The notes below the pieces were generated by a model. The model worked only from the letters and a program-made list of their open reading frames with translations. It was not told the DNA's origin and searched no databases. This document shows, one piece after another, positions 1 to 64,000 of a stretch of DNA of 64,000 bases (within the stretch, counting starts at the first letter, position 1; every line of letters begins with the position of its first letter). Source of the stretch: a phage; the sequence record NC_100371.1. One strand, 5' to 3'. The translations under genes were made by a program, and so were the position numbers.

Positions 1-1554
1 ATTTTCCATGTTGGATATGGAATTATCTCTGGTTGATGACATCTTAGAAGTGCCGTTGCCAGTGGATCCTGCAGCCATTCCATCGCCAGCTCTACTGATG
101 TCCTGGCCCAAGAGCTTCATTAGCTCTTCCTGATCCATGTCCTCGTCAAATCTTTCATCAAACCCACCTACTTCAAGAATCTTATTAATTACTGCAGGAG
201 TTTTTGGCAAGTAACCTACAGCACCGATCCTCTGGACAAACTTGGAGAAGCTCTCCATGTCCACCTCTTCAATCAGGCCAGGTTTCAGTTTAGGCATATC
301 ATCATCTTCAAGGATGATACCATTCAATGCCAGAAGCTGTGGAATAAGATCTTTATTGAAGGCCTCAGTGATAATATCTATATCACGCTGAACAAAATGA
401 CCATGGATAGACTGTTTTGACTCAGACAGAGAGAAGGATCCAACGTTATCGTTACCGAGGTTAATAAAGCCAGCACCGAAACGGTCAAGAATCGCCTTCT
501 TACGGGCATCAATCAAATCTTTAGTGGAATACTGCTTACCCATACCGTCAACCCCCTTCAGGGTCATGGAGTAAAGCTCTTTACCAGACTTATCTCTATC
601 AGACGGAAGTATAAAGAAACTTTGCTCCCCACTATGGGCGTTTGCTGCGTCCAACATAAGATCTGCAACCATTCTCCCTTCCATCGAATTCGGGTCAATG
701 CTGGCCTTGTTCAAAATATTGGAAGGAATTTTCAGCTCAAGCACACCACCAAGGTCTTTGGAGCAGCCAACAACCTCAAGGTTTTCAATCAAAACTTTCT
801 CACGGAAAGATCTGTAGCAACCTATCATCGGTGACACACCTGCAGGATTAGATTCTGTTCCTGACAGAGTCATGAGCATAAGCTTTTTAGCAGGGATGAA
901 AATTTCAGGCTCATTAAAGCCTTTTGAAGGCATTGCAGCGAGAGGTCCAGCCCAGCGTGCATTCTGAGTGTTTAGAAATGCATTAGGTGACTGATAAATA
1001 CCTGTCAGTGTTCTGCTATTCTTGTCAAAGACAAACGGCTCTGATCTGGACAAACTGGCCTGTGGTCGGAATGCAATTTTATCAATAAGAAGCATCCCGG
1101 CATATTTACCTTCTTTCTCTCTGCGGTATACTTTCTCAAACAGTGAAAAACCATACTCGTTAAAGGTAGCTGCGCTTCTTGCAATATCTCGAAGAGTTTG
1201 TTGGTTTGCCAAATTACGCAAAGAATACTCTATAAGCTCGGCGGCTTTCTTAGAGTCTTCACTTTTAACATTATAAAGGATCTTAAAATCATTGAATGCT
1301 TTCGTGATGAAAACATATTTTGTATCTAAGGCAGTAGCAACTGTGGAATCACATTTCATAGTCTCCACTGTGGCAATCAGCTGAGGCCAACGCAATTCCT
1401 CAACCATCATAGATTGTGATTCTGCCATAATTTGGGAAAGTGCGCCAGAACCGATCTCACTCATACGAACATTATGAGTTGGTGCGCCTGCGTTCCCAGA
1501 TTTATTCACAGTTTTGGCTGTGGCGTTGTGTTTCCTGCGGTTCTTTTTGGACAC
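1..1554 (-). CDS. putative portal protein (C-terminal part lies outside the window)
   Basis: Minus-strand reading frame open from a GTG at 1554 (GAGGGG RBS upstream) to the window edge, about 518 codons; sits immediately downstream of terL. Identity inferred from position and size only. Confidence 0.35.
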   Translation of the reverse strand, partial: MSKKNRRKHNATAKTVNKSGNAGAPTHNVRMSEIGSGALSQIMAESQSMMVEELRWPQLIATVETMKCDSTVATALDTKYVFITKAFNDFKILYNVKSEDSKKAAELIEYSLRNLANQQTLRDIARSAATFNEYGFSLFEKVYRREKEGKYAGMLLIDKIAFRPQASLSRSEPFVFDKNSRTLTGIYQSPNAFLNTQNARWAGPLAAMPSKGFNEPEIFIPAKKLMLMTLSGTESNPAGVSPMIGCYRSFREKVLIENLEVVGCSKDLGGVLELKIPSNILNKASIDPNSMEGRMVADLMLDAANAHSGEQSFFILPSDRDKSGKELYSMTLKGVDGMGKQYSTKDLIDARKKAILDRFGAGFINLGNDNVGSFSLSESKQSIHGHFVQRDIDIITEAFNKDLIPQLLALNGIILEDDDMPKLKPGLIEEVDMESFSKFVQRIGAVGYLPKTPAVINKILEVGGFDERFDEDMDQEELMKLLGQDISRAGDGMAAGSTGNGTSKMSSTRDNSISNMEN

Positions 1555-1574
1555 AAGCTTTACCCCTCAAAACA

Positions 1575-1606
1575 GTATAACAAAATAGCCCTCGTGTCAG
1601 AGGGCT
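1575..1606 (-). terminator. rho-independent terminator after terL
   Basis: Hairpin AGCCCTC-loop-GAGGGCT followed by a T-tract on the minus strand. Confidence 0.5.
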
Positions 1607-1656
1607 AGTATCTCCGATTACTCTATTCTACCACATCTAATTAAGATTGGCAACAC

Positions 1657-2757
1657 TTAGATAAAACGCTTGAACATAGAAGGTGATGAGATTGATGGAA
1701 TCACACAAGGCAGCGCTACCTCCTCTTTCTCCAGGAAATTAATCGCAGAAGCTACACAGTCGGCCCAGTCGTCTTTTCTGTTAAATGTTGATCTTTCCCC
1801 GTTGAACTTTTCAAGTTCAGTCAGAAATGCTTCCAGAGTGTCAGGATGGAAACTGGATTTTACAATCCTCACCATTCCTTGTTGGGCAAGATTGGCAAAA
1901 GGTGAGAACCTTGTCAGTTTAGATTTGTTGGAAGGCATTGGATCTTCTTCAACCCTGAACCCTTCGGCGAGCAAGGATCTGGACGAGGTTAAGAATTCAC
2001 TCTTACCTGCCTGACCGGGGTCCACAGAAAATACGATTATGCAATCATCTCCATCAAACTGCGCCTGTTTCCTGATGATCACATCTCGTTCCCCAGCCTT
2101 TTTACAGAACTTACCTTCCAGACCTGTGGAATACCTACCGTCATCCACGTTCTCAGGACAATAATCTCCGGACAGGTAATAAAAGCCGTCGCTATCTTTA
2201 CTTACCTTAACACTGGCGGTAAAGTCAGGAAATTTATTACCGGAAGTTCTCTCGGTTCCTGCTTTATCCCATGCCCTGCAAGATACTGATCCAAGAGGTA
2301 CTCTATCGGCATCACGAAGGAAAGATCTTTGGAAATAGTTTGCACCCTCAGGTTTGGCAAACCAGTTGCCATGAAGAAGCTGGGCTTTTTCAAGCTCTGG
2401 CAGACCTTCAAGGAAAGCAAGGTATTCTGGGTTGTCTCTCAAGCAGACAGGGTTATCGAAAATTGTTGCTCCTATAAACGAGAATGACAACGGTCTTGGC
2501 TTGATCTCCACACCCAGTCCGTTAACCGTGGTGTATTTCTCTATTAACTCTTCTTTAGAGTCTCCCCAAATAAATTCACCGTCGCGTCGGATAAAATATC
2601 TTTTCTTACCACATTTCTCCGGATCTGGATACCCTTCATCGTCCAACCACCACCTGACCAGTTTGGCAAGCATGTGTTCTGAGTCGGGGTTACAACTGAT
2701 AACCATTCTTGATGGATACTTTGACTGAGATCGCAGACGAGACATCAAATAGTCTAT
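1657..2757 (-). CDS. terL: terminase large subunit, exon 2 (nuclease/C-terminal part)
   Basis: 363-aa ORF ending with a terminase-like nuclease region (DWADCVASAINFLEK); the frame stays open upstream to about 2781. The 5' boundary (3' splice site) is approximate. Confidence 0.65.
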   Translation of the reverse strand: MDYLMSRLRSQSKYPSRMVISCNPDSEHMLAKLVRWWLDDEGYPDPEKCGKKRYFIRRDGEFIWGDSKEELIEKYTTVNGLGVEIKPRPLSFSFIGATIFDNPVCLRDNPEYLAFLEGLPELEKAQLLHGNWFAKPEGANYFQRSFLRDADRVPLGSVSCRAWDKAGTERTSGNKFPDFTASVKVSKDSDGFYYLSGDYCPENVDDGRYSTGLEGKFCKKAGERDVIIRKQAQFDGDDCIIVFSVDPGQAGKSEFLTSSRSLLAEGFRVEEDPMPSNKSKLTRFSPFANLAQQGMVRIVKSSFHPDTLEAFLTELEKFNGERSTFNRKDDWADCVASAINFLEKEEVALPCVIPSISSPSMFKRFI

Positions 2758-3661
2758 CTGCTCCCATTCGAATTGCGTCGTTTATGTTCGGGCAAGGTCG
2801 CTAGTCTTGCCCCGCCATTTTCAGGCAGCTGCATGTCTCCATGCAGACCAGACTATATCTTATGAATGTGCAAATACTCTGCTGCTCTAAGAATGGTTTC
2901 CTCATCCTCTTGGAAGAAACCTAAAGCTCTGTTGCATTTATCACAAAGCAACCCTCTTACAGCACCAGTTTTATGGTCATGATCAACACAAAAGAAATCT
3001 CTGTACCCTTGCGTCCTATACTCATCAAGAGATATTCTACAAATGGCACACTTATGATCTTGATCTGAGAGTAAGCGATAGTATTCATCTTTTGTTATGT
3101 GAAATTTCTTCTCAATCTGATAAAACTTTTCACACATCTTACACCTGTTCGTAACCAGATACACTTTACCATAGTCACGTTTTGTGTAAAAACTATCAGC
3201 AAGCATACTTTCATGACAAGATTTACATTCAAAAAGCTCACCTTTCTTCAGTAAGTCTTGAATAAAAGATGCTGCATCATCTCTCTTAACCATATTTTTG
3301 TTTCTACGAGATCCATTCTTCCTGTAGTACATATAGCATTCCTTGCATGTACCGGAGTATCCATCCTTGCTCTTAGATGATAAAAAGAAATCATCAAGAG
3401 GTAGAACTCTTTGGCAATCCATACATTTTTTAGTATTACACATTCACCCTCCCGTTTCGAATCGCTTGATTCTACGTCTTTCGACTAGTCGTTGAACGTT
3501 CATCCTTTCGGATGCTTCGCTGCGGATTATCTAAATTAACACACTGTTACCATACCTTCGATCTCTCTTCGAAGCCTCTATCATGTTACCATGACAGGTT
3601 GGTGGTGTCAATAATAAAGATTTCCCCGCAATTAGGGAGGTTTTACGAGAGCTACAAATTA
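2758..3661 (-). mobile_element. group I self-splicing intron with embedded homing endonuclease gene
   Basis: Minus-strand matches to group I core elements P (AATTGCGGGGAAA), Q (AATCCGCAGC), R (GTTCAACGACTA) and S (AAGATATAGTC), in canonical order, sit between the two terL ORFs. Exon 1 ends ...GAT GAG GGT followed by TAA. Boundaries are approximate. Confidence 0.7.
2853..3443 (-). CDS. intron-encoded homing endonuclease, EndoVII/HNH-like with N-terminal zinc fingers
   Basis: 196 aa; motif DHDHKTGAVRGLLCDKCN resembles T4 endonuclease VII; several CxxC pairs; GGGAGGG RBS; the stop codon overlaps the intron S element. Confidence 0.7.
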   Translation of the reverse strand: MCNTKKCMDCQRVLPLDDFFLSSKSKDGYSGTCKECYMYYRKNGSRRNKNMVKRDDAASFIQDLLKKGELFECKSCHESMLADSFYTKRDYGKVYLVTNRCKMCEKFYQIEKKFHITKDEYYRLLSDQDHKCAICRISLDEYRTQGYRDFFCVDHDHKTGAVRGLLCDKCNRALGFFQEDEETILRAAEYLHIHKI

Positions 3662-4087
3662 ACCCTCATCGAAGCAAACCATGGTGTACTCAAGTCCTTG
3701 ATGGTTAAGCTTATCTTGGACATACTCCATGTGGCAGTATTTTACAACAGCTCCTTTTTTGCTCCTGTCCCACTTGCCAGTGCTCGGATCAAACCGTGGA
3801 AAAATAAACTTATGATCCTTCTCTCTGAACTTTGGTTTAATGTTTTCAGGCAGATCACTGTAAATAGCTACTGCTTTAGGCCATAGCCCACCCTCACCTT
3901 CCAACTGTGGAGTTGTTCTTCGGAACATAACCACAGAGCTGTGTGGGTCATCAATAATTTTAAGCGGCATCAACTGCAGGAGGAACGACTTACCTGACCC
4001 AGCCGCACCACCAATGACAAGAATGTCTGCATCGTTTTCCAGGATCATCTTCTGCTTTTCAGAACACGGTCCGTAAATCTTAGACAT
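3662..4087 (-). CDS. terL: terminase large subunit, exon 1 (ATPase N-terminal part)
   Basis: Walker A GGAAGSGKS and Walker B-like VCFDE; the ORF is cut by a stop codon right after the Walker B region, where the intron begins. Confidence 0.7.
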
Positions 4088-4374
4088 TAACCTCTCTCCT
4101 TTGGAAACAGTGTTCTAATATAGTCTTGCAAAATGATCAATTTAGCCCTATCATTACTGCAAGACAGGTTATTATCCCTCATAATGCCAGAATTCACCGC
4201 ATCAGGCGCACCTTTCTTTAAAGGTATAGCTTTAGCAGGAGGCTTCATAGCACCCTCGGGAGGTTTAACAATCAACCTTCCTACATCCGGAGGGTCAATC
4301 TTGTATTCTCTCTCAACGCTGGTTGCACACCCACACAATAACAAGCACAAAACAACCAGTGCAGTAACTCTCAT
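4087..4374 (-). CDS. o-spanin (Rz1-like outer-membrane lipoprotein)
   Basis: Signal peptide with lipobox-like LLCGC, Pro-rich mature part; strong RBS CAGGAGG; start overlaps the stop of the upstream i-spanin (ATGA). Confidence 0.55.
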   Translation of the reverse strand: MRVTALVVLCLLLCGCATSVEREYKIDPPDVGRLIVKPPEGAMKPPAKAIPLKKGAPDAVNSGIMRDNNLSCSNDRAKLIILQDYIRTLFPKERG

Positions 4375-4769
4375 CGAACCTCCTGATTGATACTCTCATT
4401 ATAAATATCTATTAGCTGATCAGGAAGTGTTGACTTCTTACCTTCAGGAGATTGGAGGTAGATAATCTGCTTTTCTTTGCCTGCCTTCTCAGCCATATTT
4501 AATTTATCCTGTAGATCAGAAAGAGATTTTTCAAGGTTTTTAACCTCCTCTGCGTGGCCCATTTTAATTTTGTCGGCCTGCTTTTGTTGTTGGTCAAGGA
4601 TCCGTTCCCACTTTAACTCTGTTGCTGACACACCTTCTTGATAAGCATCATTGAGCTTAGAGTTAAACCAATACACGGCCCCAAGATAAGCCATACCTAT
4701 AGCCGCTGCAAAAACTAAACCTTTTATGATCCCTCTGTGTTTACTCATCAATGTTAAAACTGAAATCAT
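4371..4769 (-). CDS. i-spanin (Rz-like)
   Basis: N-terminal transmembrane segment followed by a charged coiled-coil-like region; GGAG RBS. Confidence 0.5.
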   Translation of the reverse strand: MISVLTLMSKHRGIIKGLVFAAAIGMAYLGAVYWFNSKLNDAYQEGVSATELKWERILDQQQKQADKIKMGHAEEVKNLEKSLSDLQDKLNMAEKAGKEKQIIYLQSPEGKKSTLPDQLIDIYNESINQEVR

Positions 4770-4786
4770 TTTTAAGGCTCCAGAAA

Positions 4787-4823
4787 CGAAAAAACCCCGC
4801 AGCTATACAGCTAACGGGGCGGG
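4787..4823 (-). terminator. rho-independent terminator
   Basis: Minus-strand hairpin CCCCG...CGGGG followed by TTTTTT. Confidence 0.5.
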
Positions 4824-4875
4824 TTAAAATTGAGTAACCTAAATAGATCGAAACTAACTAAAAGGAGACTAATAC

Positions 4876-5145
4876 TTATCGAGGCACTCGGTGGATGATT
4901 CTGACAGTAACCGCATTCTCATTCATCAAGTAAGCATCCACATCTCTGTAAATATAAAACTTCTGCTCGCTATCAACAACACAAGCTACTGCCCCTTCAG
5001 AGTTGTCTTCAAAGAAGACCACAACTGCATCGCAGCTTAGTTCATGATACGACTCTCGAAGATTTACAGCAAGAGGGTTGAAATCGTCACGAAGATCTAA
5101 AGTATGGGTTGGATTTACACGTTCTACAATTTTAAGTGTATACAT
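4876..5145 (-). CDS. hypothetical protein
   Basis: 89-aa ORF between the tRNA cluster and the terminator. Confidence 0.4.
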   Translation of the reverse strand: MYTLKIVERVNPTHTLDLRDDFNPLAVNLRESYHELSCDAVVVFFEDNSEGAVACVVDSEQKFYIYRDVDAYLMNENAVTVRIIHRVPR

Positions 5146-5191
5146 TTTAAAGGTTCCTTTTGTGTGTATATATTTAAAGTATAACTAAAGG

Positions 5192-5268
5192 TGGTCTCCA
5201 CGGAGTGATTCGAACACTCGACCTCCTGATCCCAAATCAGGCGCTCTACCAAGCTGAGCTACGCGGAG
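5192..5268 (-). tRNA. tRNA-Pro (anticodon UGG)
   Basis: Hand-folded cloverleaf: 7-bp acceptor stem, GTTCGAAT T-loop, anticodon loop TTTGGGA, encoded CCA. Confidence 0.75.
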
Positions 5269-5279
5269 TATTTATTATT

Positions 5280-5354
5280 TGGTGGCCCTGGGTGGAATTG
5301 AACCACCGTCTGGCGATTATGAGTCGCTTGCTTGAACCTTCCAGCTACAGGGCC
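5280..5354 (-). tRNA. tRNA-Met (anticodon CAU; could be initiator or Ile-lysidine type)
   Basis: Acceptor GGCCCTG/CAGGGCC, T-arm GGTGGTTCAATTCCACC, anticodon loop CTCATAA, encoded CCA. Confidence 0.7.
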
Positions 5355-5355
5355 A

Positions 5356-5431
5356 TGGTGCTGATGGCAGGACTTGAACCTGCAACCTATTGATTACAAA
5401 TCAATTGCACTGCCAATTGTGCTACATCAGC
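5356..5431 (-). tRNA. tRNA-Thr (anticodon UGU)
   Basis: Perfect 7-bp acceptor stem, D-stem GCAC/GTGC, anticodon loop TTTGTAA, T-arm GCAGGTTCAAGTCCTGC, CCA. Confidence 0.75.
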
Positions 5432-5435
5432 AAAA

Positions 5436-5534
5436 GGTGCTAGGTGATGGAATCGAACCATCTATGTATTCAACGACTACCTCGTCTATTTTCAGGATTA
5501 AAAATCCTCGCCCTTGCCAAAGGGCTTACCTAGC
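5436..5534 (-). tRNA. atypical tRNA-like gene (long variable region; anticodon not assignable by eye)
   Basis: Perfect acceptor pairing GCTAGGT/ACCTAGC and canonical T-arm GATGGTTCGATTCCATC, but about 99 nt long with an unusual anticodon-arm region (AGGAT-TTTTA-ATCCT); no complete encoded CCA. Confidence 0.4.
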
Positions 5535-5632
5535 TCAGCATGTTGACCATGTTGCTAGTCGGCGATGACGACTGTAACATTTGATAATCCGGTTCTGCTT
5601 CCGGCTTTCGCTTAATTACAAGGTCAACAATA

Positions 5633-5723
5633 TGGCAGAGGATAATGGAATCGAACCATCATCGAGTCATCCTCAACGGGACGGTTTTCAAGACCGCTTG
5701 AGCACCATTGCTCCCTACCCTCT
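5633..5723 (-). tRNA. tRNA-Ser (anticodon UGA), type II
   Basis: Acceptor AGAGGGT/ATCCTCT, anticodon loop CTTGAAA, long variable arm, T-arm GATGGTTCGATTCCATT, CCA. Confidence 0.7.
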
Positions 5724-5837
5724 TTTATAAACAATACTGATAATGACACTGATTTTCGAGCAGTTAGTGACTAGTATAAACGACGATAAATATCAATGCC
5801 ATTATCTGTATGATTTATGCATTTAAAAATATAAATT

Positions 5838-5925
5838 TGGTGGTGAGTGATGGAGTCGAACCACCCGAATCGCAATGATAACAGATTTACAGTCTGCCCC
5901 GCTACCCCTACGGAATTAACTCACC
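5838..5925 (-). tRNA. tRNA-Tyr (anticodon GUA), type II
   Basis: Acceptor GGTGAGT/ACTCACC, anticodon loop CTGTAAA, long variable arm, CCA. Confidence 0.7.
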
Positions 5926-6055
5926 TAAATACTAATATTTAAATTCTTTTTAAAATAGCTAGTGTTCTAACCACTAACTATGAGGTATCGGTAAAGTGGT
6001 TACCGCCACTTGCCGAAGATTTACTCTGCTAAAGTAAGCTACATTAAAAAGAACT

Positions 6056-6130
6056 TGGCACCCCGTACTGGACTCGAACCAGTGTCAACGGCTTAGAAGG
6101 CCGCTGCTTTATCCACTAAGCTAACAGGGC
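6056..6130 (-). tRNA. tRNA-Arg (anticodon UCU)
   Basis: Acceptor GCCCTGT/ACGGGGT, anticodon loop CTTCTAA, T-arm ACTGGTTCGAGTCCAGT, CCA. Confidence 0.75.
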
Positions 6131-6188
6131 ACTGGGTGGCTTTCTTTTACACCTGAGCCGCCAGAAAAGGTGGGAGACCATGTTTATA

Positions 6189-6217
6189 ATATTACACTGT
6201 TAGGCAAAGTTTGTCAA
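6189..6217 (-). promoter_or_regulatory. sigma70-like promoter for the tRNA cluster
   Basis: Minus strand TTGACA-N17-TAATAT, about 55 nt upstream of tRNA-Arg. Confidence 0.55.
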
Positions 6218-6226
6218 GAAAATATT

Positions 6227-6565
6227 TTAACTATTGCCAACAGGCTGTATTTCTGTGGTAAATGGCATAAAAGGTGCTGGTTTTTCAGCCTCTTCCACTA
6301 CCACCTCTTCCTCTTCACCAAACATCTCATCATATTCTTCCTGCATTCTGTCTGCCTTATCAAGAACATACTCTGCAATGCTTTGACGAATATTTTGTTT
6401 GGTTTTCGGGTCCAACATCAGCTCTCTTAAAACTTTGTGAGCTTCTGGAACCATCGCTATAAAAGATTCCTTCATATCAAGAATGTTCTTCTCTAGCTGA
6501 ATGGCGTTGGACTCCTCTTTCAGAGGTCTGCCTCTACGGCGACGCTTTTTAGTTGTATCCGCCAT
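6227..6565 (-). CDS. hypothetical protein (basic N-terminus, acidic C-terminus)
   Basis: ATG at 6565 preceded by GGAGGAAAC RBS; the 152-aa track ORF is probably an over-extension. Confidence 0.5.
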   Translation of the reverse strand: MADTTKKRRRRGRPLKEESNAIQLEKNILDMKESFIAMVPEAHKVLRELMLDPKTKQNIRQSIAEYVLDKADRMQEEYDEMFGEEEEVVVEEAEKPAPFMPFTTEIQPVGNS

Positions 6566-6593
6566 GTTTCCTCCATTATCACGTGATAGGTGG

Positions 6594-6622
6594 ATTTTAT
6601 CACGGCAAATACTGATTGTCAA
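6594..6622 (-). promoter_or_regulatory. sigma70-like promoter
   Basis: Minus strand TTGACA-N17-TAAAAT just upstream of the 6565 start. Confidence 0.5.
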
Positions 6623-6910
6623 GTTCGCCGCAGGGTGGTATTCCCTGCGACTTGCCCAGCGTCCTGGACCAGCAAGACCCAACAAGTGGGTTACCAGATA
6701 CCCATTACCGCGCTCTGGCTCGACCTTATTACAGGTTGGCTGGGGTCACATCGTCATGTGCTGGCTGCCCCTACCATTTTAAGTGTGGTGCACTATCAAG
6801 CCCTCTAAGGGGAACTCAGCCTTCTCCGAACCCTGTTTCAAAGCATCCGGAGATAAAGCCATCAAACTCATCTTTAAATTGGATATTCATCATGATACAC
6901 GAAAACAACC

Positions 6911-7153
6911 TCATTGTAAAGCACAAATAAATAAAACATACTTAATTTGTTTGTTATCAGGCTCAGGGTAGAAGTAGAAGATCTTGCTATCACCGATCTG
7001 AACACCACCATCCCAACAGCATAACCCATAACCAGTATTCATACAAGCTAAGTCGTTGGCAAAATCTATTGCATCATCTAGTGCACGAAATTCACCTTCA
7101 TCTTCTAAATAATCCTCATTCATGGAACGGAAAACGAGCTTAACCTTAAACAT
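6911..7153 (-). CDS. hypothetical protein
   Basis: 80-aa ORF in a same-strand gene array. Confidence 0.4.
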   Translation of the reverse strand: MFKVKLVFRSMNEDYLEDEGEFRALDDAIDFANDLACMNTGYGLCCWDGGVQIGDSKIFYFYPEPDNKQIKYVLFICALQ

Positions 7154-7229
7154 AGCATTACCTGTAGACCTCGTAAGTTAAAATTGTATCACATCATATT
7201 GCAGATCTTATCAGGTAACATTATTTTTG

Positions 7230-7418
7230 TCAACAGATTCCGGCCTTATCCCTCCTGTCTGCGTATTCTTTAATCGCAACCTCACCTGCATTGGTAACCA
7301 GATCTTCAAAGTAATTCTCAAGCTCCTCGTCAATGTCCGGTGACCAGCTCTTTTTCCTGTCAGTGTGAATTGCAGACTTGTTGAACTTATTACAATTCTT
7401 TGCTACCGGATTGTTCAT
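7230..7418 (-). CDS. hypothetical protein
   Basis: 62-aa ORF. Confidence 0.35.
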   Translation of the reverse strand: MNNPVAKNCNKFNKSAIHTDRKKSWSPDIDEELENYFEDLVTNAGEVAIKEYADRRDKAGIC

Positions 7419-7428
7419 TAAGCTCTCC

Positions 7429-8007
7429 TCAACGTTCGTAGTAAATCTTATTCAACATTACCTCATCGTTTGCAGAAAGGATATCAAGATATGCATCACC
7501 AAATCTGCCTGCAACAACCTCTGCATGATACATCACTTCGTTAACATCGTCAAGAGTGATAACCGGATGACCATATCTTTCTGAATATTGTCTCAGTGTG
7601 CGATGTAACGAGTCGTCATCATATGCAGACTTTTTAATATCACAAACACGACGAATGGCCTTGATGTCGAAAAAACCTGTGCGATACCACCCAAGAAAAA
7701 AGTTCCGTGTAGTGTCAACATCTACATCAATACCATTAAGAACCTTATCTACAAGATAGCTGTCATCCTTTGGACTAGCGTCCTTAGTGCGAATGTAGTT
7801 GCCATCTTTTCCAGGTGATAGCTCCTTCTCATCACCAACCTGCATGCCATCATTTGGCGGTGTTAGCCACTTATCAGGATGCTTACGATCACGAGCGTTA
7901 GAATGATTACGCTGGAAACCTGGCTTCCACTTGAAAGTTTTCTCCATCTGTTCTTCATTCTGATAACGTTTTGCAATCTTTTCACTGGCATCTTTGCGTG
8001 AACTCAT
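7429..8007 (-). CDS. hypothetical protein
   Basis: 192-aa ORF; GAGGAG-type RBS upstream. Confidence 0.5.
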   Translation of the reverse strand: MSSRKDASEKIAKRYQNEEQMEKTFKWKPGFQRNHSNARDRKHPDKWLTPPNDGMQVGDEKELSPGKDGNYIRTKDASPKDDSYLVDKVLNGIDVDVDTTRNFFLGWYRTGFFDIKAIRRVCDIKKSAYDDDSLHRTLRQYSERYGHPVITLDDVNEVMYHAEVVAGRFGDAYLDILSANDEVMLNKIYYER

Positions 8008-8510
8008 AGCAGACTCCTCTTCAAGTTATAGAAAAACTCACTGTATCGCTTTGTAACGAGCTTTTCTATCAAACTGGTGCGATTGCCTTACTTGGTATAG
8101 TTTATATAGCTGTGGAGCGATTTAGGGGCCTTCTTGTCAGTTTCCACACATAAACTTTATCCGAACTCGCGCGGGAGGCTCTCAACCGACTCCTTCCGGC
8201 GCTGGCAAGCTTTCGTCGGTGGTCCACATTAGTGCTCGGCCTTTGGCCTGCGCTATCGCTTCGCTCCCACACATGTTAACAGTCCTGCATGTATGCACTT
8301 CTGTTATTGTGTGCACTATGGAGGCCCGGCATCTCGCCCCTCGTAGGCGAGTGCCAATGAAGGGCCGACACTACCCATAATAAGTAATAAATTTAAAACA
8401 TGGTACTTAGGATCTAGTATATTCTACATAAGTTAAGTATATGTACTTTAGTACCATAAGTACTAGATCTTTTATTTTTTATTATTTAGTTATTTTAGTT
8501 ATATTCTTTA

Positions 8511-8594
8511 TGTGTCCGTATCACGGACAGTTAGTGTCCGTATTACGGGCAGATGTGTCCGCGTGACGGACAGTAGTGTCCGTATCACGGACAG
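8511..8594. promoter_or_regulatory. array of four tandem palindromic operator-like sites
   Basis: Four ~21-bp units with consensus GTGTCCGTATCACGGACAG (inverted half-sites TGTCCGT / ACGGACA) at 8511-8530, 8532-8552, 8553-8573 and 8574-8594, inside a 660-bp intergenic region. Confidence 0.6.
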
Positions 8595-8668
8595 TTACTA
8601 ACCTCTGTTCCAGAGTGAACATAAAACATACAAATCCTTATAGTACAGATGTTTAAGTTTTTACTGGT

Positions 8669-9019
8669 CTAACCAGTTGTTGACATTCGAATAACTTCTT
8701 CTGGTGGCAAAACTTTGGAAAATGTGCATCTTTTACCTCTCCCTTGTGTGGATATTTCAACCACTCCTGCACATTCTAAAGTTTTAACGCACGCTGCTGC
8801 TTTTGTTTTCTTTATCCCAACATCTGCTGCAATTTTCCTGGTGCTGGGTGTGAAGCGTGAATTTTCTCCAAGCTTATACCAGTTGTGCAGGTAGCAGTAT
8901 ACGATCTTGTCATATAAGTCAAGAACAATAACCTCCCCAGTTGTGCCATTCAAAACTTTTGACATAGACAGTATTTCAAGGGGGACTTTAAGATATAGCA
9001 GCTTATCCCCATCTTTCAT
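8669..9019 (-). CDS. hypothetical protein, possible helix-turn-helix DNA-binding protein
   Basis: 116 aa; segment RKIAADVGIKKTKAAACVKTLECAGVV looks HTH-like; lies next to the operator array. Confidence 0.4.
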   Translation of the reverse strand: MKDGDKLLYLKVPLEILSMSKVLNGTTGEVIVLDLYDKIVYCYLHNWYKLGENSRFTPSTRKIAADVGIKKTKAAACVKTLECAGVVEISTQGRGKRCTFSKVLPPEEVIRMSTTG

Positions 9020-9066
9020 ATCTCCTGATTCTCCTTGTGTGGCAATTTTCTTTAAAATAGCAGGGA

Positions 9067-9621
9067 TTACTCCCCGCTGTCAATAGCAAGACTCATTGCA
9101 ATACGGTATGCCTCTTCTAATGGTAAGAGTCTCCCCCACACATCCCAACCGACATCAAACTGCCTGCCAAACAACTGCTGTGTGGTTCCGTGAGCATGAC
9201 CGAACAGTTGGACTGATCCGTGAGGCTTTCTGTTCCACTTTGCAAACTGGTAATGGCTCATACAGATCAAATTCTTGTTGTGGCGAAGCTCGTAATAATC
9301 TACAACCTCATGACCGAACTCTTTCATAATTCTGACAGTCGTCCTTGTGTCATGGTTACCACGAACAAGAATAATATGTCCGTTCAACATATTTAGAACA
9401 TCTGGAAGCAATTTGTTGATATTCTTATCATTAGTGCACGCAATATCCCCCAAGTGAAACACAGTGTCTGCAGGTGACACAACAGAGTTCCACTTGGTGA
9501 TGATTCCCGCATTCATACTGTCAAGATTGTGATCATACTGAGATCTGTGTTTTTGACATGAGTCGAACTCCATTACCCGCTGGTGGAGAAAGTGTGTGTC
9601 GCTTGTTACAAAGTATTTCAT
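9067..9621 (-). CDS. calcineurin-like metallophosphoesterase
   Basis: MKYFVTSDTHF...GDIACTNDK...VRGNHDT motifs. Confidence 0.6.
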   Translation of the reverse strand: MKYFVTSDTHFLHQRVMEFDSCQKHRSQYDHNLDSMNAGIITKWNSVVSPADTVFHLGDIACTNDKNINKLLPDVLNMLNGHIILVRGNHDTRTTVRIMKEFGHEVVDYYELRHNKNLICMSHYQFAKWNRKPHGSVQLFGHAHGTTQQLFGRQFDVGWDVWGRLLPLEEAYRIAMSLAIDSGE

Positions 9622-9628
9622 ACATTCC

Positions 9629-10039
9629 TCATTTAAGTTTAATGCAGTTTTTAAGCTGGCGTTCCATACGATCCACAACCCTGTCTGGAACATCATGAAT
9701 GCTTTTATTACCATGGCGGTTTTCAACCACGATCACGGTATAACTATATCCATGACTGATCGCCATGTCAATATATTCTTGCACATATTTTTCTTTTGTA
9801 AACGTATTACTTACCACGATACGGTCGTAGCCCATACGCATCATATCTTCTACGTTATCTTTGCACCATTTTGCTGCAAGTGTTACTTTACTTGCATCCC
9901 AATTGTAATTGCCGTCATCGTCGTACCAGAACATATCGTTCTCAAAATGTGGATACAGACCTTCTAAAGATAGCGCATTTGCCAGTGTTGATTTGCCAGA
10001 CCCTGGTAGACCACGCACGATATATAGCATTTTAGACAT
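9629..10039 (-). CDS. P-loop kinase, polynucleotide-kinase-like
   Basis: ATG at 10039 with GGAGAG RBS; Walker A GLPGSGKST; about 136 aa. Confidence 0.55.
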   Translation of the reverse strand: MSKMLYIVRGLPGSGKSTLANALSLEGLYPHFENDMFWYDDDGNYNWDASKVTLAAKWCKDNVEDMMRMGYDRIVVSNTFTKEKYVQEYIDMAISHGYSYTVIVVENRHGNKSIHDVPDRVVDRMERQLKNCIKLK

Positions 10040-10139
10040 AGTAACTCTCCGTTTTAATTTTAATGATAGTATACCTAACTGTTTTGTTAATTTCAAGTGT
10101 TGACACCAGGTTATTTGTGTGGCAGAATAAAGGGACAAA

Positions 10140-11075
10140 ATGACAAATGAGGAATGTATGATGAAGTATTTTAATGCAGACGACCTGGTTGACAAAGGTC
10201 TTGTAACCAGCAGATATTACCCAGATCTTGGATTAAAGATCTACAAATATGCCAGAAAAGTATTCTACAACAATTTATGGCATTTGTCTCCGCGTTTACT
10301 AGAGTGCCGAGGCATTGTTGTCGGTAATGAAGGAAATGTTGTGGCATGGCCCTTCACAAAAGTGTTTAATTTGGGAGAAAACTCCACCAACCTGCCTGAC
10401 AATAAACTTGTGACGGCGGTAGAGAAAAAGAACGGATTCCTTGGTGTGGTATCATCTCATAAAGGTGAACTATTGTTTTCAACAACCGGGTCTCTTGATT
10501 CTCCATATTGTAACCTTGCAAAGGAAACCATCCAGGAGCAATGTGGTAATTTAGATCTTATCAAGAAGGTTATGGGCCATGAAAACATGACATTCATGTT
10601 TGAAATTTGTCACCCTTCAGATCCGCATATTGTTCAGGAAGATCATGGCGCATATTTGATAGGTTGCAGATATAATGATTCTGGAATAATGCTACCAGAA
10701 GCAGCTTTAGATGGGATTGCCAAATACCTTGGTGCAAAACGTCCTCACACTGTGCGTGAAATTCCGTTCAGCTATGCAAAAGAATTAGCTGCAGAAACAA
10801 GGGGTGAAGGGTATATGATCCGTAAGCCTTACTACCCTTATGACCTGCAACTAAAGATCAAGTCTCCCTACTATCTGGCACGGAAGGCCGTAATGAGGTG
10901 TAGAGCTTGGAAGATTTGGGATGATGATATCTTTAAACGTGTTGACGAAGAGTTTTACGGCATGGTAAACTTCATTCGTAGGAACTACACAGAAGATGTG
11001 TGGAATTGCCTCCTGGAGCAGGAACGCCGTGAGATACTTGACTGCTATTTCCACAACGAGGACTATATGCAATGA
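10140..11075 (+). CDS. RNA ligase, T4 Rnl1 (RnlA)-like
   Basis: Blocks LLECRGIVV, KVFNLGEN, EKKNGFLGVV and FSTTGSLDS parallel T4 Rnl1 ECRGIMF / KFFNLNEN / KEDGSLVS / FKSKGSIKS, including the nucleotidyl-transferase lysine. Confidence 0.6.
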   Translation: MTNEECMMKYFNADDLVDKGLVTSRYYPDLGLKIYKYARKVFYNNLWHLSPRLLECRGIVVGNEGNVVAWPFTKVFNLGENSTNLPDNKLVTAVEKKNGFLGVVSSHKGELLFSTTGSLDSPYCNLAKETIQEQCGNLDLIKKVMGHENMTFMFEICHPSDPHIVQEDHGAYLIGCRYNDSGIMLPEAALDGIAKYLGAKRPHTVREIPFSYAKELAAETRGEGYMIRKPYYPYDLQLKIKSPYYLARKAVMRCRAWKIWDDDIFKRVDEEFYGMVNFIRRNYTEDVWNCLLEQERREILDCYFHNEDYMQ

Positions 11076-11422
11076 AGAAGTTGATTGTGTGGCTTGATGA
11101 TTTTAGAGATCCGTCAGATTATGGACTACCAGACGCTCTGTGGCTGAAGAATTCTTCTGAGTTTATGGATTTTCTTAATGATAAGAGAAAGCTCTACAGA
11201 CGCGTATCTGAGTGGTATTTTGACAATGATCTAGGGGAAGTGCTTGAAGGGTACGACTGCTTCTCTGCGCTAGAGGAGAAACTTGTATTCGGAAAGCCAC
11301 CACTTATTGACAACGTGATTATTTTCGTGCATACTTCTAATCCATCGGCAGCTCGTAAATTTATGCTTGCTGCTGACTCATTCAAGAAGTTTGGAATAGA
11401 GATCAAACAAAACATCTACTAA
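11072..11422 (+). CDS. hypothetical protein
   Basis: 116 aa; ATGA overlap with the RNA ligase stop. Confidence 0.45.
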   Translation: MKKLIVWLDDFRDPSDYGLPDALWLKNSSEFMDFLNDKRKLYRRVSEWYFDNDLGEVLEGYDCFSALEEKLVFGKPPLIDNVIIFVHTSNPSAARKFMLAADSFKKFGIEIKQNIY

Positions 11423-11430
11423 GGACATTT

Positions 11431-12192
11431 ATGCGACGACTTATTGTTATTTCTGGTGCTGGCTTGAGCGCAGAATCTGGGATCCCAACTTTTCGTTCTG
11501 GTCAAACTGCAATGTGGGAGAATTTCAGCATCGATGAGGTGTGTAACATCCACACCTTTGCCAAGAACTACTATAAGGTGCATGACTTTTACAATGCACG
11601 GCGTGTAGCTCTGGGCAGTGTTGATCCTAACCTTGCACATCTCCGGATCGCTGAGTGGTATTCACGTTGGTCTGGTCGTGTGATCAACCTGACAACCAAT
11701 GTAGATGATTTGCTGGAGCGTGCTGGTGTTAAACATGAAGATATCTTACATGTCCACGGGTATTTGCCTGAAATCACCTACGAAGATGCTGAAGGTAATG
11801 ATGTAATTAAAAATATCGGATACACGGAGGTAGATACAGGCAAGTATACTTGGGTTAAGCCCAATGTGGTGTTCTTCGGTGAGGTTGCTCCTAAGTATAC
11901 AGACATGTATGACCTATTGACATCTCTTACCAGCAATGATATGGTGATCCTGGTGGGTTGTTCTAACACAGTTATTAATTTTAACTGGGAATTGTTTCCT
12001 GCTACTTGTAAAGGCACAAAACTACTGATTGTAAACAAGTATGATTCGCAGAGTGCAGATGGAAGCGGCATTTCACGTAGCGACCTTTATCAATATGAGG
12101 ATCGCGGGATCCCGGTTTGGTTTAACGGGGCGGTTGATGCTTTCTCTGATAAAACATTCATTGAGACCGTAGAAAACTTTATGGAACTTTAA
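11431..12192 (+). CDS. Sir2-family (sirtuin-like) NAD-dependent protein
   Basis: GAGLSAESGIPTFR, TNVDDL and VHG motifs; no obvious zinc-ribbon cysteines. Confidence 0.55.
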   Translation: MRRLIVISGAGLSAESGIPTFRSGQTAMWENFSIDEVCNIHTFAKNYYKVHDFYNARRVALGSVDPNLAHLRIAEWYSRWSGRVINLTTNVDDLLERAGVKHEDILHVHGYLPEITYEDAEGNDVIKNIGYTEVDTGKYTWVKPNVVFFGEVAPKYTDMYDLLTSLTSNDMVILVGCSNTVINFNWELFPATCKGTKLLIVNKYDSQSADGSGISRSDLYQYEDRGIPVWFNGAVDAFSDKTFIETVENFMEL

Positions 12193-12205
12193 AAGGAGAC
12201 CTTTA

Positions 12206-12919
12206 ATGCTGAATACCAAATTAATTGACAACCTGGAAAAACTGTCCCAGCCTGAAAACTACCTTTGGTCTGCCAACTGGGTGGAAAACTGGAACCGTGT
12301 AGCAGCTAAAGTGAAAAAATCATACACACCATTCGAACTTCAGCTGAGTTTCATTGAGGAAGAGTTCAATGAGGTTTTGGAAGAGTTGGAGAAAGGTGAT
12401 GGTGGGGATCATCTCCTAAAAGAGGCCTGCGATCTTCATGTTGTCACAAGTTATGCCGCTTATCTTGTTAACGATAACCATGAAAAGTGGTCAAACCTGT
12501 TTGATAATCCGCGAGGTCTTAAGTTTAAGATCGGTGAATTTTATGATACACTGATCGCTGCGAAAAATACCTCTAAGCAAAGAGCGTCTGCTTACCGCTT
12601 AGCAGAGTTGTCAACAGCTTTGCTGTTCCAGCTTCGCGGTGATGTGTGCGGGATGATGCGGAAGGTTCTAAAATCTAATGACAGCAAGTTTGCACGCGTC
12701 AACCATCTGCGGTATTCACACGGTGCCAGTGCAGATATGCCTGCTGAACAACTCATCGAGTTGGAGATTAAAGATCTTGAGCGACGCTTTGATGGTCGCT
12801 ATGAAGGTTTTGTTGCTAAAGAAGAATTCTACAACGGAAATAAAGTTATCATATTCCTTGACAGTAAAGGTAAGATTATGAAGCCTTCAAGCTTCAAAGA
12901 TGTAACAGAATATATTTAA
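12206..12919 (+). CDS. possible MazG-like all-alpha NTP pyrophosphohydrolase
   Basis: EEEFNEVLEELEKGD ... KEACDLHVV resembles the EExxE...ExxD metal-binding pattern; weak call. Confidence 0.35.
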   Translation: MLNTKLIDNLEKLSQPENYLWSANWVENWNRVAAKVKKSYTPFELQLSFIEEEFNEVLEELEKGDGGDHLLKEACDLHVVTSYAAYLVNDNHEKWSNLFDNPRGLKFKIGEFYDTLIAAKNTSKQRASAYRLAELSTALLFQLRGDVCGMMRKVLKSNDSKFARVNHLRYSHGASADMPAEQLIELEIKDLERRFDGRYEGFVAKEEFYNGNKVIIFLDSKGKIMKPSSFKDVTEYI

Positions 12920-12925
12920 TAACAT

Positions 12926-12952
12926 AGCCGGGGCGATCCCGGCTTTACTTGT
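12926..12952 (+). terminator. rho-independent terminator
   Basis: GCCGGGG-CGAT-CCCGGC hairpin followed by a T-rich tail. Confidence 0.5.
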
Positions 12953-12983
12953 TTCGGAAAGTATGCAAGTGAGGTAGAAAGTT

Positions 12984-13292
12984 ATGTACAAGCACTCCAG
13001 AGATCTTGAAAACGATGATGTGTTTGGGGATCAGATGAAAGAATTGGTTAAACTTATAGGTAGGATAGAGGATAAGTTTGACACTAAGATCTACATCGAC
13101 AGTAAAGTATTCAACCACAAAATATGGACAAATCTGTGTGTTGGACTGCATGGAGATAAAGATGTGGTAAATTTGGTTGTAATTAAGTTCATAGTGTGGC
13201 AGAATAAAACTATAAATTATTACGATCCACACCCACTTGTTTACCCGATAAAAGACCTATTAGAGAAGGAGGACTGCAATGCAGTTATTTAA
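12984..13292 (+). CDS. hypothetical protein
   Basis: 102 aa; GAGGTAGAAAG RBS. Confidence 0.45.
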   Translation: MYKHSRDLENDDVFGDQMKELVKLIGRIEDKFDTKIYIDSKVFNHKIWTNLCVGLHGDKDVVNLVVIKFIVWQNKTINYYDPHPLVYPIKDLLEKEDCNAVI

Positions 13293-13548
13293 TCTTGCTA
13301 AACCTGTAGAAGCACACCAGTTTGACGGAAGCTCTTCATCAGTATCTGATCTGCAACGGTGGATTGATACAGGTGTGTTTACACCGTCACCTGTTCGGAC
13401 CAGAGATATTCTTCGCATGTGTGAGCTTGTCGAGCCGTTTGGTAACCTGGTCTTGTACCAAGGGGATTGGTTAGTTGACTTTATGGGAGACTGGTTGGTA
13501 ATTAGCAAAGAAGAGATGTTTAAAATTTTTAAGGAAGAGGCTGAGTAA
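13279..13548 (+). CDS. hypothetical protein
   Basis: 89 aa; AGAAGGAGGA RBS. Confidence 0.45.
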   Translation: MQLFNLAKPVEAHQFDGSSSSVSDLQRWIDTGVFTPSPVRTRDILRMCELVEPFGNLVLYQGDWLVDFMGDWLVISKEEMFKIFKEEAE

Positions 13549-14831
13549 TGCATCAGATCAAAACAACACTGTACGCACTGAACAAAGATGGCAGCTACCA
13601 ACAGTGGAAAGTATTCACGGATGGTGATAAGGTTATCGTAGAGTTTGGCAAGCTTGATGGTAAACTGCAATACAAAGAGACGATCTGCACACCTAAGAAC
13701 GTGGGTCGTGCCAATGAAACTACAGCTGAGCAACAGGCTGAGCTGGAAGCGATCAGTAAGTGGGAAAAACAAGTCCGTCTGGGGTATGTTGAAAATATGG
13801 AAGATTGCGAGCAGGGTGTTGACCTTTTACCCATGTTGGTGCATGACTACCTGAAGCGTGGAAAGGCACTTAAATTACCTTGCTGGATTTTGCGTAAGTT
13901 AGATGGCCTTCGTCTACTGGTTGTTTTCCAAAACGGTGAGCCTAAATTTATTTCCCGTGGTAATAAGTCCTACCCTATTCAAGGAAAGCTTCTGGAGCAA
14001 CTTCGTTCTTTCCACTTCACCACCGGGATTAAACAGCTCGACGGAGAGATCTATATTCATGGTCTGCCTCTGCAGAAAATAGTGTCTCTTGCTAAACGGT
14101 GGCGCACACAGGAAGAGATTCAGGCCGAGATCGATAAAGACTACGAGGCAGATAAAAAACGCCGTCATGCCGCAATTAAGGCAGGCTTATCAACATACAA
14201 AAACTTCAATAAGGTAGATATTCCTGTTGATGTTGAGCCTGTTCGTGATGATTTGCGTTACGGAGGGTACTGTAGCTATGACTTAGAGTATCATATTTTC
14301 GACATCCCTAGTGACAAGGTATGGTGGGATCCAGAAACAGAATCTGGACGATGCAAGGATCTTATGGATGCAGAAGATACCATTACCACCCTGATGCTTG
14401 ACCATATCAAGGTTGTTGACGCAGAGCTTGCGTACACAGTTGATCATTGCGAAGAATCTGTTGGTGTATTCATGTCCGAAGGATATGAAGGTACTATCAT
14501 GCGTAACTTCTGTGGTAAATATGAATATGGTCAGCGAACATCTGAAGCATTGAAATGGAAAAAGTTCAACGATGCTGAGGTGAAAGTTATTGACGTTGAG
14601 AAAGATAAGAATGATGAAGGTGTTCTTATCTGCGTTGACAAGGAAGGTATCGTTGTTAAAATGAAGATGAAAGGCACGCACGAGGAGCGTAGCTATGACA
14701 GGATGCAGGAAATGATCGGCAAGTTTATCACCTTCAAATATCAAGCAAGGACAGAAGACAACAACTACCAATTCCCTGTCGGCATCTGCGTCCGAAATGT
14801 TAACCCTGACACTTGGGAGGTTCTGGAATGA
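13548..14831 (+). CDS. ATP-dependent DNA ligase
   Basis: 427 aa; nucleotidyl-transferase motif I KLDGLR (KxDG). Confidence 0.6.
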   Translation: MHQIKTTLYALNKDGSYQQWKVFTDGDKVIVEFGKLDGKLQYKETICTPKNVGRANETTAEQQAELEAISKWEKQVRLGYVENMEDCEQGVDLLPMLVHDYLKRGKALKLPCWILRKLDGLRLLVVFQNGEPKFISRGNKSYPIQGKLLEQLRSFHFTTGIKQLDGEIYIHGLPLQKIVSLAKRWRTQEEIQAEIDKDYEADKKRRHAAIKAGLSTYKNFNKVDIPVDVEPVRDDLRYGGYCSYDLEYHIFDIPSDKVWWDPETESGRCKDLMDAEDTITTLMLDHIKVVDAELAYTVDHCEESVGVFMSEGYEGTIMRNFCGKYEYGQRTSEALKWKKFNDAEVKVIDVEKDKNDEGVLICVDKEGIVVKMKMKGTHEERSYDRMQEMIGKFITFKYQARTEDNNYQFPVGICVRNVNPDTWEVLE

Positions 14832-14955
14832 TGTAGGAATGTTTAGTAGATAATGGTAGCCAATTGAATGATGGTTTTTCAATTGGCACCTACATAACCA
14901 CATTATGCAGTGTTGTTGATCTGGTTAGTTATGAGTAAACTGGAGAGTATGAAAA

Positions 14956-15426
14956 ATGAAACTTGATAAAAATGTTCAACGAAAAGCTTTCTTGGATATG
15001 ATCGCATATTCAGAAGGTACAGATAATGGTAGACAACCTACCAAGGATCGGGGCTATGATGTCATAGTCGGTGGCAAGCTGTTTAGCGATTACAGTAAGC
15101 ATCCAGGTGTTTACGTTAAGCTAAATGCTAAACTTACCTCCTCTGCTGCTGGGCGTTACCAGATTTTGGAGAAGTTTGCTAAACACTATATGGAACAGTT
15201 AGGATTACCAGATTTTGGCCCTGCCAGTCAGGACAAGATTGCATTGCAACTGATCCGTGAGTGTAAGGCTCTCACTGACATTGACGAAGGTCGCATCCAC
15301 GAAGCTATCCGCAAATGCCGTTCCCGCTGGGCTTCGTTACCCGGTGCCGGATACGGTCAGCATGAACAGAAGATTGAGAAGTTGATCGAGGTGTTTAAAA
15401 AGGCAGGCGGCATTGTCCTAGATTAA
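14956..15426 (+). CDS. endolysin, lambda R-type lytic transglycosylase
   Basis: Near-collinear with lambda R: QRKAFLDMIAYSEGTDNGRQ...YDVIVGG...AGRYQ...WASLPGAGYGQ. Confidence 0.8.
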   Translation: MKLDKNVQRKAFLDMIAYSEGTDNGRQPTKDRGYDVIVGGKLFSDYSKHPGVYVKLNAKLTSSAAGRYQILEKFAKHYMEQLGLPDFGPASQDKIALQLIRECKALTDIDEGRIHEAIRKCRSRWASLPGAGYGQHEQKIEKLIEVFKKAGGIVLD

Positions 15427-15489
15427 TCATTGACATGACCACATGGACGTGGTATTGTTACCTAGTAAAATGTTAAGAAGGGTTTAACC

Positions 15490-15696
15490 ATGAAAGATTT
15501 TCTGTTGGCAATTTTGTTCATGGCAGCATGTCTGGCCTGTGGTGTCGTGTTTGCAGGTGAAACAGCGTATCTTGTCGATGTATATCGGGACAATGGTAAA
15601 CGTATTTGCCTTTATGAAACAAGCCAAGGTGAGCTCTACGAGCTTGTTAAACAAGGCGAGGCTGGATCTTGTCCTCGGACTCACTTCTTCGAATAA
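15490..15696 (+). CDS. small secreted or membrane protein (possible lysis accessory)
   Basis: 68 aa with N-terminal hydrophobic signal-like segment; AAGAAGGG RBS; directly after the endolysin. Confidence 0.45.
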   Translation: MKDFLLAILFMAACLACGVVFAGETAYLVDVYRDNGKRICLYETSQGELYELVKQGEAGSCPRTHFFE

Positions 15697-15706
15697 GGTT
15701 GGTAGT

Positions 15707-15925
15707 ATGGCTTTAGAAGGCACTGATTATATTCACGATTACCGTGGGAGTGCAGTGTATGTGGGCGATACTGTTGCAGTATACTACGGTTATGGTTCCC
15801 TAGAAACAGCGAAGGTCATACAGATCAAGAATGACCGTGCTAAGCTTGAAGTTTATTACTCTAATGGTGAAAGATCGATTTCTAAGTGGAAAGATGGTCA
15901 TTGTATGGTCAAATTGGAGGGCTGA
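15707..15925 (+). CDS. hypothetical protein
   Basis: ATG at 15707 (AAGG upstream); the longer track ORF overlaps the previous gene. Confidence 0.4.
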   Translation: MALEGTDYIHDYRGSAVYVGDTVAVYYGYGSLETAKVIQIKNDRAKLEVYYSNGERSISKWKDGHCMVKLEG

Positions 15926-16389
15926 TGGAAGACGGACGTTTAATGAAGTCTGAACGCAGGCTTATTGTGCAGCTGATCCCAGAAACAGCTTGGTATAATA
16001 ATCTCCGAAACGCTGTGAAGAAGAGTGAGTGGGATAAGATCCGTAAGAAGTGCTACAGAGAAGCCAACTATACTTGTGAGGTGTGCGGCGGTAAAGGCAG
16101 CAAACATCCGGTGGAGTGTCATGAACTTTACACTTTCGAAGAGGGAGTGATCCGGCTTGTCGGACTGATAGCGTTGTGCCCAGATTGTCACACATCGGTG
16201 CATCCTGGGTTAGCAAATATCCGTGGAAAGTATGCTCAGGCAGTTAATCAGTTGGCTAAGGTGAATAAGATCACCAAGGGTATGGCAGAGGCCTATTACC
16301 GAGACTGCTTTGCAGAATGGCGGGAGCTTAGCAAAGTTCCTGAATGGAGAACTGACTTTTCGTGGATAGAGGGTTACCTTGATGGCTAA
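15925..16389 (+). CDS. zinc-binding protein, possible HNH-type nuclease
   Basis: CEVCGG...HPVECHE...CPDCH cysteine/histidine pattern; ATGA overlap with upstream stop. Confidence 0.35.
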   Translation: MEDGRLMKSERRLIVQLIPETAWYNNLRNAVKKSEWDKIRKKCYREANYTCEVCGGKGSKHPVECHELYTFEEGVIRLVGLIALCPDCHTSVHPGLANIRGKYAQAVNQLAKVNKITKGMAEAYYRDCFAEWRELSKVPEWRTDFSWIEGYLDG

Positions 16390-16672
16390 GAAACCTGTAA
16401 AAGAGAAATTTGATAAGACAGCTTTTGTATTCGATACACCTCTGGACGACATTATTAGAGGTATGCAAGCACTGTATCGAAAGGCTGAATCTGAGCAGTT
16501 GTCTGAATCAGAACTTTACTGGCTTGGTTGGTGGGAGTTAAACCTGCCTAAAGCTGAAAGTTCTTGTCTGAGAACTGTTAAAACGTGCGCCCAAGAAAAC
16601 GCCGCACTTGGAATCTACCACAAAAGGAAAAGATCAACAAAAAGCTCTCCAAGAAAGACTAAAAAGTCTTGA
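16379..16672 (+). CDS. hypothetical protein
   Basis: 97 aa, basic C-terminus. Confidence 0.4.
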   Translation: MMAKKPVKEKFDKTAFVFDTPLDDIIRGMQALYRKAESEQLSESELYWLGWWELNLPKAESSCLRTVKTCAQENAALGIYHKRKRSTKSSPRKTKKS

Positions 16673-16698
16673 CAAAAGTGCTATTAATCTGATATTAT
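16669..16698 (+). promoter_or_regulatory. sigma70-like promoter
   Basis: TTGACA-N18-TATTAT upstream of the 16732 gene. Confidence 0.5.
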
Positions 16699-16731
16699 CA
16701 GTCAGATATTTATAAACTAGGAGAACTAGAC

Positions 16732-17040
16732 ATGCTTAAAATTTTTATTGTTGAAGATAAAGATATTGTCCAGTTGTATGCAAACGAGAATCATAAAGGT
16801 ATGATCCTGAAGAAGGCAAGCAACCTTCATGAAAACACCATTCAACCTGGCGATGTAATTAAGATCTGTGGCTATCTGATACCAGACTCCTTGATGAAAA
16901 TAACCCACCACTGGGGGTCTAATCCGTTCCTTTTTGAAAAATATTGGGATGTTGAGTCGCTTATTGCAGAGAGTGATGATGCATTCCATTACAGCATCCA
17001 ACCATCTTGCAGAGTAACTAACAGGAGGGTCTTTGAGTAG
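16732..17040 (+). CDS. hypothetical protein
   Basis: 102 aa; AGGAGAA RBS. Confidence 0.45.
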   Translation: MLKIFIVEDKDIVQLYANENHKGMILKKASNLHENTIQPGDVIKICGYLIPDSLMKITHHWGSNPFLFEKYWDVESLIAESDDAFHYSIQPSCRVTNRRVFE

Positions 17041-25520: not shown

Positions 25521-27832
25521 TCACCAAGGTAATTAAAAGCAACGGATGTGAAGTGGCATTCGATCCGGAACGTTTAAATAAGGCAGCTATTTTCGGTGAC
25601 GACGGTAACGGCAATTGGTCACATATTGCACTTGATGCATACAAACGGCTGTATGATGGATGCACAACCAAAGAAGTTAACCAAGCTATTATAGACTCCT
25701 GTGTTAGCCGTAAGGACGAAGCACATTCTCGTATGGCTGGTCGTGTTCTTATCGGTCAGATTTATAAAGAGGCTTTTGGAGGATTCACAAAGATCCCTTC
25801 CTTACCATCATTTTACAATACCATGGTTGATAAAGGGTATTGGGAGGATATGGGCTATAGCTTTACCGAGTTAAACACTTTAGACACTGTTATTGATCAC
25901 AGTAAAGACCTTGGTTATGGCTATGCAGTCCTTAAACAGTTTCGAGACAAATACGGGATCAAGGATACTCTTAAAGACACCCTGTTCGAATCTCCACAGA
26001 TGATGTTTATGGGGATAGCGATGGCTGTCATGAAAAATATGCCGAAAGAACGCCGTATTGACGATGTTGTAAAATTATACACTTATCTGTCAGACTTAAA
26101 GATCAATGCCCCGACACCGTACTTAAACGGTCTACGCACAGGCAAGACAGGGTATGCATCTTGTTGTGTAATAAAAGCTGACGATACAGCAAAATCTATT
26201 GGTGTGGCACGTGAAGTTGCATACACAATGACGGTTAACCAAGCAGGTATTGGCTACTATTTATCATCAAGATCTGCAGGTGATGGTGTTCGTGGTAACA
26301 CTATTAAACATATGGGCAAGATTCCATATTATCGAGGTATTGATGCTGGGGTTAAGGAGAACAGACAACAATCACGTGGCGGTTCTGCAACAGTATCATT
26401 CCTTGCACTGGACCCGCAGATTGATGAGCTAATCCGTTTGAGAAACCCTATGACTGTTGCTTCAAAAAGAATCAACACCATGGACTACTCTATAGGTATT
26501 AATAGGTCGTTTATCAACCGTGTGGCTAAGAATTTAGATTGGATGCTTGTTTCTTATAAGCACGCGCCTCAACTGCATGAGGGTATCTTCACCATGTCTA
26601 TGGAGGAGTTTGATGCAGAGGTTGATCGTATCGCTAAAGATGACAGTATTCCTAAAACATGGATCCGAGCTAGAGATCTTGCTGTTGAGCTGATCACTCA
26701 GCGTACCGAGGTTGGAAGGCTGTACGTATACTGGACAGATGAGATGAATAGACATACACCTTTTAAAGATGTAATCTATTCAAGTAACCTGTGTGCAGAA
26801 ATAGCCCTCCCGACAAAAGGCTATTCAGATATGCGTAATATCTTCAAGTACGATGTTGATGATGGCGAAGTTGCATTGTGCTTCCTGTCATCTCTTGTAG
26901 CCGGAAGGGTTACCCCAGAGGAGTATGAGGATGTTGCATACTACACGGTGCTTATGATTGACAATGTTATGGAAATCATGACATATCCGTATGAAAATAT
27001 GGAGAGCACTGTTAAAAAACGCAGATCCATTGGGGTTGGCCTTACTAATGTTGCACATTTTATTGCCAGCCACAAGGTTACTTACGGATCTCCTGAAAGT
27101 AAACAGCTTGTTCACGATCTTGCAGAACTTCACAGCTACAGCTTGCATAAGGCAAGTTTACGATTGGCAAAAGAGCGTGGTGTCTGTGAGTGGATGCATA
27201 AAACAAAATACCCGGAGGGTTGGTTACCAATCGACACCTATAACAAAGAGGTCGATAGTGTGGTGAAAGATCCTTCTCTTAAGCAGGATTGGGAAGGGTT
27301 ACGTAAAGAAATCATTGAAAATGGTGGGCTACGTAATAGCGTTCTTGAAGCATATATGCCTAATGAAAGCTCTTCGCTGGCAACAAACACCACTAACGGG
27401 GTTTATCCTGTCCGTGAACACATTATCTTTAAAAAGTCACCACAAGGGCAGGTGCTGTTTATCGTTCCTGAATATGATGAACTGAAAGAGTATTATACCT
27501 CGGCTTGGGACGTTGATACTAACGACATGATTGATATGTATGCTGTGATTCAAAAATTCACAGGACAGGCAATCAGTGCTGACCTATATATTGATTACAC
27601 CAAGTTGAAAGATGGTAAAATTTCAATGAAAGAGCAGCTGGGGTATCTTATCCGTGCTACTAAATTCGGGATGAAGACATGGTATTACTTAAACTCTCGG
27701 GTTGGTGCTGGTGACTCTTTGACAGAGGAGCTTCACGCGAAGAAACAGGCTGAAGATGAAACCAGAAAGAACTATCCTTTGATTGCAGATAGTTCAGTTG
27801 AAGATCCGTATTGCGAAAGTTGTGCACTGTAA
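25517..27832 (+). CDS. nrdA: ribonucleotide reductase class Ia alpha subunit
   Basis: 771 aa; N-terminal ATP-cone-like region, catalytic SSNLCAEI, C-terminal cysteine pair YCESCAL; TTG start. Confidence 0.8.
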   Translation: MITKVIKSNGCEVAFDPERLNKAAIFGDDGNGNWSHIALDAYKRLYDGCTTKEVNQAIIDSCVSRKDEAHSRMAGRVLIGQIYKEAFGGFTKIPSLPSFYNTMVDKGYWEDMGYSFTELNTLDTVIDHSKDLGYGYAVLKQFRDKYGIKDTLKDTLFESPQMMFMGIAMAVMKNMPKERRIDDVVKLYTYLSDLKINAPTPYLNGLRTGKTGYASCCVIKADDTAKSIGVAREVAYTMTVNQAGIGYYLSSRSAGDGVRGNTIKHMGKIPYYRGIDAGVKENRQQSRGGSATVSFLALDPQIDELIRLRNPMTVASKRINTMDYSIGINRSFINRVAKNLDWMLVSYKHAPQLHEGIFTMSMEEFDAEVDRIAKDDSIPKTWIRARDLAVELITQRTEVGRLYVYWTDEMNRHTPFKDVIYSSNLCAEIALPTKGYSDMRNIFKYDVDDGEVALCFLSSLVAGRVTPEEYEDVAYYTVLMIDNVMEIMTYPYENMESTVKKRRSIGVGLTNVAHFIASHKVTYGSPESKQLVHDLAELHSYSLHKASLRLAKERGVCEWMHKTKYPEGWLPIDTYNKEVDSVVKDPSLKQDWEGLRKEIIENGGLRNSVLEAYMPNESSSLATNTTNGVYPVREHIIFKKSPQGQVLFIVPEYDELKEYYTSAWDVDTNDMIDMYAVIQKFTGQAISADLYIDYTKLKDGKISMKEQLGYLIRATKFGMKTWYYLNSRVGAGDSLTEELHAKKQAEDETRKNYPLIADSSVEDPYCESCAL

Positions 27833-27840
27833 TTTAAAAA

Positions 27841-27863
27841 AAGGGGCTTCGGCCCCATTTTAG
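27841..27863 (+). terminator. rho-independent terminator (probably partial read-through)
   Basis: GGGGC-TTCG-GCCCC hairpin followed by ATTTTA. Confidence 0.5.
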
Positions 27864-27873
27864 AGGTAGAATA

Positions 27874-28962
27874 ATGGCAGTATTTAATACTGAGAACACT
27901 GCTCATAAAACTGGTGATTATCCGCTGTTTTTAGGACAGCAGATGGGGATGTACGACTCTATTAACAAAAAGTACCCACAGCTGTTTGAACTATACAAAA
28001 AACAAAAAGAACAAGATTGGGCAGAGGACGAAGTAGATTTGTCACAGTCTATTTCGGATTTCGTAACATGCTCAAAGTCAACTTACGATGTAATGGTGCA
28101 GACACTGATGTGGCAATGGGAGGCAGACAGTGTTGCAGCAAGATCTATCATTTGTCTGTTTTCACCATTTATCACTAATAGTGAACTTTTCACCTTGTTG
28201 ATGAAGCAGTCTGAGATCGAGGTTCTTCATGCACTAACTTACTCAGAGATTGTTAGACAATGCCTTCCTAATGCTCGTGAGATTATAGAAGAGATTCAGG
28301 AAAACCAGAACGTGCTAAGCAGGTCTGGAGTTATTGTCAAATATATGCAAGAGCTTGAGGTTATTGGTGCAAAATACCGACTGGATCCTTCCAGTGTTGA
28401 AGAAGATGTTGTACGGAAATGTATCCTTAGAGCACTTTTTGCACTTTTAGCTCTAGAGAGTATTGAGTTTATTGCAAGTTTTGCATGTACGTTCGCAGTA
28501 GCTGAGCAAGGTATTTTTGTTCAAGTTGCACAACTCGTTCAAAAAATTATGCTTGATGAGATGCTGCATTCGAAAGGTGATTTTGCTATCATCGATATCC
28601 TGCTTGATGATCCTACATGGGAGCAAAGCTTTCTTGAGATTAAGGGAGAGTTAAAAGAGATTCTTGACGAAGTACGGATCAAGGAGTACGGTTGGAGTGA
28701 CTATATTTTCAGCGAAGGAAGGGCGATTATAGGGCTTAACTCACCATTACTTAAAGAATGGGTTGACTATAACTGTTCACCGATTTATGATTATTATAAC
28801 ATCGACAAAGACTTTGTGCCGCCAACAAAAGACCCGTTACCGTTTATGCAGGTGTGGATGAAACCTTCACTGCAACAGACGGCTAACCAGGAAATGTCTA
28901 ACACCGACTATCGCGTCAACACAACTGTTAATGACGCTGAAGAAGAAATTTGGGAGTTTTAA
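27874..28962 (+). CDS. nrdB: ribonucleotide reductase class Ia beta subunit
   Basis: 362 aa immediately downstream of nrdA; acidic C-terminal tail; call rests on context and size. Confidence 0.6.
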   Translation: MAVFNTENTAHKTGDYPLFLGQQMGMYDSINKKYPQLFELYKKQKEQDWAEDEVDLSQSISDFVTCSKSTYDVMVQTLMWQWEADSVAARSIICLFSPFITNSELFTLLMKQSEIEVLHALTYSEIVRQCLPNAREIIEEIQENQNVLSRSGVIVKYMQELEVIGAKYRLDPSSVEEDVVRKCILRALFALLALESIEFIASFACTFAVAEQGIFVQVAQLVQKIMLDEMLHSKGDFAIIDILLDDPTWEQSFLEIKGELKEILDEVRIKEYGWSDYIFSEGRAIIGLNSPLLKEWVDYNCSPIYDYYNIDKDFVPPTKDPLPFMQVWMKPSLQQTANQEMSNTDYRVNTTVNDAEEEIWEF

Positions 28963-28965
28963 TAT

Positions 28966-29244
28966 ATGAGCTGTGAAAAATCTTTTTTCATTATCATCTA
29001 CGGTAAGGATAACTGCCCACATTGTGTAAGAGCAAAAGAATTTGCAGCAAGCAAAGGTATACCTTTCGTATACAAGACGCTCGGTGAAGGATACACAAAA
29101 GAAGAGCTTATTGAGAAGTGTAGTCCATTTGTTCCCAGAACGTTGCCTCAGATCTTCTTGGAAAGCAACCTTGATAGTGTCCACATAGGTGGTGCTGACG
29201 ATTTCATCTCTTTTGTTAAGAATGGTTTTGGAGAGAAAAAGTGA
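28966..29244 (+). CDS. glutaredoxin/thioredoxin-like protein
   Basis: CPHC redox motif near the N-terminus; sits between the nrdAB and nrdDG pairs. Confidence 0.6.
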   Translation: MSCEKSFFIIIYGKDNCPHCVRAKEFAASKGIPFVYKTLGEGYTKEELIEKCSPFVPRTLPQIFLESNLDSVHIGGADDFISFVKNGFGEKK

Positions 29245-31364
29245 AAGTTGTAAAACGGGACGGTAGAGAAGAGGTCTATAACGGAGTTAAGGTAATCAAG
29301 GCGGCAGAGTCCGCCTTACTTGAGTCTGGGCATACTGAAGAAGAAGCTTACCGGATCGCTTGTGCGGTTAATGAAGTTGTTGCCAACAATCTACCAACCG
29401 ACCAGTGCACGATCTCTGTAAAAAATATCCATATCCTTGTTGAAGATGCTCTTATGGATATGGGTTTAAAATGTGCAGCCAGAGAATATATCCAGTATAG
29501 ACAGACAAGAGATAATAACAGAGAGGCAGGTGGAAAACTGCTTGCAGATATTAGTGGCTTCTTGGATCGAACTTGTGATGAATTTACAAAAGAAAACGCA
29601 AATAAGCCCACTAATCATGTACATACTCATCGTGACCTGCTTGCAGGTATCCTTAGCAAACACCTTGCATCAACACAGATACTGCCAGATCGTGTCTCCG
29701 AAGAGCACAACAAGGGATTCATCCATGTGCATGATCTTGACTATCTGATCAGTCCGTTAACAAACTGCTGTTTGGTGAATTATCCGGATATGCTGGAAAA
29801 CGGATTCAACATTGGCAACGCCCATGTCAGTAAGCCGAAGTCAATAGGGGTTGCAACAACAATCCTCAGCCAAATCTCTAGTGCAGTAGCTAGTGCTCAA
29901 TATGGTGGTCAGACCATGAGCCATATTGATCATTATCTGGCGCAGTATGCTGAAGCAACCTATGAGAAGAATCTTAAATTTTGTCAGGAACATTGGTTGC
30001 CGGATGCTGAGACTGTTGCAATGCAAATGACGGATAAAGACGTGTTTGATAGTATGCAAACTTTGCTATACCAAATCAATACGTTAACTTCTGTCAACGG
30101 GCAAACCCCATTCATCACATTAAGTTTAGGACTGGATACCTCAATCTTTGGTAGAATGATTACCAAAAACTACCTGAAAGTCCACAAAATGGGTCTTGGT
30201 GAAGAACGTATCACACCTGTGTTCCCTAAGGTGCTGTTCTTCCTGGAGGAAGGTATCAACATGAACCCCGGGGATCCTAACTATGATTTGAAACGATTAG
30301 CTCTGGAATGCTCTGCAGAGCGGATTTATCCTGACTTCGTATCTGTACCACTAAATAGAAAAGTGACAGGTTCAACAGAAGGTAATGTCACAAGCATGGG
30401 TTGCCGGAGTTTTCTTAGCAAATACAATGACTTGGAAACAGGAGAGGAGAAATACCTTGGCAGATTTAACTTAGGTGTTGTTAGCCTTAACCTACCAATG
30501 ATTGCGGCAAAAGCTAAAACGGAAGGTGTTGATTTCTTTGCAGTTCTTGACGAGTACTTGGATCTGGCATACGAGGCTCACCTTGTAAGGGTTAACCGTC
30601 TAAAAGGAACAAAGGCAGGGCAGAACCCCATCATGTGGTGTGAAGGAGCTCTTGCTCGCCTGGATCCTGAAGAGAGTATTGATAAACTCTTCTATGACGG
30701 GTATGCTTCCATAAGTATTGGATATATTGGTGTGTATGAAACCTGCCAGATTTTAGGCAGAGAGGGAGACAAGTCCTTAGCTCTTGGGATCCTTCAGCAC
30801 ATGAAAGACGCTTGTGATCGGTACAAAAAAGAAAGTGGTCTGGCATTCAGCTTGTACGGCACTCCTTCAGAGAGCTTGTGCTATAAGGCTGCAACATGTC
30901 TAGATCGTGAATATCCTGAAGTGTTGAAGCACGAGCACGAATACCTTACCAACAGTTTCCACCAGCCCGTGTGGATCAATAGCTCACCTTTTGACAAGTG
31001 GAAGTATGAGGAAGGTTTTGCTATGATCTCTTCTGGCGGTAACATTGGATACATAGAAACACCTAACCTGAAAAACAACCTGGATGCTTTGGAATCCCTT
31101 GTCGATTTCGGGTATAAACACATTATGTATTTTGGTATTAACCAACCTGTGGATAAATGTCTTAAGTGCGGATTCTCTGGTGAGTTCAGTGCAACAGCTA
31201 AAGGCTTTGTATGCCCAGAGTGCGGAAACCATGAAGAGGGAACGATCAGTGTGATTAGACGTGTATCTGGGTATCTGTCCAGTCCAAACTCCCGACCTTA
31301 CAACAAAGGTAAGCAAGCGGAAGTTATAGAACGGGTTAAGCACTACGGAAGCTGTGGTTGCTGA
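29241..31364 (+). CDS. nrdD: anaerobic ribonucleotide reductase (class III)
   Basis: 707 aa; C-terminal glycyl-radical motif RRVSGYLSS and Zn-ribbon CLKCGF...CPECG; GTG start. Confidence 0.75.
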   Translation: MKVVKRDGREEVYNGVKVIKAAESALLESGHTEEEAYRIACAVNEVVANNLPTDQCTISVKNIHILVEDALMDMGLKCAAREYIQYRQTRDNNREAGGKLLADISGFLDRTCDEFTKENANKPTNHVHTHRDLLAGILSKHLASTQILPDRVSEEHNKGFIHVHDLDYLISPLTNCCLVNYPDMLENGFNIGNAHVSKPKSIGVATTILSQISSAVASAQYGGQTMSHIDHYLAQYAEATYEKNLKFCQEHWLPDAETVAMQMTDKDVFDSMQTLLYQINTLTSVNGQTPFITLSLGLDTSIFGRMITKNYLKVHKMGLGEERITPVFPKVLFFLEEGINMNPGDPNYDLKRLALECSAERIYPDFVSVPLNRKVTGSTEGNVTSMGCRSFLSKYNDLETGEEKYLGRFNLGVVSLNLPMIAAKAKTEGVDFFAVLDEYLDLAYEAHLVRVNRLKGTKAGQNPIMWCEGALARLDPEESIDKLFYDGYASISIGYIGVYETCQILGREGDKSLALGILQHMKDACDRYKKESGLAFSLYGTPSESLCYKAATCLDREYPEVLKHEHEYLTNSFHQPVWINSSPFDKWKYEEGFAMISSGGNIGYIETPNLKNNLDALESLVDFGYKHIMYFGINQPVDKCLKCGFSGEFSATAKGFVCPECGNHEEGTISVIRRVSGYLSSPNSRPYNKGKQAEVIERVKHYGSCGC

Positions 31365-31427
31365 TACTTGACAAAAGCCACAAGGATGTGGCATATTGTT
31401 GTTACACAGTAAACTAGGAGGTGCAGT

Positions 31428-31544
31428 ATGTCGTCAGGTATTTATAAAATTTGCAAGTGTGGTTGTCATTGCAATCTTCGTTGGTGCAAGGCACTGGATG
31501 ATTTTATTTGGCATTGTCCTAAATGTGATGCGGAGTACTTATGA
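31428..31544 (+). CDS. small Cys-rich zinc-ribbon-like protein
   Basis: 38 aa MSSGIYKICKCGCHCNLRWCKALDDFIWHCPKCDAEYL; strong AGGAGGTG RBS; stop overlaps the nrdG start. Confidence 0.45.
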   Translation: MSSGIYKICKCGCHCNLRWCKALDDFIWHCPKCDAEYL

Positions 31545-32014
31545 ATATTGTCGGATACACAGAAATATCCTACACCGAAGGGCCAGGTCTCAGGACGGCC
31601 TTGTGGGTATCTGGGTGCCCACACGCTTGTCCTGGTTGCTTTAATCAAGCATTTTGGTCCAAAGATAAGGGAAGAGAATTCACCGAAGAAGATTTGCAGA
31701 GAATTTTGTCAGATTTGGACAATGAATCTATATGCGGTATTTCTTTGCTTGGTGGAGAGCCTTTGGCTACGTATAATGAGCCCGGTATTATTAAACTTAT
31801 GAGGAGAATTAAGGAAAAGTTTGGTGACAAGAAAACTATTCTTGTGTATACTGGGTTCACATTTGAGCATATCTCTAGTGATGTTCTTGAGCTGGCTGAT
31901 ATCATCATTGATGGCAAGTATGTAAAAGATTTACCAACAAAGAAATCATTCCGAGGCAGCGATAACCAAAGAATGTTTAAAAAGGTAGCAGGCGGTTGGG
32001 TTCAGGTTGACTAA
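31541..32014 (+). CDS. nrdG: anaerobic ribonucleotide reductase activating protein (radical SAM)
   Basis: CPHACPGC (Cx3Cx2C) radical-SAM cluster motif; about 157 aa. Confidence 0.7.
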   Translation: MNIVGYTEISYTEGPGLRTALWVSGCPHACPGCFNQAFWSKDKGREFTEEDLQRILSDLDNESICGISLLGGEPLATYNEPGIIKLMRRIKEKFGDKKTILVYTGFTFEHISSDVLELADIIIDGKYVKDLPTKKSFRGSDNQRMFKKVAGGWVQVD

Positions 32015-32017
32015 TCG

Positions 32018-32047
32018 TTGACAAAGCTTTGGTAAGTTGGTTATAAT
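32018..32047 (+). promoter_or_regulatory. sigma70-like promoter
   Basis: TTGACA-N18-TATAAT. Confidence 0.55.
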
Positions 32048-32076
32048 TATCGTAATGAAAGCAGAGGAGGTGCCAA

Positions 32077-32190
32077 ATGGCTAAAAAAGCCTTGAAGAAG
32101 GCGTACAAGAAAGAGATTGCGCTTGAGCTTAAGAAAAAACACAAGCGTGAAAAGAAATATCATGAAGATGTAGAGGGGGTGCAACAGTGA
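32077..32190 (+). CDS. small basic protein
   Basis: 37 aa MAKKALKKAYKKEIALELKKKHKREKKYHEDVEGVQQ; GAGGAGG RBS. Confidence 0.4.
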   Translation: MAKKALKKAYKKEIALELKKKHKREKKYHEDVEGVQQ

Positions 32191-32537
32191 CACAAGAGCG
32201 TATTGATTTAGCCAGTAAGTTTGTAGATCTCATTTTGCCACGGTTGGTTACTCAACATGCAGACGCTATTTCTACTAATCTTGATGGCTTACGCCTAATG
32301 CTGAACCGAACAGATGACCCACGTATTCGGGCCGATTTAGAGGCCTCTGCCAACAAACTGGAAAAGTTCTTGCAAGTAGACACGCAAGAAGCCTTGCACA
32401 AGATTATGGTGGAAGGTTTCTCTAAAGAATTCACCGTTAAAGAGCTTAAGGAGCTGATCCGCCAAGAAGAGATGAATATCCGAGTTCAGGCTGTTGCAAG
32501 CAGCATGGAAGCGGCTATTGAAAAACTGTTGCAGTAA
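32187..32537 (+). CDS. hypothetical protein
   Basis: 116 aa, GTG start overlapping the upstream stop. Confidence 0.4.
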   Translation: MTQERIDLASKFVDLILPRLVTQHADAISTNLDGLRLMLNRTDDPRIRADLEASANKLEKFLQVDTQEALHKIMVEGFSKEFTVKELKELIRQEEMNIRVQAVASSMEAAIEKLLQ

Positions 32538-32575
32538 AAGTCCTTGACACATCTCAATCTGAAAGGAGTCCCAAC

Positions 32576-33364
32576 ATGGGTCGAGCTAAAGAAACAAAAC
32601 GCATGCGTGATGAAGCCAGAGAGGCTCGCAAATCTGATCGCCTGCGTAAGGCTGCTGAGAAATTTGCTGACGAACGAGAGCACACAGCTCCAGCTCTCCG
32701 ACCAATGAACAAAAAGCAGCAAAAGTATCTTGATTATCTAGGATCGCGTAAGATTATTATTGTAAACGGTGTGTTTGGATCCGGTAAGACATTCATGGCA
32801 TCCGCATATGCAGGTGATCTTTTGCGTAAGAACGAGATTGATAAGATCATTGTTGCACGCCCTTACGTTCAGACAGGAAAGACTTCAGGGTTTAAACCTG
32901 GAAACGCAATGCAGAAACTGTGGCCCTATCTCCGAAGCATGATGGACACGATTTGTCGTCGTGTTGGCAAAGGTGCTTTTGCCGCAATGCTGGGAGATGG
33001 TCAGAACAGTCGTATCGAGATCTGTGAAGTTGAAAGCATTCGTGGTCGTAGTTTCGATGAGCGGTGCTTTGTCCTAATTGACGAGGCACAGCAAACTAAC
33101 CCTGAAGAAATGTTGTCAATTATCACAAGGATCTCTGATCAGGCCACACTTGTAATCATGGGTGATAATAGCCAACGTGACATCCCTGGTAAGTCTGGAC
33201 TTGCATGGGTAACGGATTTCTTTACTCGTCATCCAGATCCTGAGGTTGGGATGATTAGCTTTGATAGCCCAGATGATGTCGTTCGTTCCGGGTTGGGTCG
33301 TCAGATTGCACTCAATCTTATCGAGGATCGTGCAAATCATATTTGGACCCCTGTTTCCGAGTAA
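32576..33364 (+). CDS. phoH: PhoH-like ATPase
   Basis: Walker A GVFGSGKT; typical size; AAAGGAG RBS. Confidence 0.65.
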   Translation: MGRAKETKRMRDEAREARKSDRLRKAAEKFADEREHTAPALRPMNKKQQKYLDYLGSRKIIIVNGVFGSGKTFMASAYAGDLLRKNEIDKIIVARPYVQTGKTSGFKPGNAMQKLWPYLRSMMDTICRRVGKGAFAAMLGDGQNSRIEICEVESIRGRSFDERCFVLIDEAQQTNPEEMLSIITRISDQATLVIMGDNSQRDIPGKSGLAWVTDFFTRHPDPEVGMISFDSPDDVVRSGLGRQIALNLIEDRANHIWTPVSE

Positions 33365-33369
33365 TACAG

Positions 33370-33395
33370 AAGGGTGGTTATTCCACCCTTAAATA
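33370..33395 (+). terminator. rho-independent terminator
   Basis: GGGTGG-TTATT-CCACCC hairpin. Confidence 0.5.
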
Positions 33396-33408
33396 TCTAA
33401 AACAATTA

Positions 33409-33437
33409 TTGACAAACAGATAAGTTTTAGGTATTAT
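33409..33437 (+). promoter_or_regulatory. sigma70-like promoter
   Basis: TTGACA-N17-TATTAT. Confidence 0.55.
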
Positions 33438-33462
33438 CGAACAAAACAAGGAGAATGACAGT

Positions 33463-33774
33463 ATGGCTACAATACAAGAGAGACTGAATAAGATATACTG
33501 CCTATTTGTCTATAACGGTGAGACAATTTTGGCAAACAAAGGATACAAGAATGTGTGGATTAAGGACAGCGGTGGTAACATAATCAACTTGGCGCTACTA
33601 CGTGAGCGAAGACACCGATTCTTCACTGAGTCCCGTGTTATTGAAAGCAACACATTTTACAGAACAGGGGATAAAGTAATTGTTGACAATGACACGTGGT
33701 ATGTGGTAGACTGGCAATCGTTGACCTGTGATGCTTCTGACAATTGTAAGTATTCCATGGTAATTGCTAAATAA
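33463..33774 (+). CDS. hypothetical protein
   Basis: 103 aa; AAGGAGAA RBS. Confidence 0.45.
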   Translation: MATIQERLNKIYCLFVYNGETILANKGYKNVWIKDSGGNIINLALLRERRHRFFTESRVIESNTFYRTGDKVIVDNDTWYVVDWQSLTCDASDNCKYSMVIAK

Positions 33775-33835
33775 AGGCAAATGAGAATCAGGTTTAAATA
33801 GATCGCTTTTAACTTTCCAACATTAAGGACCTCAC

Positions 33836-34885
33836 ATGAATTTAACACCTCGCAGCACCATGGTACACGGCATGAAAGAAAAACAGAACGGCTTCGAACC
33901 GATGAGTAATAAAATGTTTGGTATGCCTGGTGGTATTATGGAAACATACAGCTACCCAACGCCAGTTGTTGACCACGTGCTTTATATTGACGATCTTGAT
34001 GATTTGCAGGATCATATGTCCCGTTTGCAAACAATTCGTATGGCACAGCCGGAAGAAAGTATCCGTGTAATTGTTAACAGCCCTGGTGGTTGCGTCCACA
34101 TTGCCATGGCGTATTTGCAGGCATTCCGCGAGTCTCAGGCAAGCGTTGTTGTACACGCTGAAGGAATGTGCTGCTCAGCAGGAACAATCTTATGGCTGGG
34201 TTGCAAAGAACGAACTGTGGCTCCGGACACAGAGTTTATGTTCCACTACTATCAAGGTGGCACCTATGGCAACGGTGTGAACATGAATACTCAGGTCAAC
34301 TACTGGAAGAAACGTTTTGAACGCCTGATCGAAAAATACTACGGTGGGGTTCTGACAGAAGATGAGATCGCATCCATCACGGCTGGTGGGGAAGTGTGGT
34401 TGGATGGAGAAGAGCTGGCAGCTCGAACTGGTGCTATCATTCTGGACGATGAAAACATTCAGCGTATTCAGAATGGGCAGAAACCGAAAAAGCTTTTGGC
34501 AAAAAGTGATGAAGAAGGTGTGCTAGGCGAAGCAGGCCTGCCAGAGATTCACCAATGCACATCTCTGGACGAGCTGGTTCACGCTGTTGAGTCTGCAAAA
34601 GCAAATGGTCTGAAAGGTGATGTTCACACTGTGTTCCTGAATCTGCAGATGGAGAGTGGTGAGACCGTTAAGATTGCACTGGGTGAGATTACCTCGGAAG
34701 ATCTGCAGCGATTCTCTGTGGTAGAGCTTCAGGACATTTTGTCCCAATTGAAAACCACCCTGAACGGAGGTGAAGAAGTTCAGGTTAAAGATAAGACCCG
34801 CAAGCGTCTGGTGGACAATATTATTAAAACAGCAAAAGAGCTCAATGAAAAAATCCTGGGCGCAGGAATTATCGAAGAAGCTTAA
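33836..34885 (+). CDS. ClpP-like serine peptidase with C-terminal extension
   Basis: VNSPGGCVHIAMAYLQ and GMCCSAGT resemble ClpP/S14 signatures; acidic C-terminal extension. Confidence 0.45.
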   Translation: MNLTPRSTMVHGMKEKQNGFEPMSNKMFGMPGGIMETYSYPTPVVDHVLYIDDLDDLQDHMSRLQTIRMAQPEESIRVIVNSPGGCVHIAMAYLQAFRESQASVVVHAEGMCCSAGTILWLGCKERTVAPDTEFMFHYYQGGTYGNGVNMNTQVNYWKKRFERLIEKYYGGVLTEDEIASITAGGEVWLDGEELAARTGAIILDDENIQRIQNGQKPKKLLAKSDEEGVLGEAGLPEIHQCTSLDELVHAVESAKANGLKGDVHTVFLNLQMESGETVKIALGEITSEDLQRFSVVELQDILSQLKTTLNGGEEVQVKDKTRKRLVDNIIKTAKELNEKILGAGIIEEA

Positions 34886-34897
34886 ACATTAATCTTA

Positions 34898-34921
34898 AAG
34901 CCCTCTTCGGAGGGCTTTTAT
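34898..34921 (+). terminator. rho-independent terminator
   Basis: AGCCCTC-TTCG-GAGGGCT hairpin followed by TTTTA. Confidence 0.55.
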
Positions 34922-34936
34922 GATCTGGAGATTTGC

Positions 34937-35470
34937 ATGACTTGTGCTAGAAAACCTGACGAACAACGTAACGCCTATGATGAATATGTGACACCAGAGT
35001 GGTGTGCAGAAGGGTTGTATGACCTCATTCCGTTCCCAGAAGATTGGACCTATTTGGAGCCTTGCAGGAATAGCGCCTCAGGTGTGTTCTACTCCCGTAT
35101 GCCGTTAGGATCTGCATGGGGAGAAATCCAAGAAGGTGTTGACTATCTGAATACAGAATACAACCATGTTGACTGTATTATCACCAACCCGCCGTACAGC
35201 CTGGCTCGTGAGTTTGTGGACAAGGCGTTGAAAGATGCCGACGTAGTTATTATGCTTTTGCGTCTTAATTTTCTGGAAAGCAAGGCCAGATTTGAATGGT
35301 GGCTTGATAATGCCCCTACCACTGTGATCACAATATCTAAGCGTCCATCATTCCAATCGAATGGCAGAACTGACGGGCAAGCATATGCATATTTTGTGTG
35401 GGACAAGAAGAACCGTTTAGACCTACCACCATTTATGTGGTTGGCACCTCCGGAGGCAGACTTGAAATGA
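34937..35470 (+). CDS. DNA N6-adenine methyltransferase, small phage Dam-type
   Basis: 177 aa with ITNPPYS motif IV. Confidence 0.5.
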   Translation: MTCARKPDEQRNAYDEYVTPEWCAEGLYDLIPFPEDWTYLEPCRNSASGVFYSRMPLGSAWGEIQEGVDYLNTEYNHVDCIITNPPYSLAREFVDKALKDADVVIMLLRLNFLESKARFEWWLDNAPTTVITISKRPSFQSNGRTDGQAYAYFVWDKKNRLDLPPFMWLAPPEADLK

Positions 35471-35751
35471 AAATGAGTGCTAAGGACAAGTTGCACCAGT
35501 TAGCGCTAAAACGTCCTGTAACTCTCCCTGACGAGCTTAACTCCATTTATGATGCGATTGTAGGGGAGATACAAAATAAGGCGTTAGCAGGCTTTCTGGG
35601 ATGCGGATTTTCGATAAATCTTCCATCACACCTCTCAGACTACTTCCCACACATCGTTGGGGATTTGAGGGCAGGAGGTCTGCAGGTGGATGTTGTTGGC
35701 ATCTCCCCGGAGAAAAATAACACAGTTGCCTACTTGACAGTGACCTGGTAG
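35467..35751 (+). CDS. hypothetical protein
   Basis: ATGA overlap with the upstream stop. Confidence 0.4.
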   Translation: MKMSAKDKLHQLALKRPVTLPDELNSIYDAIVGEIQNKALAGFLGCGFSINLPSHLSDYFPHIVGDLRAGGLQVDVVGISPEKNNTVAYLTVTW

Positions 35752-35786
35752 TAGTGTATTTTGTTTTCAACAAGAGGGGGTCATCT

Positions 35787-36026
35787 ATGTATAAGTCATT
35801 TTCAATTTACTCAAGACAGGCAAAACACTACACAGAGATTCTGATCACTCAGAAAAAATCTGTGGAAGGTGAGTGGGAATATCATCATAAAATGTTGCGT
35901 CCAGACTGGGTTTTTGATAGGCTTATTGCTATGATCCCTCTTGGAGAAGTATACCCTCTGACAGGTCATAGGGATGCTTGGGATTTAATTGACTATATAG
36001 ATTCATTTAAGGAGCCTAGATTATGA
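35787..36026 (+). CDS. hypothetical protein
   Basis: ATG with AGAGGGGG RBS. Confidence 0.4.
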   Translation: MYKSFSIYSRQAKHYTEILITQKKSVEGEWEYHHKMLRPDWVFDRLIAMIPLGEVYPLTGHRDAWDLIDYIDSFKEPRL

Positions 36027-36421
36027 AGATTGAGATTACTGAAGAAGGTAAGAAAGTCTCTGGTAACTATGCAACAGTTATCCGTGATGTAATGTTCGAA
36101 GTCACTAAGATTGGCACATCCAAGGTTGGTCAAACGGTGAGTGTGCAAGGTAATATCACCTCAGGAGAGAAGATATTCATCGTGATAAAAGGCCAGGATC
36201 CTGTAGAAGGGACAGTTGGACGTGGTGGATACTTGTGTATCTCTGAAGAGCCTCGCATGCTAGTTGCTGATAACTCCACAGGTAAAAAGCGAGTATGTAA
36301 CACGGACGAGGTGATGATTATCTATCCAGTCAACCCGGATGATCCGGCAACATGGATTGTGGGAAATGAAATCTTCTCTTTAGAAGAGTTATCCTTCCCA
36401 GCTCCGCGATCTGTTCAGTAA
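36023..36421 (+). CDS. hypothetical protein, MKIEIT-type N-terminus
   Basis: 132 aa; N-terminus resembles members of the small acidic family downstream. Confidence 0.45.
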   Translation: MKIEITEEGKKVSGNYATVIRDVMFEVTKIGTSKVGQTVSVQGNITSGEKIFIVIKGQDPVEGTVGRGGYLCISEEPRMLVADNSTGKKRVCNTDEVMIIYPVNPDDPATWIVGNEIFSLEELSFPAPRSVQ

Positions 36422-36460
36422 TAATTTATCTTACCAGGGACGGTAAAAGCAGGAGGTAGC

Positions 36461-36694
36461 ATGAAAGTTAAATTTCTTACAGATTTAGGGTACCCTTCCT
36501 TGGTTGACTGCGTTGGTAAAATTGTGGAAGCAAAACGGCTATCTGCAAACGATAATGTTGTCATGGTTAAGGGAAAAGATTTACTAGCTGCAGGTGCAGA
36601 GTCTGGCAGGATCTCTCCTGACTATACGTATTACCTGTCTTTAAGTAATCTACCAGAACGAGGCGGCAAAGGCCTTGAAGTTGTGGAGGAGTGA
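36461..36694 (+). CDS. small acidic protein, paralog family A
   Basis: MKVKFLTD...KGKDLLAAGA...EVVEE; clear paralog of 40118 and 40332. Confidence 0.5.
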   Translation: MKVKFLTDLGYPSLVDCVGKIVEAKRLSANDNVVMVKGKDLLAAGAESGRISPDYTYYLSLSNLPERGGKGLEVVEE

Positions 36695-36699
36695 CAGGT

Positions 36700-37236
36700 A
36701 TGCTTCTGATTAACTGGGAAGACCTCTATGGGGACAAAGACCCTGTTGCGTTTGTTGATCGTAGGTGGAGGTACACTGAAGAACAACTGGCTGCAAAAAA
36801 TTTAACTGCAAAACGCAGAAAGATCATCCAGTGCAAGTACAAATACGCACAGTTTGCTGCAAAAGTGTCTCCACAAATCGAGAGTTTTGTACTTAAATTG
36901 TATGACGAGTACCTCAAATTCAAATTGGATTTTGTACAGGTATACCGTGCACAGGTACGTCCAGATACCAACATCTGCAGATGGAAGGTTGTTTGTGATG
37001 GTAAAGATTTGCCGCTCAGTTTGACAATTGAGTGGCGTTGGGGGTATCATGAGTGCGGTTTGTATGATATTTGGGATGTCATTGTAGATCCTGCTAAGTA
37101 CCTGAACACAGAGGAGCTGGAATATATCAATAAGGTTATTCTAGATATGTTTTTCAGCTACACCCATGAAAACTCTGAGAAAGAACGGGATAATTTTCTT
37201 GACACCCTCGGCAACCACCTGCAGTGTACAATTTAA
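36700..37236 (+). CDS. hypothetical protein
   Basis: ATG 9 nt after a GGAGGA RBS. Confidence 0.45.
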   Translation: MLLINWEDLYGDKDPVAFVDRRWRYTEEQLAAKNLTAKRRKIIQCKYKYAQFAAKVSPQIESFVLKLYDEYLKFKLDFVQVYRAQVRPDTNICRWKVVCDGKDLPLSLTIEWRWGYHECGLYDIWDVIVDPAKYLNTEELEYINKVILDMFFSYTHENSEKERDNFLDTLGNHLQCTI

Positions 37237-37254
37237 CCTACAAAGGAGGAGCCA

Positions 37255-37491
37255 ATGAGTATAGATGCTGTGCTGATAGGTTACCTGGTAGTAGCTGTTA
37301 TAACAGCAGTAATCTTGGCAGGTATATGCATCGTGTCTACACGAAGGGTGAAGTTTGATGATTTTATCACCATCATCACTGCTGCGCCCTTTTGGCCTGT
37401 TGTTATCTTCATCGTAATAATGTGCCTAGTTGATTACCACAAGAATATCCGTAAGGAGAAAAAGGAGAGTAGGGATGGATACCGCACCTAA
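37255..37491 (+). CDS. small membrane protein
   Basis: Two hydrophobic segments; AAGGAGGAG RBS. Confidence 0.5.
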   Translation: MSIDAVLIGYLVVAVITAVILAGICIVSTRRVKFDDFITIITAAPFWPVVIFIVIMCLVDYHKNIRKEKKESRDGYRT

Positions 37492-37710
37492 AACTGTTTA
37501 TACTGTTCTTAAAGAGATTGCGTTCTACGCAGATCTTAGCCGGGCACCTTTATGGGAAAAGAATATGTATTTAAAATGGTGCGTGAAATTAGGGGGGCCT
37601 TCTAATGTTTCAAGCCATGTTTATTGAAATGCTCTCTGGGGTATTACTGCTGGTAGCCATTTTGGGTGGCGCGGCACTGATGTATAATTATCTTGAAAAA
37701 GGGGACAGTA

Positions 37711-37896
37711 ATGACAAAAAATAAATCCTTAGAACAGGCTGAAAACCTTCTCCACGAGCTGGTAAAGGAGTGGAAAGTTGAATACTCAGATTTTAATGCA
37801 AGAGAGGGGGAAGATTATTGGCCTACAGAGCGCTCAGAGGGAGAGTGGTATCAAGATTTCATAGAATGGCTATATCAGACGTGCGATGAGGGGTGA
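37711..37896 (+). CDS. hypothetical protein
   Basis: AAAGGGGA RBS. Confidence 0.4.
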   Translation: MTKNKSLEQAENLLHELVKEWKVEYSDFNAREGEDYWPTERSEGEWYQDFIEWLYQTCDEG

Positions 37897-38354
37897 CGAT
37901 GTTTGTTAAATATGTAAAAACGTGCCTCAACAACCTTGGTAGAGAGCATTGGTACACACTGCTTGAAAAAGGAGAAATTTTAACAAAATCTGGAAAGATA
38001 ACTTTGATACCTTTGGACGATAAAGACCCGTCACTACTTGTCATAGATGATTACGTTACAGGTGTGTCGTACGAGGTATCTGTGGAGAGGTTAATACGCA
38101 GATCTGGAGGTCCTTATGACCGAAGAGAGTATGTTTTCGATTCCGTTACAGAGAAGGAAGATCCGTCCCTAATGTTTAGAATGGTAATCAGGGATATGAA
38201 ATCATCTATAAATAGGATCGTAAAGGACATTAAGGAGCCTTTTAGGGTAAAAGTTAAGAAGTTTTTTGATTCTAAGATCAACATACTCGCCGTTGTGCTA
38301 GGCGTAATTCAACTTCTGTTAATTTTGCACTATTTTGAACTGTTGTTTAAGTAA
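37893..38354 (+). CDS. hypothetical protein
   Basis: 153 aa; hairpin after the stop. Confidence 0.45.
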   Translation: MTMFVKYVKTCLNNLGREHWYTLLEKGEILTKSGKITLIPLDDKDPSLLVIDDYVTGVSYEVSVERLIRRSGGPYDRREYVFDSVTEKEDPSLMFRMVIRDMKSSINRIVKDIKEPFRVKVKKFFDSKINILAVVLGVIQLLLILHYFELLFK

Positions 38355-38414
38355 TGTGCATTATGGCACAAAGGATGTGCCATAATTAAATAAACTAAGA
38401 AAGAGGTAGAGAGA

Positions 38415-38762
38415 ATGTCAAAGATTAAATCGATATTAATGTGGGTGGCTGTTGTAGCTTTTGTAGGATACTGGACTTGGGAAACTGAATTAAAAGATAT
38501 TGGGTATACCAGCCTTGAGAGCAAGGCGTGCATTGGCATAACCGATGCATTCAGGCAGAATGCTATGGATCACGAATGTGTCGATGCAGATATAGATGAG
38601 AAACTGTCTAAGGACAAAGATTTTTACCATGGTCATGCCTTGCTTGATAGTGGTGACACTGTGGAATTCTGGTCGTGGTTCCGTGAAGATGGGACAATAA
38701 AGACAGCAGTAAAGATTTCCAACAAAGAGTTGATGCTGTTGCAGCAGAAGGAGGTGCAATGA
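38415..38762 (+). CDS. hypothetical protein with N-terminal transmembrane segment
   Basis: 115 aa; AAGAGGTAGAGAG RBS. Confidence 0.45.
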   Translation: MSKIKSILMWVAVVAFVGYWTWETELKDIGYTSLESKACIGITDAFRQNAMDHECVDADIDEKLSKDKDFYHGHALLDSGDTVEFWSWFREDGTIKTAVKISNKELMLLQQKEVQ

Positions 38763-39046
38763 TCTGGATATCCTACGCTGATGGCACCATGCTGTATACT
38801 GCAGGTACTAGATATGAAGTTAAGGAGGACGATAAAAAATTTATCGTAAAAACATTTGACAAGGACGACAACCTTTTGCTAGAATTGACTTACAAGGTTG
38901 GGGATGTATCTAGCATCCAATTAGATTGCGGTCATAAAGATAACCCGCTCAAGAAACCTGGGGTAGGTAAAGCTTCAGAAGAACGCCTGTCTCGTATTGC
39001 AGAAAGCGTTTCTGCACAAAAATCTAAAAAGGGGACTAGAAAATGA
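38759..39046 (+). CDS. hypothetical protein
   Basis: 95 aa. Confidence 0.4.
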   Translation: MIWISYADGTMLYTAGTRYEVKEDDKKFIVKTFDKDDNLLLELTYKVGDVSSIQLDCGHKDNPLKKPGVGKASEERLSRIAESVSAQKSKKGTRK

Positions 39047-39237
39047 AAAACTTACATTTTAACACTTATTACTACAACACTTTGAATGATTTGTATTATA
39101 TTGTTCGAAGTAAAAATCCTGAAACAGTCCTATTCTGCCGCGAACCTTTCAAAGGAGAGGAAGTGGAGTCTGAGATGAATGTTAGCCAGATTACCTCTTT
39201 GTTGCTCTCAGGTGCAATGGAAGAAGCAATATTCTAA
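39043..39237 (+). CDS. hypothetical protein
   Basis: 64 aa. Confidence 0.35.
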   Translation: MKNLHFNTYYYNTLNDLYYIVRSKNPETVLFCREPFKGEEVESEMNVSQITSLLLSGAMEEAIF

Positions 39238-39255
39238 ACCAGGCGGGAGGGTTTT

Positions 39256-39441
39256 ATGAAGCACTATTGTCTGTCTGGTAGGATGGGGGTGGATTGTGAT
39301 TGGGTTTTCTTAAAACTTGTCAGCGTTCGAGAGTCCATCCCAGAGGAAGAGCAAGAAAGTGAGCTGATGTCATGGATCAACTATTACGGCAACACTTTCC
39401 GGCATGTCAAAATGGAAGAGCTGCCAAACGAGGCTGATTGA
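39256..39441 (+). CDS. hypothetical protein
   Basis: 61 aa; GGGAGGG RBS. Confidence 0.35.
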   Translation: MKHYCLSGRMGVDCDWVFLKLVSVRESIPEEEQESELMSWINYYGNTFRHVKMEELPNEAD

Positions 39442-39536
39442 TTATGGTCGCATCAATATTAACGTTTATGGGTGGCGTGGCATTCGGATTCATTCTTTGT
39501 CTGTTTATAGTTATCATGGCTATGCGAGGCTGAATT

Positions 39537-39821
39537 ATGAAACTGTTCGAGTGGTTTAAAAAGTTTAAATACCAGGCTGTTGCTGTATCGAAATGGACCG
39601 TCCGCTGGGTGGACGATGATGGAACACAAATTCCCGGTGATCAGGATACCGGATACTGGGTTATGATGGAGAACGGATTTGGGAAAAGGAAGTTTAAATG
39701 TGTTGGTGCTCCTACTCTTTTAAATGTTAGAAGTGTGCCAGGGTACAGCACTATGGTTGTTTGGGAGCTATCCGGTGTTCCTCCTGCTAATGTGCAATAT
39801 CTGCCAAACCAAGAAAAATAA
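39537..39821 (+). CDS. hypothetical protein
   Basis: 94 aa. Confidence 0.4.
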   Translation: MKLFEWFKKFKYQAVAVSKWTVRWVDDDGTQIPGDQDTGYWVMMENGFGKRKFKCVGAPTLLNVRSVPGYSTMVVWELSGVPPANVQYLPNQEK

Positions 39822-39833
39822 AAGGAGAAGATA

Positions 39834-40118
39834 ATGAGCAATGGTGTTAGCAATAGTGCTGCAGAGTTTAAAGTGATCTGTAAAGGAACTTATTGGATAG
39901 TGAAACAGAAAGTGTACCTATTCGGTTTCATACCGTTTTGGCAGAGATTTTGCTGGGGAGCTAACGAGCTTAAGAGATACGCAACCAAGGCTATGGCACT
40001 TATTGGTATAGCTGAATACATTGCTGCCAGGGACAGAGAGGGTAAAACTTGTTACTACACTGCTGACGAGATTCGTAACAGTGTTTACGTTCCACAACCG
40101 CCCGATGGAGACCGCTGA
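39834..40118 (+). CDS. hypothetical protein
   Basis: 94 aa; AAGGAGAAG RBS. Confidence 0.4.
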   Translation: MSNGVSNSAAEFKVICKGTYWIVKQKVYLFGFIPFWQRFCWGANELKRYATKAMALIGIAEYIAARDREGKTCYYTADEIRNSVYVPQPPDGDR

Positions 40119-40342
40119 TGAAAGTTAAAGTTTTAGATTCAAGCTTCTATATTGGTCAGGAGCCCTTAGTGGGGAAAGTGTTTACCGCTATCCCTAACGA
40201 AGATTATCCTGACCTTTTAAAAATAAAAGGTGCAGATCTTATTGCCGCTGGTGCATCCCAGGAATGCTTTGACAGTCAGTGGACCTACAACTTTGCCCTA
40301 GGAGAGGATGTGGAGATAGTGGAGGACGATCATGAAGGTTAA
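40118..40342 (+). CDS. small acidic protein, paralog family A
   Basis: MKVKVLDSSFYIGQ...KGADLIAAGA...EIVEDDHEG. Confidence 0.5.
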   Translation: MKVKVLDSSFYIGQEPLVGKVFTAIPNEDYPDLLKIKGADLIAAGASQECFDSQWTYNFALGEDVEIVEDDHEG

Positions 40343-40586
40343 AATTCTTGACTCTAACGTCTACTTGGGACAATCCTTCCTGAAAGGAAAGGTAGTACCT
40401 GCTGTATACTTCGAAGGGTTGCCGTGGGACGATCCTGTGCGGCAAAATCACAGCCATGTAGGCCACAATGTGGTGTTCATCTTGGGATCAGACCTGATCG
40501 CGGCTGGTGCCCCGGAATATTATTTCGGAGAGGACTCGTATTATGCCTTTGGGGCAGGGTCAGATGCAGATATTTTAGAGCTGTGA
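40332..40586 (+). CDS. small acidic protein, paralog family A
   Basis: MKVKILDSNVYLGQ...GSDLIAAGA. Confidence 0.5.
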   Translation: MKVKILDSNVYLGQSFLKGKVVPAVYFEGLPWDDPVRQNHSHVGHNVVFILGSDLIAAGAPEYYFGEDSYYAFGAGSDADILEL

Positions 40587-40598
40587 TGGGGAACTGTT

Positions 40599-40997
40599 GT
40601 GAAAAATAAACTGTTCAAAGTTACAATGAAAATTCGCGGAGCTTGGAGCGTAAAGCAAGGGCGTATCCCCGAATTTGAGAAAGACTTCTACGTAGTCTCC
40701 ACCTCGGAGGAGGCTGCATGCTGGCAGGCTGGCTATGCCTATGCAAGAACCTGGTACGAAGGATACCAGACTGGAGGCTATGACGGAGAAATTGTCAGTA
40801 AGGGTGTGGAAGAAATTAATGTGTTGACAAGTGAAAAAGTTTTTGTTATAGTGCATCCAGATTCCAGAGTGAAGCATTACTGGAATGCCAGAACAAAAAC
40901 CTGGACACCGTTTGCAGATTCTGCTACACCACTTTTAAACCAGAAAGCTCTTGACTCTGCCCCAAGCTATGGGGTTGTTGAAGAAAAGATAAGCTGA
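40599..40997 (+). CDS. hypothetical protein, paralog family B
   Basis: ...VIVHPDSRVKHYWNARTKTWTP... is paralogous to 42804-43199. Confidence 0.45.
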   Translation: MKNKLFKVTMKIRGAWSVKQGRIPEFEKDFYVVSTSEEAACWQAGYAYARTWYEGYQTGGYDGEIVSKGVEEINVLTSEKVFVIVHPDSRVKHYWNARTKTWTPFADSATPLLNQKALDSAPSYGVVEEKIS

Positions 40998-41014
40998 AAT
41001 AGTGGGGTGCTTAC

Positions 41015-41305
41015 ATGATGGATTTAGTTTTGGACGCTGATAACACCGGATCGTTTAAAAAAGATGGTGTAATAAGCATGGACCAATCCTGCGATGTCAA
41101 GATTGACTCAAAATGGACCTACAAGTTTGACGGTGAGATCTTCGCAAATGATGAGAAGGTCGTGGATGCTGTAGCCATTTTAAACGCTTTAGGGTATGAC
41201 CCTGTGAACTCATTGATCAAGGATCCTGTTGAGTTTGCAGAGTATGTTCGTAAAATGGCAGATCTTGCAGTAGATATTTTAAAAACTATCGACAACAAGT
41301 TGTAA
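41015..41305 (+). CDS. hypothetical protein
   Basis: 96 aa. Confidence 0.4.
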   Translation: MMDLVLDADNTGSFKKDGVISMDQSCDVKIDSKWTYKFDGEIFANDEKVVDAVAILNALGYDPVNSLIKDPVEFAEYVRKMADLAVDILKTIDNKL

Positions 41306-41310
41306 AAACT

Positions 41311-41339
41311 GTTGACACAACGCTTCAGATTTAGTATCA
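41311..41339 (+). promoter_or_regulatory. sigma70-like promoter
   Basis: TTGACA-N17-TATCAT upstream of the HPF-like gene. Confidence 0.55.
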
Positions 41340-41386
41340 TTGTTTTCAAAGAGGGGTTGGTCCCTCTTCTTTAAAAGGAACACATT

Positions 41387-41704
41387 ATGCAAATTGAAAT
41401 CACTGGCAACGTAGAGATCACTGAAGGTATGGTGTCTTTCATTTCCAACAAAATGTCCAAGCTGGAGCGTTTGCACCCCTCTGCCAACTATGCACGTGTG
41501 AGTGTAAAAGTTGAAAATGATCACCAGGAAGTTATGGCTTTCATTTTTGACACTTCTGGAAAAGAAGTTATCGCCAAAGCTAAAGGTAGTGATGCTTACG
41601 AGGCAACTGACCGTATGGTAGATGTTGCAGCACGCCAGTTGGCTAAGTGTGGTGGAAAGAAAGGTAAGGGAAAAGGCAAAGTAAAGATTGACTTTTTAGA
41701 TTAA
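41387..41704 (+). CDS. ribosome hibernation promoting factor (HPF/RaiA/YfiA)-like protein
   Basis: MQIEITGNVEITEGM...KLERLHP...RVSVKVE...AKAKGSDAYEATDRMVDVAARQLAK parallels bacterial HPF (MQLNITGNNVEITEAL...); Lys/Gly-rich tail. Confidence 0.6.
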   Translation: MQIEITGNVEITEGMVSFISNKMSKLERLHPSANYARVSVKVENDHQEVMAFIFDTSGKEVIAKAKGSDAYEATDRMVDVAARQLAKCGGKKGKGKGKVKIDFLD

Positions 41705-41841
41705 GGTGCTACAATGGGCACGATTAAGAAATTAATCCCAAATGTGGAGATTGCATGCTTTGAAATTATGTTTGCAATCGCAGTTGTAGTTAATGTGTTA
41801 GGTTACGGCTATTAATATCAAATAATTGAGGAGACCTCTAA

Positions 41842-42111
41842 ATGAAAATTAAATTATTCCAAACTGAGCTGGCAGACAAAAACTGTGGACTGGTTGAAGG
41901 CATGATCGTTGAAGCACAACCAGTTGACTACATGAAGGTGGTTCGTGATGCCCTGGGTGAAGGTTTTGATCTGATGGAGCCAGCTCTGCGAGAAGATGTC
42001 ATCGAAATGGCTAAAAAGCACACACCGGAAGGTTTGGTAGTGTTTGTTGCTCCAGGTAATGGAGAGGAGTTGATTGTAACTCCGGATGTGTATGAGGTTG
42101 TAGAAGAGTAA
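41842..42111 (+). CDS. small acidic protein, MKIK-type
   Basis: 89 aa ending EVVEE. Confidence 0.45.
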   Translation: MKIKLFQTELADKNCGLVEGMIVEAQPVDYMKVVRDALGEGFDLMEPALREDVIEMAKKHTPEGLVVFVAPGNGEELIVTPDVYEVVEE

Positions 42112-42203
42112 TCCTGCTTGGGTTGGAATACTTTCCTCGACAAGAAAGGTTTATAATTATTTGTGGGAAAGGAATCCCCATCTCTTACCAGAGGTGATAC
42201 TAT

Positions 42204-42467
42204 ATGATTGTTTATTTTAAAACTTCAGGTGGATACCCTGATTCTCAAAGCTTGATTGGAAAAACGTGCACAGCATACTCACCTCTTGATGAGGAGGTAA
42301 GTGGTATCCTACGAGATATGTATCGGATTGATCCACAAGAAGCTTTTGATCAAAACCTTGTATTTGTCAAGGGATCAGACATAAAGTCTTTGGGGGCATT
42401 CCCTGAAGCAGATGATGATGCTGTTTATTCGTTTATGACACCTTTTGAAGCTATGGTTGTGGGGTAA
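42204..42467 (+). CDS. small acidic protein
   Basis: 87 aa. Confidence 0.45.
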   Translation: MIVYFKTSGGYPDSQSLIGKTCTAYSPLDEEVSGILRDMYRIDPQEAFDQNLVFVKGSDIKSLGAFPEADDDAVYSFMTPFEAMVVG

Positions 42468-42471
42468 GAAT

Positions 42472-42804
42472 ATGAAAGTACGCTTTATTGGTGAAACAAT
42501 TCCTGTGCATCTCCGGTCTCCTGAAGACTCTGCAGATCTTGCATCTCAAAAGGCGAGAGGGTATGATAAGAAAGTGATCTCAAGCAATGTAGAGCTTGAG
42601 GCCACCAGTCTGCCTGACCCAGCTGCATTCTTCAATCATTATGGCTACTATTTTAGCAATCTGATGAATATTGGTGAGCTTGTGTTTATTAGTGGTGGAG
42701 AGATAGTTAGCAAGCTTGGTGGAGATCCGGATATCTTTCATGAAACCTGTCCTTTTGCATTTGTGGTGGGTTCAGATGTGGAAGTTATTGAGGAGGTTCG
42801 GTAA
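42472..42804 (+). CDS. small acidic protein, MKVR-type
   Basis: Internal ATG at 42472 chosen; ends VIEEVR. Confidence 0.45.
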   Translation: MKVRFIGETIPVHLRSPEDSADLASQKARGYDKKVISSNVELEATSLPDPAAFFNHYGYYFSNLMNIGELVFISGGEIVSKLGGDPDIFHETCPFAFVVGSDVEVIEEVR

Positions 42805-43199
42805 TGGTAAGTCTATACCGTGTTGAGTATAGCTCGGATACTGTATACAACGTAAGAAGCAAAGATCGCAGTGATAGAGTGCAAGAAATGTATGTTCTTG
42901 CAGATAGTCCGTTATCTGCAGCGTTCAAGGCAGGAGCTCTTGCATCTCGTTGGAAATTTGAGGGTGGATCTTTCTATGAAGAAACCCTTGAAGATTCTGT
43001 TGTTATTTCTTCTGTAGAGGTTTCAACCGACTACGAAGGGAAAAAGTTCGTAATGCGGCACCCACACAGCAATATTGCGTACTACTGGGATGTTCTGAAC
43101 AATGAGTGGACCCCTGATCTTCAGAAGGCCACTGTTCTAACCCCATTCCTGGCAGATAAGTTCCCACCAGAAGGTAATTTATCTGCACTGTTTCAGTAA
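42804..43199 (+). CDS. hypothetical protein, paralog family B
   Basis: ...VMRHPHSNIAYYWDVLNNEWTP... is paralogous to 40599-40997. Confidence 0.45.
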   Translation: MVSLYRVEYSSDTVYNVRSKDRSDRVQEMYVLADSPLSAAFKAGALASRWKFEGGSFYEETLEDSVVISSVEVSTDYEGKKFVMRHPHSNIAYYWDVLNNEWTPDLQKATVLTPFLADKFPPEGNLSALFQ

Positions 43200-43275
43200 T
43201 TTTATGCCACACAGGTGTTGACAACACCAACCCTGTGTGCAATAATACCTTCATCTTAACAAGATAGGAGACCGA

Positions 43276-43536
43276 TTGATGAAGATTAAATTGAAAAACC
43301 TTGAAACGGCAGAGATTCAGGAAGGTGTTGATTTCCGTTCTAAAGATGGAGACATCCTAGAGGCGAATGTCCCGACATATAAGTTGATTAAAGGTTTTGG
43401 CAACGTTCCGGAGGAGGATATTACAGACATTCTTATGATGTTGATCCTTGACGGGACTGTGTTTGTAGGTGAAGGTGAGAACGCTATTGCAATCCCGAGC
43501 CATTTTTATGAAGTAGTTGACGAAGAGGTGCTGTAA
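43276..43536 (+). CDS. small acidic protein, MKIK-type
   Basis: 86 aa ending EVVDEEVL. Confidence 0.45.
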   Translation: MMKIKLKNLETAEIQEGVDFRSKDGDILEANVPTYKLIKGFGNVPEEDITDILMMLILDGTVFVGEGENAIAIPSHFYEVVDEEVL

Positions 43537-43887
43537 ATGAAAGTAGAGATCACAGGTTTTGATATGAATGCGGTTCCGGAAGATATTTTAGCTAAACTCC
43601 CGGAAGGTTTTGGTAACGGTGTTGTGGTTGATGCTGTTCCTCCTACCAAAGACATCCTGCTGCAGTATGGTGTGGCAGAGGAAGATGTTGATAAAGTTCT
43701 TACAATGATGGCAATCGACCGTGTTGTCGTTGTTAAAGGTCTTGAAGGTTTTGATAACGATCCTCTGATTATTCGTGGTGATGACTATCGCATCATCGAC
43801 AACGAAGGCCAAGAGTTCTACGAACCTTCTGCTGAAGATGTTCTTAACTTACTACTGGAAGCAGGCACCGAAGAGGAGGAAGAATAA
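43537..43887 (+). CDS. small acidic protein, MKVEIT-type
   Basis: 116 aa with poly-Glu C-terminus. Confidence 0.45.
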   Translation: MKVEITGFDMNAVPEDILAKLPEGFGNGVVVDAVPPTKDILLQYGVAEEDVDKVLTMMAIDRVVVVKGLEGFDNDPLIIRGDDYRIIDNEGQEFYEPSAEDVLNLLLEAGTEEEEE

Positions 43888-44216
43888 TGAAAATTGATCC
43901 GTTACTGAAGGCTCGTGCAGAAAAAGCATACACTATCAAGCTGACCTCTCTGGTCCCTACTTGTCATCCGGATGTAGGTTGGCCTGAAGGCTTGGTAGAG
44001 GGGACTGTAACAGCTGCATACCTTCCTAACATCAAATACCTCATGGAGATCTTGGAGATGGATGAGGAAACGGCAGAACAGTTCCAGTTAGACATGAAGC
44101 AAAGTGGGACTCTGGTTATTCACGGGTGGTATAATACTAAAGATGCAGAAGATCCCCTGGTAACTTCTAATCTGGCATATGAGATCTTAGGGCCTTTGAA
44201 CTTGGGGGAAGACTAA
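43887..44216 (+). CDS. hypothetical acidic protein
   Basis: 109 aa. Confidence 0.4.
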   Translation: MKIDPLLKARAEKAYTIKLTSLVPTCHPDVGWPEGLVEGTVTAAYLPNIKYLMEILEMDEETAEQFQLDMKQSGTLVIHGWYNTKDAEDPLVTSNLAYEILGPLNLGED

Positions 44217-44503
44217 TGAAAGATTTGGTTAAGATCAAGATTAAAGACACCAATGGAGAACTCAGCCATTTTGGAATTAACGATGGTGACGAGCTGATCG
44301 CCCACCTGCCTACCAAGGAAGTTGTAAGCAAAGCGGTTGCCGGAGAAGAAGATGCAATGCAGGCTGCAGGTGTGGATGAAAACTATGTAGCAATGTGTAT
44401 GTGCCGAGATCAGGTTGTTCTGTATAAAGCGTATCGACCAAATGGAGCACCTGAGTGGCTTGTTTTCCGACCAGAAGGGTATGAAATTTTAGAGACGCTA
44501 TGA
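44216..44503 (+). CDS. hypothetical acidic protein
   Basis: 95 aa. Confidence 0.4.
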   Translation: MKDLVKIKIKDTNGELSHFGINDGDELIAHLPTKEVVSKAVAGEEDAMQAAGVDENYVAMCMCRDQVVLYKAYRPNGAPEWLVFRPEGYEILETL

Positions 44504-44592
44504 TAAATCCTGCCAAGGTTGCAACGGCACTGTTAATTATTTGCTGGATAGTGACCTTGGCACTATGTCTTGTATTTCATTAAGGGGGCTGT

Positions 44593-44856
44593 ATGAACAT
44601 CTTGGTGTGGGTTGTAGCAGTAGCGTTTGTTGCGTGCCTCTCTTGTTGGGTTGCTGTGAGGATTTCTATAGCCACTCTTCGGAAATTAGGGTTCTCAGAG
44701 TGGGATATTGATATCCTTTCTTTTCGCAATGAGACAATCTCAGCCGCCCTGCTGTGTAAGAAGTTTAAGTGGGAACCTTGTGAGGTCATGAACTATCTAA
44801 GAACAGGAGATATTCCTGAGAGATTTAAAAAAGTTCTTGACGGCAAAGACAAATGA
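44593..44856 (+). CDS. membrane protein
   Basis: N-terminal transmembrane helix. Confidence 0.45.
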   Translation: MNILVWVVAVAFVACLSCWVAVRISIATLRKLGFSEWDIDILSFRNETISAALLCKKFKWEPCEVMNYLRTGDIPERFKKVLDGKDK

Positions 44857-44884
44857 TAGTATAGTGACTAACAAGAGGTGAGGA

Positions 44885-45025
44885 ATGACTGATTTTACTG
44901 AAGCTTTAATGATGGCCTTATCTGTTTTAGCGCTATCGGTGTGTTTTGGGGCGTTATTCACATCTCTAGTTAAAGTTTTACATACCATATTCTCACCCAA
45001 GGAGCACAGTAATGACGAAGATTGA
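44885..45025 (+). CDS. small hydrophobic peptide (46 aa)
   Basis: Strong RBS AAGAGGTGAGGA; hydrophobic core; not in the ORF track (shorter than 60 aa). Confidence 0.4.
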   Translation: MTDFTEALMMALSVLALSVCFGALFTSLVKVLHTIFSPKEHSNDED

Positions 45026-45263
45026 CTTAAATGCTGGCGACCATGTTGTTGTCAAATGCATCGGGGATTATCTTGGATTCACAATCGGCAATACTTACGA
45101 GGCAGTGGTGGCGAAGGTTTATCATGATAAAGTCCTTAGCCTTGTATTTGACTGCGATGATGACGGAGATGACCGTTACGTCTGTGAGGTGCTGGCACGT
45201 GACGATAGTGAAGACCAGAAATTCCTGGTTATCGAACTGAACGGTATTTTTGTAGAACGTTAA
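45012..45263 (+). CDS. hypothetical acidic protein
   Basis: 83 aa. Confidence 0.4.
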   Translation: MTKIDLNAGDHVVVKCIGDYLGFTIGNTYEAVVAKVYHDKVLSLVFDCDDDGDDRYVCEVLARDDSEDQKFLVIELNGIFVER

Positions 45264-45291
45264 TTTAAAACAATATAAGGAGACTCTTACT

Positions 45292-45597
45292 ATGGCTAAA
45301 TCTAAAGTTGAACTGTTCACCTCTCTTCCTTCTGACATTGCAGAGCGTGATCGCCTCCGTAAAACAATTGAAGAGCTGGTGGAACTTCAGCTTCAGATTA
45401 AAGATCTGAAAGACGCTATCAAGGATATTATTCTTGTCGAGAAACAGGATCACCTGTACTCTCCTAAGTTTATCAAGTCTTTGGTGGCTACCGAATTCGA
45501 TATCCGCTACGAAGCTGAAAAACGTCGGGCTAAAATCGAAGAAGAGGTTGAGCACATGTCTGAAGCAGACATTCTGTTCAAACGCTCTGCAGAATAA
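45292..45597 (+). CDS. hypothetical coiled-coil protein
   Basis: 101 aa; AAGGAGA RBS; terminator follows. Confidence 0.5.
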   Translation: MAKSKVELFTSLPSDIAERDRLRKTIEELVELQLQIKDLKDAIKDIILVEKQDHLYSPKFIKSLVATEFDIRYEAEKRRAKIEEEVEHMSEADILFKRSAE

Positions 45598-45603
45598 CGA
45601 CAA

Positions 45604-45629
45604 AGAGGGGCCTTGGCCCCTCTTTTTTA
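45604..45629 (+). terminator. rho-independent terminator
   Basis: AGAGGGGCC-TT-GGCCCCTCT hairpin followed by TTTTTT. Confidence 0.6.
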
Positions 45630-45651
45630 CTATCTATGAAGGAGATCAGAG

Positions 45652-45978
45652 ATGCTAATGCCGGTTACTGTAAAAGAGCTAAATGAACGTGATGCAGGGG
45701 GCCTGTGGCCTGCACGGAAAATACGCTGCGTCTATATGAAAGAGAATCTTGAGCACCTTGATCAGCAGATTGCGGTTGGTGATATTTTCGAAGTTCTCTA
45801 TTCTAATCGTCGCAACTGGGAAACCATTCAACCTTCCGGTTTTGTTCTTGCCAGACTTGATACTGGAGAAGTGATTATCCCTGGGCTGGACATTGTCTTC
45901 GAAATTATCCAGGAGTGGGATCCTGATAAGATTAAATATGAAGAGTTATTCGGTGAAGGTATTATCAAACCTGTGTGA
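45652..45978 (+). CDS. hypothetical protein
   Basis: 108 aa; AAGGAGA RBS. Confidence 0.45.
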   Translation: MLMPVTVKELNERDAGGLWPARKIRCVYMKENLEHLDQQIAVGDIFEVLYSNRRNWETIQPSGFVLARLDTGEVIIPGLDIVFEIIQEWDPDKIKYEELFGEGIIKPV

Positions 45979-45986
45979 GGTGGATT

Positions 45987-46286
45987 ATGTCTACAACGAC
46001 AGCTAAATACTCCTATATGCCAGCAACCTCAGCAGAAATAGACTTCAGTTTCGATGTGTTTCCATTGTTTGAGGTGGTTCTGGCATACCCAACAATACTA
46101 TCTACTCCTGAATCCCTTGTACCTGTTAAGTTGCAGAACGCTATGCACTCCATGCACTACAACAATAAATGTAGGCACAGATGGTGTCAAGACGAGGAAA
46201 AAGATCTGGAGAGTTTGAAAGATTTTGACAGTCACCTTTTGACACCTTTTAGTTACTCAAACCTAGACAAGCCTTCATGGGTATAG
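45987..46286 (+). CDS. hypothetical protein
   Basis: ATG at 45987 with GAGGTGG RBS. Confidence 0.4.
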   Translation: MSTTTAKYSYMPATSAEIDFSFDVFPLFEVVLAYPTILSTPESLVPVKLQNAMHSMHYNNKCRHRWCQDEEKDLESLKDFDSHLLTPFSYSNLDKPSWV

Positions 46287-46310
46287 CAAAGTATCAAATT
46301 TAAGGCACAT

Positions 46311-46338
46311 AGGACGCTCTGTGGCGTCCTTTTCTTTA
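46311..46338 (+). terminator. rho-independent terminator
   Basis: AGGACGC-loop-GCGTCCT hairpin followed by TTTTCTTT. Confidence 0.55.
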
Positions 46339-47022
46339 TCCGGTGAACGATTCCATACCTTAAGCAGTTAATCTCATTACAGAGCGTTTAAGGGCGGCTT
46401 ACAAGCAACTCTCTATTTCGAGCGTAGCGAGAACGCACGTCCGTTTTGACCAAAATCACCATACGCTCGGATTTTAACCAAACCCTCGCGGCGCTTCTGT
46501 TGACACATTACCGCTCCTGTGATAGTATCCGCACATCGTTTGAAGAATATGGGATACACAATGAAAACATTGTCAGAGGTTTTAGTGGTGATCCTGATAA
46601 TCATTGCGTCCATAGCGGCTGTTGCCGGAATATGCTTATAGCATCGACACGTTCCAGCCATATGTCGATAAAGTCTTATTTTTTAAACATGTTGCCGGAA
46701 TACTCACGGGTGGAACATGACCAACACACATGCATCTAAAGAGACATCTGAAGGGGTGACAGAGGAAAACTTCAATTCTGAGGATTCTCTATCTCCGTCC
46801 CAGGTGGACCCTGAGGCTGATGACCTGACGTGGGAGGATATCATAGCCATCTGGTTCTCTATTATGCCTGAGCACGAAGAGTTCAGAGGTGGGAGACTAT
46901 GAAGCACCGAGCCCACATAAGTTTATCATGCTAAAGCATGGCCTGAAGGGGCAAACGTGTATAATTCTAGCGTATTGGAACGTATAAACCCTGTTCACAC
47001 TCTCATTTCCAGAGGAGATTTC

Positions 47023-47238
47023 ATGAAAATAGAGATATTTGGTGGGGCTGACAACACTCGTGGCCTGATTTACCTTGAATTTGATGAATCTTATCTGCCA
47101 GAGGTGTTAAATATAGATGCTGTTGCGGAAGCCCTTGATGTAGACCCTAAAGATCTCTACTCTGGTGCTGAGATTGATGGTTGGGAAGAGACTCTGAACA
47201 TTGATTTCAGTGAAGTAGTGGGTGAACCTTTGGACTGA
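47023..47238 (+). CDS. small acidic protein, MKIEIF-type
   Basis: ATG with AGAGGAGA RBS; last plus-strand gene before the ORF-free region. Confidence 0.45.
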   Translation: MKIEIFGGADNTRGLIYLEFDESYLPEVLNIDAVAEALDVDPKDLYSGAEIDGWEETLNIDFSEVVGEPLD

Positions 47239-47377
47239 CACACAAGTCTGCTTTGCAGGTTTAGCTGCCCAGCTAAGGTTCTGGAGGCACCTATAACATC
47301 TTTCAACTAAATTTCCTACCAACACAGTTACTTACCCACCACACATAACTGTTTGCTTGTTTAGTGAGCAGTCATCC

Positions 47378-47405
47378 CTTGACATTCTTGCCTATCTTGA
47401 TAAAA
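47378..47405 (+). promoter_or_regulatory. sigma70-like promoter with no ORF downstream
   Basis: TTGACA-N16-TAAAAT reading into a purine/GC-rich stretch with no credible ORF. Confidence 0.4.
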
Positions 47406-48766
47406 TTAAGTTCTTCTCTTTTCTTTTACCGAGTAATTCGGGTTTTCTGTTCTCTTCGGTTTGAAGGGGTATGGAGATACACCTGAGTGAACAGGGTGAA
47501 CAACCGAACATTTGGCTATGGCATTAGCATGGCGAAGCGGACGGGTGACGAAAGAGGGGCCGGAGGACACCAGTCACTGCCATATAGTATATGGGTGATA
47601 ACCTGAAGAGTCTGAATAAGTGTTTAAGTACCAGTCAGAGGAAAAGGTGAATGGTAGCCGAAGGGGGAGAGGGGGTTTCTTATATCTTTAATTTGTATAT
47701 TATGTATACACTTGTAAACCAATTCAATTAGGATCTGTTTACCACACAAAGTGGATGGAGACAAATATCACCTATTAAACTTGAATTATTTATAGAAAAT
47801 ACCACAACACCTCTTAAGTATTTGATTTTACACACAAATCTTACAAATATCCTACCTCCATATTTAACATACTTGTAACATATTCCATATCCTACCTGCC
47901 TGATCAATTTACTCCCACCACATCCCCACATTTTCCCTGTCTGTACTACCCCTGCCCCGCCGGGAGTCCCGTCATATCTGGCTTTCCAGCAAATATCGCA
48001 CCCACAAATATCATCACCTGAAGAGGGTTTCATCCCATAATACCTGCCTTACCTGAAGAGCGCTTCATACACCACGTAAATTTTTTAATTGACCCCTCCC
48101 CGCCGCCGGAGAGGTTGGCTTTTCCCACACAGGCCTGAAGAGTCAGCCAGAAATATCTGAACAGGTCCAGTTATACCCCGATTTTGTGCCTGTCCTACAG
48201 GAGTGCTGCCCTGTCAGGAGCCGGTAGCGACTGGAGTGCTGCCAGGCGGACGGAATGGGAATACTTCTCATTTTTATAATAATTCTCAAATATCGAGGCA
48301 GTGAGGCAAATTAATAGGCCAGGCCGTTCACACAGTGGCACAACATTTGCAATCTATCTTGTGGGAGTGAATGAGAATACCTATCATTGTGAGAATGGTT
48401 ATCATTACGGGCAATTTAACATAATACCCATTATGCGCACCACTGGCGATACATACAGGGATTGATAACATGGGTTACTGTTTACGCATATAACAATTAT
48501 ATTTCTTACTATTTGTGTGGGATATAGTTAGCAACCAATAGATTAGATATTGACCTGCAGACTTCTGACCGTCCAGACGTCTAAACGCCCACACAGCAAG
48601 GATTATACATACACTCCTGCATGTAAACAGGACCGCAAAAATGCTACCATACCAGTTTGTAAATTTTTCATGCAGCACTTGACAAAGAGGAGAAAAACTT
48701 GTCTGACACACTGGACACAATGTCCCACAATATGACACAATAACGGCTGTTACTATTCCATATCTC

Positions 48767-48824
48767 ACTGTTTACGCATAGACTGTTTACGCCTGAATAG
48801 TTTACGCAAAAACTGTTTACACAG
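48767..48824. repeat. four tandem iteron-like direct repeats (ACTGTTTACGC)
   Basis: Copies at 14-17-bp spacing; further copies near 48477, 49231 and 49267. Confidence 0.55.
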
Positions 48825-48833
48825 AGATGATAA

Positions 48834-49066
48834 GCCATGCCATTCGTTTGCATGAAAACAATTAACAAGCTAACAATCTATGACATAATATAAAAGCAGG
48901 GCAACTATTAGAAGATCTATAGTTGCCTTGCTTGTTATGTCATGATTAACTAAATACAAGGCAACTATGATCTGAATAATAGATTGCAGACAAACTATCA
49001 CGGGGGTGATTGTTACTGCTTTTATATTATGTCGCGACTCCGTCGCGCCATGCCATTCGTTTGCAT
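48834..49066. repeat. dyad-symmetric element bounded by a 20-bp direct repeat
   Basis: GCCATGCCATTCGTTTGCAT at 48834-48853 and 49047-49066; inverted 18-mers GACATAATATAAAAGCAG / CTGCTTTTATATTATGTC; several GGCAACTAT/ATAGTTGCC palindromes. Confidence 0.5.
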
Positions 49067-49681
49067 AGTTGCCTTATTGTTACAGGTAAAACAATTACAT
49101 TATTAATTATTTCTTATCTTTCTCTTAGTCATCTAATGATTCCAGTCAGTATAGTAATGTACAGTAAACATTAGACGACTAAAGATTTCTCTGTGTATAA
49201 TAACTTATCGTGACAATTTCGAACTGTTTACGAAAAATGTTGACACCTGAGCTGATTTATGTTATGCAGTTTACACGAATAATTATTTTATGCAGGTATT
49301 GACTATTCCGTTATTCTGTGGTTGGAATAAATACTTTGCAGACTATAGAATGGCGTGCGTACGTGAATTCTGAGATCTGGCGGCTATAGTTATACTCGAT
49401 TTTTCGCGTAGAACACGCTTTCGATGCTGTGTAAGTGTATGACTTATAAAGATTTTTAGTTGTTGACAAGATATTGGAGATGTGCATCAGGTTAAAATTT
49501 GTGCAATAGCGGCATTACGTGCACTTTTGGGAGAGAAAACGGGTAAAAATGGCCCTGCTACCACACAATGAAAGATTATGCAATAGTTATTTTCCATGTA
49601 TATTTGTACAGTATGTGGGATTGATGGCTAGTCAATTATTCCACTTGCCAGGTAGGGCCGTTTATGGTAGGAGAAGAGCAG

Positions 49682-49709
49682 ACAAAAAGAAAGGGGCCTT
49701 TAAGCCCCT
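49682..49709 (-). terminator. rho-independent terminator ending the minus-strand gene block
   Basis: AGGGGC-loop-GCCCCT hairpin followed by a T-tract on the minus strand. Confidence 0.55.
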
Positions 49710-49728
49710 TGATAATTCAGTTAAGAAA

Positions 49729-50148
49729 TTATAATGATTCGTATATTTCAAAAATCCGATTTGCCAGGTCGTTACGGTAGCGGAATTTTTCATCGCGCTT
49801 GATCATTAAATCCTTATAGCCGTACTCTTTAAGCACTTCATTAACTTTATAGCGGCATACCTGCATATTATCTTGAGCGTCACCAATAAACTTGTTGCTG
49901 TGGTGCATTGCTTTAATTTCTTCTTCCAGGACCAGGGCAACTACCCGGACCGGATCAAGCTGATAGGCGGTAACATCTATGCGGCATTGTAGACGGCTTT
50001 TAACGTCTGCCACCGGATATACTGCAACCTCTTCCCCGTCAACATTGACAATAATTAGTTTACCATCGATTTCGAATCCTTTCGCCGCCGGACCGTGACA
50101 AAAAGCGTTATCAAAGCTATATGCCGGATTATCAGATTTAATGTTCAT
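49729..50148 (-). CDS. hypothetical protein
   Basis: 139 aa; AAGAGGTAAAAAC RBS. Confidence 0.5.
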   Translation of the reverse strand: MNIKSDNPAYSFDNAFCHGPAAKGFEIDGKLIIVNVDGEEVAVYPVADVKSRLQCRIDVTAYQLDPVRVVALVLEEEIKAMHHSNKFIGDAQDNMQVCRYKVNEVLKEYGYKDLMIKRDEKFRYRNDLANRIFEIYESL

Positions 50149-50197
50149 GGTGTTTTTACCTCTTAGTTAATTTTCTTACAACTTCCCTTCAAAAAAG

Positions 50198-50226
50198 AAT
50201 ATAGCAAAACTGCCGATCCCTGTCAA
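50198..50226 (-). promoter_or_regulatory. sigma70-like promoter
   Basis: Minus strand TTGACA-N17-TATATT. Confidence 0.5.
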
Positions 50227-50292
50227 CAAGGGATAGCATAATTTTTATGTGATCAAGGGGCTTTATCGCCCCTGACCATGCAACCTGTTGTA

Positions 50293-50556
50293 TTATTTGT
50301 TGCTCATCCAGTTTTCCCAAGCTGCCTGATAATCTGCCTCACTACGGCGGATCTCTTCTTGTTCTTCAAGCCGGATCTCTTCTTCCAGGTACCCCAAGAT
50401 ATCGGCTTTTTTGGTCTGGCGTAACATCCAATCGTCTTTTTTGCGAGTAAAGATCTTGTACGCTTTCTCGCAAACTTCTTTTTTGCTACCTTTTTGGACT
50501 TCAAGAATTCTGTAAGCCATGTACTGAACTAGTTTGAGCTGGTCAAGACGTTTCAT
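50293..50556 (-). CDS. hypothetical protein
   Basis: ATG at 50556 with AAGAGGAAAAC RBS. Confidence 0.45.
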   Translation of the reverse strand: MKRLDQLKLVQYMAYRILEVQKGSKKEVCEKAYKIFTRKKDDWMLRQTKKADILGYLEEEIRLEEQEEIRRSEADYQAAWENWMSNK

Positions 50557-50617
50557 GATGTTTTCCTCTTTATGTGGTCCTGGTTTAGTGGGCCTTTTGG
50601 CCCGTGTCATTATCTTA

Positions 50618-50890
50618 TTACTTACGGCGGCAGAATTCAAGCGTTTTTAATTGATAATCTTCCTCAGCCTGGAGTACAACCGCCTCGATCATTTCGTTGG
50701 CATTGTTGAAGCCATACCCTTTAGCGAACTCGTCCGCACCACCTTCGTGATCATGTTCTGCGTTCATCGCTTCCACGAAATGGAATTCAAGATTATTGAG
50801 ATAAGGGCTTGATGTTCCGTCCTCTTTTTCGATGAGATCCCAAATAGTATTAAAACGTGATTCGACTTCTTGGTTAATCCAGCTTAACAT
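50618..50890 (-). CDS. hypothetical acidic protein
   Basis: 90 aa; AGAGAGGAAAAC RBS. Confidence 0.45.
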   Translation of the reverse strand: MLSWINQEVESRFNTIWDLIEKEDGTSSPYLNNLEFHFVEAMNAEHDHEGGADEFAKGYGFNNANEMIEAVVLQAEEDYQLKTLEFCRRK

Positions 50891-50996
50891 GGCGTTTTCC
50901 TCTCTTCTGGTTGTTGTGTGGGCACTTTTGCCCCTTCAAGATAAATGTTACCCTACCACCTGGCAGGTGTCAACGGTTTTTATAGTTTTTTATATG

Positions 50997-51043
50997 ACAG
51001 GCACCCCCGGTGATTGTCTCCCCCCGTCACCAGGTGCCTGCCG
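50997..51043. repeat. GC-rich long-hairpin repeat element (inverted copy of the 59318 family)
   Basis: GACAGGCACCCCCGGTGATTGTCTCCCCCCGTCACCAGGTGCCTGCC; preceded on the minus strand by a TTGTAA-N16-TATACT promoter-like sequence. Confidence 0.45.
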
Positions 51044-51102
51044 TGAAATAAGTATAACAAAAAACAGGACCATTACAAGCCCTGTTTTATGGTTTATAAA
51101 GA

Positions 51103-51294
51103 TTATATTTTTTCGCCTATATAGTCCGGTCGGTTTTTCTCTGTCATACGCTTAAGCAATTCTTGCATGTTGCTTATGGCTTGTAGTGTATCCTCTTCAA
51201 GGGATGAATCGAGATAATCAGGATCATTCTTCACCTTGCAATGATTATGGTAACGTAGTACTGCCAGTACTTTTTTAACTTCTTCTGCTGTCAT
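51103..51294 (-). CDS. hypothetical protein
   Basis: 63 aa. Confidence 0.4.
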   Translation of the reverse strand: MTAEEVKKVLAVLRYHNHCKVKNDPDYLDSSLEEDTLQAISNMQELLKRMTEKNRPDYIGEKI

Positions 51295-51302
51295 TATTCC
51301 AC

Positions 51303-51437
51303 CTAAAACAATGAGTTAATATATAACATTAGATCGCTGACTACCAGGACAACACTGATCAGCACATACCTAACCATAAGTGGAAAGATCGCCAACATTG
51401 CCACCACGATCCCCATGGTAATAATTATCTTTCTCAT
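51303..51437 (-). CDS. small hydrophobic membrane peptide (44 aa)
   Basis: MRKIIITMGIVVAMLAIFPLMVRYVLISVVLVVSDLMLYINSLF; tightly packed after the upstream gene; not in the ORF track. Confidence 0.35.
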   Translation of the reverse strand: MRKIIITMGIVVAMLAIFPLMVRYVLISVVLVVSDLMLYINSLF

Positions 51438-51439
51438 GG

Positions 51440-51724
51440 TTAACGGTTCACGTAAGTTTTCCCGTTTACGGTTATCGGCAGATCCTCCAGGTCTGGATCT
51501 TCTTTAAGGTCGCGAGCAAGTTCACCGCACCGGACGCCCTCGAATCCGTAGTACTCTGTAGTGCCGTCCTTAAAAGTTTTTGCGGCAAGGCATAGGCGAT
51601 AAGTAACCCCGATTTGATTGACGGCATGGATATCAGTTAGATCTACCTCTTTTGCCAACTCTTTAGCCATTACAGGCGCATTAAGTCCAACAACCAGGGC
51701 AACCACTGCGATCATCTTTTTCAT
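51440..51724 (-). CDS. secreted protein with signal peptide
   Basis: MKKMIAVVALVVGLNAPVMA signal-like N-terminus; AAGAGGATAG RBS. Confidence 0.5.
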   Translation of the reverse strand: MKKMIAVVALVVGLNAPVMAKELAKEVDLTDIHAVNQIGVTYRLCLAAKTFKDGTTEYYGFEGVRCGELARDLKEDPDLEDLPITVNGKTYVNR

Positions 51725-51815
51725 TGTGTCTATCCTCTTTCTGCTACGTTTAAGGCGGCAGTAACCGCCTGTTTATGCTTTGTTGGTTAATTTTCGGGTA
51801 TCTGTATAAATTAAA

Positions 51816-52031
51816 CTATGCTGTACGCTCAACTATAACAACGGCTTGAGGGATCTCACCTTCAACCACTATCAAGGCTTTTTTCTGCGTGATAGATATC
51901 TTTACCCGCTTCAGCGTGGCGGTAAAATCTTTCATTTCGTCACGTGGTGTTTTAGTGCAATACCAGATCTCAGGCTTGCCGATCTGCAAGTTGCGTAAAA
52001 ATTCTGTTTTGCCTGTTTTGTTGGTGATCAT
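51816..52031 (-). CDS. hypothetical protein
   Basis: 71 aa; AAGGTGG RBS. Confidence 0.4.
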   Translation of the reverse strand: MITNKTGKTEFLRNLQIGKPEIWYCTKTPRDEMKDFTATLKRVKISITQKKALIVVEGEIPQAVVIVERTA

Positions 52032-52040
52032 TTGCCCACC

Positions 52041-52145
52041 TTATCCGATACCGTTGGAAGACAAGATCATATTAGCCATGGTTGCAATCAGGCCAATACC
52101 TAGGGCAATAACCAGGATCATCGCATCAATTAATTTCTGTTTCAT
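52041..52145 (-). CDS. small hydrophobic membrane peptide (34 aa)
   Basis: MKQKLIDAMILVIALGIGLIATMANMILSSNGIG; GAGGAAAAC RBS. Confidence 0.35.
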   Translation of the reverse strand: MKQKLIDAMILVIALGIGLIATMANMILSSNGIG

Positions 52146-52237
52146 CTTGTTTTCCTCTTCTTGCTCCAGGTGGCGGACCATTCCACCACCTTATGTATTA
52201 TGCTTTGTTAGATAGTGTTGTTTGTTGTCAAACTATT

Positions 52238-52417
52238 TTAACGATAGTCATCATATGCTTTATTAACCTGGCGAATATAACATTCAAAAGCTAGATCAAT
52301 AGACTTATACTCACGGATATACTCGCCATAGGAAACCACATACATTTCTATAGCTTCCTCATATGCCAGGAGAATAGAATCTAACCCTACAATCTCGGTC
52401 TTTGCAATAATAGCCAT
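52238..52417 (-). CDS. hypothetical protein (59 aa)
   Basis: AAGAGGATAAAAATC RBS; just under the track's 60-aa cut-off. Confidence 0.4.
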   Translation of the reverse strand: MAIIAKTEIVGLDSILLAYEEAIEMYVVSYGEYIREYKSIDLAFECYIRQVNKAYDDYR

Positions 52418-52492
52418 GATTTTTATCCTCTTTGTGGTTGGTGGGGCTTGCCCCTTTGATTTATATACTACAGTCTTATACGGTCATGTCAA

Positions 52493-52726
52493 CTATTTTT
52501 CAAAAAATTTTTCTGCTGTGATATTCTTCCCGGTCGGATTAGCTACTTTTAAAATTCTATCATGCACCGGACGCCCAAAAGAATACGATCCGTATACAGT
52601 AAACCAATAATCCCCGTTCGGTTGAACTGTTACCGCAGCGTACGGTGTCCCTCTTTCATTATCACCAATAAAGTGAGAAACATTGCCGTTAACGTTCGGT
52701 TTAGTGCTTTTAATTTGTTCAATCAT
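52493..52726 (-). CDS. hypothetical protein
   Basis: 77 aa; AAGAGGGG RBS. Confidence 0.45.
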   Translation of the reverse strand: MIEQIKSTKPNVNGNVSHFIGDNERGTPYAAVTVQPNGDYWFTVYGSYSFGRPVHDRILKVANPTGKNITAEKFFEK

Positions 52727-52788
52727 GATGATTTACCCCTCTTTATTTTTTCATAATTTCAGGAGGGGCCTTTTCGGCCCCGCCAGGC

Positions 52789-53073
52789 TTATTTATTGAT
52801 GGCGTGCAACGGGAAAGGTACGCCAGGTTGATAGATAACTTTTACAACCTCATCAGGGCAAAAGAAGTTGCAAAATTCACCGCAATAGGCTTCGTCTTCT
52901 TTTAGCTCTTCATCAACATACTCAAAAAAGTAGTCGATGCTTGGATAATCCTGGCCGGGATTATAGTCGACCATTGTCAGGACTAGCTCAAGATCGTTGC
53001 GTAGGATATGCATACCCGCTTTTAAGTATTTGGCTTCCATTTCTACTACATCGCCAACGGTAACAATAGCCAT
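52789..53073 (-). CDS. hypothetical acidic protein
   Basis: 94 aa; TAGGAG RBS. Confidence 0.45.
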   Translation of the reverse strand: MAIVTVGDVVEMEAKYLKAGMHILRNDLELVLTMVDYNPGQDYPSIDYFFEYVDEELKEDEAYCGEFCNFFCPDEVVKVIYQPGVPFPLHAINK

Positions 53074-53274
53074 AGTTTTAACTCCTATCTATCCGGTTAA
53101 TGATTGGGGGCCGCCCCCTGACACGTCCTATTATCCATATTGTAGGACTTGATGCAAGTACTTCTTTAAAAAAATTTTTAAGCGCCTTGGGGCCGCTGTA
53201 ACGCCAAAATAATAAAGGCCATGCGGTTGCATAGCCTTTAGATGATTATATCGCTGTAGGCCCTGCTGGGGGCC

Positions 53275-53625
53275 TTATTTTGCATTATTTCCTATATTGC
53301 CGCCACGGTACCAGCGTTTACGGTGAAAATGGTAATAATCGCCATCGGCATTGAACATCAGATGGTTTTCAATAACCAGCTTACGAAGGTGGGCCGGATC
53401 TTGTTCCATTCTTGCCAGACTCTGGCGGCTGTTACGTAAGCGGATAAATTCCATATTCAGGCCGTTGATTGCAGCATGGATGTCAAAGTAACCACCTTTG
53501 AGACGTTCACGCATGGCGTTAATCTCAACACAATATACAGATTTCTCACAAATCAAGGTATTAGCCAGGGCGCGGACCTGGGCAAGGGGGTTAAGCTCAT
53601 TAAGGTAATATAGTTTTACTTTCAT
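53275..53625 (-). CDS. hypothetical protein
   Basis: 116 aa; weak RBS. Confidence 0.4.
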   Translation of the reverse strand: MKVKLYYLNELNPLAQVRALANTLICEKSVYCVEINAMRERLKGGYFDIHAAINGLNMEFIRLRNSRQSLARMEQDPAHLRKLVIENHLMFNADGDYYHFHRKRWYRGGNIGNNAK

Positions 53626-53642
53626 AAAATAACCTGCTGAAA

Positions 53643-53942
53643 CTAGTTTGAGAAAACATCGTTCACAATAGCGATCACAATGCCGTTCACCTTGTCACGG
53701 TCAACAATGCACAAATCGCCATAGATCATGTGGTAGTCTGGATGATCTTTCACGGAATAATCAATGAGTGTTTTCTTATCGTCCAGCTTACTAACTTCCA
53801 TTCTCATAACGATATGAGAATCATCGAAGACATTATTCCGAAAAGTCATAACCTGACCGCCAGGGCACCCTGTGATCTCTACTTCCACGCCGTCTACGAT
53901 CTGACCATCAAAGAAATAAAGATTATTAGCCTGGATAAACAT
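53643..53942 (-). CDS. hypothetical protein
   Basis: ATG at 53942 placed 8 nt after an AAAGGAG RBS. Confidence 0.45.
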   Translation of the reverse strand: MFIQANNLYFFDGQIVDGVEVEITGCPGGQVMTFRNNVFDDSHIVMRMEVSKLDDKKTLIDYSVKDHPDYHMIYGDLCIVDRDKVNGIVIAIVNDVFSN

Positions 53943-53986
53943 GATCATTACTCCTTTTTGCACTGATTATTTTAACAGGGTTTAAA

Positions 53987-54031
53987 TTTACTTTATTGAT
54001 GGCCCTGGAGTCAAGGCCATCTAAAAATAAA
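53987..54031. repeat. 45-bp repeat, copy 1 (promoter-like with hairpin)
   Basis: Identical to 57724-57768; the minus strand reads TTGACT-N18-TAAATT with an upstream GATGGCC...GGCCATC hairpin. Confidence 0.55.
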
Positions 54032-54033
54032 TT

Positions 54034-54234
54034 TTACAGGCCTACAATCTCTTTAATTCGTTTTACTGCTGCCTCAGCGCCTTGAGGGTAAAAATTATGG
54101 TAACCAATCACGCGGGTAATACTGATCGCCACTTGATGATCTTCATAATCGCCTTTGAAGATTTCTTGACCGTCAATCAACACGGCAATTTTTTCTTCTT
54201 TTTTGAAGTTAATAACGCGGATATTGTTGCTCAT
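54034..54234 (-). CDS. hypothetical protein
   Basis: 66 aa; AAAGGAGAAAC RBS. Confidence 0.45.
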   Translation of the reverse strand: MSNNIRVINFKKEEKIAVLIDGQEIFKGDYEDHQVAISITRVIGYHNFYPQGAEAAVKRIKEIVGL

Positions 54235-54376
54235 TTTGTTTCTCCTTTTGGAACTTTGTCTATGTGGTGAGGAGTGTCTCCCCGTTGATTGTTATTATCC
54301 ATATTCTGGATCGGATTGCAACACCCAGGGAGAAAAAAATTTAAAAAGTTAGGCCCCCAGGGATCAGGGGCCGTTA

Positions 54377-54496
54377 TCAGTTACTTACAGCGATAAAATA
54401 CATCCCTACGCCTAACAATATTTCAAGGGCGATGATCTCAAGCCATACCATAGCACGGCTTGCCTTATCGGTGCGGGGCTTATCCTTGGGTGTCAT
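54377..54496 (-). CDS. small hydrophobic peptide (39 aa)
   Basis: MTPKDKPRTDKASRAMVWLEIIALEILLGVGMYFIAVSN; AGGGGGAG RBS. Confidence 0.35.
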   Translation of the reverse strand: MTPKDKPRTDKASRAMVWLEIIALEILLGVGMYFIAVSN

Positions 54497-54516
54497 CGTC
54501 TCCCCCTTTCCTCCTG

Positions 54517-54738
54517 TTAGCAGTTACGTGGTTTGCAATGGTCCCCAGGAGTATTATCACCACGCACATTACAAGAAAAATTATCTCTGTCGTTGTTCGA
54601 TCCATTGTTATAAAATTCCTTAAGATCAGGCCTGAAAATAAAGCTTTCGTTATTGAATCCATCCCGCCAGGCGGCTGGCTTCAAATCTTCACTAAATGGA
54701 TTAATTAACGTGGCATTATTTAAACGGCTGGCCCACAT
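54517..54738 (-). CDS. hypothetical protein
   Basis: ATG at 54738 with GAGAGGAA RBS. Confidence 0.4.
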   Translation of the reverse strand: MWASRLNNATLINPFSEDLKPAAWRDGFNNESFIFRPDLKEFYNNGSNNDRDNFSCNVRGDNTPGDHCKPRNC

Positions 54739-55087
54739 ATTTTCTATTCCTCTCAAATAAGCGATCCGCCTCAGTTAAACAAATCTCATGGGCGTGATCT
54801 CTGGTTTTAGCTTCATCGAAAACCTGTTGTGCAAGGCTGCAACGTAGGGAGACTGGAAGATCACTATAATAGGCGTTGACAAACGTTTGAGCGTCGTACA
54901 GGTCTGAAAATACTTTACCCTTTCTATTATTCCCCTTGTCAACAATTGCAAGGATAACCAATACAATAGTTGCAACCACTCCCAGGAAGATAGATATAAT
55001 AAACCATAAAAAGGCGGATCTCCCCATCTTGCCAGCGATCCAGGCGTTAAACAAGGCAACCAATACAGCCAAAATAATAAATTCCAT
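54716..55087 (-). CDS. membrane protein (two predicted TM helices)
   Basis: ATG at 55087 with AAGAGGT RBS; hydrophobic N-terminal half. Confidence 0.45.
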   Translation of the reverse strand: MEFIILAVLVALFNAWIAGKMGRSAFLWFIISIFLGVVATIVLVILAIVDKGNNRKGKVFSDLYDAQTFVNAYYSDLPVSLRCSLAQQVFDEAKTRDHAHEICLTEADRLFERNRKYVGQPFK

Positions 55088-55151
55088 TCTATGTACCTCT
55101 TTTACAGTTCTGATTAACAATAAGGCGGCAAATATGCCGCCTGTTACCTGA

Positions 55152-55532
55152 TTAAAAATTATCGCCGTAAATCTTTCCGCTTTCTACCCATACCACCACG
55201 CGAGGCATACTATCCCACACGTCTTGTTTTAGATTGAGCGCGTGCAATTCTTCGGTGGTGCTCATACCGGGCACGGGCTGATTGTATACTGCAAAACGAC
55301 CGCCTGCATAATCATAGGCCAGGGTTAAATCACACTGGATCATCTTTTTGATCATGGCATTAAGCATGGCGTTAGCCGCGTACTGATCTCGTTTTAATGG
55401 CAACTCTTTAATCAGTTTGCGATAGTTTTCGATATGGTCGCACACTGTTTCACGCGGAAGATCTTTCATATCTTCACGGAATGTAACCAGGTTAAACATA
55501 ACGGTGTCAATAGCTTTAGTAGTGTTTTTCAT
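55152..55532 (-). CDS. hypothetical protein
   Basis: ATG at 55532 with AAGAGGAAAAC RBS. Confidence 0.45.
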   Translation of the reverse strand: MKNTTKAIDTVMFNLVTFREDMKDLPRETVCDHIENYRKLIKELPLKRDQYAANAMLNAMIKKMIQCDLTLAYDYAGGRFAVYNQPVPGMSTTEELHALNLKQDVWDSMPRVVVWVESGKIYGDNF

Positions 55533-55623
55533 GATGTTTTCCTCTTTGTTTTGTGGGAGGCAAGTCATCTCACCCCCTTGAGTTTTAAATATAGCAGGTT
55601 TTTAGATTATTGCAACACTTTAT

Positions 55624-56247
55624 TTATGAAAAACTCATCTCACCATATTCATCCACATCAAACCGCCAATCATTGGCTTCAATAAGGCCGATCAGGTTTT
55701 CGGTAGTAAACTGTTCAAGATAGGACTCCTCCAGGTCTACATAAACCTTGCGGGATAGCTCCCGTACCGTCTCGGTGATCAGCTCTTCCAGGTCTTCCAC
55801 TTTGTTTTCTTGTTTGGCGGTCAGATCTAGCCAGGTGGTATCAATGTATCCGCTTACAGTGTTTTCATGGCTGTAATGGCTGTACTTGTCGCGTTCAATA
55901 CTGGCTGATAACTCGCCATCGTGCATTGTGCCGAACAAGTGACGAATTGATCGGAACTTGGTCAGGGCCTTTACTTTACGCAAGAATTTTTCTAAATCCA
56001 CGTTTTCAGCACTGATTGACGCGCCGTCACCCTGGCACCAAAAGCCGGACCAATGTACTTCGGTATCTTCAAGGCCGTACTCTGGAAAAACTTGTTCTTT
56101 ATAATATTCAATTACACTTTCTGCGAAAAAATCCTCTCCGCTGTGTTCTTCTCTTTCGCGGACCATTTCAATAGCTTTTTCTTTTTGTTCGTCGGTCAGC
56201 ACGTTGAAAGATAAATTGCAACCTGTGGTAATGTTAACGGTGGTCAT
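55624..56247 (-). CDS. hypothetical protein
   Basis: 207 aa; AGGAGAAAA RBS. Confidence 0.5.
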   Translation of the reverse strand: MTTVNITTGCNLSFNVLTDEQKEKAIEMVREREEHSGEDFFAESVIEYYKEQVFPEYGLEDTEVHWSGFWCQGDGASISAENVDLEKFLRKVKALTKFRSIRHLFGTMHDGELSASIERDKYSHYSHENTVSGYIDTTWLDLTAKQENKVEDLEELITETVRELSRKVYVDLEESYLEQFTTENLIGLIEANDWRFDVDEYGEMSFS

Positions 56248-56321
56248 GATATTTTCTCCTATTTTCTTTGTTAGTGGCGGGAAGTTTTCCCGTTTACGTG
56301 TTTAAGTATACTTATCGAGAT

Positions 56322-56582
56322 TTACTTGTCAACACTATTTTTTAAATTATTGTGGCGCAAAATGTTTAAAATCTCTTCAACGTCATCAACACGGCGGCAA
56401 TTTTTAAACGCTACCAATTGCCCCATGATTTTAATCACTGGACGGCCTTGCCAGTGCCCCTGGAGAAAGCGCGCCTTGACTTTATCGGTGGAACTATCAC
56501 GCCACCAAATGGCCTTGTTGTTGCAGTAGTAAAAATTATTCAGGATAACATCAACTTTATCAAAATTTTTTAATTTACGCAT
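56322..56582 (-). CDS. hypothetical protein
   Basis: 86 aa; AAAGGAG RBS. Confidence 0.45.
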   Translation of the reverse strand: MRKLKNFDKVDVILNNFYYCNNKAIWWRDSSTDKVKARFLQGHWQGRPVIKIMGQLVAFKNCRRVDDVEEILNILRHNNLKNSVDK

Positions 56583-56784
56583 GGCGTTTACTCCTTTCTC
56601 TCTTTGATGTGGTTAGTATAGCTAACCTGTTTAAGATGTCAAGCTTTAAATAAAATCACTGCCAATAATATTTTTAACGCCATAAAACGGCCCTGGGCGA
56701 TGTTTTCAGGTTAAAGGGGCGATTGCATAGGTGGGGGCCTTTTTGGCGCTTACAGGGCCAACCAGGGGCGCTATTCGTAGAATA

Positions 56785-56814
56785 GAAATAAAAAGCCCCG
56801 CACAATGGCGGGGC
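56785..56814 (-). terminator. rho-independent terminator
   Basis: Minus strand GCCCCGC-loop-GCGGGGC hairpin followed by TTTTTATTT. Confidence 0.55.
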
Positions 56815-56822
56815 GTTGGTTG

Positions 56823-57020
56823 TTATTTGTCTTTATGGCGGTATCGTTCTGCCTGTCGTTCACGTTCCAAAAGTAGGCCAGGCAATTTACGATCATAATG
56901 ATTTCGCCAGATCTTTCCAAATCTTTTTGGCTTATTCAGTTTATTGTTACGCTGGCGGCGTTCCGGCAACTCTTCGGAATCATGAGATCGCTTTACAATC
57001 TTCTCAAAATTAATCTTCAT
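56823..57020 (-). CDS. small basic protein
   Basis: ATG at 57020 with AGGGGGGAA RBS. Confidence 0.4.
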   Translation of the reverse strand: MKINFEKIVKRSHDSEELPERRQRNNKLNKPKRFGKIWRNHYDRKLPGLLLERERQAERYRHKDK

Positions 57021-57363
57021 ATATTCCCCCCTTGCTAACTTCAATATTGGCCTGAATAGCCCGGATACGGCGCTTTATAACTTCCTGATCTGTGTGATCG
57101 TATCCCCAAAAGTCCACAATTTTTGCGCCCCCCGCCTCCAGGCGGTATAGTGTTTCCTGCATCTTGTAAGCCGGGATCGGTCGCGGTGTTACTTGGTCAC
57201 CTTCTTTATTTTTATACTTTATAATATAATCTTCGTTATCGTTGAATGCCCAAAATGGATATTCTGCAAGGGCGGTGCTTCCTCTTTCCTTTTTATCCTG
57301 GATCTTGTTTACAATTAAAGCCGTAGCAATAGCGCCAATAATAAAACTAGCCCCGCTGATCAT
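57010..57363 (-). CDS. membrane-anchored protein
   Basis: N-terminal TM segment; AAAGGAGAAAG RBS. Confidence 0.45.
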   Translation of the reverse strand: MISGASFIIGAIATALIVNKIQDKKERGSTALAEYPFWAFNDNEDYIIKYKNKEGDQVTPRPIPAYKMQETLYRLEAGGAKIVDFWGYDHTDQEVIKRRIRAIQANIEVSKGGIYED

Positions 57364-57437
57364 ATACTTTCTCCTTTCATGGTGTTAATAAATTATCTTT
57401 ATAGATGGCCCTGCAGCCAGGACCACCGAAAAAATAA

Positions 57438-57683
57438 CTATTTCACAATGCCCACAAAACAGATCCCGCCTTCCCCGACGTAGGCAATATCGGTCACTTT
57501 GTAGTCGGTTAAGATCTGTTTATTCAGATCATTAATAAAATCGGTCATTGCGTTGGTGTAGTTGTCTTCCATATCTAAGGCATAATCCCAGGTGTAGACC
57601 TTTTTACGTCCGAAGCCTTTTACCATGATACGGGCGCTTTTGGTGTTGGTAGGCGCATAATATTTGGTGATTAGTGCTGCCAT
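57438..57683 (-). CDS. hypothetical protein
   Basis: 81 aa; GAGGAG RBS. Confidence 0.45.
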   Translation of the reverse strand: MAALITKYYAPTNTKSARIMVKGFGRKKVYTWDYALDMEDNYTNAMTDFINDLNKQILTDYKVTDIAYVGEGGICFVGIVK

Positions 57684-57723
57684 GGTTTTAACTCCTCATT
57701 AGTTCAGTGTTAACAGTGTAAAG

Positions 57724-57768
57724 TTTACTTTATTGATGGCCCTGGAGTCAAGGCCATCTAAAAATAAA
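57724..57768. repeat. 45-bp repeat, copy 2 (promoter-like with hairpin)
   Basis: Identical to 53987-54031. Confidence 0.55.
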
Positions 57769-57769
57769 C

Positions 57770-58174
57770 TTAGTAAGTTTTCAGTACTTTACCGTCCAAC
57801 CTGTCAAGCTGGATCTCGATAGCTGCAGAAAACCTATTGTACACCACGTCGCCCATGGAATCCAACCAGTCTATGACGTTATACACCTGCTCTTTGTTCT
57901 TGCAGGTCCGGATCCGTTTCATGATGTAAGCCGGATCAATATTGGTACTTTCGTTGGTGTTCCCCTGTACCTGATTTGCCGTATTAGTTACATCTTTAAT
58001 GGCCTTTACCACCACCTGGAAGGGCTTTAAGGTGCCTTTTGCGTTCATCTCACGCGCTTTTGCGGCGCGGTTGTTATATGTTACACAACGGCGGCAAATG
58101 TTGATCAAATGCATGTCAATAATTTTTTCATCGTTTGCCAGTTCATTCATGATGCGGCGTACGTTCTTATTCAT
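57770..58174 (-). CDS. hypothetical protein
   Basis: 134 aa; AAGGAAAAAG RBS. Confidence 0.45.
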   Translation of the reverse strand: MNKNVRRIMNELANDEKIIDMHLINICRRCVTYNNRAAKAREMNAKGTLKPFQVVVKAIKDVTNTANQVQGNTNESTNIDPAYIMKRIRTCKNKEQVYNVIDWLDSMGDVVYNRFSAAIEIQLDRLDGKVLKTY

Positions 58175-58256
58175 GATCTTTTTCCTTTGTGTTGGCGGGA
58201 AACATTCCCGCCTTTTGTGATTAGTTTACTTGAATTTTGCAGCGTGTCAACAATTT

Positions 58257-58655
58257 TTATTCGTGGGCGCATGTTACAATGTGCTTTTTATAGCCCAGGT
58301 GGTTAGCAAGTGCCGACAAAAACTCTTCTTCATAGATCCAGCCGTTGGCAGTGATCCCCATAGCATTTAATGCGCTCTCAAGTGCTGCATTAGCTTTATC
58401 GTAACCGTGACCGCTCGCCTTCCCGCCAGTATAACCGTACTTATTGTTCTTGTTGTCGTGAATCCAAAAAACACAGTATTGAGTGTTCCCGCTGGCGGCG
58501 GCATAATACCGGATCTCAGCTACTTCGTGCAAATTATTGTCATCGTCCAGGCCCACCAGATTATAAGCCTTGTAAAATCCACGATCACGGCGGCAGTTCT
58601 TGACATCAGAAAAAGAAAAGTCCGCATTATCAAAATTAAAGGTAGTGGTTTTCAT
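58257..58655 (-). CDS. hypothetical protein
   Basis: 132 aa; AAGAGGATAAAATC RBS. Confidence 0.5.
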   Translation of the reverse strand: MKTTTFNFDNADFSFSDVKNCRRDRGFYKAYNLVGLDDDNNLHEVAEIRYYAAASGNTQYCVFWIHDNKNNKYGYTGGKASGHGYDKANAALESALNAMGITANGWIYEEEFLSALANHLGYKKHIVTCAHE

Positions 58656-58719
58656 GATTTTATCCTCTTAGTGTCTTTTGTGCTTTTAGTGTATTTGGTG
58701 TCAGACTGTATGTCAATAC

Positions 58720-58917
58720 TTATTTTTTATTAAACCAGTGGTTGATCTGGCCTTTTGTCAGGGCGCAACGATTAAGCTGTTGCCGGGTGTAGCTCTGACC
58801 GCGACGGAATTTATAAAGGCCTTGCCCGTTGTTGATGGTTACGTCCACCTGGCAAATCATTTGATCGGTGACGGCCTGGCGAGTGTTGCGACGTACTTTA
58901 ATTCCGTAGGCGTTCAT
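58720..58917 (-). CDS. hypothetical basic protein
   Basis: 65 aa; GAGAGGATAAAATC RBS, near-identical to the upstream gene's RBS context. Confidence 0.45.
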   Translation of the reverse strand: MNAYGIKVRRNTRQAVTDQMICQVDVTINNGQGLYKFRRGQSYTRQQLNRCALTKGQINHWFNKK

Positions 58918-59000
58918 GATTTTTATCCTCTCTGTTAATTAGTGTGGTGTTGTTCACCTTGCGAGGATAAGAATAACAGAACTATCCGAGCTGTCAACCA

Positions 59001-59162
59001 TTAGTTAGAATTATTTTTTGGGCAGAATTCTCCAGCCGCCGCCCCTGCCAGGTTAACCATCATTTTTTCGTACTCTTCTTTATGTTCCAACGCTCCCGCC
59101 ATAGCCTTTTCAACCAGGGCGATAGCCTCAGCGTCATTAATCGCTACATTTCCAGGGATCAT
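59001..59162 (-). CDS. hypothetical protein (53 aa)
   Basis: GAAGAGGAGG RBS region; not in the ORF track. Confidence 0.35.
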   Translation of the reverse strand: MIPGNVAINDAEAIALVEKAMAGALEHKEEYEKMMVNLAGAAAGEFCPKNNSN

Positions 59163-59271
59163 ATTACCTTTTATTTTTGTACCTCCTCTTCAGTTGTTGC
59201 CTACCCTATAGCATAGCCCCGCCAGGTTGCAACGGTTAGCGCATCAGGTTAGAATTTTTTTTTGAAAAGTG

Positions 59272-59540
59272 TTGACAGCGGCCCCGCCAGGTGGCACAAT
59301 ATACCTATCGAAAGGACGGCAGGCACCGGTGACGGGGGAGACAACCACCGGGGATGGGCGCTGCATAAAATGAGAACGGTTATCATTATCATTTAAAAAT
59401 TTATGCAAAAAATCCTTGCTTTCTTTGTCCTGTGTGATACTATAATAACAAGCCGGGGCAACAGGGGCCGGGAGACAATCACCGGGGGTGCCCGTTATTC
59501 TGCAAACGAGAATGATTATCATTCAAAATTCTAAATGAGA
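59272..59540 (+). ncRNA. candidate small RNA units (two tandem promoter plus GC-hairpin modules)
   Basis: TTGACA-N17-CACAAT at 59272-59300 and a TATAAT box near 59441, each followed by a GGCAGGCACC...GGTGCC-type hairpin and the shared tail GAGAA(C/T)G(G/A)TTATCATT; no ORF. Speculative. Confidence 0.25.
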
Positions 59541-59726
59541 CCTTTTCGCATTTCATAAATTTAGTTAGCATGCTAATTACCTACCGTGACAATTCTATAT
59601 AAAATAATACCTCCTTAAGTATTTCCATATACAAATTTTAAAAATCCATTTCCGAAAACGAAAAATCGATTTCGTCCCCAAAAATTTCAGGTCGAGCTCC
59701 GGAACGATTTCCAGAAAATCTGATTC

Positions 59727-59820
59727 AGAAAACGAAAAACAGATCGAGTACTAAGAAATTTATCGAGAAAAATTTTCAGAAAATTCAATCTTTGGAACGA
59801 AAAACAGATCGAGTACTGAG
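59727..59820. repeat. direct repeats AACGAAAAACAGATCGAGTACT(A/G)AG
   Basis: Copies at 59727-59754 and 59794-59820, with a partial copy at 59652-59677; TCCATTTT motifs recur at 59641-60090. Confidence 0.5.
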
Positions 59821-60128
59821 AGAGATGTATCAAAACCTACTGAGAATAATGGGTTTATTGTTATAAAGGGTCAAAGGTAAGCTGGGAAAGTTCTGGTAGA
59901 AGGGTGAGAGTATGTGCGGAAAATCTGGAATAGTAACTTAAAGTACGGTGCGAACGATAGAATGAGCAGCACATCTTATCGCGCCTGTCTTGAAAAATCC
60001 ATTTTAGTTTTCGATCCATTTTCTGATTTTCTAAGAATTTTAAAATATCCGGCCAGGTAAAATATCAAAAGGAGGAAGTCCATTTTAGAAATCCTCCTTA
60101 TACTTGATGTGCCAGGGATTTTCAAGTA

Positions 60129-60458
60129 TCAACTGTCTTTGTTTTTAGGCTTGTGCATACGTAGAGGTATGGTCTTTATAACATTCCATCTACCCAACCC
60201 CTCCCAGTTCCAATTGTGAGCGTGATACCCGGTTATGCATGCACTGCTGGCGTGATCATAAGCATAAGAGAACGCTATGCGAACCAGGTGGGGCCAGTCC
60301 CTCCACGGCTGTGGACCGTAAGCCTTTCTCCAACACCGACACAAACTAATTGTCTCAAGAATAGGTAGAATAACAAATCCATATACCGCCACCAAAATGG
60401 TCAGAGCAATGATTGTCAGGAATACATACCCTGCAGTTGAAATAATGATCTCTGTCAT
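60129..60458 (-). CDS. membrane protein
   Basis: Hydrophobic N-terminal region; AAGGGGATGACA RBS. Confidence 0.45.
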   Translation of the reverse strand: MTEIIISTAGYVFLTIIALTILVAVYGFVILPILETISLCRCWRKAYGPQPWRDWPHLVRIAFSYAYDHASSACITGYHAHNWNWEGLGRWNVIKTIPLRMHKPKNKDS

Positions 60459-60658
60459 TTGTCATCCCCTTTCTTACGGATATAGATGTGAGAGCCCGCT
60501 TGTACATAAATTTCCCGACCATCTTCTGCAAAGATGTGGAATACACGGTCGCCTTCGTATTCAATACGAGATATCTTCATAACGGTCTTCCCACCAGGGA
60601 TGCGGATCTCATCACCCACAGCAATGTTCCATGCAGATTTAAGCTTAAACATCTGCAC
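60455..60658 (-). CDS. hypothetical protein
   Basis: 67 aa; AAAGGAGGG RBS. Confidence 0.45.
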   Translation of the reverse strand: MQMFKLKSAWNIAVGDEIRIPGGKTVMKISRIEYEGDRVFHIFAEDGREIYVQAGSHIYIRKKGDDK

Positions 60659-60890
60659 CCTCCTTTGGGAGCTCTAACTCTGGCATAGCCATATACGCCA
60701 CAACAGGGTTGTAATCAAAGTAGAAATGACCGTTAATTATCCCAGTTTTGTGGGCATAGTCACCAGATCCTGCAAGAACAATCTCGCAAACTCCGAAATC
60801 CACCTTGCCATTCTCATCTGCCATGGCTACAATATACTTTCCTAGAGGCATGTTTTTAACGCCGTCTACAAATGTCCACCCTTTGTTCAT
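60645..60890 (-). CDS. hypothetical protein
   Basis: 81 aa; AGGAGATAAAGT RBS. Confidence 0.45.
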   Translation of the reverse strand: MNKGWTFVDGVKNMPLGKYIVAMADENGKVDFGVCEIVLAGSGDYAHKTGIINGHFYFDYNPVVAYMAMPELELPKEGADV

Positions 60891-60910
60891 ACTTTATCTC
60901 CTGCGTTTTA

Positions 60911-61243
60911 TTAAGGTAACCAGTAAACAATCTCACCTTTCAGCTTCATGTCGTTTCCAACATAAATTTCCCAGCCATCCATCTTAGCAACTGCAGGCCC
61001 AAAGTCATCAGCACCCCTTACTTCTTTCCAGGTCCCGTAGTCAGGCTGCCAGATATAGAAACCACCTTCCTTATCCCATGCACCTGCAACTACACCCAGC
61101 AGGCTACCCATTGCAACAATGGTGGGCCGTGGGAATAATACATCTACAGATGCGCCGCAATATCGGGTATCTTTTAAATTGCAATCCCAAAAGATGTCTG
61201 CCAGTGTGGCGGCGATAGCTTTACGTCTTTCTAATGTTACCAT
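60911..61243 (-). CDS. hypothetical protein
   Basis: 110 aa. Confidence 0.4.
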   Translation of the reverse strand: MVTLERRKAIAATLADIFWDCNLKDTRYCGASVDVLFPRPTIVAMGSLLGVVAGAWDKEGGFYIWQPDYGTWKEVRGADDFGPAVAKMDGWEIYVGNDMKLKGEIVYWLP

Positions 61244-61253
61244 AGTATAATAC

Positions 61254-61445
61254 TCACTTGTTGTTAAGAAGTTCTAAGACTTTCTGTTTTACTTTATCAA
61301 GATCTGTTGATTCAAAAACTGTGCGATATCCCCAACTTTGCCCATAGGAATGACTGCAATCACCGTAACACCATTGCTCAACCTGATAGTATTCAAGGAA
61401 TGGGTGCTGTCTAACTATGATACCGTCTCGATTAAAAATTACCAT
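61254..61445 (-). CDS. hypothetical protein
   Basis: 63 aa; GAGAGGGATAAATT RBS. Confidence 0.4.
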   Translation of the reverse strand: MVIFNRDGIIVRQHPFLEYYQVEQWCYGDCSHSYGQSWGYRTVFESTDLDKVKQKVLELLNNK

Positions 61446-61508
61446 AATTTATCCCTCTCTACTAGTTTATGTTTATATTATATACCGCAGTTTTCAGATG
61501 TCAACCTT

Positions 61509-61703
61509 TTACAGGTTACTCCAGTATACTCGGCATTTACACTTCGGGCAATGAGGTTCTTTTATGTAATAACCGTCAGTCTTTGGAACACTTTTTGGTG
61601 CAGTTTTAAGATTGTACCGAGTAAAGCAACGGAAGCAGGTTACCTCTCCTACCTGTTGATCGTTTATCCACTCGCCAGAGTAAAGCTCTTTCTTGTTTCT
61701 CAT
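61509..61703 (-). CDS. zinc-ribbon protein
   Basis: ATG at 61703 with GGGGAGATAATT RBS; CFRC...CPKC cysteine pairs. Confidence 0.4.
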   Translation of the reverse strand: MRNKKELYSGEWINDQQVGEVTCFRCFTRYNLKTAPKSVPKTDGYYIKEPHCPKCKCRVYWSNL

Positions 61704-61705
61704 AA

Positions 61706-61900
61706 TTATCTCCCCAAGCCTCTGCAATCTTCTACCAGAATCTCCAGCCAGAAAGCACACGGGAACACTTTGATGATTGAATCTTTACTCGGCTCGGAAG
61801 TTCTTTTTCCGTAGGGCAGGTAGAAATACCCTCCTGCAGATTCAAACATGGCTCCTTCTGTTGTATCTATCACAGCTAGAATTAAGATTTTAGTCTCCAT
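61706..61900 (-). CDS. hypothetical protein
   Basis: 64 aa; AGGGGAG RBS. Confidence 0.4.
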   Translation of the reverse strand: METKILILAVIDTTEGAMFESAGGYFYLPYGKRTSEPSKDSIIKVFPCAFWLEILVEDCRGLGR

Positions 61901-61954
61901 AGTGCTCCCCTGTCTTAATCGTTGTGGTGACTATACCACCTTAAAATATAGCTG

Positions 61955-62413
61955 TCAACACTCTTTGTACTCCACCACGATAATATCTATATCAAAAGTG
62001 GCAAGGTTAATAATGTCCTCTACATGTTCCCACTTCAAACCGCCTATGCCGCACCCGATCTTAGGGATGTAGAATGGTAAAATCGACCCCTCAAATACTT
62101 CATTGACTCGCTCAAATCCTTTCAGTATTGAGAAATATTCAGCATTAGGCCCTGGGTAGAACTGAGTATACAGATTTATTCCGTAGACAATACCTCTCGG
62201 AGATAAGTGCTCCCAGCGGGAGAACGCGCCCAGTTTACTTAGGCAACCGTGCATAGTCATTTTATCAGCTTCCAATGCTTGAGGGAACTCACGGGCAATC
62301 TGTTTTGCTACACCCTTACCCATTGTGTGGAAGCAGTTACAACCGTGGATCAGGTGACCAGCACCGCTCTTAAAAAGGGAGATTAAATCTCCCTCTACAG
62401 TATCAATAATCAC
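61955..62413 (-). CDS. macrodomain protein, TARG1/OARD1/DarG-like
   Basis: GDLISLF...HLIHGCNCFHTMGKGVAKQIAREFP...IPKIGCGIGGLKWEHVEDII parallels the TARG1 blocks GDLF...[21 protein letters not shown]...PRIGCGLDRLQWENVSAMI; GTG start at 62413 with GAGGAG RBS. Confidence 0.5.
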   Translation of the reverse strand: MIIDTVEGDLISLFKSGAGHLIHGCNCFHTMGKGVAKQIAREFPQALEADKMTMHGCLSKLGAFSRWEHLSPRGIVYGINLYTQFYPGPNAEYFSILKGFERVNEVFEGSILPFYIPKIGCGIGGLKWEHVEDIINLATFDIDIIVVEYKEC

Positions 62414-62828
62414 GATATTCCAGCTCCTCTTCCACAATTTCAAAAAACTCAGTCCAGCACTGTGGCATATTGGAGTTACCGAAGTGGCTTTCATAGTAAA
62501 GGTTTTTACCGCTCGGAAGATAGAAATCTGTTACCTCATAAAATCCACAATCGTCGCACTCTCCCTCTTCAAACTTGGCCTTAATCTTAATACCAAGGAA
62601 GGTGAAAAGTTTATGGATATCTTCGGTCTCGAACTCCCAACTAATGTTGTTTTCCGCATCGGTGTAAAACTGGATCAGTAGGCCATCATCCATTTTTCCA
62701 AAATATTCTGTGAAGTAGCTCCCTTCCCAGAAGTCTTTGTGACAAATAATATCCATGCGCTTGCCCATAATAAAGGTGTGGGCGTTTCGTGCATCGTCAC
62801 GAATCAGTTTTGGCATTTCATAAATCAT
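62403..62828 (-). CDS. hypothetical protein upstream of and overlapping the macrodomain gene
   Basis: 141 aa with a CDDC pair; GGAGAA RBS. Confidence 0.45.
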   Translation of the reverse strand: MIYEMPKLIRDDARNAHTFIMGKRMDIICHKDFWEGSYFTEYFGKMDDGLLIQFYTDAENNISWEFETEDIHKLFTFLGIKIKAKFEEGECDDCGFYEVTDFYLPSGKNLYYESHFGNSNMPQCWTEFFEIVEEELEYRDY

Positions 62829-62893
62829 CGTAGTTCTCCAGGATCAATAGGTGGTGCTACAGGAAGATCATAAAACATGGCGATCACATTCTC

Positions 62894-63091
62894 TTACGCA
62901 GGAATTGCTTCAAACAGGCCGTTATCGATACCATCTTTCAAGTAAAGATTATACTCTATGTCGGTATCTGTGTAAAGGGCAGCATCCAGCATTCTATCTG
63001 TGAGTCCATCCATTGGGTGGAGAAACCACCACCCACGCCAGTCAAAGTAACAACCTGGTGCATCTTCTCTCACACGGATTCGATAAATCAT
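62894..63091 (-). CDS. hypothetical protein
   Basis: 65 aa; AGGAGG RBS. Confidence 0.45.
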   Translation of the reverse strand: MIYRIRVREDAPGCYFDWRGWWFLHPMDGLTDRMLDAALYTDTDIEYNLYLKDGIDNGLFEAIPA

Positions 63092-63187
63092 GGGCAGTGG
63101 CCTCCTGTTAGTTACACATCCCAGTTTTCTTCGTTCATCACATCCTCCAGCTCTACAAGGTTATAATTGCACACCTTACAACCTGTG

Positions 63188-63604
63188 TCAACAGAAAACT
63201 TCAACAAATTCTTCCACAGTTTTAATGTCGTGGGAAAAAGGTTTACGGCTATAACGAGTAATAGCACTGTCAACCACCGCCCGGTACTCCAAATCTTCAG
63301 AATATTTCATGAAGCATTGCAATGTCTCTGGACAGATAGCCAGATAGCTCCACCACCCCTCTTCAGATTGGTAGTCAAATCCCATACTCTCTAGCCACGA
63401 AGCGTATACACCTGCACCTTCCAGCCAGTGAGTATTTTCATCAAGGAACTTGTTCACAGTCATGTGAGCTTCTAAGCATTTATCCAACTCTTTTCCGTTA
63501 ACCAGCCACGCACTGACAGTGGCGCATCCAAGGTCCACAGATTGGGTTGATAGATTGTATTGGTTATAGTTCTCAGGTTTAACAATGATATCTTCTAATG
63601 TCAT
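63188..63604 (-). CDS. hypothetical protein
   Basis: 138 aa; GAGAGGA RBS. Confidence 0.45.
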   Translation of the reverse strand: MTLEDIIVKPENYNQYNLSTQSVDLGCATVSAWLVNGKELDKCLEAHMTVNKFLDENTHWLEGAGVYASWLESMGFDYQSEEGWWSYLAICPETLQCFMKYSEDLEYRAVVDSAITRYSRKPFSHDIKTVEEFVEVFC

Positions 63605-63666
63605 TTTTCAGTCCTCTCTATACAAAAATGCCCCACCCTTTCGGGTAGGGCTATGTTAACTAGATG

Positions 63667-64000
63667 TTAAAAAGGTATGTCATCATCAAAGGCGTACTGT
63701 GCCGGATTCTGATCCATCGGGTCGTCTTCCGCATCATCTACAGGAGGAGCGTCTACAGTGTTTTGCTGTGGGGCGGCTTCCTGTTTGGCAGCTTGAGGCT
63801 CTTGATGGTCAGTGGCTCCAGCACCGTTCTTGATCCAATCATACAACGGTTCAGCAAGATTAGTCAAGACATCTTTTGCCTCTGCAGTAATTGCTACTGC
63901 AAAATCATCAACTTTCGTTTTCTTGTCAATACGGCGACAAGCGTTCAATACCGCATTACCAACACTGGCACCTACTTCATCTTCAGTTCGGTTAGTGGCT
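63667..64000 (-). CDS. single-stranded DNA-binding protein, C-terminal part (N-terminus outside the window)
   Basis: Frame open to the window edge; Gln/Pro/Ala-rich linker and terminal acidic tip ...FDDDIPF, typical of bacterial and phage SSBs. Confidence 0.5.
   Translation of the reverse strand, partial: ATNRTEDEVGASVGNAVLNACRRIDKKTKVDDFAVAITAEAKDVLTNLAEPLYDWIKNGAGATDHQEPQAAKQEAAPQQNTVDAPPVDDAEDDPMDQNPAQYAFDDDIPF

What the first reader, a model, noticed from the sequence alone, without database searches (positions are those of the whole stretch)
2758..3661. Group I intron with an EndoVII/HNH homing endonuclease splits the terminase large-subunit gene
The TerL ATPase ORF (Walker A GGAAGSGKS, Walker B-like VCFDE) stops at 3659-3661, and a TerL nuclease-domain ORF resumes about 0.9 kb downstream on the same strand. 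The intervening minus-strand sequence carries recognisable group I core elements in canonical order: P (AATTGCGGGGAAA), Q (AATCCGCAGC), R (GTTCAACGACTA) and S (AAGATATAGTC). A 196-aa EndoVII-type ORF (DHDHKTGAVRGLLCDKCN plus zinc fingers) lies between R and S, with its stop codon inside S. Exon 1 ends in ...GGU, giving the U needed at the 5' splice site. Exact splice sites are not resolved.
Basis: partly seen in the sequence, partly recalled or inferred. Interest (0 to 1): 0.8.

Follow-up and report, generated by a model that had tools for sequence, protein, structure and literature searches.

The report
Known self-splicing intron in phage terminase gene
The DNA-packaging (terminase) gene of this rV5-like E. 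coli phage is interrupted by a real but already documented mobile self-splicing intron that carries its own DNA-cutting enzyme gene, so the finding is correct but ordinary.

Summary
The window comes from an rV5-like coliphage (Vequintavirus). Its terL gene, on the minus strand, is split by an 883-nt group I intron at 3661..2779. Exon 1 ends GAT GAG GGT and exon 2 starts ACG CAA TTC. Closely related intron-less phages read straight across this junction and encode the identical protein. Rfam's group I model matches over its full length (E=8e-11, 47.9 bits, 2.1 below the curated cut-off because of a 568-nt insert in the P8 loop). ORF-less copies of the same intron in sister phages score 81-84 bits. 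Across 10 homologues, 98% of the proposed pair positions are base-paired and 35 of 94 pairs show compensatory changes. The 196-aa ORF has an intact endonuclease VII (DHHRN) motif and fills the P8 loop. Its ribosome-binding site lies in P3' and its stop codon in P7. Among 118 Vequintavirus records, about 57% have no intron, 18% an ORF-less intron and 25% the intron with the ORF. This pattern is typical of a mobile intron. It is already known: the 2013 rV5 genome paper describes introns in the terminase gene, GenBank records annotate the joined gene, and a 2018 paper lists the orthologous intron-encoded endonuclease. Splicing itself was not tested.

The parts
3662..4087 (-). terL exon 1 (142 codons: Walker A GGAAGSGKS; Walker B ...MVCFDEG; last codon GGT)
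   Evidence: ORF list and sequence. Pfam Terminase_6N positions 2-104. The exon ends at the same base at which intron-less alleles continue.
2779..3661 (-). Group I intron, 883 nt, IA-type architecture (P1, P3-P9.2, with P7.1/P7.2 and no P2). It begins with UAA, which is in frame with exon 1, and ends with a terminal G at 2779.
   Evidence: RF00028 match 2829..3671, 47.9 bits, E=7.9e-11, model 1-253. Boundaries come from alignment with intron-less FFH2. All helices are complementary. Covariation is shown.
1657..2778 (-). terL exon 2 (373 codons plus stop; begins ACG CAA TTC = TQFEWEQIDYLMSRLRS...; holds the rest of the ATPase domain and the RNaseH-like nuclease domain)
   Evidence: Pfam Terminase_6N 117-211 and Terminase_6C. 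The spliced product is 515 aa. A 113-aa peptide spanning the junction is 100% identical to FFH2 in a single tblastn piece.
2853..3443 (-). Intron-encoded endonuclease gene (196 aa). It has three Cys4 zinc sites (C7/C10+C33/C36, C73/C76+C101/C104, C132/C135+C167/C170) and the DHDH154-157...R163...N171 EndoVII motif.
   Evidence: Pfam PF02945 E=2e-21. PHROG endonuclease VII families. PDB matches to Hpy99I (E=1.6e-5) and T4 endonuclease VII (E=7e-4).
3645..3669 (-). P1: exon AUGAGGGU plus intron UA (3669-3660) paired with UAGCUCUCGU (3654-3645). The splice-site U (3662) pairs with G (3654).
   Evidence: 10/10 positions paired. The U.G pair is invariant in 10 homologues.
3621..3640 (-). P3 5' strand CCUCCC (3640-3635), J3/4, and element P / P4 5' strand (3633-3621)
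   Evidence: P3 shows 2 compensatory pairs.
3535..3612 (-). Peripheral P5a/P5b/P5c extension (P5b is capped by a GUAA tetraloop)
   Evidence: Found by unconstrained MFE folding in five homologues. 11 of 22 pairs show compensatory changes.
3486..3528 (-). Element Q / P4 3' strand (3528-3519), P6 hairpin (3514-3501), element R with the P7 5' strand GACUA (3490-3486)
3459..3485 (-). P7.1 (GUC-GAAA-GAC) and P7.2 (GAAUC-AAGC-GAUUC) hairpins between P7 and P3', the hallmark of subgroup IA
   Evidence: P7.2 is kept through GGGCC/GGCCC and GGUCU/AGGCC in divergent homologues.
3439..3453 (-). P3 3' strand GGGAGG (3453-3448), which contains the endonuclease Shine-Dalgarno GGAGG, followed by the P8 5' strand GUGAAUGUG (3447-3439), which contains the AUG start (3443-3441)
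2851..2870 (-). P8 3' strand CACAUUCAU (2870-2862), J8/7, and element S with the P7 3' strand UAGUC (2855-2851), which contains the ORF stop codon
   Evidence: P8 is kept with four unrelated stem sequences; 6 of 9 pairs are compensatory.
2791..2846 (-). P9 (2846-2829), P9.1 (2828-2812) and P9.2 (2811-2791) hairpins, followed by the tail GAACAUAAACG
   Evidence: This 3' domain is 82% identical to that of the T4-type td intron.

Best explanation
This is a mobile, self-splicing group I intron of the phage IA type, 883 nt long, inserted in the Walker B-coding part of the large terminase gene of an rV5-like coliphage.

Inferred splicing mechanism. The terL transcript folds into the ribozyme core. 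The exon end GAGGGU pairs with the internal guide GCUCUC to form P1, with U.G at the cleavage site. An external guanosine attacks after U3662. The freed exon end then attacks after the terminal G at 2779. This joins GGU to ACG and restores one 515-aa TerL, ...VCFDEG-TQFEWEQ.... Unspliced RNA stops translation at once, on the intron's first codon, UAA.

Inferred endonuclease role. The P8 loop holds a 196-aa EndoVII/DHHRN-type endonuclease gene. Its Shine-Dalgarno sequence is the P3 3' strand, its start codon lies in P8 and its stop codon lies in P7, so translating the ORF and folding the ribozyme probably exclude each other. In mixed infections the enzyme is expected to cut the intron-less terL allele near the insertion site. 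Repair from the intron-bearing genome would then copy the intron in, together with the adjacent exon base: T at position -1 instead of C.

Shown here: the anatomy, the exact exon junction, covariation of the helices, and the presence/absence polymorphism. Inferred: the catalysis of splicing, the activity and target of the endonuclease, and homing.
For: - **Model match.** RF00028 matches over its full length, E=7.9e-11. ORF-less copies of the same intron in HMD-6, Pr121LW and JEP1 score 81-84 bits, above the cut-off of 50.
- **Junction.** Intron-less FFH2, FV3, Murica, YP-6 and SYGMH1 read ...GATGA(G/A)GGC|ACGCA(G/A)TTC... without interruption at exactly the predicted junction. The peptide spanning the junction is 100% identical to FFH2 in one tblastn piece.
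- **Position -1.** All 10 intron-bearing alleles have T at exon position -1 and all 5 intron-less alleles examined have C.
- **Helices.** 15 helices are fully complementary in the window.
- **Covariation.** On 10 homologues, 98.3% of the sequence-by-pair positions (cells) form a pair, against 35-43% when partners are slid. 35 of 94 pairs show compensatory changes, against 9.4+-2.2 in shuffles and at most 6 when slid.
- **P8.** The stem is maintained with four unrelated sequences, with and without the ORF.
- **Endonuclease gene.** The ORF matches Pfam Endonuclease_7 at E=2e-21 with an intact DHDH/R/N motif and zinc cysteines. Homologues 71% and 56% identical sit in P8 of the homologous intron at the same terL site in more distant phages.
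- **Allele states.** Three states occur among 118 near-identical genomes.
- **Literature and annotation.** The rV5 paper has a section 'Introns in terminase' (PMC3606486). rV5 and DrSchubert annotate terL as a join. Fang et al. 2018 list the JES2013 intron-encoded EndoVII-motif protein (PMC6083498); JES2013 is 95.9% identical to this locus.
Against: - No RNA evidence of splicing exists for this phage or, in the papers I could search, for any Vequintavirus. The RT-PCR proof in Pectobacterium phage CB7 concerns an unrelated intron 6 nt upstream.
- The window's own Rfam score (47.9) is 2.1 bits below the gathering cut-off, and the default scan misses the intron.
- No convincing P10 pairing with exon 2 was found, and there is no P2.
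- The endonuclease's activity, target site and cleavage type are unknown.
- The covariation set is small (10 sequences, 7 of them close relatives).
Confidence: 0.93

Rival explanations
1. The gene is truly split. The insert is a free-standing endonuclease cassette that is not spliced out, and TerL is made as two polypeptides that assemble after translation, as reported for the mobE-split NrdA of Aeromonas phage Aeh1.
For: Many GenBank records annotate two separate 'terminase large subunit' CDSs. Such unspliced splits are documented in phages (discussion in PMC7344957). Exon 1 ends on an in-frame stop.
Against: A complete group I core with covariation flanks the ORF. Sister phages carry the same RNA element without any ORF, which a protein cassette cannot explain. 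Exon 2 has no start codon or ribosome-binding site at its 5' end: the first ATG is 11 codons in (the ORF caller's TTG start is 10 codons in) and has no Shine-Dalgarno sequence at a normal distance, so the conserved TQFEWEQIDY segment would be lost. The split would fall just after the Walker B aspartate and glutamate.
Confidence: 0.03
2. The intron splices, but the EndoVII-type ORF is not, or is no longer, a homing endonuclease. It could be an inactive passenger, or it could have been recruited for another job, such as helping terminase cut DNA, as HNH proteins do in HK97-like packaging machines.
For: No activity has been measured. HNH proteins that work with terminases are known (Kala et al. 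2014, cited in PMC7344957). One metagenomic copy carries a frameshift (L007/L013), so decay does occur.
Against: About 75% of Vequintavirus genomes lack the ORF yet are viable phages, so it is not needed for packaging. All catalytic and zinc-binding residues are intact in the window. The ORF is conserved at 56-90% identity in the same P8 location in several lineages, which points to selection for function. Its patchy distribution among >95% identical genomes is what mobility predicts.
Confidence: 0.1
3. The intron copy in this window is splicing-defective, a decaying remnant, and the sequence comes from a non-viable or mis-assembled genome.
For: The Rfam score is below the gathering cut-off. 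Relative V18 shows a scrambled junction.
Against: The core differs from the ORF-less copies that pass the cut-off only by a few substitutions that preserve pairing. Every helix is intact. The same 883-nt form occurs in about 29 isolated, plaque-forming phages. The score deficit is explained by the 568-nt insert in the P8 loop.
Confidence: 0.02

Closest known systems
terL introns of Escherichia phage rV5 (Kropinski et al. 2013, Virol J 10:76; NC_011041 terL annotated as a three-part join)
   Same: Same gene, same insertion site and the same intron lineage. The rV5 intron 1 core is about 97% identical, and the exon junction GGT|AC(A/G) is the same.
   Different: In rV5, intron 1 is ORF-less (319 nt), and a second intron about 300 nt downstream carries an HNH gene (gp066). 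In this window, intron 1 carries an EndoVII-type gene in P8 and the second intron site is empty. The same configuration as the window's is annotated in JES2013, APECc02 and the BASEL phages DrSchubert, MaxBurger and others.
T4-type phage group I introns (td, nrdB, sunY; subgroup IA2)
   Same: They share the P7.1/P7.2 pair, the P9-P9.2 3' domain (82% identical to td over 78 nt), a nested endonuclease gene, insertion in a conserved catalytic motif, and patchy distribution.
   Different: The host gene is terL rather than a nucleotide-metabolism gene. From general knowledge, the ORF sits in P8 here, whereas it sits in P6 in td. The enzyme is EndoVII-type, not GIY-YIG (I-TevI/II) or HNH (I-TevIII). 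There is no P2. Formal subgroup assignment was not done.
DHHRN (Endo VII-motif) homing endonuclease family, prototype F-CphI of cyanophage S-PM2 (Fang et al. 2018, Mob DNA 9:27)
   Same: The motif is C-terminal: CX2C...DHDH...R...CX2C-N. The best structural relatives are Hpy99I and T4 endonuclease VII. The paper lists the intron-encoded protein of Escherichia phage JES2013, the ortholog of this ORF.
   Different: F-CphI is free-standing, lying next to an intron ('collaborative homing'), whereas this gene lies inside the intron. This protein has two extra N-terminal Cys4 modules. No biochemistry has been done on it.
terL group I intron of Pectobacterium phage CB7 (Certrevirus; splicing shown by RT-PCR, PMC7344957) and of Vibrio phage qdvp001
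   Same: The TerL is orthologous, and a group I intron with a nested endonuclease gene lies in the Walker B region.
   Different: The insertion site is 6 nt upstream (VD|EGTQF). The intron core is unrelated (GAATTCAGGG.../AATCCTGAGC). In CB7 the ORF lies between Q and R (in P6) and is an HNH gene. The CB7 RT-PCR result is therefore an analogy, not evidence for this intron.
[quoted passage not shown]
   Same: This is the first reported group I intron in a large terminase gene (cited in PMC3606486).
   Different: It occurs in a siphovirus of a Gram-positive host. I did not compare the sequences here.

Membership tests
Group I catalytic intron (Rfam RF00028) | Significant full-length match to the covariance model, with P, Q, R and S elements in order | tested here: met
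   Model positions 1-253 are matched, E=7.9e-11 and E=4.2e-9 on the whole window. The bit score of 47.9 is 2.1 below the curated gathering score of 50, because 568 nt sit in the P8 loop. ORF-less copies of the same intron (core about 97% identical) score 81.4-84.2 bits.
Group I catalytic intron (Rfam RF00028) | 5' splice site after a U that forms a U.G wobble pair in P1 with the internal guide sequence | tested here: met
   GAGGGU(3662) pairs with GCUCUC, and U3662 pairs with G3654. The pair is invariant in 10 homologues. Intron-less alleles have C at this position.
Group I catalytic intron (Rfam RF00028) | Terminal guanosine (omega-G) at the 3' end of the intron | tested here: met
   G at 2779 lies immediately before exon 2. 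The last intron base is also G in L020 and L022.
Group I catalytic intron (Rfam RF00028) | Core helices P3-P8, including the P3/P7 pseudoknot, supported by compensatory changes | tested here: met
   98.3% of sequence-by-pair positions are paired, and 35 of 94 pairs are compensatory, against 9.4+-2.2 in shuffles and at most 6 when slid. P4, P6 and P7 never vary, so they are uninformative. P3, P5, P5a-c, P7.2, P8, P9 and P9.2 covary.
Group I catalytic intron (Rfam RF00028) | Removal restores an uninterrupted, conserved reading frame | tested here: met
   The spliced terL encodes 515 aa. The junction is identical to the continuous gene of FFH2, FV3 and Murica.
Group I catalytic intron (Rfam RF00028) | Guanosine-dependent self-splicing, in vitro or in vivo | not testable with these tools
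   This needs RT-PCR or in vitro transcription. I found no published test for any Vequintavirus.
Subgroup IA (IA2-like) phage introns | Extra helices P7.1 and P7.2 between the P7 5' strand and the P3 3' strand | tested here: met
   The hairpins are at 3485-3476 and 3472-3459. P7.2 covaries. The 3' domain is 82% identical to the T4-type td intron. Formal subgroup typing against reference alignments was not done.
DHHRN / Endo VII-motif endonucleases (Pfam PF02945; F-CphI family) | CX2-4C ... D-H-(D)-H ... R ... CX2C-N motif, located C-terminally as in the 'endonuclease clade' | tested here: met
   C132/C135, D154 H155 D156 H157, R163, C167/C170 and N171 of 196 aa. PF02945 E=2e-21. Aligns to T4 endonuclease VII residues 8-68 and Hpy99I residues 65-196. 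Criteria are from PMC6083498.
DHHRN / Endo VII-motif endonucleases (Pfam PF02945; F-CphI family) | Site-specific cleavage of the intron-less allele, and homing | not testable with these tools
   There is only indirect support: the patchy distribution among >95% identical genomes, and conserved residence in P8 at one terL site across 56-100% protein identity.
Classical HNH homing endonucleases (I-HmuI, I-TevIII type) | Match to HNH-family profiles (Pfam HNH/HNH_3 and related) | tested here: not met
   The only Pfam match at E<=0.01 is Endonuclease_7. One PHROG labelled 'HNH endonuclease' matches only the N-terminal zinc module, residues 3-68. The EndoVII motif lacks the central Asn of HNH (PMC6083498). 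[quoted passage not shown]
Large terminase subunit, T4-type (Pfam Terminase_6N + Terminase_6C) | N-terminal ATPase with Walker A and B, and a C-terminal RNaseH-like nuclease | tested here: met
   Exon 1 matches Terminase_6N positions 2-104. Exon 2 matches Terminase_6N 117-211 and Terminase_6C. The two halves abut in the profile only after the intron is removed.

The most novel reading that the evidence does not exclude
The overlap between the endonuclease gene's signals and the ribozyme helices may work as a built-in switch. The Shine-Dalgarno sequence is the P3 3' strand, the start codon lies in P8 and the stop codon lies in P7. The enzyme could then be made only from RNA that has not folded into the ribozyme, and a translating ribosome would block splicing. 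That would couple TerL production, and so the timing of packaging, to endonuclease expression. In addition, the fixed C at exon position -1 in intron-less alleles could mark a variant that resists cleavage or cannot support splicing, which would limit the intron's spread. The same intron and endonuclease pairing at one site has persisted down to 56% protein identity. This would make it a natural system for studying how a DHHRN-family endonuclease and its intron co-evolve.
Probability: 0.25. Interest if true: 0.3.

Novelty: already known. Interest (0 to 1): 0.15.

Why it matters
The main value is for annotation. Many GenBank records of rV5-like phages, which are used in phage therapy and O157 biocontrol, list terL as two 'terminase' fragments plus a 'recombination endonuclease VII' or 'hypothetical protein'. 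The correct annotation is a single joined gene, 4087..3662 + 2778..1657 in this window, with a nested homing-endonuclease gene. The default Rfam gathering scan misses this intron because of the ORF in P8, which is a practical warning for automated pipelines. The locus also shows how many selfish elements gather at the catalytic motifs of terminase. In relatives there are three intron sites within about 40 nt of Walker B, a second intron downstream, and an intein in Walker A. No new kind of element is involved.

Tried and rejected
- **Default Rfam scan.** The gathering scan of the whole window found only tRNAs. The intron appears only in the more permissive E-value mode.
- **Collection scans.** Exact-pattern scans of IMG/VR and of the metagenome collection, meant to add intron variants, returned only three loci each. 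Most were duplicates of sequences already in hand.
- **Full-length alignment.** Aligning the full-length introns (A1) pushed the P8/P7/P9 region of the ORF-less copies under the start of the ORF. I replaced it with 'mini-intron' alignments in which the interior of the ORF was removed (A2, A3). In A2 the divergent L008 was still misaligned between P7.1 and P8. Adding L020 and L022 fixed P3' (A3), but the short P8 of L008 is still set aside as gaps.
- **P10.** I looked for P10 pairing between the guide region and exon 2. I found only a shifted 3-bp match in the window, and it is not conserved in L020 or L022, so I make no claim.
- **CB7 as proxy evidence.** I tested whether the RT-PCR-proven CB7 terL intron is the same element. 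It is not: the site and the core both differ.
- **NCBIfam.** It has no model that matches the endonuclease.
- **Endonuclease target.** The sequence CGACG, which fits the Hpy99I site CGWCG, spans the 3' splice junction. I treated this as coincidence, because it is absent from the intron-less target sequence.
- **Covariance model.** I did not build a custom model, because at about 350 positions it would exceed the tool's calibration limit.
Full report
**What the window is.** The region 1500-4400 is 95-96% identical over its full length to many Vequintavirus (rV5-like) Escherichia coli phages. Genes here run on the minus strand in this order: i-spanin (4769..4371), o-spanin (4374..4087), terL, then portal further down.

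**Checking the observation.**
- The ORF at 4087..3659(-) encodes 142 aa with GGAAGSGKS and ...MVCFDEG, and matches Pfam Terminase_6N profile positions 2-104.
- The ORF at 2748..1657(-) matches Terminase_6N positions 117-211 and Terminase_6C. The two ORFs are therefore consecutive parts of one TerL.
- The 196-aa ORF at 3443..2853(-) matches Pfam Endonuclease_7 at E=2e-21, and its TAG stop lies inside S.
- Rfam's default gathering scan of the whole window reports only tRNAs. In E-value mode, the group I intron model RF00028 matches 2829..3671(-) over model positions 1-253, with 47.9 bits (cut-off 50) and E=7.9e-11. On the whole window the E-value is 4.2e-9, and it is the only intron hit.
- The alignment places the ORF as one long insertion in the P8 loop, which accounts for the missing 2 bits.

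**Exact boundaries.**
- A 113-aa peptide spanning my predicted junction (...VCFDEG|TQFEWEQ...) matches phage FFH2 and others at 100% identity in a single tblastn piece, so intron-less alleles exist.
- DNA alignment shows FFH2 reading ...TTCGATGAGGGC|ACGCAGTTCGAATGG..., where the window reads ...TTCGATGAGGGT[883 nt]ACGCAATTCGAATGG....
- The intron is therefore 3661..2779.
- The spliced gene encodes 515 aa.
- All 10 intron-bearing alleles examined have T at exon position -1. All 5 intron-less alleles have C, which is a synonymous GGT/GGC difference. This fits the requirement for a U.G pair at the 5' splice site and co-conversion of the adjacent base. However, the alleles are not phylogenetically independent.

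**Allele states.** Using 201 nt of the intron-less junction as a query, 118 Vequintavirus records match.
- 29 records split the query into two distant places. These carry the 883-nt intron with the ORF, and the same 29 cover the full locus.
- In an evenly spaced sample of 60 rows, 34 were uninterrupted, 11 carried an insertion of about 319 nt, and 15 carried the long form. That is roughly 57%, 18% and 25%.
- These figures come from a half-sample, and some phages are counted twice because both their GenBank and RefSeq records are present.
- The 318-320-nt form (rV5 itself, HMD-6, Pr121LW, JEP1) is the same intron with a short P8 hairpin in place of the ORF. It scores 81.4-84.2 bits against RF00028, well above the cut-off.

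**Secondary structure.**
- Unconstrained folding of the intron, with the ORF interior removed, recovers P1, P3, P4, P5, a P5a/b/c extension, P6, P7.2 (P7.1 only partly), P8, P9 and P9.2 (P9.1 partly). The same architecture appears in four other homologues.
- P7 forms a pseudoknot with P3, so I added it by hand.
- All 15 helices are fully complementary in the window.
- There is no P2, and I found no convincing P10.
- The P7.1 and P7.2 hairpins between P7 and P3', together with 82% identity of the 3' domain to the T4-type td intron, place it among IA-type phage introns. I did not do a formal subgroup assignment.

**Covariation.** On seven close relatives plus three divergent homologues (L008, L020, L022), all at the same terL site:

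| Measure | Proposed structure | Controls |
|---|---|---|
| Sequence-by-pair positions (cells) that form a pair | 98.3% | 35-43% with partners slid |
| Pairs with compensatory changes (of 94) | 35 | 9.4+-2.2 in shuffles; at most 6 when slid |

- An earlier alignment of close relatives gave 10 compensatory pairs.
- P8 is the most telling helix. Its stem is GUGAAUGUG/CACAUUCAU here, GUAAGCG/CGCUUAU in ORF-less copies, AUAUUUGCG/CGCAAAUAU in L020 and AUUUAUG/CGUAAAU in L022.
- P4, P6 and P7 never vary, so they are uninformative.
- Caveats: the set is small, and the structure was derived from these same sequences.

**The intron ORF.**
- It carries three Cys4 sites and the EndoVII catalytic pattern: C132/C135, D154-H155-D156-H157, R163, C167/C170 and N171.
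- Its best solved relatives are the restriction enzyme Hpy99I (E=1.6e-5, aligned over residues 63-192) and T4 endonuclease VII (E=7e-4).
- The only Pfam match is Endonuclease_7. No classical HNH model matches.
- This is the 'DHHRN' family proposed by Fang et al. 2018. Their endonuclease clade has the motif at the C-terminus, and they name an intron-encoded member from Escherichia phage JES2013 (PMC6083498). JES2013 is 95.9% identical to this locus, so the ortholog of this ORF is already in the literature.
- The ORF's Shine-Dalgarno GGAGG (3452-3448) is the P3 3' strand. Its AUG (3443-3441) lies in the P8 5' strand, and its stop lies in the P7 3' strand. Translation and ribozyme folding are therefore likely to compete. 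This is an inference.
- Homologues of 71% (P0003) and 56% (P0005) identity also sit in P8 of the homologous intron at the same terL site in more distant phages. The intron-endonuclease pairing is therefore old.

**Mechanism and rivals.**
- The best-supported explanation is an ordinary mobile group I intron that splices from terL mRNA and spreads by endonuclease-triggered repair. Its anatomy, junction, covariation and patchy distribution are shown here. Catalysis, endonuclease activity and homing are inferred.
- The main rival is an unspliced split gene making two TerL polypeptides. It is contradicted by the ORF-less copies of the same RNA element, by the absence of a start codon and ribosome-binding site at the 5' end of exon 2, and by the complete, covarying ribozyme core.
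- A packaging-helper role for the endonuclease is unlikely, because about 75% of these phages lack it.
- The RT-PCR proof of terL intron splicing in Pectobacterium phage CB7 (PMC7344957) does not transfer. That intron lies 6 nt upstream (VD|EGTQF), has an unrelated core and carries its HNH gene in P6.

**Comparison with what is known.**
- The 2013 rV5 genome paper has a section 'Introns in terminase' and thanks D. Shub for help in locating the intron (PMC3606486).
- The rV5 RefSeq record annotates terL as a three-part join, with an HNH gene in a second, downstream intron.
- BASEL-collection phages with the same arrangement as this window annotate a two-part join plus a 'putative homing endonuclease'. 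The BASEL paper says intron boundaries were set by comparative genomics (PMC8594841).
- This window differs from rV5 only in which optional parts are present. Intron 1 carries the EndoVII gene, and the intron 2 site (about 2461/2460) is empty.

**Verdict.** The finding is correct and well read from raw sequence, but it describes an element that is already annotated and published. Interest is low (0.15). Its residual value lies in precise coordinates, a tested secondary structure, and the warning that default Rfam thresholds miss ORF-bearing introns.

Noticed in passing
window ~2461/2460 (-); L006 2244-2468; L003 1443-2435; L010 (rV5): Relatives rV5, HdK5 and JEP1 carry a second group I intron in terL. 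It is ORF-less in JEP1 (Rfam 92.7 bits) and carries a ~230-aa HNH gene in rV5 and HdK5. It is inserted around the codons for ...GATI|FDNP. That site is unoccupied in this window.
   Followed up: partly
L020 1385-3681; L022 1951-3665 (Logan metagenome contigs): More distant relatives have terL genes crowded with selfish elements. Both carry an intein inside Walker A (GGAAG|CLSKDHE...GN|SGKS). L020 has an extra group I intron 33 nt upstream of this one, leaving an 11-codon mini-exon (LQYTFIGFDEG). L022 has a second, downstream intron with an HNH_3 gene.
   Followed up: partly
L024 (Pectobacterium phage CB7) 384-1350; L011 (Vibrio phage qdvp001) 2317-2584: An unrelated group I intron lineage occupies a site 6 nt upstream in orthologous terL genes, between the D and E of Walker B. 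Together with L020, that makes three distinct intron sites within about 40 nt of this motif.
   Followed up: partly
L018 (Escherichia phage V18, KY683736) around locus 130-160: Exactly at the intron insertion site, V18 has a 9-bp duplication (GGTTTGCTT) and one missing G (GATGAGG-CACGCAG). This shifts the frame, and terL is annotated as two CDSs. It could be a sequencing error or a scar of imprecise repair at the endonuclease target.
   Followed up: no
window 5438-5534 (-): A 97-nt tRNA-like gene scores 37.5 bits against Rfam tRNA. ARAGORN calls it 'tRNA-???' with a four-base anticodon. It has a ~25-nt variable arm and the anticodon loop UUUUUAA. It lies between tRNA-Thr and tRNA-Ser and is not annotated in rV5. 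The neighbouring tRNA at 5841-5925 (Tyr in rV5) is found by Rfam but missed by ARAGORN.
   Followed up: partly
window 3611..3583 (-): A sigma-70-like promoter match (TTGACA-17-TAACAT, 10 of 12 positions, with an extended-10 TG) lies inside the intron's P5a/P5b region, upstream of the endonuclease gene. It could drive endonuclease expression independently of terL. The region as a whole shows no excess of such matches over shuffled sequence.
   Followed up: no
L007 / L013 (IMGVR_UViG_3300010279_000001 = Ga0129313_1000039), within the endonuclease ORF: This metagenomic copy of the intron is 884 nt long. A run of six T's instead of five inside the ORF frameshifts the endonuclease gene. This is either decay of the gene or a homopolymer sequencing error.
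   Followed up: no
GenBank MG065639-MG065690 ('Campylobacter phage' C15, A12a, A142, D#, etc.): About 18 records labelled as Campylobacter jejuni phages are ~96% identical to E. coli rV5-like phages across this locus. They show all three terL allele states. The host labels look doubtful.
   Followed up: no
window 4087-4769 (-): A spanin pair lies immediately upstream of terL. The o-spanin gene (4374..4087, lipobox-like LLLCGC) overlaps the i-spanin gene's 3' end by 4 nt, and its stop overlaps the terL ATG (TAATG).
   Followed up: no

What the first reader, a model, noticed from the sequence alone, without database searches (positions are those of the whole stretch)
4087..15696. Lysis functions are dispersed; no holin identified
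A lambda R-type endolysin (14956-15426) and a small signal-peptide protein (15490-15696) sit in the plus-strand early block, while the Rz/Rz1-like spanin pair (4087-4769) is about 10 kb away on the other strand next to terL. I found no clear class I/II holin by hydrophobicity. The several short hydrophobic peptides (51303-51437, 52041-52145, 54377-54496, 44885-45025) are possible holin or antiholin candidates.
Basis: partly seen in the sequence, partly recalled or inferred. Interest (0 to 1): 0.45.

Follow-up and report, generated by a model that had tools for sequence, protein, structure and literature searches.

The report
Scattered lysis genes of an rV5-like phage

Summary
The window is about 97% identical to Vequintavirus (rV5-like) myophage genomes.

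**Confirmed at the stated coordinates**
- A soluble lambda-R-type endolysin lies at 14956-15426.
- A 68-residue protein with a cleavable signal peptide lies at 15490-15696.
- An inner/outer-membrane spanin pair lies at 4087-4769. It is translationally coupled to terL and about 10 kb from the endolysin on the other strand.

**Corrections**
- The spanin genes overlap by only 4 bp. This is the T4-like "separated" layout, not the embedded lambda Rz/Rz1 layout.
- "No class I/II holin" is wrong. ORF 37255-37491 encodes 78 residues with two strong transmembrane helices and a Lys/Arg-rich tail. It is the ortholog of rV5 gp129, which was proposed as the holin in 2013.
- The 68-residue protein is a secreted mini-protein. 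Its relatives in other genera have no endolysin next to them.

**Still open**
No holin has been proven for this phage group, and several genome papers say so. gp129 lies in a hypervariable three-gene island and matches no known holin family. Other conserved membrane proteins lie outside the window.

**Verdict:** real, ordinary, already known.

The parts
14956..15426 (+). Soluble lambda-R-type endolysin (rV5 gp89 ortholog)
   Evidence: phrog_90 at E 7.6e-56. PDB 1am7 lambda lysozyme at E 4e-56, with the catalytic-Glu motif AYSEGTDNG aligned to lambda's AWSEGTDNG. No hydrophobic or SAR segment. The near-identical LysECP26 was purified and shown to be active (PMC9728275).
15490..15696 (+). 68-aa secreted mini-protein: signal peptide plus a 45-aa mature beta-sheet domain with two invariant Cys. 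Function unknown; not a holin.
   Evidence: phrog_4641, unknown function. Alignments A1 and A4 show a variable signal peptide and an invariant mature part with C40 and C61. Relatives carry clear AXA-type cleavage sites. AlphaFold model has pLDDT 82, four strands after an N-terminal helix. Orthologs in SSBI34 and PVP-SE1 have no adjacent endolysin.
15430..15458 (+). Sigma-70-like promoter match between the endolysin and the 68-aa gene (consensus match only)
   Evidence: TTGACA-17-TATTGT with an upstream TG.
4371..4769 (-). i-spanin (rV5 gp67 ortholog): N-terminal transmembrane helix plus a charged helical periplasmic domain
   Evidence: phrog_4297 at E 1.4e-48, with weaker hits to two other Rz-like PHROGs. 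One transmembrane segment near residues 14-32. PVP-SE1 ortholog at E 2.5e-14.
4087..4374 (-). o-spanin (rV5 gp66 ortholog): outer-membrane lipoprotein
   Evidence: phrog_1267 at E 4.3e-22. Lipobox LLCG|C16 passes the PS51257-type rule; Ala at +2; 9 Pro in the 80-aa mature part; one further Cys at 72. PVP-SE1 ortholog at E 2.1e-18.
4789..4820 (-). Terminator-like hairpin plus U6 immediately upstream of the i-spanin start
   Evidence: RNA fold -16.9 kcal/mol, z -3.4, none of 200 shuffles as stable. Sequence.
3659..4087 (-). terL exon 1; its start overlaps the o-spanin stop, so i-spanin, o-spanin and terL form one coupled unit
   Evidence: ORF coordinates. tblastn of NHEP1 TerL: residues 1-142 align at 4087-3662 with 100% identity.
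37255..37491 (+). 78-aa two-helix membrane protein, ortholog of rV5 gp129; the leading but unproven class II-type holin candidate
   Evidence: Transmembrane segments near residues 5-27 and 38-59; tail DYHKNIRKEKKESRDGYRT with 7 basic and 4 acidic residues. Strong AAGGAGG ribosome-binding site. 85.9% identical to rV5 ORF129, called 'putative holin' in PMC3606486. Found in 115 phage records. Syntenic remote orthologs exist. No hit to holin families in Pfam, PHROGs or NCBIfam.
44885..45025 (+).
   Evidence: phrog_16755, unknown function. Acidic C-terminus. No PVP-SE1 homolog.
51303..51437 (-).
   Evidence: phrog_16005, unknown function. No charged tail. No PVP-SE1 homolog.
52041..52145 (-).
   Evidence: phrog_14631, unknown function, matching residues 13-46 of the longer ORF 52041-52181. 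No charged tail.
54377..54496 (-).
   Evidence: Hydrophobic segment only. No PVP-SE1 homolog.

Best explanation
The window carries the standard lysis gene set of a Vequintavirus (rV5-like myophage). The genes are scattered through the genome as in T4, not grouped in a lambda-style cassette.

**Inferred lysis pathway**
1. A soluble lambda-R-type transglycosylase (14956-15426) accumulates in the cytoplasm.
2. A small inner-membrane hole-former releases it. The most likely candidate is the 78-aa two-helix protein at 37255-37491 (rV5 gp129 ortholog).
3. After the cell wall is degraded, the i-spanin/o-spanin complex (4371-4769 and 4087-4374) disrupts the outer membrane. These genes are co-translated with terL in the structural-gene operon.

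**Other points**
- The 68-aa gene next to the endolysin encodes a secreted periplasmic mini-protein. It is not the holin.
- The identities of the endolysin and the spanins are shown. The holin assignment, the timing and the membrane topology are inferred.
- The confidence given (0.8) is for the overall picture: an ordinary, already described Vequintavirus lysis gene set with gp129 as the leading but unproven candidate. My probability that gp129 is the main holin is about 0.45.
For: **Identity of the phage**
- 97% nucleotide identity over 13 kb to Vequintavirus genomes, with matching annotation.

**Endolysin and spanins**
- Endolysin. Ortholog activity is reported in PMC9728275.
- Spanins. The family is listed in PMC6139136. 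They are coupled to terL.

**gp129 ortholog**
- It has two strongly hydrophobic segments, a basic tail and a strong ribosome-binding site.
- It is present in 115 phage records, essentially every Vequintavirus genome.
- Helix 2 and the preceding loop (KFDDFITIITAAPFWPVV) are invariant, while helix 1 varies.
- An exhaustive profile search found three remote relatives of 72-75 aa with the same architecture. The two looked up sit in the same PhoH-ClpP-...-151-aa-protein context.
- The best hit of the profile among 1942 PVP-SE1 ORFs is the two-helix gp161, downstream of ClpP (E 0.001).

**Literature**
- The rV5 paper proposed gp129 as the holin.
- The CB7 paper described the spanins sitting next to terL and the lack of a cassette.
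Against: **Against gp129 as the holin**
- No candidate matches any holin family in Pfam, PHROGs or NCBIfam.
- gp129 lies 22 kb from the endolysin, among unknown genes downstream of nucleotide-metabolism and ClpP genes.
- It lies inside a three-gene hypervariable island. gp128, gp129 and gp130 are 52%, 59% and 67% identical to FV3, against 92-100% for the flanking genes. That pattern is also typical of exclusion or host-interaction genes.
- It has no dual-start motif.
- Careful annotators left it as 'hypothetical' and stated that the holin was not identified. This holds for LL12, for Murica and Mangalyan from the CPT group, for the BASEL phages and for Gotham.
- The PVP-SE1 link is weak (E 0.001) and could partly reflect transmembrane composition.

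**Against the model as a whole**
- There are no expression data, so 'late' timing is unverified.
Confidence: 0.8

Rival explanations
1. The real holin is a different small membrane protein encoded outside the window in the late tail-fibre block. The main candidate is the gp31-like protein: 104 aa with an N-terminal transmembrane helix and an 80-aa coiled coil. It sits just after the tail-fibre assembly gene, much as T4 holin t follows gene 38. It might work together with the gp29-like protein (88 aa).
For: - Apart from the spanins and the signal-peptide proteins (the 68-aa protein and SleB), these are the only small membrane proteins of the Vequintavirus set with homologs in PVP-SE1 (E 7.7e-19 and 6.3e-30).
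- They occur in 223 and 373 phage records, spanning all Vequintavirinae genera and beyond.
- They sit in a structural (presumably late) operon.
- In CB7 the flanking proteins are confirmed in virions by mass spectrometry, but these membrane proteins are not.
- The parallel with the position of T4 t comes from my own knowledge of the T4 map.
Against: - Neither is ever annotated as a holin, and neither hits a holin family.
- The gp29-like gene is embedded between the tail protein and the baseplate wedge genes in a Pseudomonas phage, and next to tail fibres in an Aeromonas phage. That points to a tail-assembly role.
- The hydrophobic segments of gp29 are weak, and the TMHMM and Phobius scan in the rV5 paper recorded no TMD for it.
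Confidence: 0.2
2. One of the other small membrane ORFs in the window is the holin or an antiholin. These include the reader's four mini-peptides, the 123-aa two-helix protein at 54716-55120, and the N-terminally anchored proteins at 44593-44856, 57010-57363 and 60129-60458.
For: - All have at least one strongly hydrophobic segment on the coding strand.
- Six of the seven scanned against PHROGs fall in recurrent phage families.
- Holins are very diverse, so lack of homology is weak evidence against them.
Against: - None has the combination of two helices plus a basic tail.
- The mini-peptides are 34-46 aa with neutral or acidic ends.
- None has a homolog in PVP-SE1.
- None is next to a lysis gene.
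- They sit in a block of very many tiny ORFs, typical of host-takeover regions.
Confidence: 0.15
3. The 68-aa protein next to the endolysin is the holin or an RI-type antiholin, so endolysin plus 68-aa gene is a minimal cassette.
For: - It lies immediately downstream of the endolysin, with a 63-bp gap.
- Its N-terminal hydrophobic stretch is the strongest in that region (mean 2.74).
- It is at least 95% identical across almost all Vequintavirus records.
Against: - The hydrophobic stretch is a variable, cleavable signal peptide. Relatives show typical AHA|G, AFA|T and AWS|G cleavage sites.
- The conserved part is a 45-aa beta-sheet domain with one probable disulfide.
- Orthologs in SSBI34 and PVP-SE1 occupy the same ligase-to-exonuclease interval with no endolysin nearby.
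- gp129 has almost no periplasmic surface for an RI-type partner to bind.
- There is no homology to RI or to any known fold.
Confidence: 0.05
4. Lysis does not depend on a canonical large-hole holin. The Sec-exported SleB-like hydrolase, encoded outside the window beside rIIA/rIIB, does the wall degradation. It would be released or activated by membrane depolarisation, and the lambda-R-type enzyme would be accessory.
For: - Relatives encode a 166-aa Hydrolase_2/SleB protein with a typical signal peptide directly upstream of rIIA-rIIB.
- It is conserved in PVP-SE1 (E 7e-57) and in CB7, whereas the cytoplasmic endolysin type and its position differ between genera.
- In CB7 a two-helix 65-aa protein follows SleB.
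Against: - The lambda-R-type enzyme lies in a block that is well conserved across the genus, and its ortholog is an active lysin.
- A soluble cytoplasmic endolysin with no export signal implies a hole-former.
- In this genus SleB has no adjacent small membrane gene.
- All of this lies outside the window and was not examined further.
Confidence: 0.07

Closest known systems
Escherichia phage rV5 lysis genes (gp89 lysin, gp66/gp67 spanins, gp129 putative holin; Kropinski et al. 2013, PMC3606486) and close relatives NHEP1, ECP32, LL12 and Murica
   Same: Same genes in the same order. Nucleotide identity is 94-97% in the 3.5-16.5 kb region. The gp129 ortholog is 86% identical to the rV5 protein and 100% identical to the ECP32 protein. 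terL is likewise interrupted by an intron carrying a homing endonuclease.
   Different: Only allelic differences. The window carries a rarer allele of the gp128-gp130 island. NHEP1 lacks the terL insertion.
Phage T4 lysis system (e, t, pseT.2/pseT.3, rI, rIIA/B), with dispersed lysis genes
   Same: Endolysin, holin and spanin genes are unlinked. The spanin genes are of the separated type. rIIA/rIIB homologs are present in the genome outside the window.
   Different: The endolysin is lambda-R-type, not T4 E-type. No homolog of holin T or antiholin RI was found. The candidate holin has two helices and almost no periplasmic domain.
Phage lambda S-R-Rz/Rz1 cassette
   Same: The endolysin is a clear homolog of lambda R. 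A close ortholog is reported as about 62% identical, and the PDB match is E 4e-56. The three-step logic of holin, endolysin and spanin is the same.
   Different: There is no cassette. The spanin genes are not embedded. The candidate holin has two helices, not three, lacks a dual start and has no similarity to S.
Certrevirus CB7 proposal: CB7_82, a 65-aa two-helix protein downstream of SleB, as class II holin (PMC7344957)
   Same: Same subfamily and same problem: spanins beside terL, no cassette, and a two-helix small protein nominated on topology alone.
   Different: The CB7 candidate sits next to SleB. In Vequintavirus that position is occupied by rIIA/rIIB. I did not test whether CB7_82 is related to gp129.

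Membership tests
Lambda R-type endolysin (lytic transglycosylase fold of PDB 1am7) | Full-length sequence homology to lambda R | tested here: met
   phmmer E 4.3e-56, residues 4-154 aligned to 3-153 of 1am7.
Lambda R-type endolysin (lytic transglycosylase fold of PDB 1am7) | Catalytic glutamate in the SEGT motif | tested here: met
   AYSEGTDNG in the window aligns with AWSEGTDNG of lambda R. Glu20 is named as catalytic for rV5-like enzymes in PMC9728275.
Lambda R-type endolysin (lytic transglycosylase fold of PDB 1am7) | Soluble cytoplasmic form with no signal or SAR segment, hence dependent on a holin | tested here: met
   Maximum 19-residue hydropathy is 0.42 and there is no lipobox.
Lambda R-type endolysin (lytic transglycosylase fold of PDB 1am7) | Peptidoglycan-degrading activity, and transglycosylase rather than hydrolase chemistry | not testable with these tools
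   Lytic activity is reported for the ortholog LysECP26. The reaction chemistry was not determined there.
Two-component spanin (i-spanin plus o-spanin) | i-spanin: N-terminal transmembrane anchor with a mostly helical, charged periplasmic domain | tested here: met
   One transmembrane segment near residues 14-32. phrog_4297, phrog_8821 and phrog_6197, all 'Rz-like spanin'.
Two-component spanin (i-spanin plus o-spanin) | o-spanin: lipoprotein signal with lipobox Cys, no Asp at +2, and a short proline-rich mature part | tested here: met
   LLCG|C16 passes the PS51257-type rule; +2 is Ala; 9 Pro in 80 residues. phrog_1267.
Two-component spanin (i-spanin plus o-spanin) | Adjacent genes in the order i then o | tested here: met
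   4371-4769 then 4087-4374 on the minus strand, with a 4-bp overlap.
Lambda Rz/Rz1 embedded architecture | o-spanin gene lies wholly inside the i-spanin gene in another reading frame | tested here: not met
   Only 4 bp are shared. Overlaps of about 8 bp or less count as 'separated' in PMC6139136.
Class II holin (for ORF 37255-37491) | Small protein (about 60-100 aa) with two transmembrane helices | tested here: met
   78 aa, with segments of mean hydropathy 2.79 and 2.51. TMHMM and Phobius agreed on two helices for rV5 gp129.
Class II holin (for ORF 37255-37491) | Hydrophilic, highly charged, net-basic C-terminal tail | tested here: met
   A 19-residue tail with 7 K/R and 4 D/E. The charged character is kept in all relatives.
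Class II holin (for ORF 37255-37491) | Homology to a described holin family | tested here: not met
   No holin hits in Pfam, PHROGs or NCBIfam. Only family-internal relatives in 5.8 billion and 1.8 billion protein searches.
Class II holin (for ORF 37255-37491) | Genetic linkage to an endolysin or spanin gene | tested here: not met
   It lies 22 kb from the endolysin and 33 kb from the spanins. Its neighbours are of unknown function. Linkage is common but not obligatory; T4 lacks it.
Class II holin (for ORF 37255-37491) | Dual-start motif encoding a holin/antiholin pair | tested here: not met
   There is a single Met at the N-terminus, MSIDAVL.... This feature is optional.
Class II holin (for ORF 37255-37491) | Late expression and timed, energy-poison-triggerable lethal hole formation that releases the endolysin | not testable with these tools
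   No transcriptome or functional study was found.
T4 RI-type antiholin or T-type holin (for the 68-aa protein) | Homology to RI or T, or a membrane-retained N-terminal anchor with a holin-binding periplasmic domain | tested here: not met
   No family hit. The N-terminus behaves as a cleavable signal peptide across relatives. The fold search gave nothing below E 0.06.

The most novel reading that the evidence does not exclude
The true holin of the Vequintavirinae may be none of the classical types. It could be one of the subfamily-wide conserved membrane proteins encoded in the late tail-fibre operon outside this window. The main candidate is the gp31-like protein, a type-II anchored coiled-coil protein that follows the tail-fibre assembly gene much as T4 t follows gene 38. 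In that case the gp129 'FWP' two-helix family, inside its hypervariable island, would be a membrane-acting exclusion or host-interaction factor instead of a holin.
Probability: 0.15. Interest if true: 0.45.

Novelty: already known. Interest (0 to 1): 0.15.

Why it matters
As it stands the finding adds nothing to what is published for rV5-like phages.

The dispersed layout and the unidentified holin are stated in the rV5, LL12, Gotham, CB7, KPP-1 and BME3 papers. A candidate, gp129, was proposed in 2013.

The residual value is practical. Vequintaviruses are widely used in E. coli O157 biocontrol and in phage-therapy cocktails, and their lysis timing gene has never been shown experimentally.

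This analysis narrows the candidates:
- The 68-aa protein beside the endolysin is very unlikely to be the holin.
- gp129 belongs to a syntenic, fast-evolving two-helix family with an invariant FWP helix.
- A few conserved late membrane proteins outside the window remain as alternatives.

A handful of expression and knockout experiments would settle the question.

Tried and rejected
- **Family scans.** Pfam, PHROGs and NCBIfam scans of candidate membrane proteins found no holin family.
- **Late-promoter motif.** I searched for the T4-late-like motif reported for rV5 (TGGTAAAATA, up to 1 mismatch). There were 16 matches against 7.7 expected. None lies in front of the endolysin, the 68-aa gene, the gp129 ortholog or the spanins. 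Temporal class could not be inferred.
- **Sigma-70 scans.** These give only consensus matches.
- **Expression literature.** A search for transcriptomes of this subfamily found nothing.
- **Structure of the 68-aa protein.** AlphaFold gave a confident small beta-sheet. Foldseek against the PDB gave no match below E 0.06, only generic small beta-barrels. No function could be assigned.
- **Lipoprotein idea for the 68-aa protein.** Rejected. Its only lipobox-like match puts the Cys at position 14, outside the rule, and relatives lack that Cys.
- **gp29-like protein as holin.** Largely rejected, because it is embedded among baseplate and tail genes in distant phages.
- **Hidden holin ORF.** I looked beside the endolysin and the spanins. 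The 124-bp gap upstream of the endolysin has no ORF. The 89-aa ORF upstream of the spanins (4876-5145) has no hydrophobic segment.
- **Rfam scan.** It found only tRNAs and no group I intron model for the terL insertion.

Full report
**What the window is**

A 13-kb query spanning the finding matched 729 phage records. It is about 97% identical over 96-99% of its length to Vequintavirus genomes such as NHEP1, ECP32 and ECP2303. The annotated regions of NHEP1 and navn show the same gene order. The window is therefore roughly half of an rV5-like myophage genome of about 137 kb.

**Check of the observation: endolysin and its neighbour**

- ORF 14956-15426(+) encodes a 156-residue protein. It hits phrog_90 (endolysin) at E 7.6e-56 and lambda lysozyme 1am7 at E 4e-56 over almost its whole length. 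The catalytic SEGT motif is conserved.
- This protein has no hydrophobic segment. It is therefore a soluble cytoplasmic enzyme that needs a membrane hole to reach the wall.
- A near-identical enzyme, LysECP26, has been purified and shown to lyse Gram-negative cells (PMC9728275).
- ORF 15490-15696(+) encodes 68 residues with a strongly hydrophobic N-terminus.

**Check of the observation: spanins**

- ORFs 4371-4769(-) and 4087-4374(-) hit Rz-like spanin PHROGs at E 1.4e-48 and 4.3e-22.
- The first has one N-terminal transmembrane segment.
- The second passes a PROSITE-type lipobox rule (LLCG|C16, Ala at +2) and is proline-rich.
- The i-spanin stop overlaps the o-spanin start by 4 bp, and the o-spanin stop overlaps the terL start. 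The three genes therefore form one coupled unit.
- A terminator-like hairpin precedes this unit (-16.9 kcal/mol, z -3.4, followed by U6).
- The pair lies 10.2 kb from the endolysin on the opposite strand.

The descriptive part of the finding is correct.

A hydropathy scan of all ORFs shows a 78-residue ORF at 37255-37491(+). Its features are:

- two strongly hydrophobic segments (19-residue means 2.79 and 2.51);
- a four-residue N-terminus;
- a short RRVKFDD loop;
- a tail, DYHKNIRKEKKESRDGYRT, with seven basic and four acidic residues;
- a canonical AAGGAGG ribosome-binding site.

This is the textbook outline of a class II holin. The ORF is 85.9% identical to rV5 ORF129. The rV5 genome paper singled out ORF129 as the only protein that both TMHMM and Phobius gave two helices. 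[quoted passage not shown] So 'no clear class I/II holin by hydrophobicity' does not hold.

**The 68-residue neighbour of the endolysin is not a holin**

- Alignment of its relatives shows a variable N-terminal hydrophobic stretch ending in typical signal-peptidase sites. After it comes an almost invariant 45-residue domain with two invariant cysteines.
- AlphaFold predicts a helix followed by a four-stranded sheet (pLDDT 82).
- Orthologs in Salmonella phages SSBI34 and PVP-SE1 (35-36% identity) lie in the same interval between DNA ligase and the HNH/exonuclease genes. No endolysin is nearby in either phage.
- The lambda-R-type gene has no homolog in PVP-SE1. That phage's endolysin (gp146) sits elsewhere, before phoH.

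Adjacency in Vequintavirus therefore looks like the result of where an endolysin gene landed, not a functional cassette. The function of the mini-protein remains unknown. A PDB fold search gave nothing significant.

**How good is the gp129 candidate? Points in favour**

- It is found in 115 phage records, essentially every Vequintavirus genome.
- Helix 2 and the preceding loop are invariant, including an FWP motif, while helix 1 varies.
- An exhaustive profile search of 1.8 billion proteins found three remote relatives of 72-75 residues with the same architecture.
- The two that could be looked up sit in the same PhoH-ClpP-...-151-residue-protein context in divergent phage contigs.
- The profile's best hit among 1942 PVP-SE1 ORFs is the two-helix gp161, which also carries FWP and lies downstream of ClpP (E 0.001).

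A fast-evolving gene that is retained in position fits an essential membrane function.

**How good is the gp129 candidate? Points against**

- It matches no holin family in Pfam, PHROGs or NCBIfam.
- It is unlinked to any lysis gene.
- It has no dual-start motif.
- It lies in a three-gene island (gp128, gp129, gp130) that is 52%, 59% and 67% identical to phage FV3, while the flanking genes are 92-100% identical. That pattern is equally typical of exclusion or host-interaction genes.
- Expert annotators did not adopt the assignment. [quoted passage not shown] Gotham, KPP-1 and BME3 report the same gap or only topology-based guesses. Murica, Mangalyan and the BASEL phages leave the gene 'hypothetical'.

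I put the probability that gp129 is the main holin at about 0.45.

**Alternatives outside the window**

The rest of the NHEP1 genome was fetched and scanned.

- It encodes a second wall hydrolase. This is a 166-residue SleB/Hydrolase_2 protein with a Sec signal peptide, directly upstream of rIIA-rIIB. It is conserved in PVP-SE1 and CB7.
- It also encodes two membrane proteins in the tail-fibre block: gp29-like (phrog_1322) and gp31-like (phrog_5345). The gp31-like protein has an N-terminal helix followed by a coiled coil.
- Apart from the spanins and the signal-peptide proteins (the 68-residue protein and SleB), these two are the only small membrane proteins of the Vequintavirus set with clear homologs in PVP-SE1.
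- They occur throughout the subfamily and beyond.
- In CB7 their equivalents are not among the virion proteins confirmed by mass spectrometry, although their neighbours are.
- The gp31-like gene follows the tail-fibre assembly gene, reminiscent of T4 t after gene 38 (my own knowledge of the T4 map).
- Against a lysis role: the gp29-like gene is embedded between tail and baseplate genes in distant phages. This suggests a tail-assembly function. Neither protein is ever annotated as a holin.

They are 34-46 residues long, each with one hydrophobic stretch and a neutral or acidic end. The three that were scanned fall only in unknown-function PHROGs. None has a PVP-SE1 counterpart. Nothing distinguishes them from the many other tiny ORFs in that block.

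**Comparison with known systems, and verdict**

- The layout works like T4: unlinked endolysin, holin and separated spanins, with rIIA/B present.
- The endolysin is lambda-R-type, and there are no T or RI homologs.
- The spanins belong to the published 'rv5' family.
- Their position beside terL, and the lack of a cassette in rV5, PVP-SE1 and CB7, are described in PMC7344957.

Everything in the finding is real, but it is already documented. Its one interpretive claim, that no holin candidate exists, is contradicted both by the sequence and by the 2013 paper. The only open point is experimental: no holin has been demonstrated for any member of this subfamily.

Noticed in passing
window 1657-4087 (-), insertion 2779-3661: terL is split. 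Residues 1-142 align at 4087-3662 and residues 143-515 at 2778-1660, both 100% identical to the uninterrupted NHEP1 TerL. The 883-bp insertion carries a 196-aa HNH/EndoVII-like ORF (2853-3443). This fits the intron reported for rV5 and LL12 terL. No Rfam group I intron model reached threshold.
   Followed up: partly
window 36700-37603 (+): This is a hypervariable three-gene island: gp128-like (174 aa, soluble, unknown function), gp129-like (two helices) and gp130-like (about 43-50 aa). Against phage FV3 they are 52%, 59% and 67% identical, while flanking genes are 92-100% identical. About 400 bp cannot be aligned at the DNA level.
   Followed up: partly
NHEP1 record 88719-89219 (L004 16720-17220, -), outside the window: A second peptidoglycan hydrolase: SleB/Hydrolase_2, 166 aa, with a Sec signal peptide. 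Its stop overlaps the start of rIIA-rIIB. It is conserved next to rIIA in PVP-SE1. In CB7 it sits next to a two-helix 65-aa gene.
   Followed up: partly
NHEP1 record 107658-107924 and 109068-109382 (L004 35659-35925 and 37069-37383, -), outside the window: Two small membrane proteins in the tail-fibre block (phrog_1322 and phrog_5345). They are conserved across all Vequintavirinae genera, and phrog_1322 also occurs in phi92-like, Aeromonas and Pseudomonas phages. Seunavirus and Certrevirus add a four-helix protein between them. Function unknown.
   Followed up: partly
window 5436-5534 (-): An odd tRNA-like gene sits in the tRNA cluster. ARAGORN calls it with a four-base anticodon (atcc) and no assigned amino acid. 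The Rfam tRNA score is only 37.5 bits. The navn record annotates a 'tRNA-OTHER' (98 nt) in its tRNA cluster, apparently the same position.
   Followed up: no
window 51440-51724 (-): A 94-aa protein with a classic signal peptide (MKKMIAVVALVVGLNAPVMA|KE) and two Cys in the mature part. It falls in phrog_9845, unknown function. It is another secreted small protein in the block of tiny ORFs.
   Followed up: no
window 54716-55120 (-): A 123-aa protein (counting from the internal Met) with two strong transmembrane helices and a 70-aa soluble C-terminal domain. It falls in phrog_13090, unknown function. It is the only other two-helix protein on the coding strand of the window.
   Followed up: no
phage collection records MG0656xx: About 20 GenBank records named 'Campylobacter phage' (host C. 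jejuni) are 95-100% identical to this E. coli Vequintavirus in every gene tested. This suggests coliphage carry-over or mislabelled hosts in that data set.
   Followed up: no

Follow-up and report, generated by a model that had tools for sequence, protein, structure and literature searches.

A conserved tRNA-like RNA, probably non-decoding, in the tRNA cluster of Vequintavirinae phages

What is the gene that lies among ordinary tRNA genes on the minus strand at positions 5436-5534 of the 64,000-nucleotide stretch of phage DNA from record NC_100371.1 (hereinafter, the window): a tRNA that reads codons in an unusual way, the remnant of a tRNA, or an RNA that only has the shape of one? The phage is a Vequintavirus, that is, an rV5-like coliphage. 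An earlier note on this DNA had described a tRNA-like gene of about 99 nt with perfect acceptor-stem complementarity and a canonical T-arm, lacking both a complete encoded CCA and a standard anticodon arm of 5 bp and 7 nt, and all of this agrees with our analysis (Table 1). The cloverleaf runs for 97 nt to the discriminator A (5438), followed by CC (5437-5436) and then by UUUU; the CCA is incomplete because U follows CC, whereas all six other tRNAs of the window cluster encode the full CCA. The anticodon arm (5508-5494) spans 15 nt rather than 17.

Table 1. Features of the tRNA-like RNA gene and its upstream region (window positions; sequences are given 5' to 3' on the RNA)
Feature	Position	Strand	Remarks
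Whole tRNA-like RNA gene	5436..5534	-	ARAGORN; Rfam tRNA 37.5 bits; fold z = -4.0; covariance model R1 104.7 bits
Acceptor stem, 5' strand GCUAGGU	5528..5534	-	pairs with 5439-5445; C2:G71 invariant in the family
Positions 8-9 (AA)	5526..5527	-	A8 and U14 both invariant in family alignments
D arm GCCC-UUUGGCAA-GGGC	5510..5525	-	3 of 4 stem pairs covary
Truncated 'anticodon' arm AGGAU-UUUUA-AUCCU	5494..5508	-	15 nt; 5 bp + 5-nt loop, or 4 bp + UUUUUAA
5' junction strand GAAAAUA	5487..5493	-	GAAAA invariant; unpaired in every fold
Extra ('variable') arm hairpin GACGA-GGUAG-UCGUU	5472..5486	-	hairpin in every member
3' junction strand GAAUACAUA	5463..5471	-	AAUACAUAG within the strand invariant in all 32
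T arm GAUGG-UUCGAUU-CCAUC	5446..5462	-	100% paired; double changes at 2 pairs; C56 covaries with G19
Acceptor stem, 3' strand ACCUAGC	5439..5445	-	pairs with GCUAGGU (5534-5528), 7/7 Watson-Crick
Discriminator A73 + CC	5436..5438	-	following base U (UUUU)
98-nt spacer, tRNA-Ser(UGA) to tRNA-like RNA	5535..5632	-	holds 68-nt element common to lambda and P1-like phages
Sigma-70-like promoter TTGACA-17-TAATAT, upstream of tRNA-Arg	6189..6217	-	consensus match only

The tRNA-shaped structure at this locus exceeds chance: the minimum-free-energy fold is a cloverleaf of -34.8 kcal/mol, with z = -4.0, and none of 200 shuffled sequences folds as well. The prediction of a standard tRNA at slightly shifted boundaries would have spoken against the earlier note, and none was obtained: ARAGORN reports a non-standard 'tRNA-??? 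(atcc)' at exactly 5436-5534, and the Rfam tRNA model (RF00005) gives the window copy 37.5 bits, above its gathering score of 29, but only by inserting 26 nt into the variable region and leaving out 1 nt of the anticodon stem. At the gathering threshold, RF00005 reports none of the 19 homologous loci outside Vequintavirus, and it does not match the Mydovirus-type and L049 copies even at E <= 0.01. The 4-base anticodon 'atcc' of the ARAGORN prediction was rejected: it depends on an AUUUU/AAAAU stem that is missing from the Seunavirus and Mydovirus members, where ARAGORN reports nothing. A protein-coding explanation was also rejected, given that the overlapping open reading frames are short only (29-64 amino acids) and the substitutions are RNA-like in pattern.

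Homologs of this RNA, represented by one copy per genome, inside the tRNA cluster, were collected as 32 distinct sequences from Vequintavirus, Avunavirus, Seunavirus, Mydovirus and metagenomes. Among these sequences, 99.1% of the pair cells are paired, compared with 32-45% in slid-register controls, and 12 of the 21 pairs are changed on both sides, although, with most of the 32 sequences falling into a few clades, these counts exceed the number of changes that arose independently. Covariation is present in all four helices, with the 7 pairs of the acceptor stem 100% paired and doubly changed at 4 positions. The elbow pair G19:C56 switches to U19:A56 with no exceptions (GC in 20 sequences, UA in 12), and apart from this G19 to U19 change, the D loop is invariant. 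The minimum-free-energy fold and the alignment with tRNA-Sec also allow an alternative D arm with a 6-bp stem and a 4-nt loop. Canonical tRNAs carry a U8:A14 pair, and here A8 and U14 take the places of U8 and A14. The extra-arm hairpin, part of a 'variable' region of 31 nt in the window copy, differs in length and sequence among the members and is compensated within clades (for example, GACGA/UCGUU to GACGG/CCGUU); on either side of it lies an invariant, purine-rich single strand, GAAAA on the 5' side and AAUACAUAG on the 3' side. The strongest conservation falls in the core and the junction rather than at the 3' end, where U73-CCA is encoded in all but one of the Seunavirus, Mydovirus and metagenome members, and the Avunavirus-like members end in C/U73-AC.

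A covariance model of these sequences (R1) scores the members at 96-125 bits, with the window copy at 104.7, and all other tRNAs at no more than about 33 bits (next best, 33.4). We define the new family by an R1 score of at least 96 bits, the GAAAA and AAUACAUAG strands, an anticodon arm of 15-16 nt and a single copy in a tRNA cluster; the window copy shows all these features, the family having been defined from these same sequences. Judging from pairwise comparisons, the tRNA-like RNA is better conserved than the adjoining genuine tRNAs: between the window and phage TH18, conservation is 91.8% for the tRNA-like RNA and 68.5-75.8% for the neighboring tRNAs, and between the window and phage GAP31, 66.1% and 60.8-63.3%, respectively. 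The BLAST similarity to Avunavirus-like and Seunavirus phages covers window positions 5439-5534 and 5443-5530, with edges a few nucleotides inside the ends of the RNA, and no similarity to these phages was found in its flanks.

The anticodon arm departs from that of a tRNA. It is 15-16 nt long in all 32 members, as opposed to the standard 17, and never forms 5 bp with a 7-nt loop; 29 of the 32 have 5 bp and a 5-6-nt loop, and the other 3 have 4 bp and a 7-nt loop with A33. The stem covaries (AGGAU/AUCCU, AGGUC/GACCU, GGGCU/AGCCC), and it is the covariation of the fifth pair (U-A, C-G) that sets the loop at 5-6 nt in those 29 sequences. The loops (UUUUA, UUAUA, CAUCA, CAUCCA, CAGCCA, CUUCCA, CCGCCA, CCUCCA, CCUCAA and AUCAA) are unconserved between as well as within genera and most have no U33; imposing a 7-nt loop puts A or C at position 33 except in Vequintavirus and Avunavirus. 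The acceptor stem, T arm, D arm and G19:C56 elbow of a canonical tRNA are all in place, whereas the canonical anticodon arm (5-bp stem, 7-nt loop, U33 and purine 37) is absent. Nor do the orthologs share a conserved anticodon that would be consistent with the acceptor identity, the central loop triplets being UUU, UAU, UCC, GCC, UCA or AUC and the discriminator A, C or U. An anticodon arm too short for codon reading suggests that the RNA is probably a tRNA mimic, not a working tRNA.

Given that the comparative data argue against a standard tRNA, an intron-containing tRNA and a decaying pseudogene, we favor, with a probability of roughly 0.55, the reading of this locus as a conserved, structured, non-decoding tRNA-like RNA of a Vequintavirinae family, a mimic of the tRNA body that is processed together with the tRNA operon. 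Under this scenario, the RNA would be transcribed from the minus strand within a polycistronic operon, Arg-Tyr-Ser-(tRNA-like RNA)-Thr-Met-Pro, the likely start of which, going by its sequence, is the promoter-like site at 6217-6189. RNase P would free the 5' end at G1, removing the 98-nt spacer as a leader, and the 3' end would be freed by the RNase P cut of the next tRNA, 6 nt downstream, together with exonucleases. The 3' end of the mature RNA would be CCA: most genera encode it, and in Vequintavirus the CCA-adding enzyme of the host would complete it. It would thus offer a tRNA body to tRNA-binding proteins while being incapable of pairing with codons on the ribosome.

As for the role of such an RNA, we can only speculate that it might be a tRNA mimic engaged in the phage-host conflict over tRNAs, either (a) as a decoy or inhibitor of a host tRNA-targeting defense enzyme or (b) by working together with the RNA-repair enzymes that the phage itself encodes; the elbow, the core and the conserved junction would make the contacts. 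This role may apply because an RNA-repair island, at 9067-11422 and adjoined by a SIR2 gene, lies 3.5-6 kb from the tRNA-like RNA and encodes an RNA ligase of the Rnl1 family, a REC domain that processes cyclic phosphates, a P-loop kinase and a metallophosphoesterase; in a curated relative, the annotations read RNA ligase, polynucleotide kinase and phosphoesterase. A fuller version, which we consider somewhat doubtful, is an anti-defense mimic in which the tRNA body (acceptor, elbow and CCA) would be joined by the conserved junction as a platform, with an uncleavable or undecodable anticodon, titrating or inhibiting a host tRNA-targeting defense enzyme or else guiding or activating the Rnl1/kinase/phosphoesterase module. 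The RNA-repair ligase is far more widespread than the tRNA-like RNA, being found also in Pakpunavirus, Vibrio phages and Phapecoctavirus, and its linkage to the RNA is therefore only contextual. No conserved protein partner emerged from the immediate neighborhood: the cluster-flanking open reading frames of Vequintavirus and Seunavirus are unrelated, and none is common to both. The term tRNA-like regulatory RNA, also offered in the earlier note, is apt in that a tRNA-like RNA comes closest to the evidence, but no regulatory target was found. Small-RNA-like pairing by AAUACAUAG was rejected, there being no other copy of the strand or of its complement in the 64-kb window and therefore no target there; on inspection by eye, the anticodon-arm loop is not consistently complementary, across genera, to the junction or to the extra-arm loop.

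Of the alternatives, the one that fares best, albeit unlikely, is a functional tRNA that decodes by way of an atypical anticodon arm and would read Lys codons (UUU anticodon) in Vequintavirus and Gly codons (UCC/GCC) or UGA (UCA) in other genera. When one A-U pair of the window copy is opened to leave a 4-bp stem, the loop becomes UUUUUAA, with U33, UUU and A37, and the discriminator is A73; UUU together with A73 makes up the Lys identity set by textbook rules, and the anticodon loop of Escherichia coli tRNA-Lys closely resembles UUUUUAA. GenBank curators have given the label tRNA-Lys, and some probability remains for a role in decoding or accepting Lys in this one genus. Furthermore, the Seunavirus and Mydovirus loops have (U/G)CC-A along with U73, G1:C72 and C2:G71, a combination that resembles the Gly identity set of E. 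coli. The shape of such a tRNA might even block host anticodon nucleases aimed at tRNA-Lys, and phage tRNAs that evade anticodon nucleases have reportedly been documented. However, such a tRNA would have, in all members, an anticodon stem shorter by one base pair; the bases that would be 32 and 38 form, in most genera, a covarying Watson-Crick pair (C-G or U-A), leaving loops of 5-6 nt; and U33 is missing outside Vequintavirus and Avunavirus. In the closest relatives, the Avunavirus-like members, UAU is combined with C73 or U73, a change that breaks the identity. The A8/U14 replacement also speaks against decoding, and the CCA is unencoded in exactly the clade that is proposed to decode, among neighboring tRNAs that all encode it. 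Of the type II tRNA suggested for this locus by the earlier note, the shape is borne out, with a long extra arm and an abnormal anticodon arm; the behavior of a decoding tRNA is not, the anticodon arm being 15-16 nt long in all 32 members and its loop unconserved.

A different emphasis, on the acceptor end, would make the RNA an aminoacylated, off-ribosome donor of amino acids or a decoy whose CCA end would occupy toxins that modify the 3' ends of tRNAs. The encoded U73 and CCA of the Seunavirus, Mydovirus and metagenome members (all except one), the perfect acceptor stem with its invariant C2:G71, and the intact acceptor/elbow half next to a degenerate decoding part speak for this idea. We nevertheless regard it as quite improbable, considering that the discriminator varies (A, C or U), that the CCA is lost in Vequintavirus and Avunavirus, that conservation peaks in the core and the junction, not at the 3' end, and that a transferase-like partner gene was not found.

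An equally poor case can be made for a processing or punctuation element, that is, an RNase P substrate that, like the mascRNA of MALAT1, would have no function of its own and would serve to cut the transcript and release the neighboring tRNAs or the upstream spacer RNA. The tight packing among the tRNAs, with spacers of 2-6 nt, and the intact acceptor/T minihelix and elbow, which are RNase P determinants, fit this explanation, as does the conserved 68-nt spacer element that in Vequintavirus directly precedes the tRNA-like RNA. Yet an extra element of this kind is unnecessary because the neighboring tRNAs are already RNase P substrates, and it would leave unexplained the invariant GAAAA and AAUACAUAG, the conserved D loop and the maintained extra hairpin. 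The position within the operon varies as well: the RNA follows Ser in one genus but Thr, Arg or Ile elsewhere.

Finally, the decaying pseudo-tRNA and the intron-containing tRNA proposed by the earlier note, along with a frameshift-suppressor tRNA mis-folded by the prediction tools, which could draw on the 4-base anticodon of ARAGORN, one GenBank tRNA-Stop(tta), the low Rfam tRNA score of 37.5 bits and the loss in two isolates, are largely refuted by the comparative data: decay is at odds with compensatory changes in four helices and a tertiary pair, across four genera, and with conservation above that of the real neighboring tRNAs; the 26-36 extra nucleotides lie in the variable region, and not in the anticodon loop, as a simple 15-25-nt hairpin between invariant single strands, a small fraction of the length that a bacterial group I intron would need, and match no Rfam intron family; and the stem on which the ARAGORN anticodon depends is unconserved.

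So far, homology searches have found the tRNA-like RNA family only in Vequintavirinae phages. The one Phapecoctavirus tRNA cluster that was scanned, a syntenic one, is without the tRNA-like RNA. A host origin was rejected: none of 5,426 complete genomes of E. coli has a match, and when 185,579 species genomes were scanned for a motif, the 23 bacterial or archaeal loci that it hit included no family member. The gene is accessory rather than essential: phages V18 and JES2013 carry natural deletions that take Tyr, Ser and most of the tRNA-like RNA, and these two isolates imply that it is dispensable in the laboratory.

In GenBank, the tRNA-like RNA is labeled Lys, Stop, ???(atcc), OTHER or not at all, and more than 100 genomes are affected; the BASEL phages are annotated with tRNA-Lys(UUU), and one GenBank record has tRNA-Stop(tta). 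The rV5 paper gives six tRNAs, the tRNA-like RNA not among them (PMC3606486), and five tRNAs were reported, by tRNAscan-SE, for the nearly identical O177 phages (PMC10698182). Our literature search found no description of this RNA and no study of its expression, processing, CCA or charging. The labels tRNA-Lys and suppressor tRNA are probably wrong, and such mislabeling biases studies of the tRNA content and the codon usage of phages; the rV5-like group is widely isolated, used in phage cocktails and present in reference collections such as BASEL. Beyond annotation, we face a stand-alone tRNA-shaped RNA that is under tighter selection than the real tRNAs alongside it, though probably non-decoding. 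Phage tRNAs are now recognized as counter-measures to anticodon nucleases, and this, together with the nearby RNA-repair island, makes a non-decoding mimic a testable candidate for an anti-defense factor or a repair cofactor. If that is true, an RNA-based anti-defense factor would be conserved across a whole phage subfamily.

How does this RNA compare with known tRNA-shaped RNAs? The tRNA-like domain of tmRNA was rejected, given that the 3:70 pair is C:G, A:U or U:A, not G3:U70, that a D stem is present and that ARAGORN predicts no tmRNA. With tRNA-Sec (RF01852), the family shares the long extra arm, the possible 6-bp/4-nt D arm and, in several members, UCA in the loop, and the best Rfam match of one member is tRNA-Sec, at 37.6 bits against a gathering threshold of 47 and requiring non-standard acceptor pairs. 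However, the acceptor/T arrangement is 7/5 rather than 8/5, position 73 is U, A or C rather than G, and the loop is mostly 5-6 nt. A tRNA-Sec or opal suppressor was accordingly rejected: the match is below threshold, the acceptor/T arrangement and the discriminator are wrong, and only a minority has UCA.

The bacterial Y RNAs (YrlA), which partner Ro/Rsr proteins in the repair and decay of RNA, are likewise non-decoding and contain a tRNA-like acceptor/T/D module; they occur in bacteria and some phages and are linked to RNA-repair genes (PMC7824862). Unlike these RNAs, the family described here lacks the long Ro-binding helix. The YrlA model (RF02553) has no match at 5436-5534, its sole weak match falling on the neighboring tRNAs, and no Ro/TROVE gene is found in an annotated relative genome.

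The mascRNA of MALAT1 also has the shape of a tRNA and is a substrate of RNase P; its anticodon loop, small and poorly conserved, plays no part in decoding. It differs from the tRNA-like RNA in being eukaryotic, in its involvement in the 3'-end formation of a long RNA and in having neither a long extra arm nor conserved junction strands, and the Rfam mascRNA model does not match the tRNA-like RNA. Phage T4 RNAs C and D (species 1 and 2) are small stable non-tRNA RNAs that reside in the T4 tRNA cluster and are processed with it; at about 120-140 nt, they are longer than the tRNA-like RNA, and the likeness is one of description, with no shared motifs known.

The class II bacterial tRNAs (Leu, Ser and Tyr) share with the tRNA-like RNA the cloverleaf with a 7-bp acceptor stem, a 5-bp T stem and a G18-G19/T-loop elbow, the extra hairpin between the anticodon and T arms, the location in tRNA operons and, for most members, the encoded CCA. 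The differences lie in the anticodon arm of 15-16 nt, as opposed to 17, with its unconserved 5-6-nt loop; in A8/U14 as opposed to U8/A14; in C2:G71 and, in most members, U73, which misfit the Leu, Ser and Tyr identities; and in the 7 and 9 unpaired nucleotides, including the invariant GAAAA and AAUACAUAG, that flank the extra hairpin of the tRNA-like RNA where class II tRNAs have 1-2.

Within the tRNA cluster of the window, the minus strand carries a 99-nt gene that the earlier note had singled out as an atypical tRNA-like gene. Read from 5534 to 5436, it is GCUAGGU AA GCCC UUUGGCAA GGGC G AGGAU UUUUA AUCCU GAAAAUA GACGA GGUAG UCGUU GAAUACAUA GAUGG UUCGAUU CCAUC ACCUAGC A CC and, as that note described, its 7-bp acceptor stem is perfect and its T arm canonical, 5 bp with a 7-nt loop are impossible in its anticodon region, and its CCA is incomplete, because ACC precedes U; CCA is encoded in all six other tRNAs of the cluster. 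The cloverleaf is the minimum-free-energy fold (z = -4.0). ARAGORN calls the gene 'tRNA-??? (atcc)', that is, tRNA-like yet abnormal, and its score under the Rfam tRNA model is 37.5 bits (four neighbouring tRNAs, 60-77; the atypical tRNA-Tyr, 39.0), in an alignment that is possible only with 26 nt inserted and a deletion within the anticodon stem.

Features of the tRNA cluster and the RNA-repair-type island (cluster gene positions from ARAGORN and Rfam)
Feature	Position	Strand	Remark
sigma-70-like promoter match TTGACA-17-TAATAT	6217-6189	minus	strand of the tRNA cluster
tRNA-Arg(UCU)	6056-6130	minus	
tRNA-Tyr(GUA)	5841-5925	minus	
tRNA-Ser(UGA)	5633-5723	minus	
68-nt element AAUUAAGCGAA.GCCGGAAGCAGAACCGGAU...CGUCAUCGCCG	5550-5617	minus	inside 98-nt spacer 5535-5632
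tRNA-like RNA	5436-5534	minus	
tRNA-Thr(UGU)	5356-5431	minus	
tRNA-Met/Ile2(CAU)	5280-5354	minus	
tRNA-Pro(UGG)	5192-5268	minus	
HTH protein	8669-9019	minus	beside island
metallophosphoesterase	9067-9726	minus	island
P-loop kinase	9629-10195	minus	island
Rnl1-family RNA ligase	10140-11075	plus	island
cyclic-phosphate-processing REC domain protein	11072-11422	plus	island
SIR2-family protein	11431-12192	plus	end of island 9067-12192

The cluster region is 99.8% identical to that of Escherichia phage vB_EcoM_10C2_SA_NWU and 96-99% identical to those of >100 other Vequintavirus (rV5-like) genomes. Two of its tRNAs are themselves unusual. Rfam reports tRNA-Ser(UGA) solely as a sub-threshold tRNA-Sec match (39.4 bits, threshold 47), ARAGORN alone detected it in rV5 (PMC3606486), the annotators of phage D6 note that tRNAscan-SE assigns no amino acid to its homolog there, and an unannotated homolog lies at 17160-17253 in the Phapecoctavirus cluster. 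tRNA-Tyr(GUA), with a 3-nt insertion preceding the D stem, is missed by ARAGORN, is labelled 'tRNA-Pseudo-GTA' in phage APECc02, and has an unannotated copy in Phapecoctavirus anhysbys (17472-17562). The gap between tRNA-Arg and tRNA-Tyr is 130 nt (5926-6055) in the window and only 4-7 nt in most Vequintaviruses, which implies an insertion of ~126 bp, carried here and by a few other phages, the closest relatives among them; within it, the string UAGUUAGUGGUUAGAACAC resembles a tRNA D arm and may be left over from a tRNA. Phage lambda has an unannotated counterpart of the 68-nt element, with 87% identity, at ~44866-44934; it belongs to the late leader, lies between orf-64/tR' and gene S, and has the matching orientation of transcription. 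The element is also matched in the P1-like phages D6 and P7, in D6 again directly downstream of the homologous tRNA-Ser(UGA), and looks like a small module that would move with, or without, this tRNA.

BLAST, two motif scans and an nhmmer/covariance-model pass yielded 32 distinct homologs of the tRNA-like RNA, from Vequintavirus, Avunavirus-like phages (Av-05, TH18), Seunavirus (PVP-SE1, 4MG, GAP31, NINP13076), Mydovirus (KB57, Mydo, KPP-1) and several metagenomic contigs 20-150 kb long; each genome has a single copy. A covariance model built from these sequences scores family members at 96-125 bits and all other tRNAs at <=33 bits; a weak match outside the cluster (12864-12955, plus strand; 18.4 bits, E = 0.043) is probably noise. 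BLAST similarity to other genera starts and stops a few nt inside the boundaries of the RNA, and the flanks are dissimilar. No member was found in 5,426 complete E. coli genomes, at the 23 bacterial or archaeal loci matched by the motif scan of species-representative genomes, or in the syntenic tRNA cluster of a Phapecoctavirus, the one genome of the sister subfamily to which the model was applied. We class the tRNA-like RNA as a new family, known to date from Vequintavirinae alone, although very divergent members were possibly missed because its limits were set by motif-seeded scans; our literature search found no description of it.

The lack of annotation of the gene is explained by the tools: at its gathering threshold, the Rfam tRNA model fails to report the homolog in 19 of 19 non-Vequintavirus loci, and ARAGORN also fails there. 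The rV5 genome paper reports six tRNAs (PMC3606486) and that on the near-identical O177 phages five (PMC10698182), in both cases without this gene, which is mostly unannotated in the records of relatives. Where it is labelled, the labels conflict because the anticodon arm is ambiguous: 'tRNA-Lys, codon AAA' in the BASEL phages, elsewhere 'tRNA-OTHER', 'tRNA-???(atcc)' or 'tRNA-Stop(tta)'. About 20 GenBank records labelled as Campylobacter jejuni phages ('Campylobacter phage ...'; MG065635, MG065644, MG065647, MG065652-MG065677) share 97-99% identity with E. coli Vequintavirus over the tRNA region and the RNA ligase gene and are probably mislabelled or contaminant assemblies.

In the model-guided alignment of the 32 sequences, standard pairs occupy 99.1% of 666 pair cells (32-45% in slid-register controls), both-sided changes occur at 12 of the 21 pairs, with contributions from all four helices, and the covariation score is 0.425 (0.16 in shuffles, none of 500 reaching the observed value), although the structure itself guided the alignment, and independent events are fewer than these counts suggest because the sequences cluster in few clades. 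The elbow is under selection as well: D-loop UUUGGCAA is paired with T-loop UUCGAUU in some members, and UUUGUCAA with UUAGAUU in the others, so that G19:C56 (20 sequences) becomes U19:A56 (12 sequences) with zero exceptions. An extra-arm hairpin is present in every member; its length and sequence vary by clade, and the single strands flanking it, 5' GAAAA and 3' AAUACAUAG, are invariant in 32/32. A8 and U14 are also invariant; canonical tRNAs have U8 and A14.

The anticodon arm comprises 15 nt in Vequintavirus, Avunavirus, one Seunavirus (GE_vB_MG) and one metagenome clade, 16 nt in the remaining Seunavirus members and Mydovirus, and 17 nt in none. Its fifth stem pair covaries (U-A, C-G; C.A in three sequences), so that loops of 5-6 nt remain (UUUUA, UUAUA, CAUCA, CAUCCA, CAGCCA, CUUCCA, CCGCCA, CCUCCA, CCUCAA, AUCAA), and no anticodon is conserved across the family. 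The comparative data thus point to a functional, structured RNA with a normal tRNA body in its acceptor/T/D half, a decoding end that is too short and unconstrained in sequence, and, as its most conserved feature, a junction absent from ordinary tRNAs. For these reasons, we read it as a putative non-decoding tRNA mimic.

The strongest rival, a real decoder in Vequintavirus, appears unlikely. Opening one A-U pair gives the loop UUUUUAA, a close counterpart of the E. coli tRNA-Lys loop, and together with A73 a Lys identity set by textbook rules; the Seunavirus and Mydovirus loops, (U/G)CC-A with U73, G1:C72 and C2:G71, resemble Gly identity. However, the anticodon stem would be one base pair short everywhere, its closing pair is Watson-Crick and covaries, and most genera lack U33 (a forced 7-nt loop places A or C at position 33 outside Vequintavirus and Avunavirus). 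Moreover, the phages most closely related to Vequintavirus combine UAU with C73 or U73, and exactly the would-be Lys-decoding clade does not encode CCA. An off-ribosome acceptor or CCA-end decoy, for which the intact acceptor half and the U73-CCA encoded in most genera (Seunavirus, Mydovirus, metagenome clades) would speak, has a low probability: the discriminator varies, CCA is lost in Vequintavirus (A73-CC-U) and Avunavirus-like phages (C/U73-AC), and the strongest conservation lies in the core and junction rather than the acceptor end. Pure processing punctuation would fit the tight packing between tRNAs but leaves the invariant junction strands unexplained and is similarly improbable. A pseudogene, an intron-containing tRNA (both suggested in the earlier note) or a frameshift suppressor is contradicted by the comparative data and is hardly credible.

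The tRNA-like RNA is better conserved than the adjoining genuine tRNAs, with 91.8% identity between the window and TH18 (Thr 68.5%, Arg 72.4%, Tyr 75.8%) and 66.1% between the window and GAP31 (genuine tRNAs, 60.8-63.3%). It is nevertheless dispensable for propagation: deletions in phages V18 and JES2013 take out Tyr, Ser and all of this RNA except its 3' 25-42 nt, leaving tRNA-Arg and tRNA-Thr 97-222 nt apart. Both phages could serve as existing deletion variants in tests of phenotype.

As a non-decoding mimic, the RNA would be co-transcribed and processed along with the tRNA operon, by RNase P and exonuclease given the 2-6-nt spacers to neighbouring tRNAs; its CCA would be encoded or repaired, and it would act as the ligand of some factor that recognises tRNA bodies. 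The closest hint from the genomic context comes from the RNA-repair island 3.5-6 kb away, whose corresponding genes in a curated relative are labelled polynucleotide kinase, phosphoesterase and RNA ligase. In T4, equivalent enzymes mend tRNA-Lys cleaved by anticodon nuclease. Because, in addition, phage tRNAs are now regarded as counter-measures to anticodon nucleases (PMC10264068), a role as decoy, inhibitor or repair cofactor is plausible, but with a probability of only about 0.3: the repair ligase is distributed far more widely than the RNA, and comparison of the ORFs flanking the cluster in Vequintavirus and Seunavirus gave no partner gene syntenic across genera. The earlier suggestion of a tRNA-like regulatory RNA agrees with the mimic reading.

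Among known families, the tRNA-like RNA is similar overall to class II tRNAs, as the type II option of the earlier note had it, and to tRNA-Sec in D-arm geometry and some loops, but it departs from both in anticodon-arm geometry, acceptor/T arrangement, discriminator and gathering scores. It matches neither the bacterial Y RNA nor the mascRNA model of Rfam and, unlike in Y RNA systems, no Ro gene was found in the annotated relative genome; as fellow non-decoding tRNA-like RNAs, bacterial Y RNAs and mascRNA are nonetheless the systems to which it can be likened.

What the first reader, a model, noticed from the sequence alone, without database searches (positions are those of the whole stretch)
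6630..6910. GC-rich ORF-poor islands in an otherwise AT-moderate genome
6630-6910 (and similarly 8150-8360) are noticeably GC-rich, carry mutually overlapping plus-strand ORFs in all three frames (6501-6930) that look like composition artefacts, and lie upstream of promoters on the minus strand. They could encode structured RNAs or be remnants of acquired DNA.
Basis: seen in the sequence. Interest (0 to 1): 0.4.

Follow-up and report, generated by a model that had tools for sequence, protein, structure and literature searches.

The report
Two conserved structured non-coding phage elements
The two GC-rich, gene-poor patches in this rV5-like E. coli phage are conserved, folded non-coding elements: one carries a small RNA motif, absent from Rfam, that many enterobacterial phages including T4 share, often next to their tRNA genes, and the other sits beside a probable replication origin and is shared with small phage-like plasmids.

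Summary
The window is a Vequintavirus (rV5/FV3-like) genome. The two islands are its two highest GC peaks, and the overlapping plus-strand ORFs are broken in relatives.

The islands are not host or junk DNA, and they are not related to each other.

- **Island 1 (6566-6815, minus strand)** contains a ~50-nt three-helix RNA motif (6695-6745). I found it in about ten phage lineages. Helices P1 and P3 are supported by covariation. In five or six of about eleven lineages it lies co-oriented within 50-710 nt of phage tRNA genes, and in T4-like phages it lies in the vs.8 leader. It matches no Rfam family.
- **Island 2 (8166-8372, minus strand)** is a multi-hairpin element with six compensatory pair changes between phage and plasmid copies. 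In three contexts it follows three unrelated iteron sets plus AT-rich DNA. That is an origin-like arrangement.

Best reading: both are structured leader or intercistronic RNAs of minus-strand operons. Island 2 may instead act as origin-proximal single-stranded DNA.

Function is inferred, not shown.

The parts
6566..6815 (-). Island 1: non-coding stretch between the 32-aa ORF and ORF74
   Evidence: GC peak. Unannotated or inconsistently annotated in relatives. Plus-strand ORFs are broken in relatives. Identity to the divergent relative L040 is 90-96%, against 83% for ORF77.
6695..6745 (-). Three-helix RNA motif: P1 - AACCUGUAAYAAGGUCRAG - P3 hairpin - GGUAAUG - P1'
   Evidence: Covariance model R1 scores it 71.1 bits, E about 4e-20. 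Covariation in P1 and P3: 0 of 500 shuffles reach the observed score, and 91% of cells are paired against 20-43% when partners are slid. Found in T4-likes and other phages.
6742..6771 (-). Two-tier stem-loop just 5' of the motif (GGGGCAGCCAG-CACAUGACGAUGUG-ACCCC)
   Evidence: A hairpin of different sequence occupies the same position in T4-likes, L059, L050, L052, L064 and L131. Compensatory changes are seen, for example GGGAA/UUCCC to GGGAG/CUCCC and GAAUG/CAUUC to GAGUG/CACUC.
6768..6815 (-). Conserved 5' module of island 1 (GUUCCCCUUAGAGGGCUUGAUAGUGCACCACACUUAAAAUGGUAGGGG)
   Evidence: Nearly identical in the L059/L192 lineage, where ORF74 is only 75% identical. In that lineage a TTGACA-17-TATACT promoter sits 7-14 nt upstream.
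6623..6694 (-). Variable 3' hairpins of island 1, including CGCAGGG-AAUACCA-CCCUGCG at 6629-6649
   Evidence: Seen in the single-sequence fold. Replaced by other hairpins in the L059 lineage and partly deleted in L038.
6594..6622 (-). Sigma70-type promoter P74 for ORF74 and the tRNA cluster
   Evidence: TTGACA-17-TAAAAT, 11 of 12 matches. Annotated P74 in rV5.
6892..6920 (-). Promoter-like site upstream of island 1 (TTTACA-17-TATCAT). Function uncertain.
   Evidence: 10 of 12 matches. The -10 stays TATNAT in relatives. It overlaps the start of the 32-aa ORF.
6816..6914 (-). 32-aa ORF (MMNIQFKDEFDGFISGCFETGFGEG), probably a real gene and not part of the RNA
   Evidence: Intact in 8 of 8 relatives, with mostly synonymous changes. 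Annotated in two records.
8166..8372 (-). Island 2 element: H1 (8366-8323), variable H2, long-range P1 (8272-8264 with 8177-8169), H3 (8248-8238), H4 (8220-8185)
   Evidence: Consensus fold on the minus strand, with 6 pairs changed on both sides between phage and plasmid copies. P1 has two U.G pairs that would be A.C mismatches on the plus strand. The helices are invariant among 9 phage copies, while H2 and the linkers vary.
8380..8504 (.). AT-rich stretch between the iterons and island 2 (candidate DNA-unwinding region)
   Evidence: GC is 0.35 in windows 8301-8500 and 8401-8600. A-rich or AT-rich DNA occupies the same position in L040 and in the plasmid.
8512..8597 (.). Four 21-22-bp iteron-like repeats (GTGTCCGTATCACGGACAG), each containing an inverted repeat
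   Evidence: Annotated as repeat_region in phages pangalan and Alma.
8669..9019 (-). ORF79, a 116-aa winged-helix protein (initiator-like or regulator)
   Evidence: PHROG 12838 'replication initiation protein', E 5.7e-78. Pfam DUF6945 scores 28.8 bits (cutoff 28) and HTH_36 scores 24.8 bits (cutoff 25). Restricted to Vequintavirus.

Best explanation
Both islands are conserved, non-coding, structured RNA elements read on the minus strand, the same sense as all neighbouring genes. They act as untranslated leader or intercistronic parts of early-type operons.

**Island 1.** It is a roughly 120-190-nt RNA. Its core is a compact three-helix motif with invariant joining sequences (AACCUGUAAYAAGGUCRAG ... 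GGUAAUG), preceded by a hairpin. The same motif occurs in about ten lineages of enterobacterial phages, usually in the untranslated leader of, or next to, phage tRNA gene arrays. In T4-like phages it lies in the 5' leader of vs.8. I infer that it acts in cis on the transcript or on the transcribing polymerase. Candidate roles are protection from premature (Rho-type) termination, processing or stability, or binding of a factor or ligand. The effect would be to secure expression of downstream untranslated tRNA genes and early genes.

**Island 2.** It is a roughly 205-nt multi-hairpin element. It always lies on the far side of an AT-rich stretch from a set of iterons, next to a winged-helix initiator-like gene. 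This is an iteron-type origin module. The same arrangement holds in small phage-like E. coli plasmids. I infer that it is the leader of the operon transcribed away from the origin. It may couple that transcription, or its own folded single strand, to origin function.

**What is shown:** conservation, non-coding status, base-pair covariation, strand preference and genomic context.

**What is inferred:** that the islands are transcribed, and every mechanistic step.
For: **Non-coding and conserved**
- The plus-strand ORFs are broken in relatives, while flanking genes are intact.
- Island 1 is 90-97% and island 2 is 87.5-95% identical in divergent relatives where ORF77 is 83-89% identical.
- There is no Rfam or tRNA hit.

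**Island 1 motif**
- A 45-nt match at 88-95% identity occurs in more than 560 T4-like records. It is always just upstream of vs.8, whatever gene precedes it.
- Pattern scans and covariance model R1 find it in further unrelated contigs at 43-71 bits.
- P1 pairs 7-45 and 8-44 and P3 pair 28-35 are 100% paired, each with three or four pair types. The covariation score is 0.263 against 0.093 in shuffles (0 of 500 reach it). Slid controls give 20-43% paired against 91% observed.
- Ten G.U pairs at position 6-46 favour this strand.
- Co-oriented tRNA arrays lie 50-710 nt away in the window lineage, L059/L192, the L131/L183/L185/L188 group, L146 and L050, and also in the weak match L120.
- Sigma70-like promoters lie upstream on the same strand in L059, L120 and L131.

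**Island 2**
- There are six compensatory pair changes in H1, H3 and H4 between phage and plasmid copies, and no broken pairs in those helices.
- P1 forms a 9-bp helix with two U.G pairs on the minus strand only. L040 keeps P1 through GGAAGA/UCUUCC.
- Three unrelated iteron families (window, L040, plasmid) are each followed by AT-rich DNA and then the element, in the same orientation.
- No other DNA or protein similarity links the plasmid to the window.
Against: - There are no expression data. Transcription of either island is inferred only from gene orientation and promoter-like sites.
- No sigma70-like promoter was found directly upstream of island 2, and no intrinsic terminator follows either island.
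- Single-sequence folding energies are only mildly better than shuffles (z -1.65 for island 1, -2.67 for island 2) and are about the same on both strands.
- Island 2 covariation rests on just two lineages, phage and plasmid.
- Helix P2 of the island 1 motif never varies, so it is untested.
- In L050 and L146 the motif lies downstream of the tRNAs, not upstream. In T4-likes, L053, L064, L068 and L189 no tRNA gene lies in the DNA fetched around the motif.
- In the window a promoter (P74) lies between the motif and ORF74 plus the tRNAs. Cis action on those genes would therefore need read-through transcripts.
Confidence: 0.5

Rival explanations
1. Island 2 works as folded single-stranded DNA rather than RNA. 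It would be a single-strand initiation (ssi) or primosome-assembly-type signal. Once the adjacent AT-rich region of an iteron origin is opened, the element is exposed and host primase or PriA-type priming starts there, whichever initiator and iterons the replicon uses.
For: - The order iterons, AT-rich DNA, element is the same in three replicons with non-homologous iterons and initiator-like genes.
- The element is the only sequence shared between phage and plasmid.
- The several GC-rich hairpins show compensatory changes, which fit a folded single strand of either chemistry.
- From my own knowledge, G4-type and phiX-type ssi signals are 100-200-nt multi-hairpin elements next to plasmid origins.
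- GAAGCGA at about 8263-8257 is a near match to the AAGCGG hexamer of n' sites. That hexamer is recalled from memory and was not tested.
Against: - P1 and the inner stem of H4 depend on G.U wobble pairs, which are weak as G.T pairs in DNA.
- The stems are short and interrupted.
- The structured strand is also the sense strand of the downstream operon in every context, as expected for a leader RNA.
- That 8512-8597 is an origin is itself inferred.
Confidence: 0.2
2. Island 2 (and possibly island 1) is an rrn- or lambda-nut-like antitermination leader. It would use boxA- and boxC-like sequences to recruit NusB/NusE/NusA to RNA polymerase.
For: - UGUGUGGG, identical to the boxC 8-mer of the E. 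coli rrnB leader, forms the 5' strand of P1. It recurs three times in the plasmid copy.
- Plasmid copies read CGCUCUUUGUGUGGG or CUCUUUAGGCAAUAUGUGUGUGGG. Published boxA sequences are UGCUCUUUA (rrn) and CGCUCUUA (lambda) (PMC2724277).
- The element sits in a long untranslated stretch ahead of an operon.
Against: - The phage copy has only CUGUUAACA in place of boxA, and L040 has CUGUUCACG.
- In rrn operons boxC is dispensable for antitermination (PMC2724277).
- CCACACA/TGTGTGG is over-represented across the whole window, including coding DNA (28 found against 8.4 expected), so the 8-mer is less telling here.
- Most of the conserved structure (H1, H3, H4) is unexplained by this model.
Confidence: 0.12
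3. The island 1 motif is a trans-acting decoy or mimic, for example of a tRNA anticodon loop or of the 16S rRNA 3' end. It would be made together with the phage tRNAs to absorb a host RNA-targeting defence nuclease or another host factor.
For: - The motif is associated with phage tRNA clusters.
- The invariant CUGUAA equals the anticodon-loop core of tRNA-Tyr. That sequence is from my own knowledge.
- GUAACAAGGU, AACCUG and CGGU also occur in the last 50 nt of E. coli 16S rRNA. Only the segment from CUGCGGUUGG onward was read here; the rest is from memory.
- There is precedent for a counter-defence RNA in an rV5-like phage: the pseudo-ToxI of phiTE (PMC3475682).
Against: - The loop does not have the 7-nt anticodon-loop geometry.
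- ARAGORN and the tRNA covariance model do not recognise it.
- A 10-mer match to some part of the rRNA is not unlikely by chance. My rough estimate is about 0.15 over 4.5 kb.
- The key G is A in L068, and the Y position varies.
Confidence: 0.1
4. The islands are neutral leftovers of horizontally acquired GC-richer DNA, or they encode small proteins such as the 56-aa ORF78 of rV5 at 8102-8272 (minus strand).
For: - GC content is well above the genome mean.
- Pieces are shared with other replicons.
- ORF78 is annotated in rV5 and NHEP1 and is intact in 6 of 8 relatives.
Against: - The helices are invariant or change only in compensatory fashion, while the linkers vary.
- Identity is as high as or higher than in flanking genes.
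- No host chromosome match exists.
- The island 1 ORFs are frameshifted in most relatives. ORF78 is truncated in Alma and L040. The plasmid copy carries a ~100-nt insertion there.
Confidence: 0.06

Closest known systems
Orphan structured phage RNAs next to tRNA genes (T4 rnaC/rnaD stable RNAs; GOLLD and ROOL RNAs)
   Same: Phage-encoded, conserved, structured and non-coding. Frequently adjacent to and co-oriented with tRNA genes. Function unknown. The tRNA association of GOLLD and ROOL is from my own knowledge.
   Different: No sequence or structure match to the Rfam models of GOLLD, ROOL or any other family. The motif is only ~50 nt, against 500-800 nt for those RNAs. In T4 it lies in the vs.8 leader, not in the tRNA region.
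Cis-acting processive antitermination RNAs (HK022 put; rrn / lambda nut boxA-boxB-boxC)
   Same: Short structured elements in untranslated leaders just downstream of promoters, ahead of long operons. Island 2 contains the exact boxC 8-mer, and its plasmid copies contain a boxA-like CGCUCUUU.
   Different: No put sequence was available for comparison. The boxA match is poor in the phage copies. Nothing here tests binding to polymerase or Nus factors.
Iteron-type origins with adjacent structured DNA (ori-lambda; plasmid G4-type and phiX-type ssi signals)
   Same: A winged-helix initiator-like gene, four or five directly repeated ~21-bp sites, an AT-rich stretch, then a GC-rich folded element, in fixed order.
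   Different: Origin function has not been demonstrated. The helices rely on G.U pairs. No known ssi sequence was available for comparison.
Riboswitch aptamers and small self-cleaving ribozymes
   Same: Compact multi-helix junction in which the stems covary and the joining nucleotides are invariant across distant phages.
   Different: No match to any Rfam riboswitch or ribozyme model at E up to 10. No obvious expression platform. No ligand or cleavage site can be named.
Pseudo-ToxI non-coding RNA of the rV5-like phage phiTE
   Same: A functional non-coding RNA in a gene-poor locus of an rV5-like phage (PMC3475682).
   Different: Pseudo-ToxI is a 36-nt tandem repeat that mimics an antitoxin. 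Neither island is repetitive or similar to it.

Membership tests
Any Rfam 15 family (riboswitches, ribozymes, sRNAs, GOLLD, ROOL, tmRNA, 6S and others) | Covariance-model match at the gathering score, or at least at E<=10 | tested here: not met
   Only tRNAs were found in the window at gathering score. Nothing lies inside 6566-6815. Across 8166-8372 the only hit is a weak chance-level rli43 match (24.6 bits against a cutoff of 100). Nothing lies at the motif in nine other loci.
tRNA / tmRNA / tRNA-like gene | Cloverleaf recognised by ARAGORN or the tRNA covariance model | tested here: not met
   ARAGORN and RF00005 find the tRNA genes at 5192-6130 (six by ARAGORN, seven counting the Rfam-only tRNA at 5841-5925). 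Neither finds anything in the islands.
rrn / lambda nut antitermination site | boxA consensus (UGCUCUUUA or CGCUCUUA) | tested here: inconclusive
   Plasmid copies of island 2 have CGCUCUUU or CUCUUUA. Phage copies have only CUGUUAACA or CUGUUCACG.
rrn / lambda nut antitermination site | GU-rich boxC (UGUGUGGG) downstream of boxA | tested here: met
   The exact 8-mer lies at 8273-8266 (minus strand) and is identical to the rrnB leader. The word is, however, over-represented window-wide.
rrn / lambda nut antitermination site | Nus-factor-dependent read-through of terminators | not testable with these tools
   Needs in vitro transcription or genetics.
Iteron-type replication origin (ori-lambda-like) | At least three direct repeats of ~20 bp beside an AT-rich stretch | tested here: met
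   There are 4 copies at 8512-8597 spaced 21-22 bp apart. GC is 0.35 in the adjoining windows. Analogous but unrelated repeat sets occur in L040 and in the plasmid.
Iteron-type replication origin (ori-lambda-like) | Adjacent gene for a DNA-binding initiator | tested here: inconclusive
   ORF79 matches PHROG 12838 'replication initiation protein' at 5.7e-78, but that label is not experimental. Pfam HTH_36 scores 24.8 bits, just under its cutoff of 25. ORF79 could equally be a transcriptional regulator with operators.
Iteron-type replication origin (ori-lambda-like) | Replication actually starts there | not testable with these tools
   The rV5 paper could not place the origin from skew analysis (PMC3606486).
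Single-strand initiation (ssi) / primosome assembly signal | Multi-hairpin single strand next to an origin that supports priming | tested here: inconclusive
   Hairpins with compensatory changes lie next to the putative origin. Priming activity is not testable here, and the G.U-dependent helices argue for RNA.
Protein-coding gene | Reading frame preserved among relatives | tested here: not met
   The three plus-strand ORFs are broken in 5-6 of 8 relatives. ORF78 is truncated in 2 of 8 and is disrupted in the plasmid copy.
Host-derived or plasmid-derived acquired DNA | Similarity to host chromosome or plasmid sequence | tested here: not met
   Island 1 has no match in the E. coli genomes or in plasmids other than the phage itself. 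Island 2 has no chromosomal match. It matches only the homologous element in four or five 13-kb phage-like plasmids.

The most novel reading that the evidence does not exclude
The ~50-nt island 1 motif is a new class of cis-acting RNA. It could be a put-like polymerase-modifying (antitermination) element, or a new aptamer or ribozyme. Many enterobacterial phages would use it to drive expression of untranslated tRNA arrays and delayed-early genes. Because it sits in the vs.8 leader of T4 itself, it could bear on the old question of how T4 early transcription escapes Rho-dependent termination, and it would be directly testable in a model phage.
Probability: 0.15. Interest if true: 0.8.

Novelty: new member of a known kind. 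Interest (0 to 1): 0.55.

Why it matters
**Island 1.** If the motif is functional, it is a widespread phage RNA element that is not in Rfam and that I did not find in the literature searched. It has near-invariant joining sequences and is present even in T4, where genetics and public transcriptomes make it easy to test. Its link to phage tRNA arrays suggests a missing piece in how phages express or protect their tRNA operons.

**Island 2.**
- It gives a concrete candidate for the still unmapped replication origin of rV5-like phages.
- It shows one folded module being reused next to three different iteron systems, including a family of 13-kb capsid- and tail-encoding plasmids.
- That reuse points to a host-facing, initiator-independent step: priming, transcriptional activation, or leader control.

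**Annotation.** Genome annotators currently either leave these regions blank or fill them with spurious small ORFs.

Tried and rejected
- **Rfam.** Searches at gathering score and at E<=10 on the window and on 12 related loci returned nothing at either island.
- **Homology between the islands.** A pairwise alignment looked suggestive, with a shared AUAGUGCAC(C)ACAC. That stretch varies among phages, and nhmmer finds no cross-match and no further copies in the window.
- **Host origin.** Rejected.
- **Wider relatives through ORF79.** The protein is confined to Vequintavirus.
- **Similarity to the 2.5-kb gene-free region.** None with island 2 or the plasmid.
- **Too-loose pattern.** AAGGTCNAG..GGTAATG gave more than 120 mostly chance loci. 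The covariance model kept only L146, L068 and a weak L120 from them.
- **Second model hit in the window.** The hit at 14373-14422 (21.5 bits) lies antisense inside a 427-aa ORF and is taken as chance.
- **5' module pattern scan.** It added only one true relative (L192) plus chance hits in coding DNA.
- **Known small RNA classes.** I considered twister, hammerhead and HDV-like (theta) ribozymes, T-box, preQ1 and Y-RNA resemblances from memory. None is supported by Rfam, and the variable P3 loop argues against a twister-like pseudoknot.
- **Literature.** Searches for the sequences and for rV5 or T4 non-coding RNAs at these loci found nothing relevant.

Full report
**What the window is**

The region matches 119 phage records at 95-99.6% identity. 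Nearly all are Vequintavirus (rV5, FV3, NHEP1 and others). Around the finding every annotated gene is on the minus strand. In order:
- a tRNA cluster at 5192-6130
- ORF74 at 6227-6565
- a gap, which is island 1
- a 32-aa ORF at 6816-6914
- ORF75 at 6911-7153
- ORF76 at 7230-7418
- ORF77 at 7429-8007
- a 660-nt gap that holds island 2, an AT-rich stretch and four repeats
- ORF79 at 8669-9019

**Check of the observation**

Mean GC is 0.424 and 200-nt windows have sd 0.039. The two highest peaks in 64 kb are at 8168 (0.60, z 4.5) and 6622 (0.565, z 3.6). Segments 6620-6830 and 8150-8375 fall in the top 0.09% and 0.03% of same-length windows. The three overlapping plus-strand ORFs in three frames are real as strings. 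In eight relatives, frameshifting indels or early stops cut them in five or six cases. ORF74, ORF75, ORF76, ORF77 and the 32-aa ORF stay intact in nearly all. A near-consensus promoter (6622-6594, minus strand, 11 of 12) abuts island 1.

**Not host DNA, and not one family**

Island 1 has no match in 5,426 complete E. coli genomes or in plasmids. Island 2 matches no chromosome. It matches only four or five small plasmids. Both islands are present in all ~118 Vequintavirus records. Rfam and ARAGORN find nothing in them. Profile searches show that the two islands are unrelated to each other and that the window holds no further copies.

**Island 1**

*Match to T4-like phages.* A 45-nt piece (window 6699-6743) matches more than 560 T4-like records at 88-95% identity. 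In Tequatrovirus, Mosigvirus and Dhakavirus it always lies just upstream of vs.8 on the early strand, whatever gene precedes it (denV, ipII/ip4 or others). It ends about 60 nt before the vs.8 start codon. ORF74 and Vs.8 are unrelated proteins.

*Wider distribution.* Pattern scans of IMG/VR found the same core in other ~120-140-kb rV5-like lineages (L059, L060, L063, L192). They also found it in Webervirus-like ~46-kb phages (L131, L183, L185, L188), Pylas-like 70-kb phages (L146, L186), a 360-kb contig (L050) and several unplaced contigs (L052, L053, L064, L068, L189).

*Consensus.* The motif reads P1 - AACCUGUAAYAAGGUCRAG - a short P3 hairpin - GGUAAUG - P1'. A hairpin of variable sequence sits directly upstream.

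*Covariation.* On 21 distinct sequences, the two inner P1 pairs and the variable P3 pair are paired in every sequence, each with three or four pair types. The covariation score is 0.263 against 0.093 in shuffles, and 0 of 500 shuffles reach it. Overall 91% of cells are paired, against 20-43% when partners are slid. P2 never varies, so it is untested. Ten G.U pairs at one P1 position favour the window's minus strand.

*Model search.* A covariance model scores known copies at 55-71 bits. It recovers L146 (62.8 bits) and L068 (43.6 bits) from about 860 kb of mostly unrelated viral DNA. The next hits are much weaker: L120 at 24.1 bits, and an antisense-in-ORF hit in the window at 21.5 bits.

*Context of island 1*
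- Co-oriented tRNA arrays lie 50-710 nt from the motif in the window lineage, L059/L192, the L131 group, L146 and L050. The weak match L120 shows the same.
- Sigma70-like promoters lie upstream on the same strand in L059, L120 and L131. In L059 the promoter is TTGACA-17-TATACT, 7-14 nt before the conserved 5' module. In L131 about 820 nt of untranslated, internally base-paired RNA separate the promoter from four tRNAs.
- The 5' module of island 1 (6768-6815) is almost identical in the L059 lineage, although ORF74 there is only 75% identical.
- In the window lineage the 32-aa ORF overlies the place where the L059 lineage has its promoter. A conserved promoter-like site lies at 6920-6892.

*Reading.* Island 1 therefore looks like a structured leader RNA of an operon that runs into ORF74 and the tRNA genes. 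Its core is a motif that many enterobacterial phages share.

**Island 2**

*The plasmid copies.* The only non-Vequintavirus matches are unannotated DNA in 13.2-13.7-kb circular E. coli plasmids. These plasmids encode a capsid protein, a baseplate protein, a tape measure protein and a winged-helix Rep-like protein. Nothing else in these plasmids resembles the window at DNA or protein level.

*Structure.* Alignment of phage and plasmid copies shows conserved blocks joined by helices whose sequences differ but stay complementary:
- H4: ACCGAC/GUCGGU against GCUGCC/GGCAGC
- H1: CUCGCC/GGCGAG against CUCUCC/GGAGAG, and GGCA/UGCC against GUCA/UGAC

The consensus fold on the minus strand has six pairs changed on both sides and no broken pairs in H1, H3 or H4. 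A long-range helix, GUGUGGGAG with CUCCCGCGC, has two U.G pairs. On the plus strand these would be A.C mismatches, and the fold there is correspondingly poorer. The most divergent phage copy (L040, 87.5% identical) keeps that helix through GGAAGA/UCUUCC. Among nine phage copies the helices are invariant, while H2 and the linkers vary. rV5 lacks 18 nt of H2.

*Context of island 2.* In the window the element follows four 21-22-bp repeats (8512-8597) and an AT-rich stretch, downstream of ORF79. ORF79 is a 116-aa winged-helix protein that PHROGs labels 'replication initiation protein'. In L040, ORF79 and its repeats are replaced by a non-homologous winged-helix gene and five unrelated 20-nt repeats. 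An A-rich stretch and the island 2 element still follow. In the plasmids, six 19-nt iterons and three AT-rich 36-nt repeats precede the element in the same orientation, and the Rep-like gene lies downstream.

*Reading.* Three unrelated iteron sets followed by the same folded element point to a role tied to an origin-type module but independent of the initiator's specificity. That 8.4-8.6 kb is the origin remains an inference. The rV5 paper could not locate the origin (PMC3606486).

**Mechanism**

I commit to structured RNA on the minus strand for both islands, acting in cis as leader or intercistronic elements. The most plausible job for island 1 is to secure transcription or processing of downstream untranslated tRNA genes and early genes. 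For island 2 it is to act as the leader of the operon transcribed away from the origin, possibly coupled to origin activation.

For island 2, a folded single-stranded DNA priming signal is a serious rival. It fits the context equally well, but it fits the G.U-dependent helices less well.

An rrn/nut-like reading rests on an exact boxC 8-mer (UGUGUGGG, as in rrnB) and on boxA-like CGCUCUUU in the plasmid copies. The phage boxA-like sequence is poor, and the word is over-represented throughout the window.

Resemblances of the island 1 motif to the tRNA-Tyr anticodon loop and to the 16S 3' end are recalled from memory and are weak.

None of these mechanisms is shown. There are no expression data here, and single-sequence folding statistics are unremarkable.

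**Novelty**

Neither element matches an Rfam 15 family. I found no paper that mentions the sequences or describes these loci. A large catalogue of candidate viral RNAs exists (PMC10690425), and I could not check whether it contains the motif. I file both as new members of known kinds: an orphan structured phage RNA motif, and an origin-adjacent structured element. Interest is moderate. It is raised by the motif's presence in T4, by its near-invariant core, and by the reuse of island 2 next to three different iteron systems.

Noticed in passing
L009 (NZ_CP020521.1, whole record); also L008, L010-L012: A family of 13.2-13.7-kb circular E. coli 'plasmids' (one record is a 39.6-kb trimer). Each encodes a major capsid protein, baseplate protein, tape measure protein and a winged-helix Rep-like protein, and carries iterons. 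They look like mini-phage or satellite-like replicons and share only the island 2 element with the window.
   Followed up: partly
window 47240-49730: A 2.5-kb stretch without credible genes between convergent gene blocks, corresponding to the 'non-coding' box in the rV5 paper. It holds the third-highest GC peak (48010-48311, GC 0.56) and several CCCACACA motifs. It has no detectable similarity to islands 1 or 2 or to the plasmid.
   Followed up: partly
window, whole (for example 3940, 4330, 8266, 9135, 48124, 48588): The word CCACACA/TGTGTGG occurs 28 times against 8.4 expected (0 of 100 shuffles reach this). The 8-mer TGTGTGGG equals the boxC sequence of the E. coli rrn leader. It occurs in both coding and non-coding DNA. 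The cause is unknown.
   Followed up: partly
L131 5574-5698 (minus strand): The first ~125 nt of an ~820-nt untranslated, internally base-paired leader upstream of a tRNA array in a Webervirus-like phage. It matches unannotated DNA in over 500 phage records, including Felixounavirus and Kuttervirus. This may be another widespread non-coding element.
   Followed up: no
window 5436-5534 (minus strand): ARAGORN calls a 99-nt tRNA with a four-base anticodon (atcc). Rfam gives it a weak tRNA score (37.5 bits). Other records annotate it as 'tRNA-OTHER' or tRNA-Lys.
   Followed up: no
window 6816-6914 (minus strand): A 32-aa ORF (MMNIQFKDEFDGFISGCFETGFGEG) overlaps the ORF75 stop codon. It is intact in all eight relatives, with mostly synonymous changes. 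In the L059 lineage it ends after 13 codons, and a consensus promoter occupies the rest of that position.
   Followed up: partly
L059 3115-3418: A group I intron (81 bits) sits where the large-terminase-like ORF of a related 139-kb phage breaks off. rV5's terminase is likewise annotated as joined from three pieces.
   Followed up: no
window 8376-8505: The AT-rich stretch next to the iterons contains several short inverted repeats built on AGTAC, GGTAC and TAGATC. They were not analysed.
   Followed up: no
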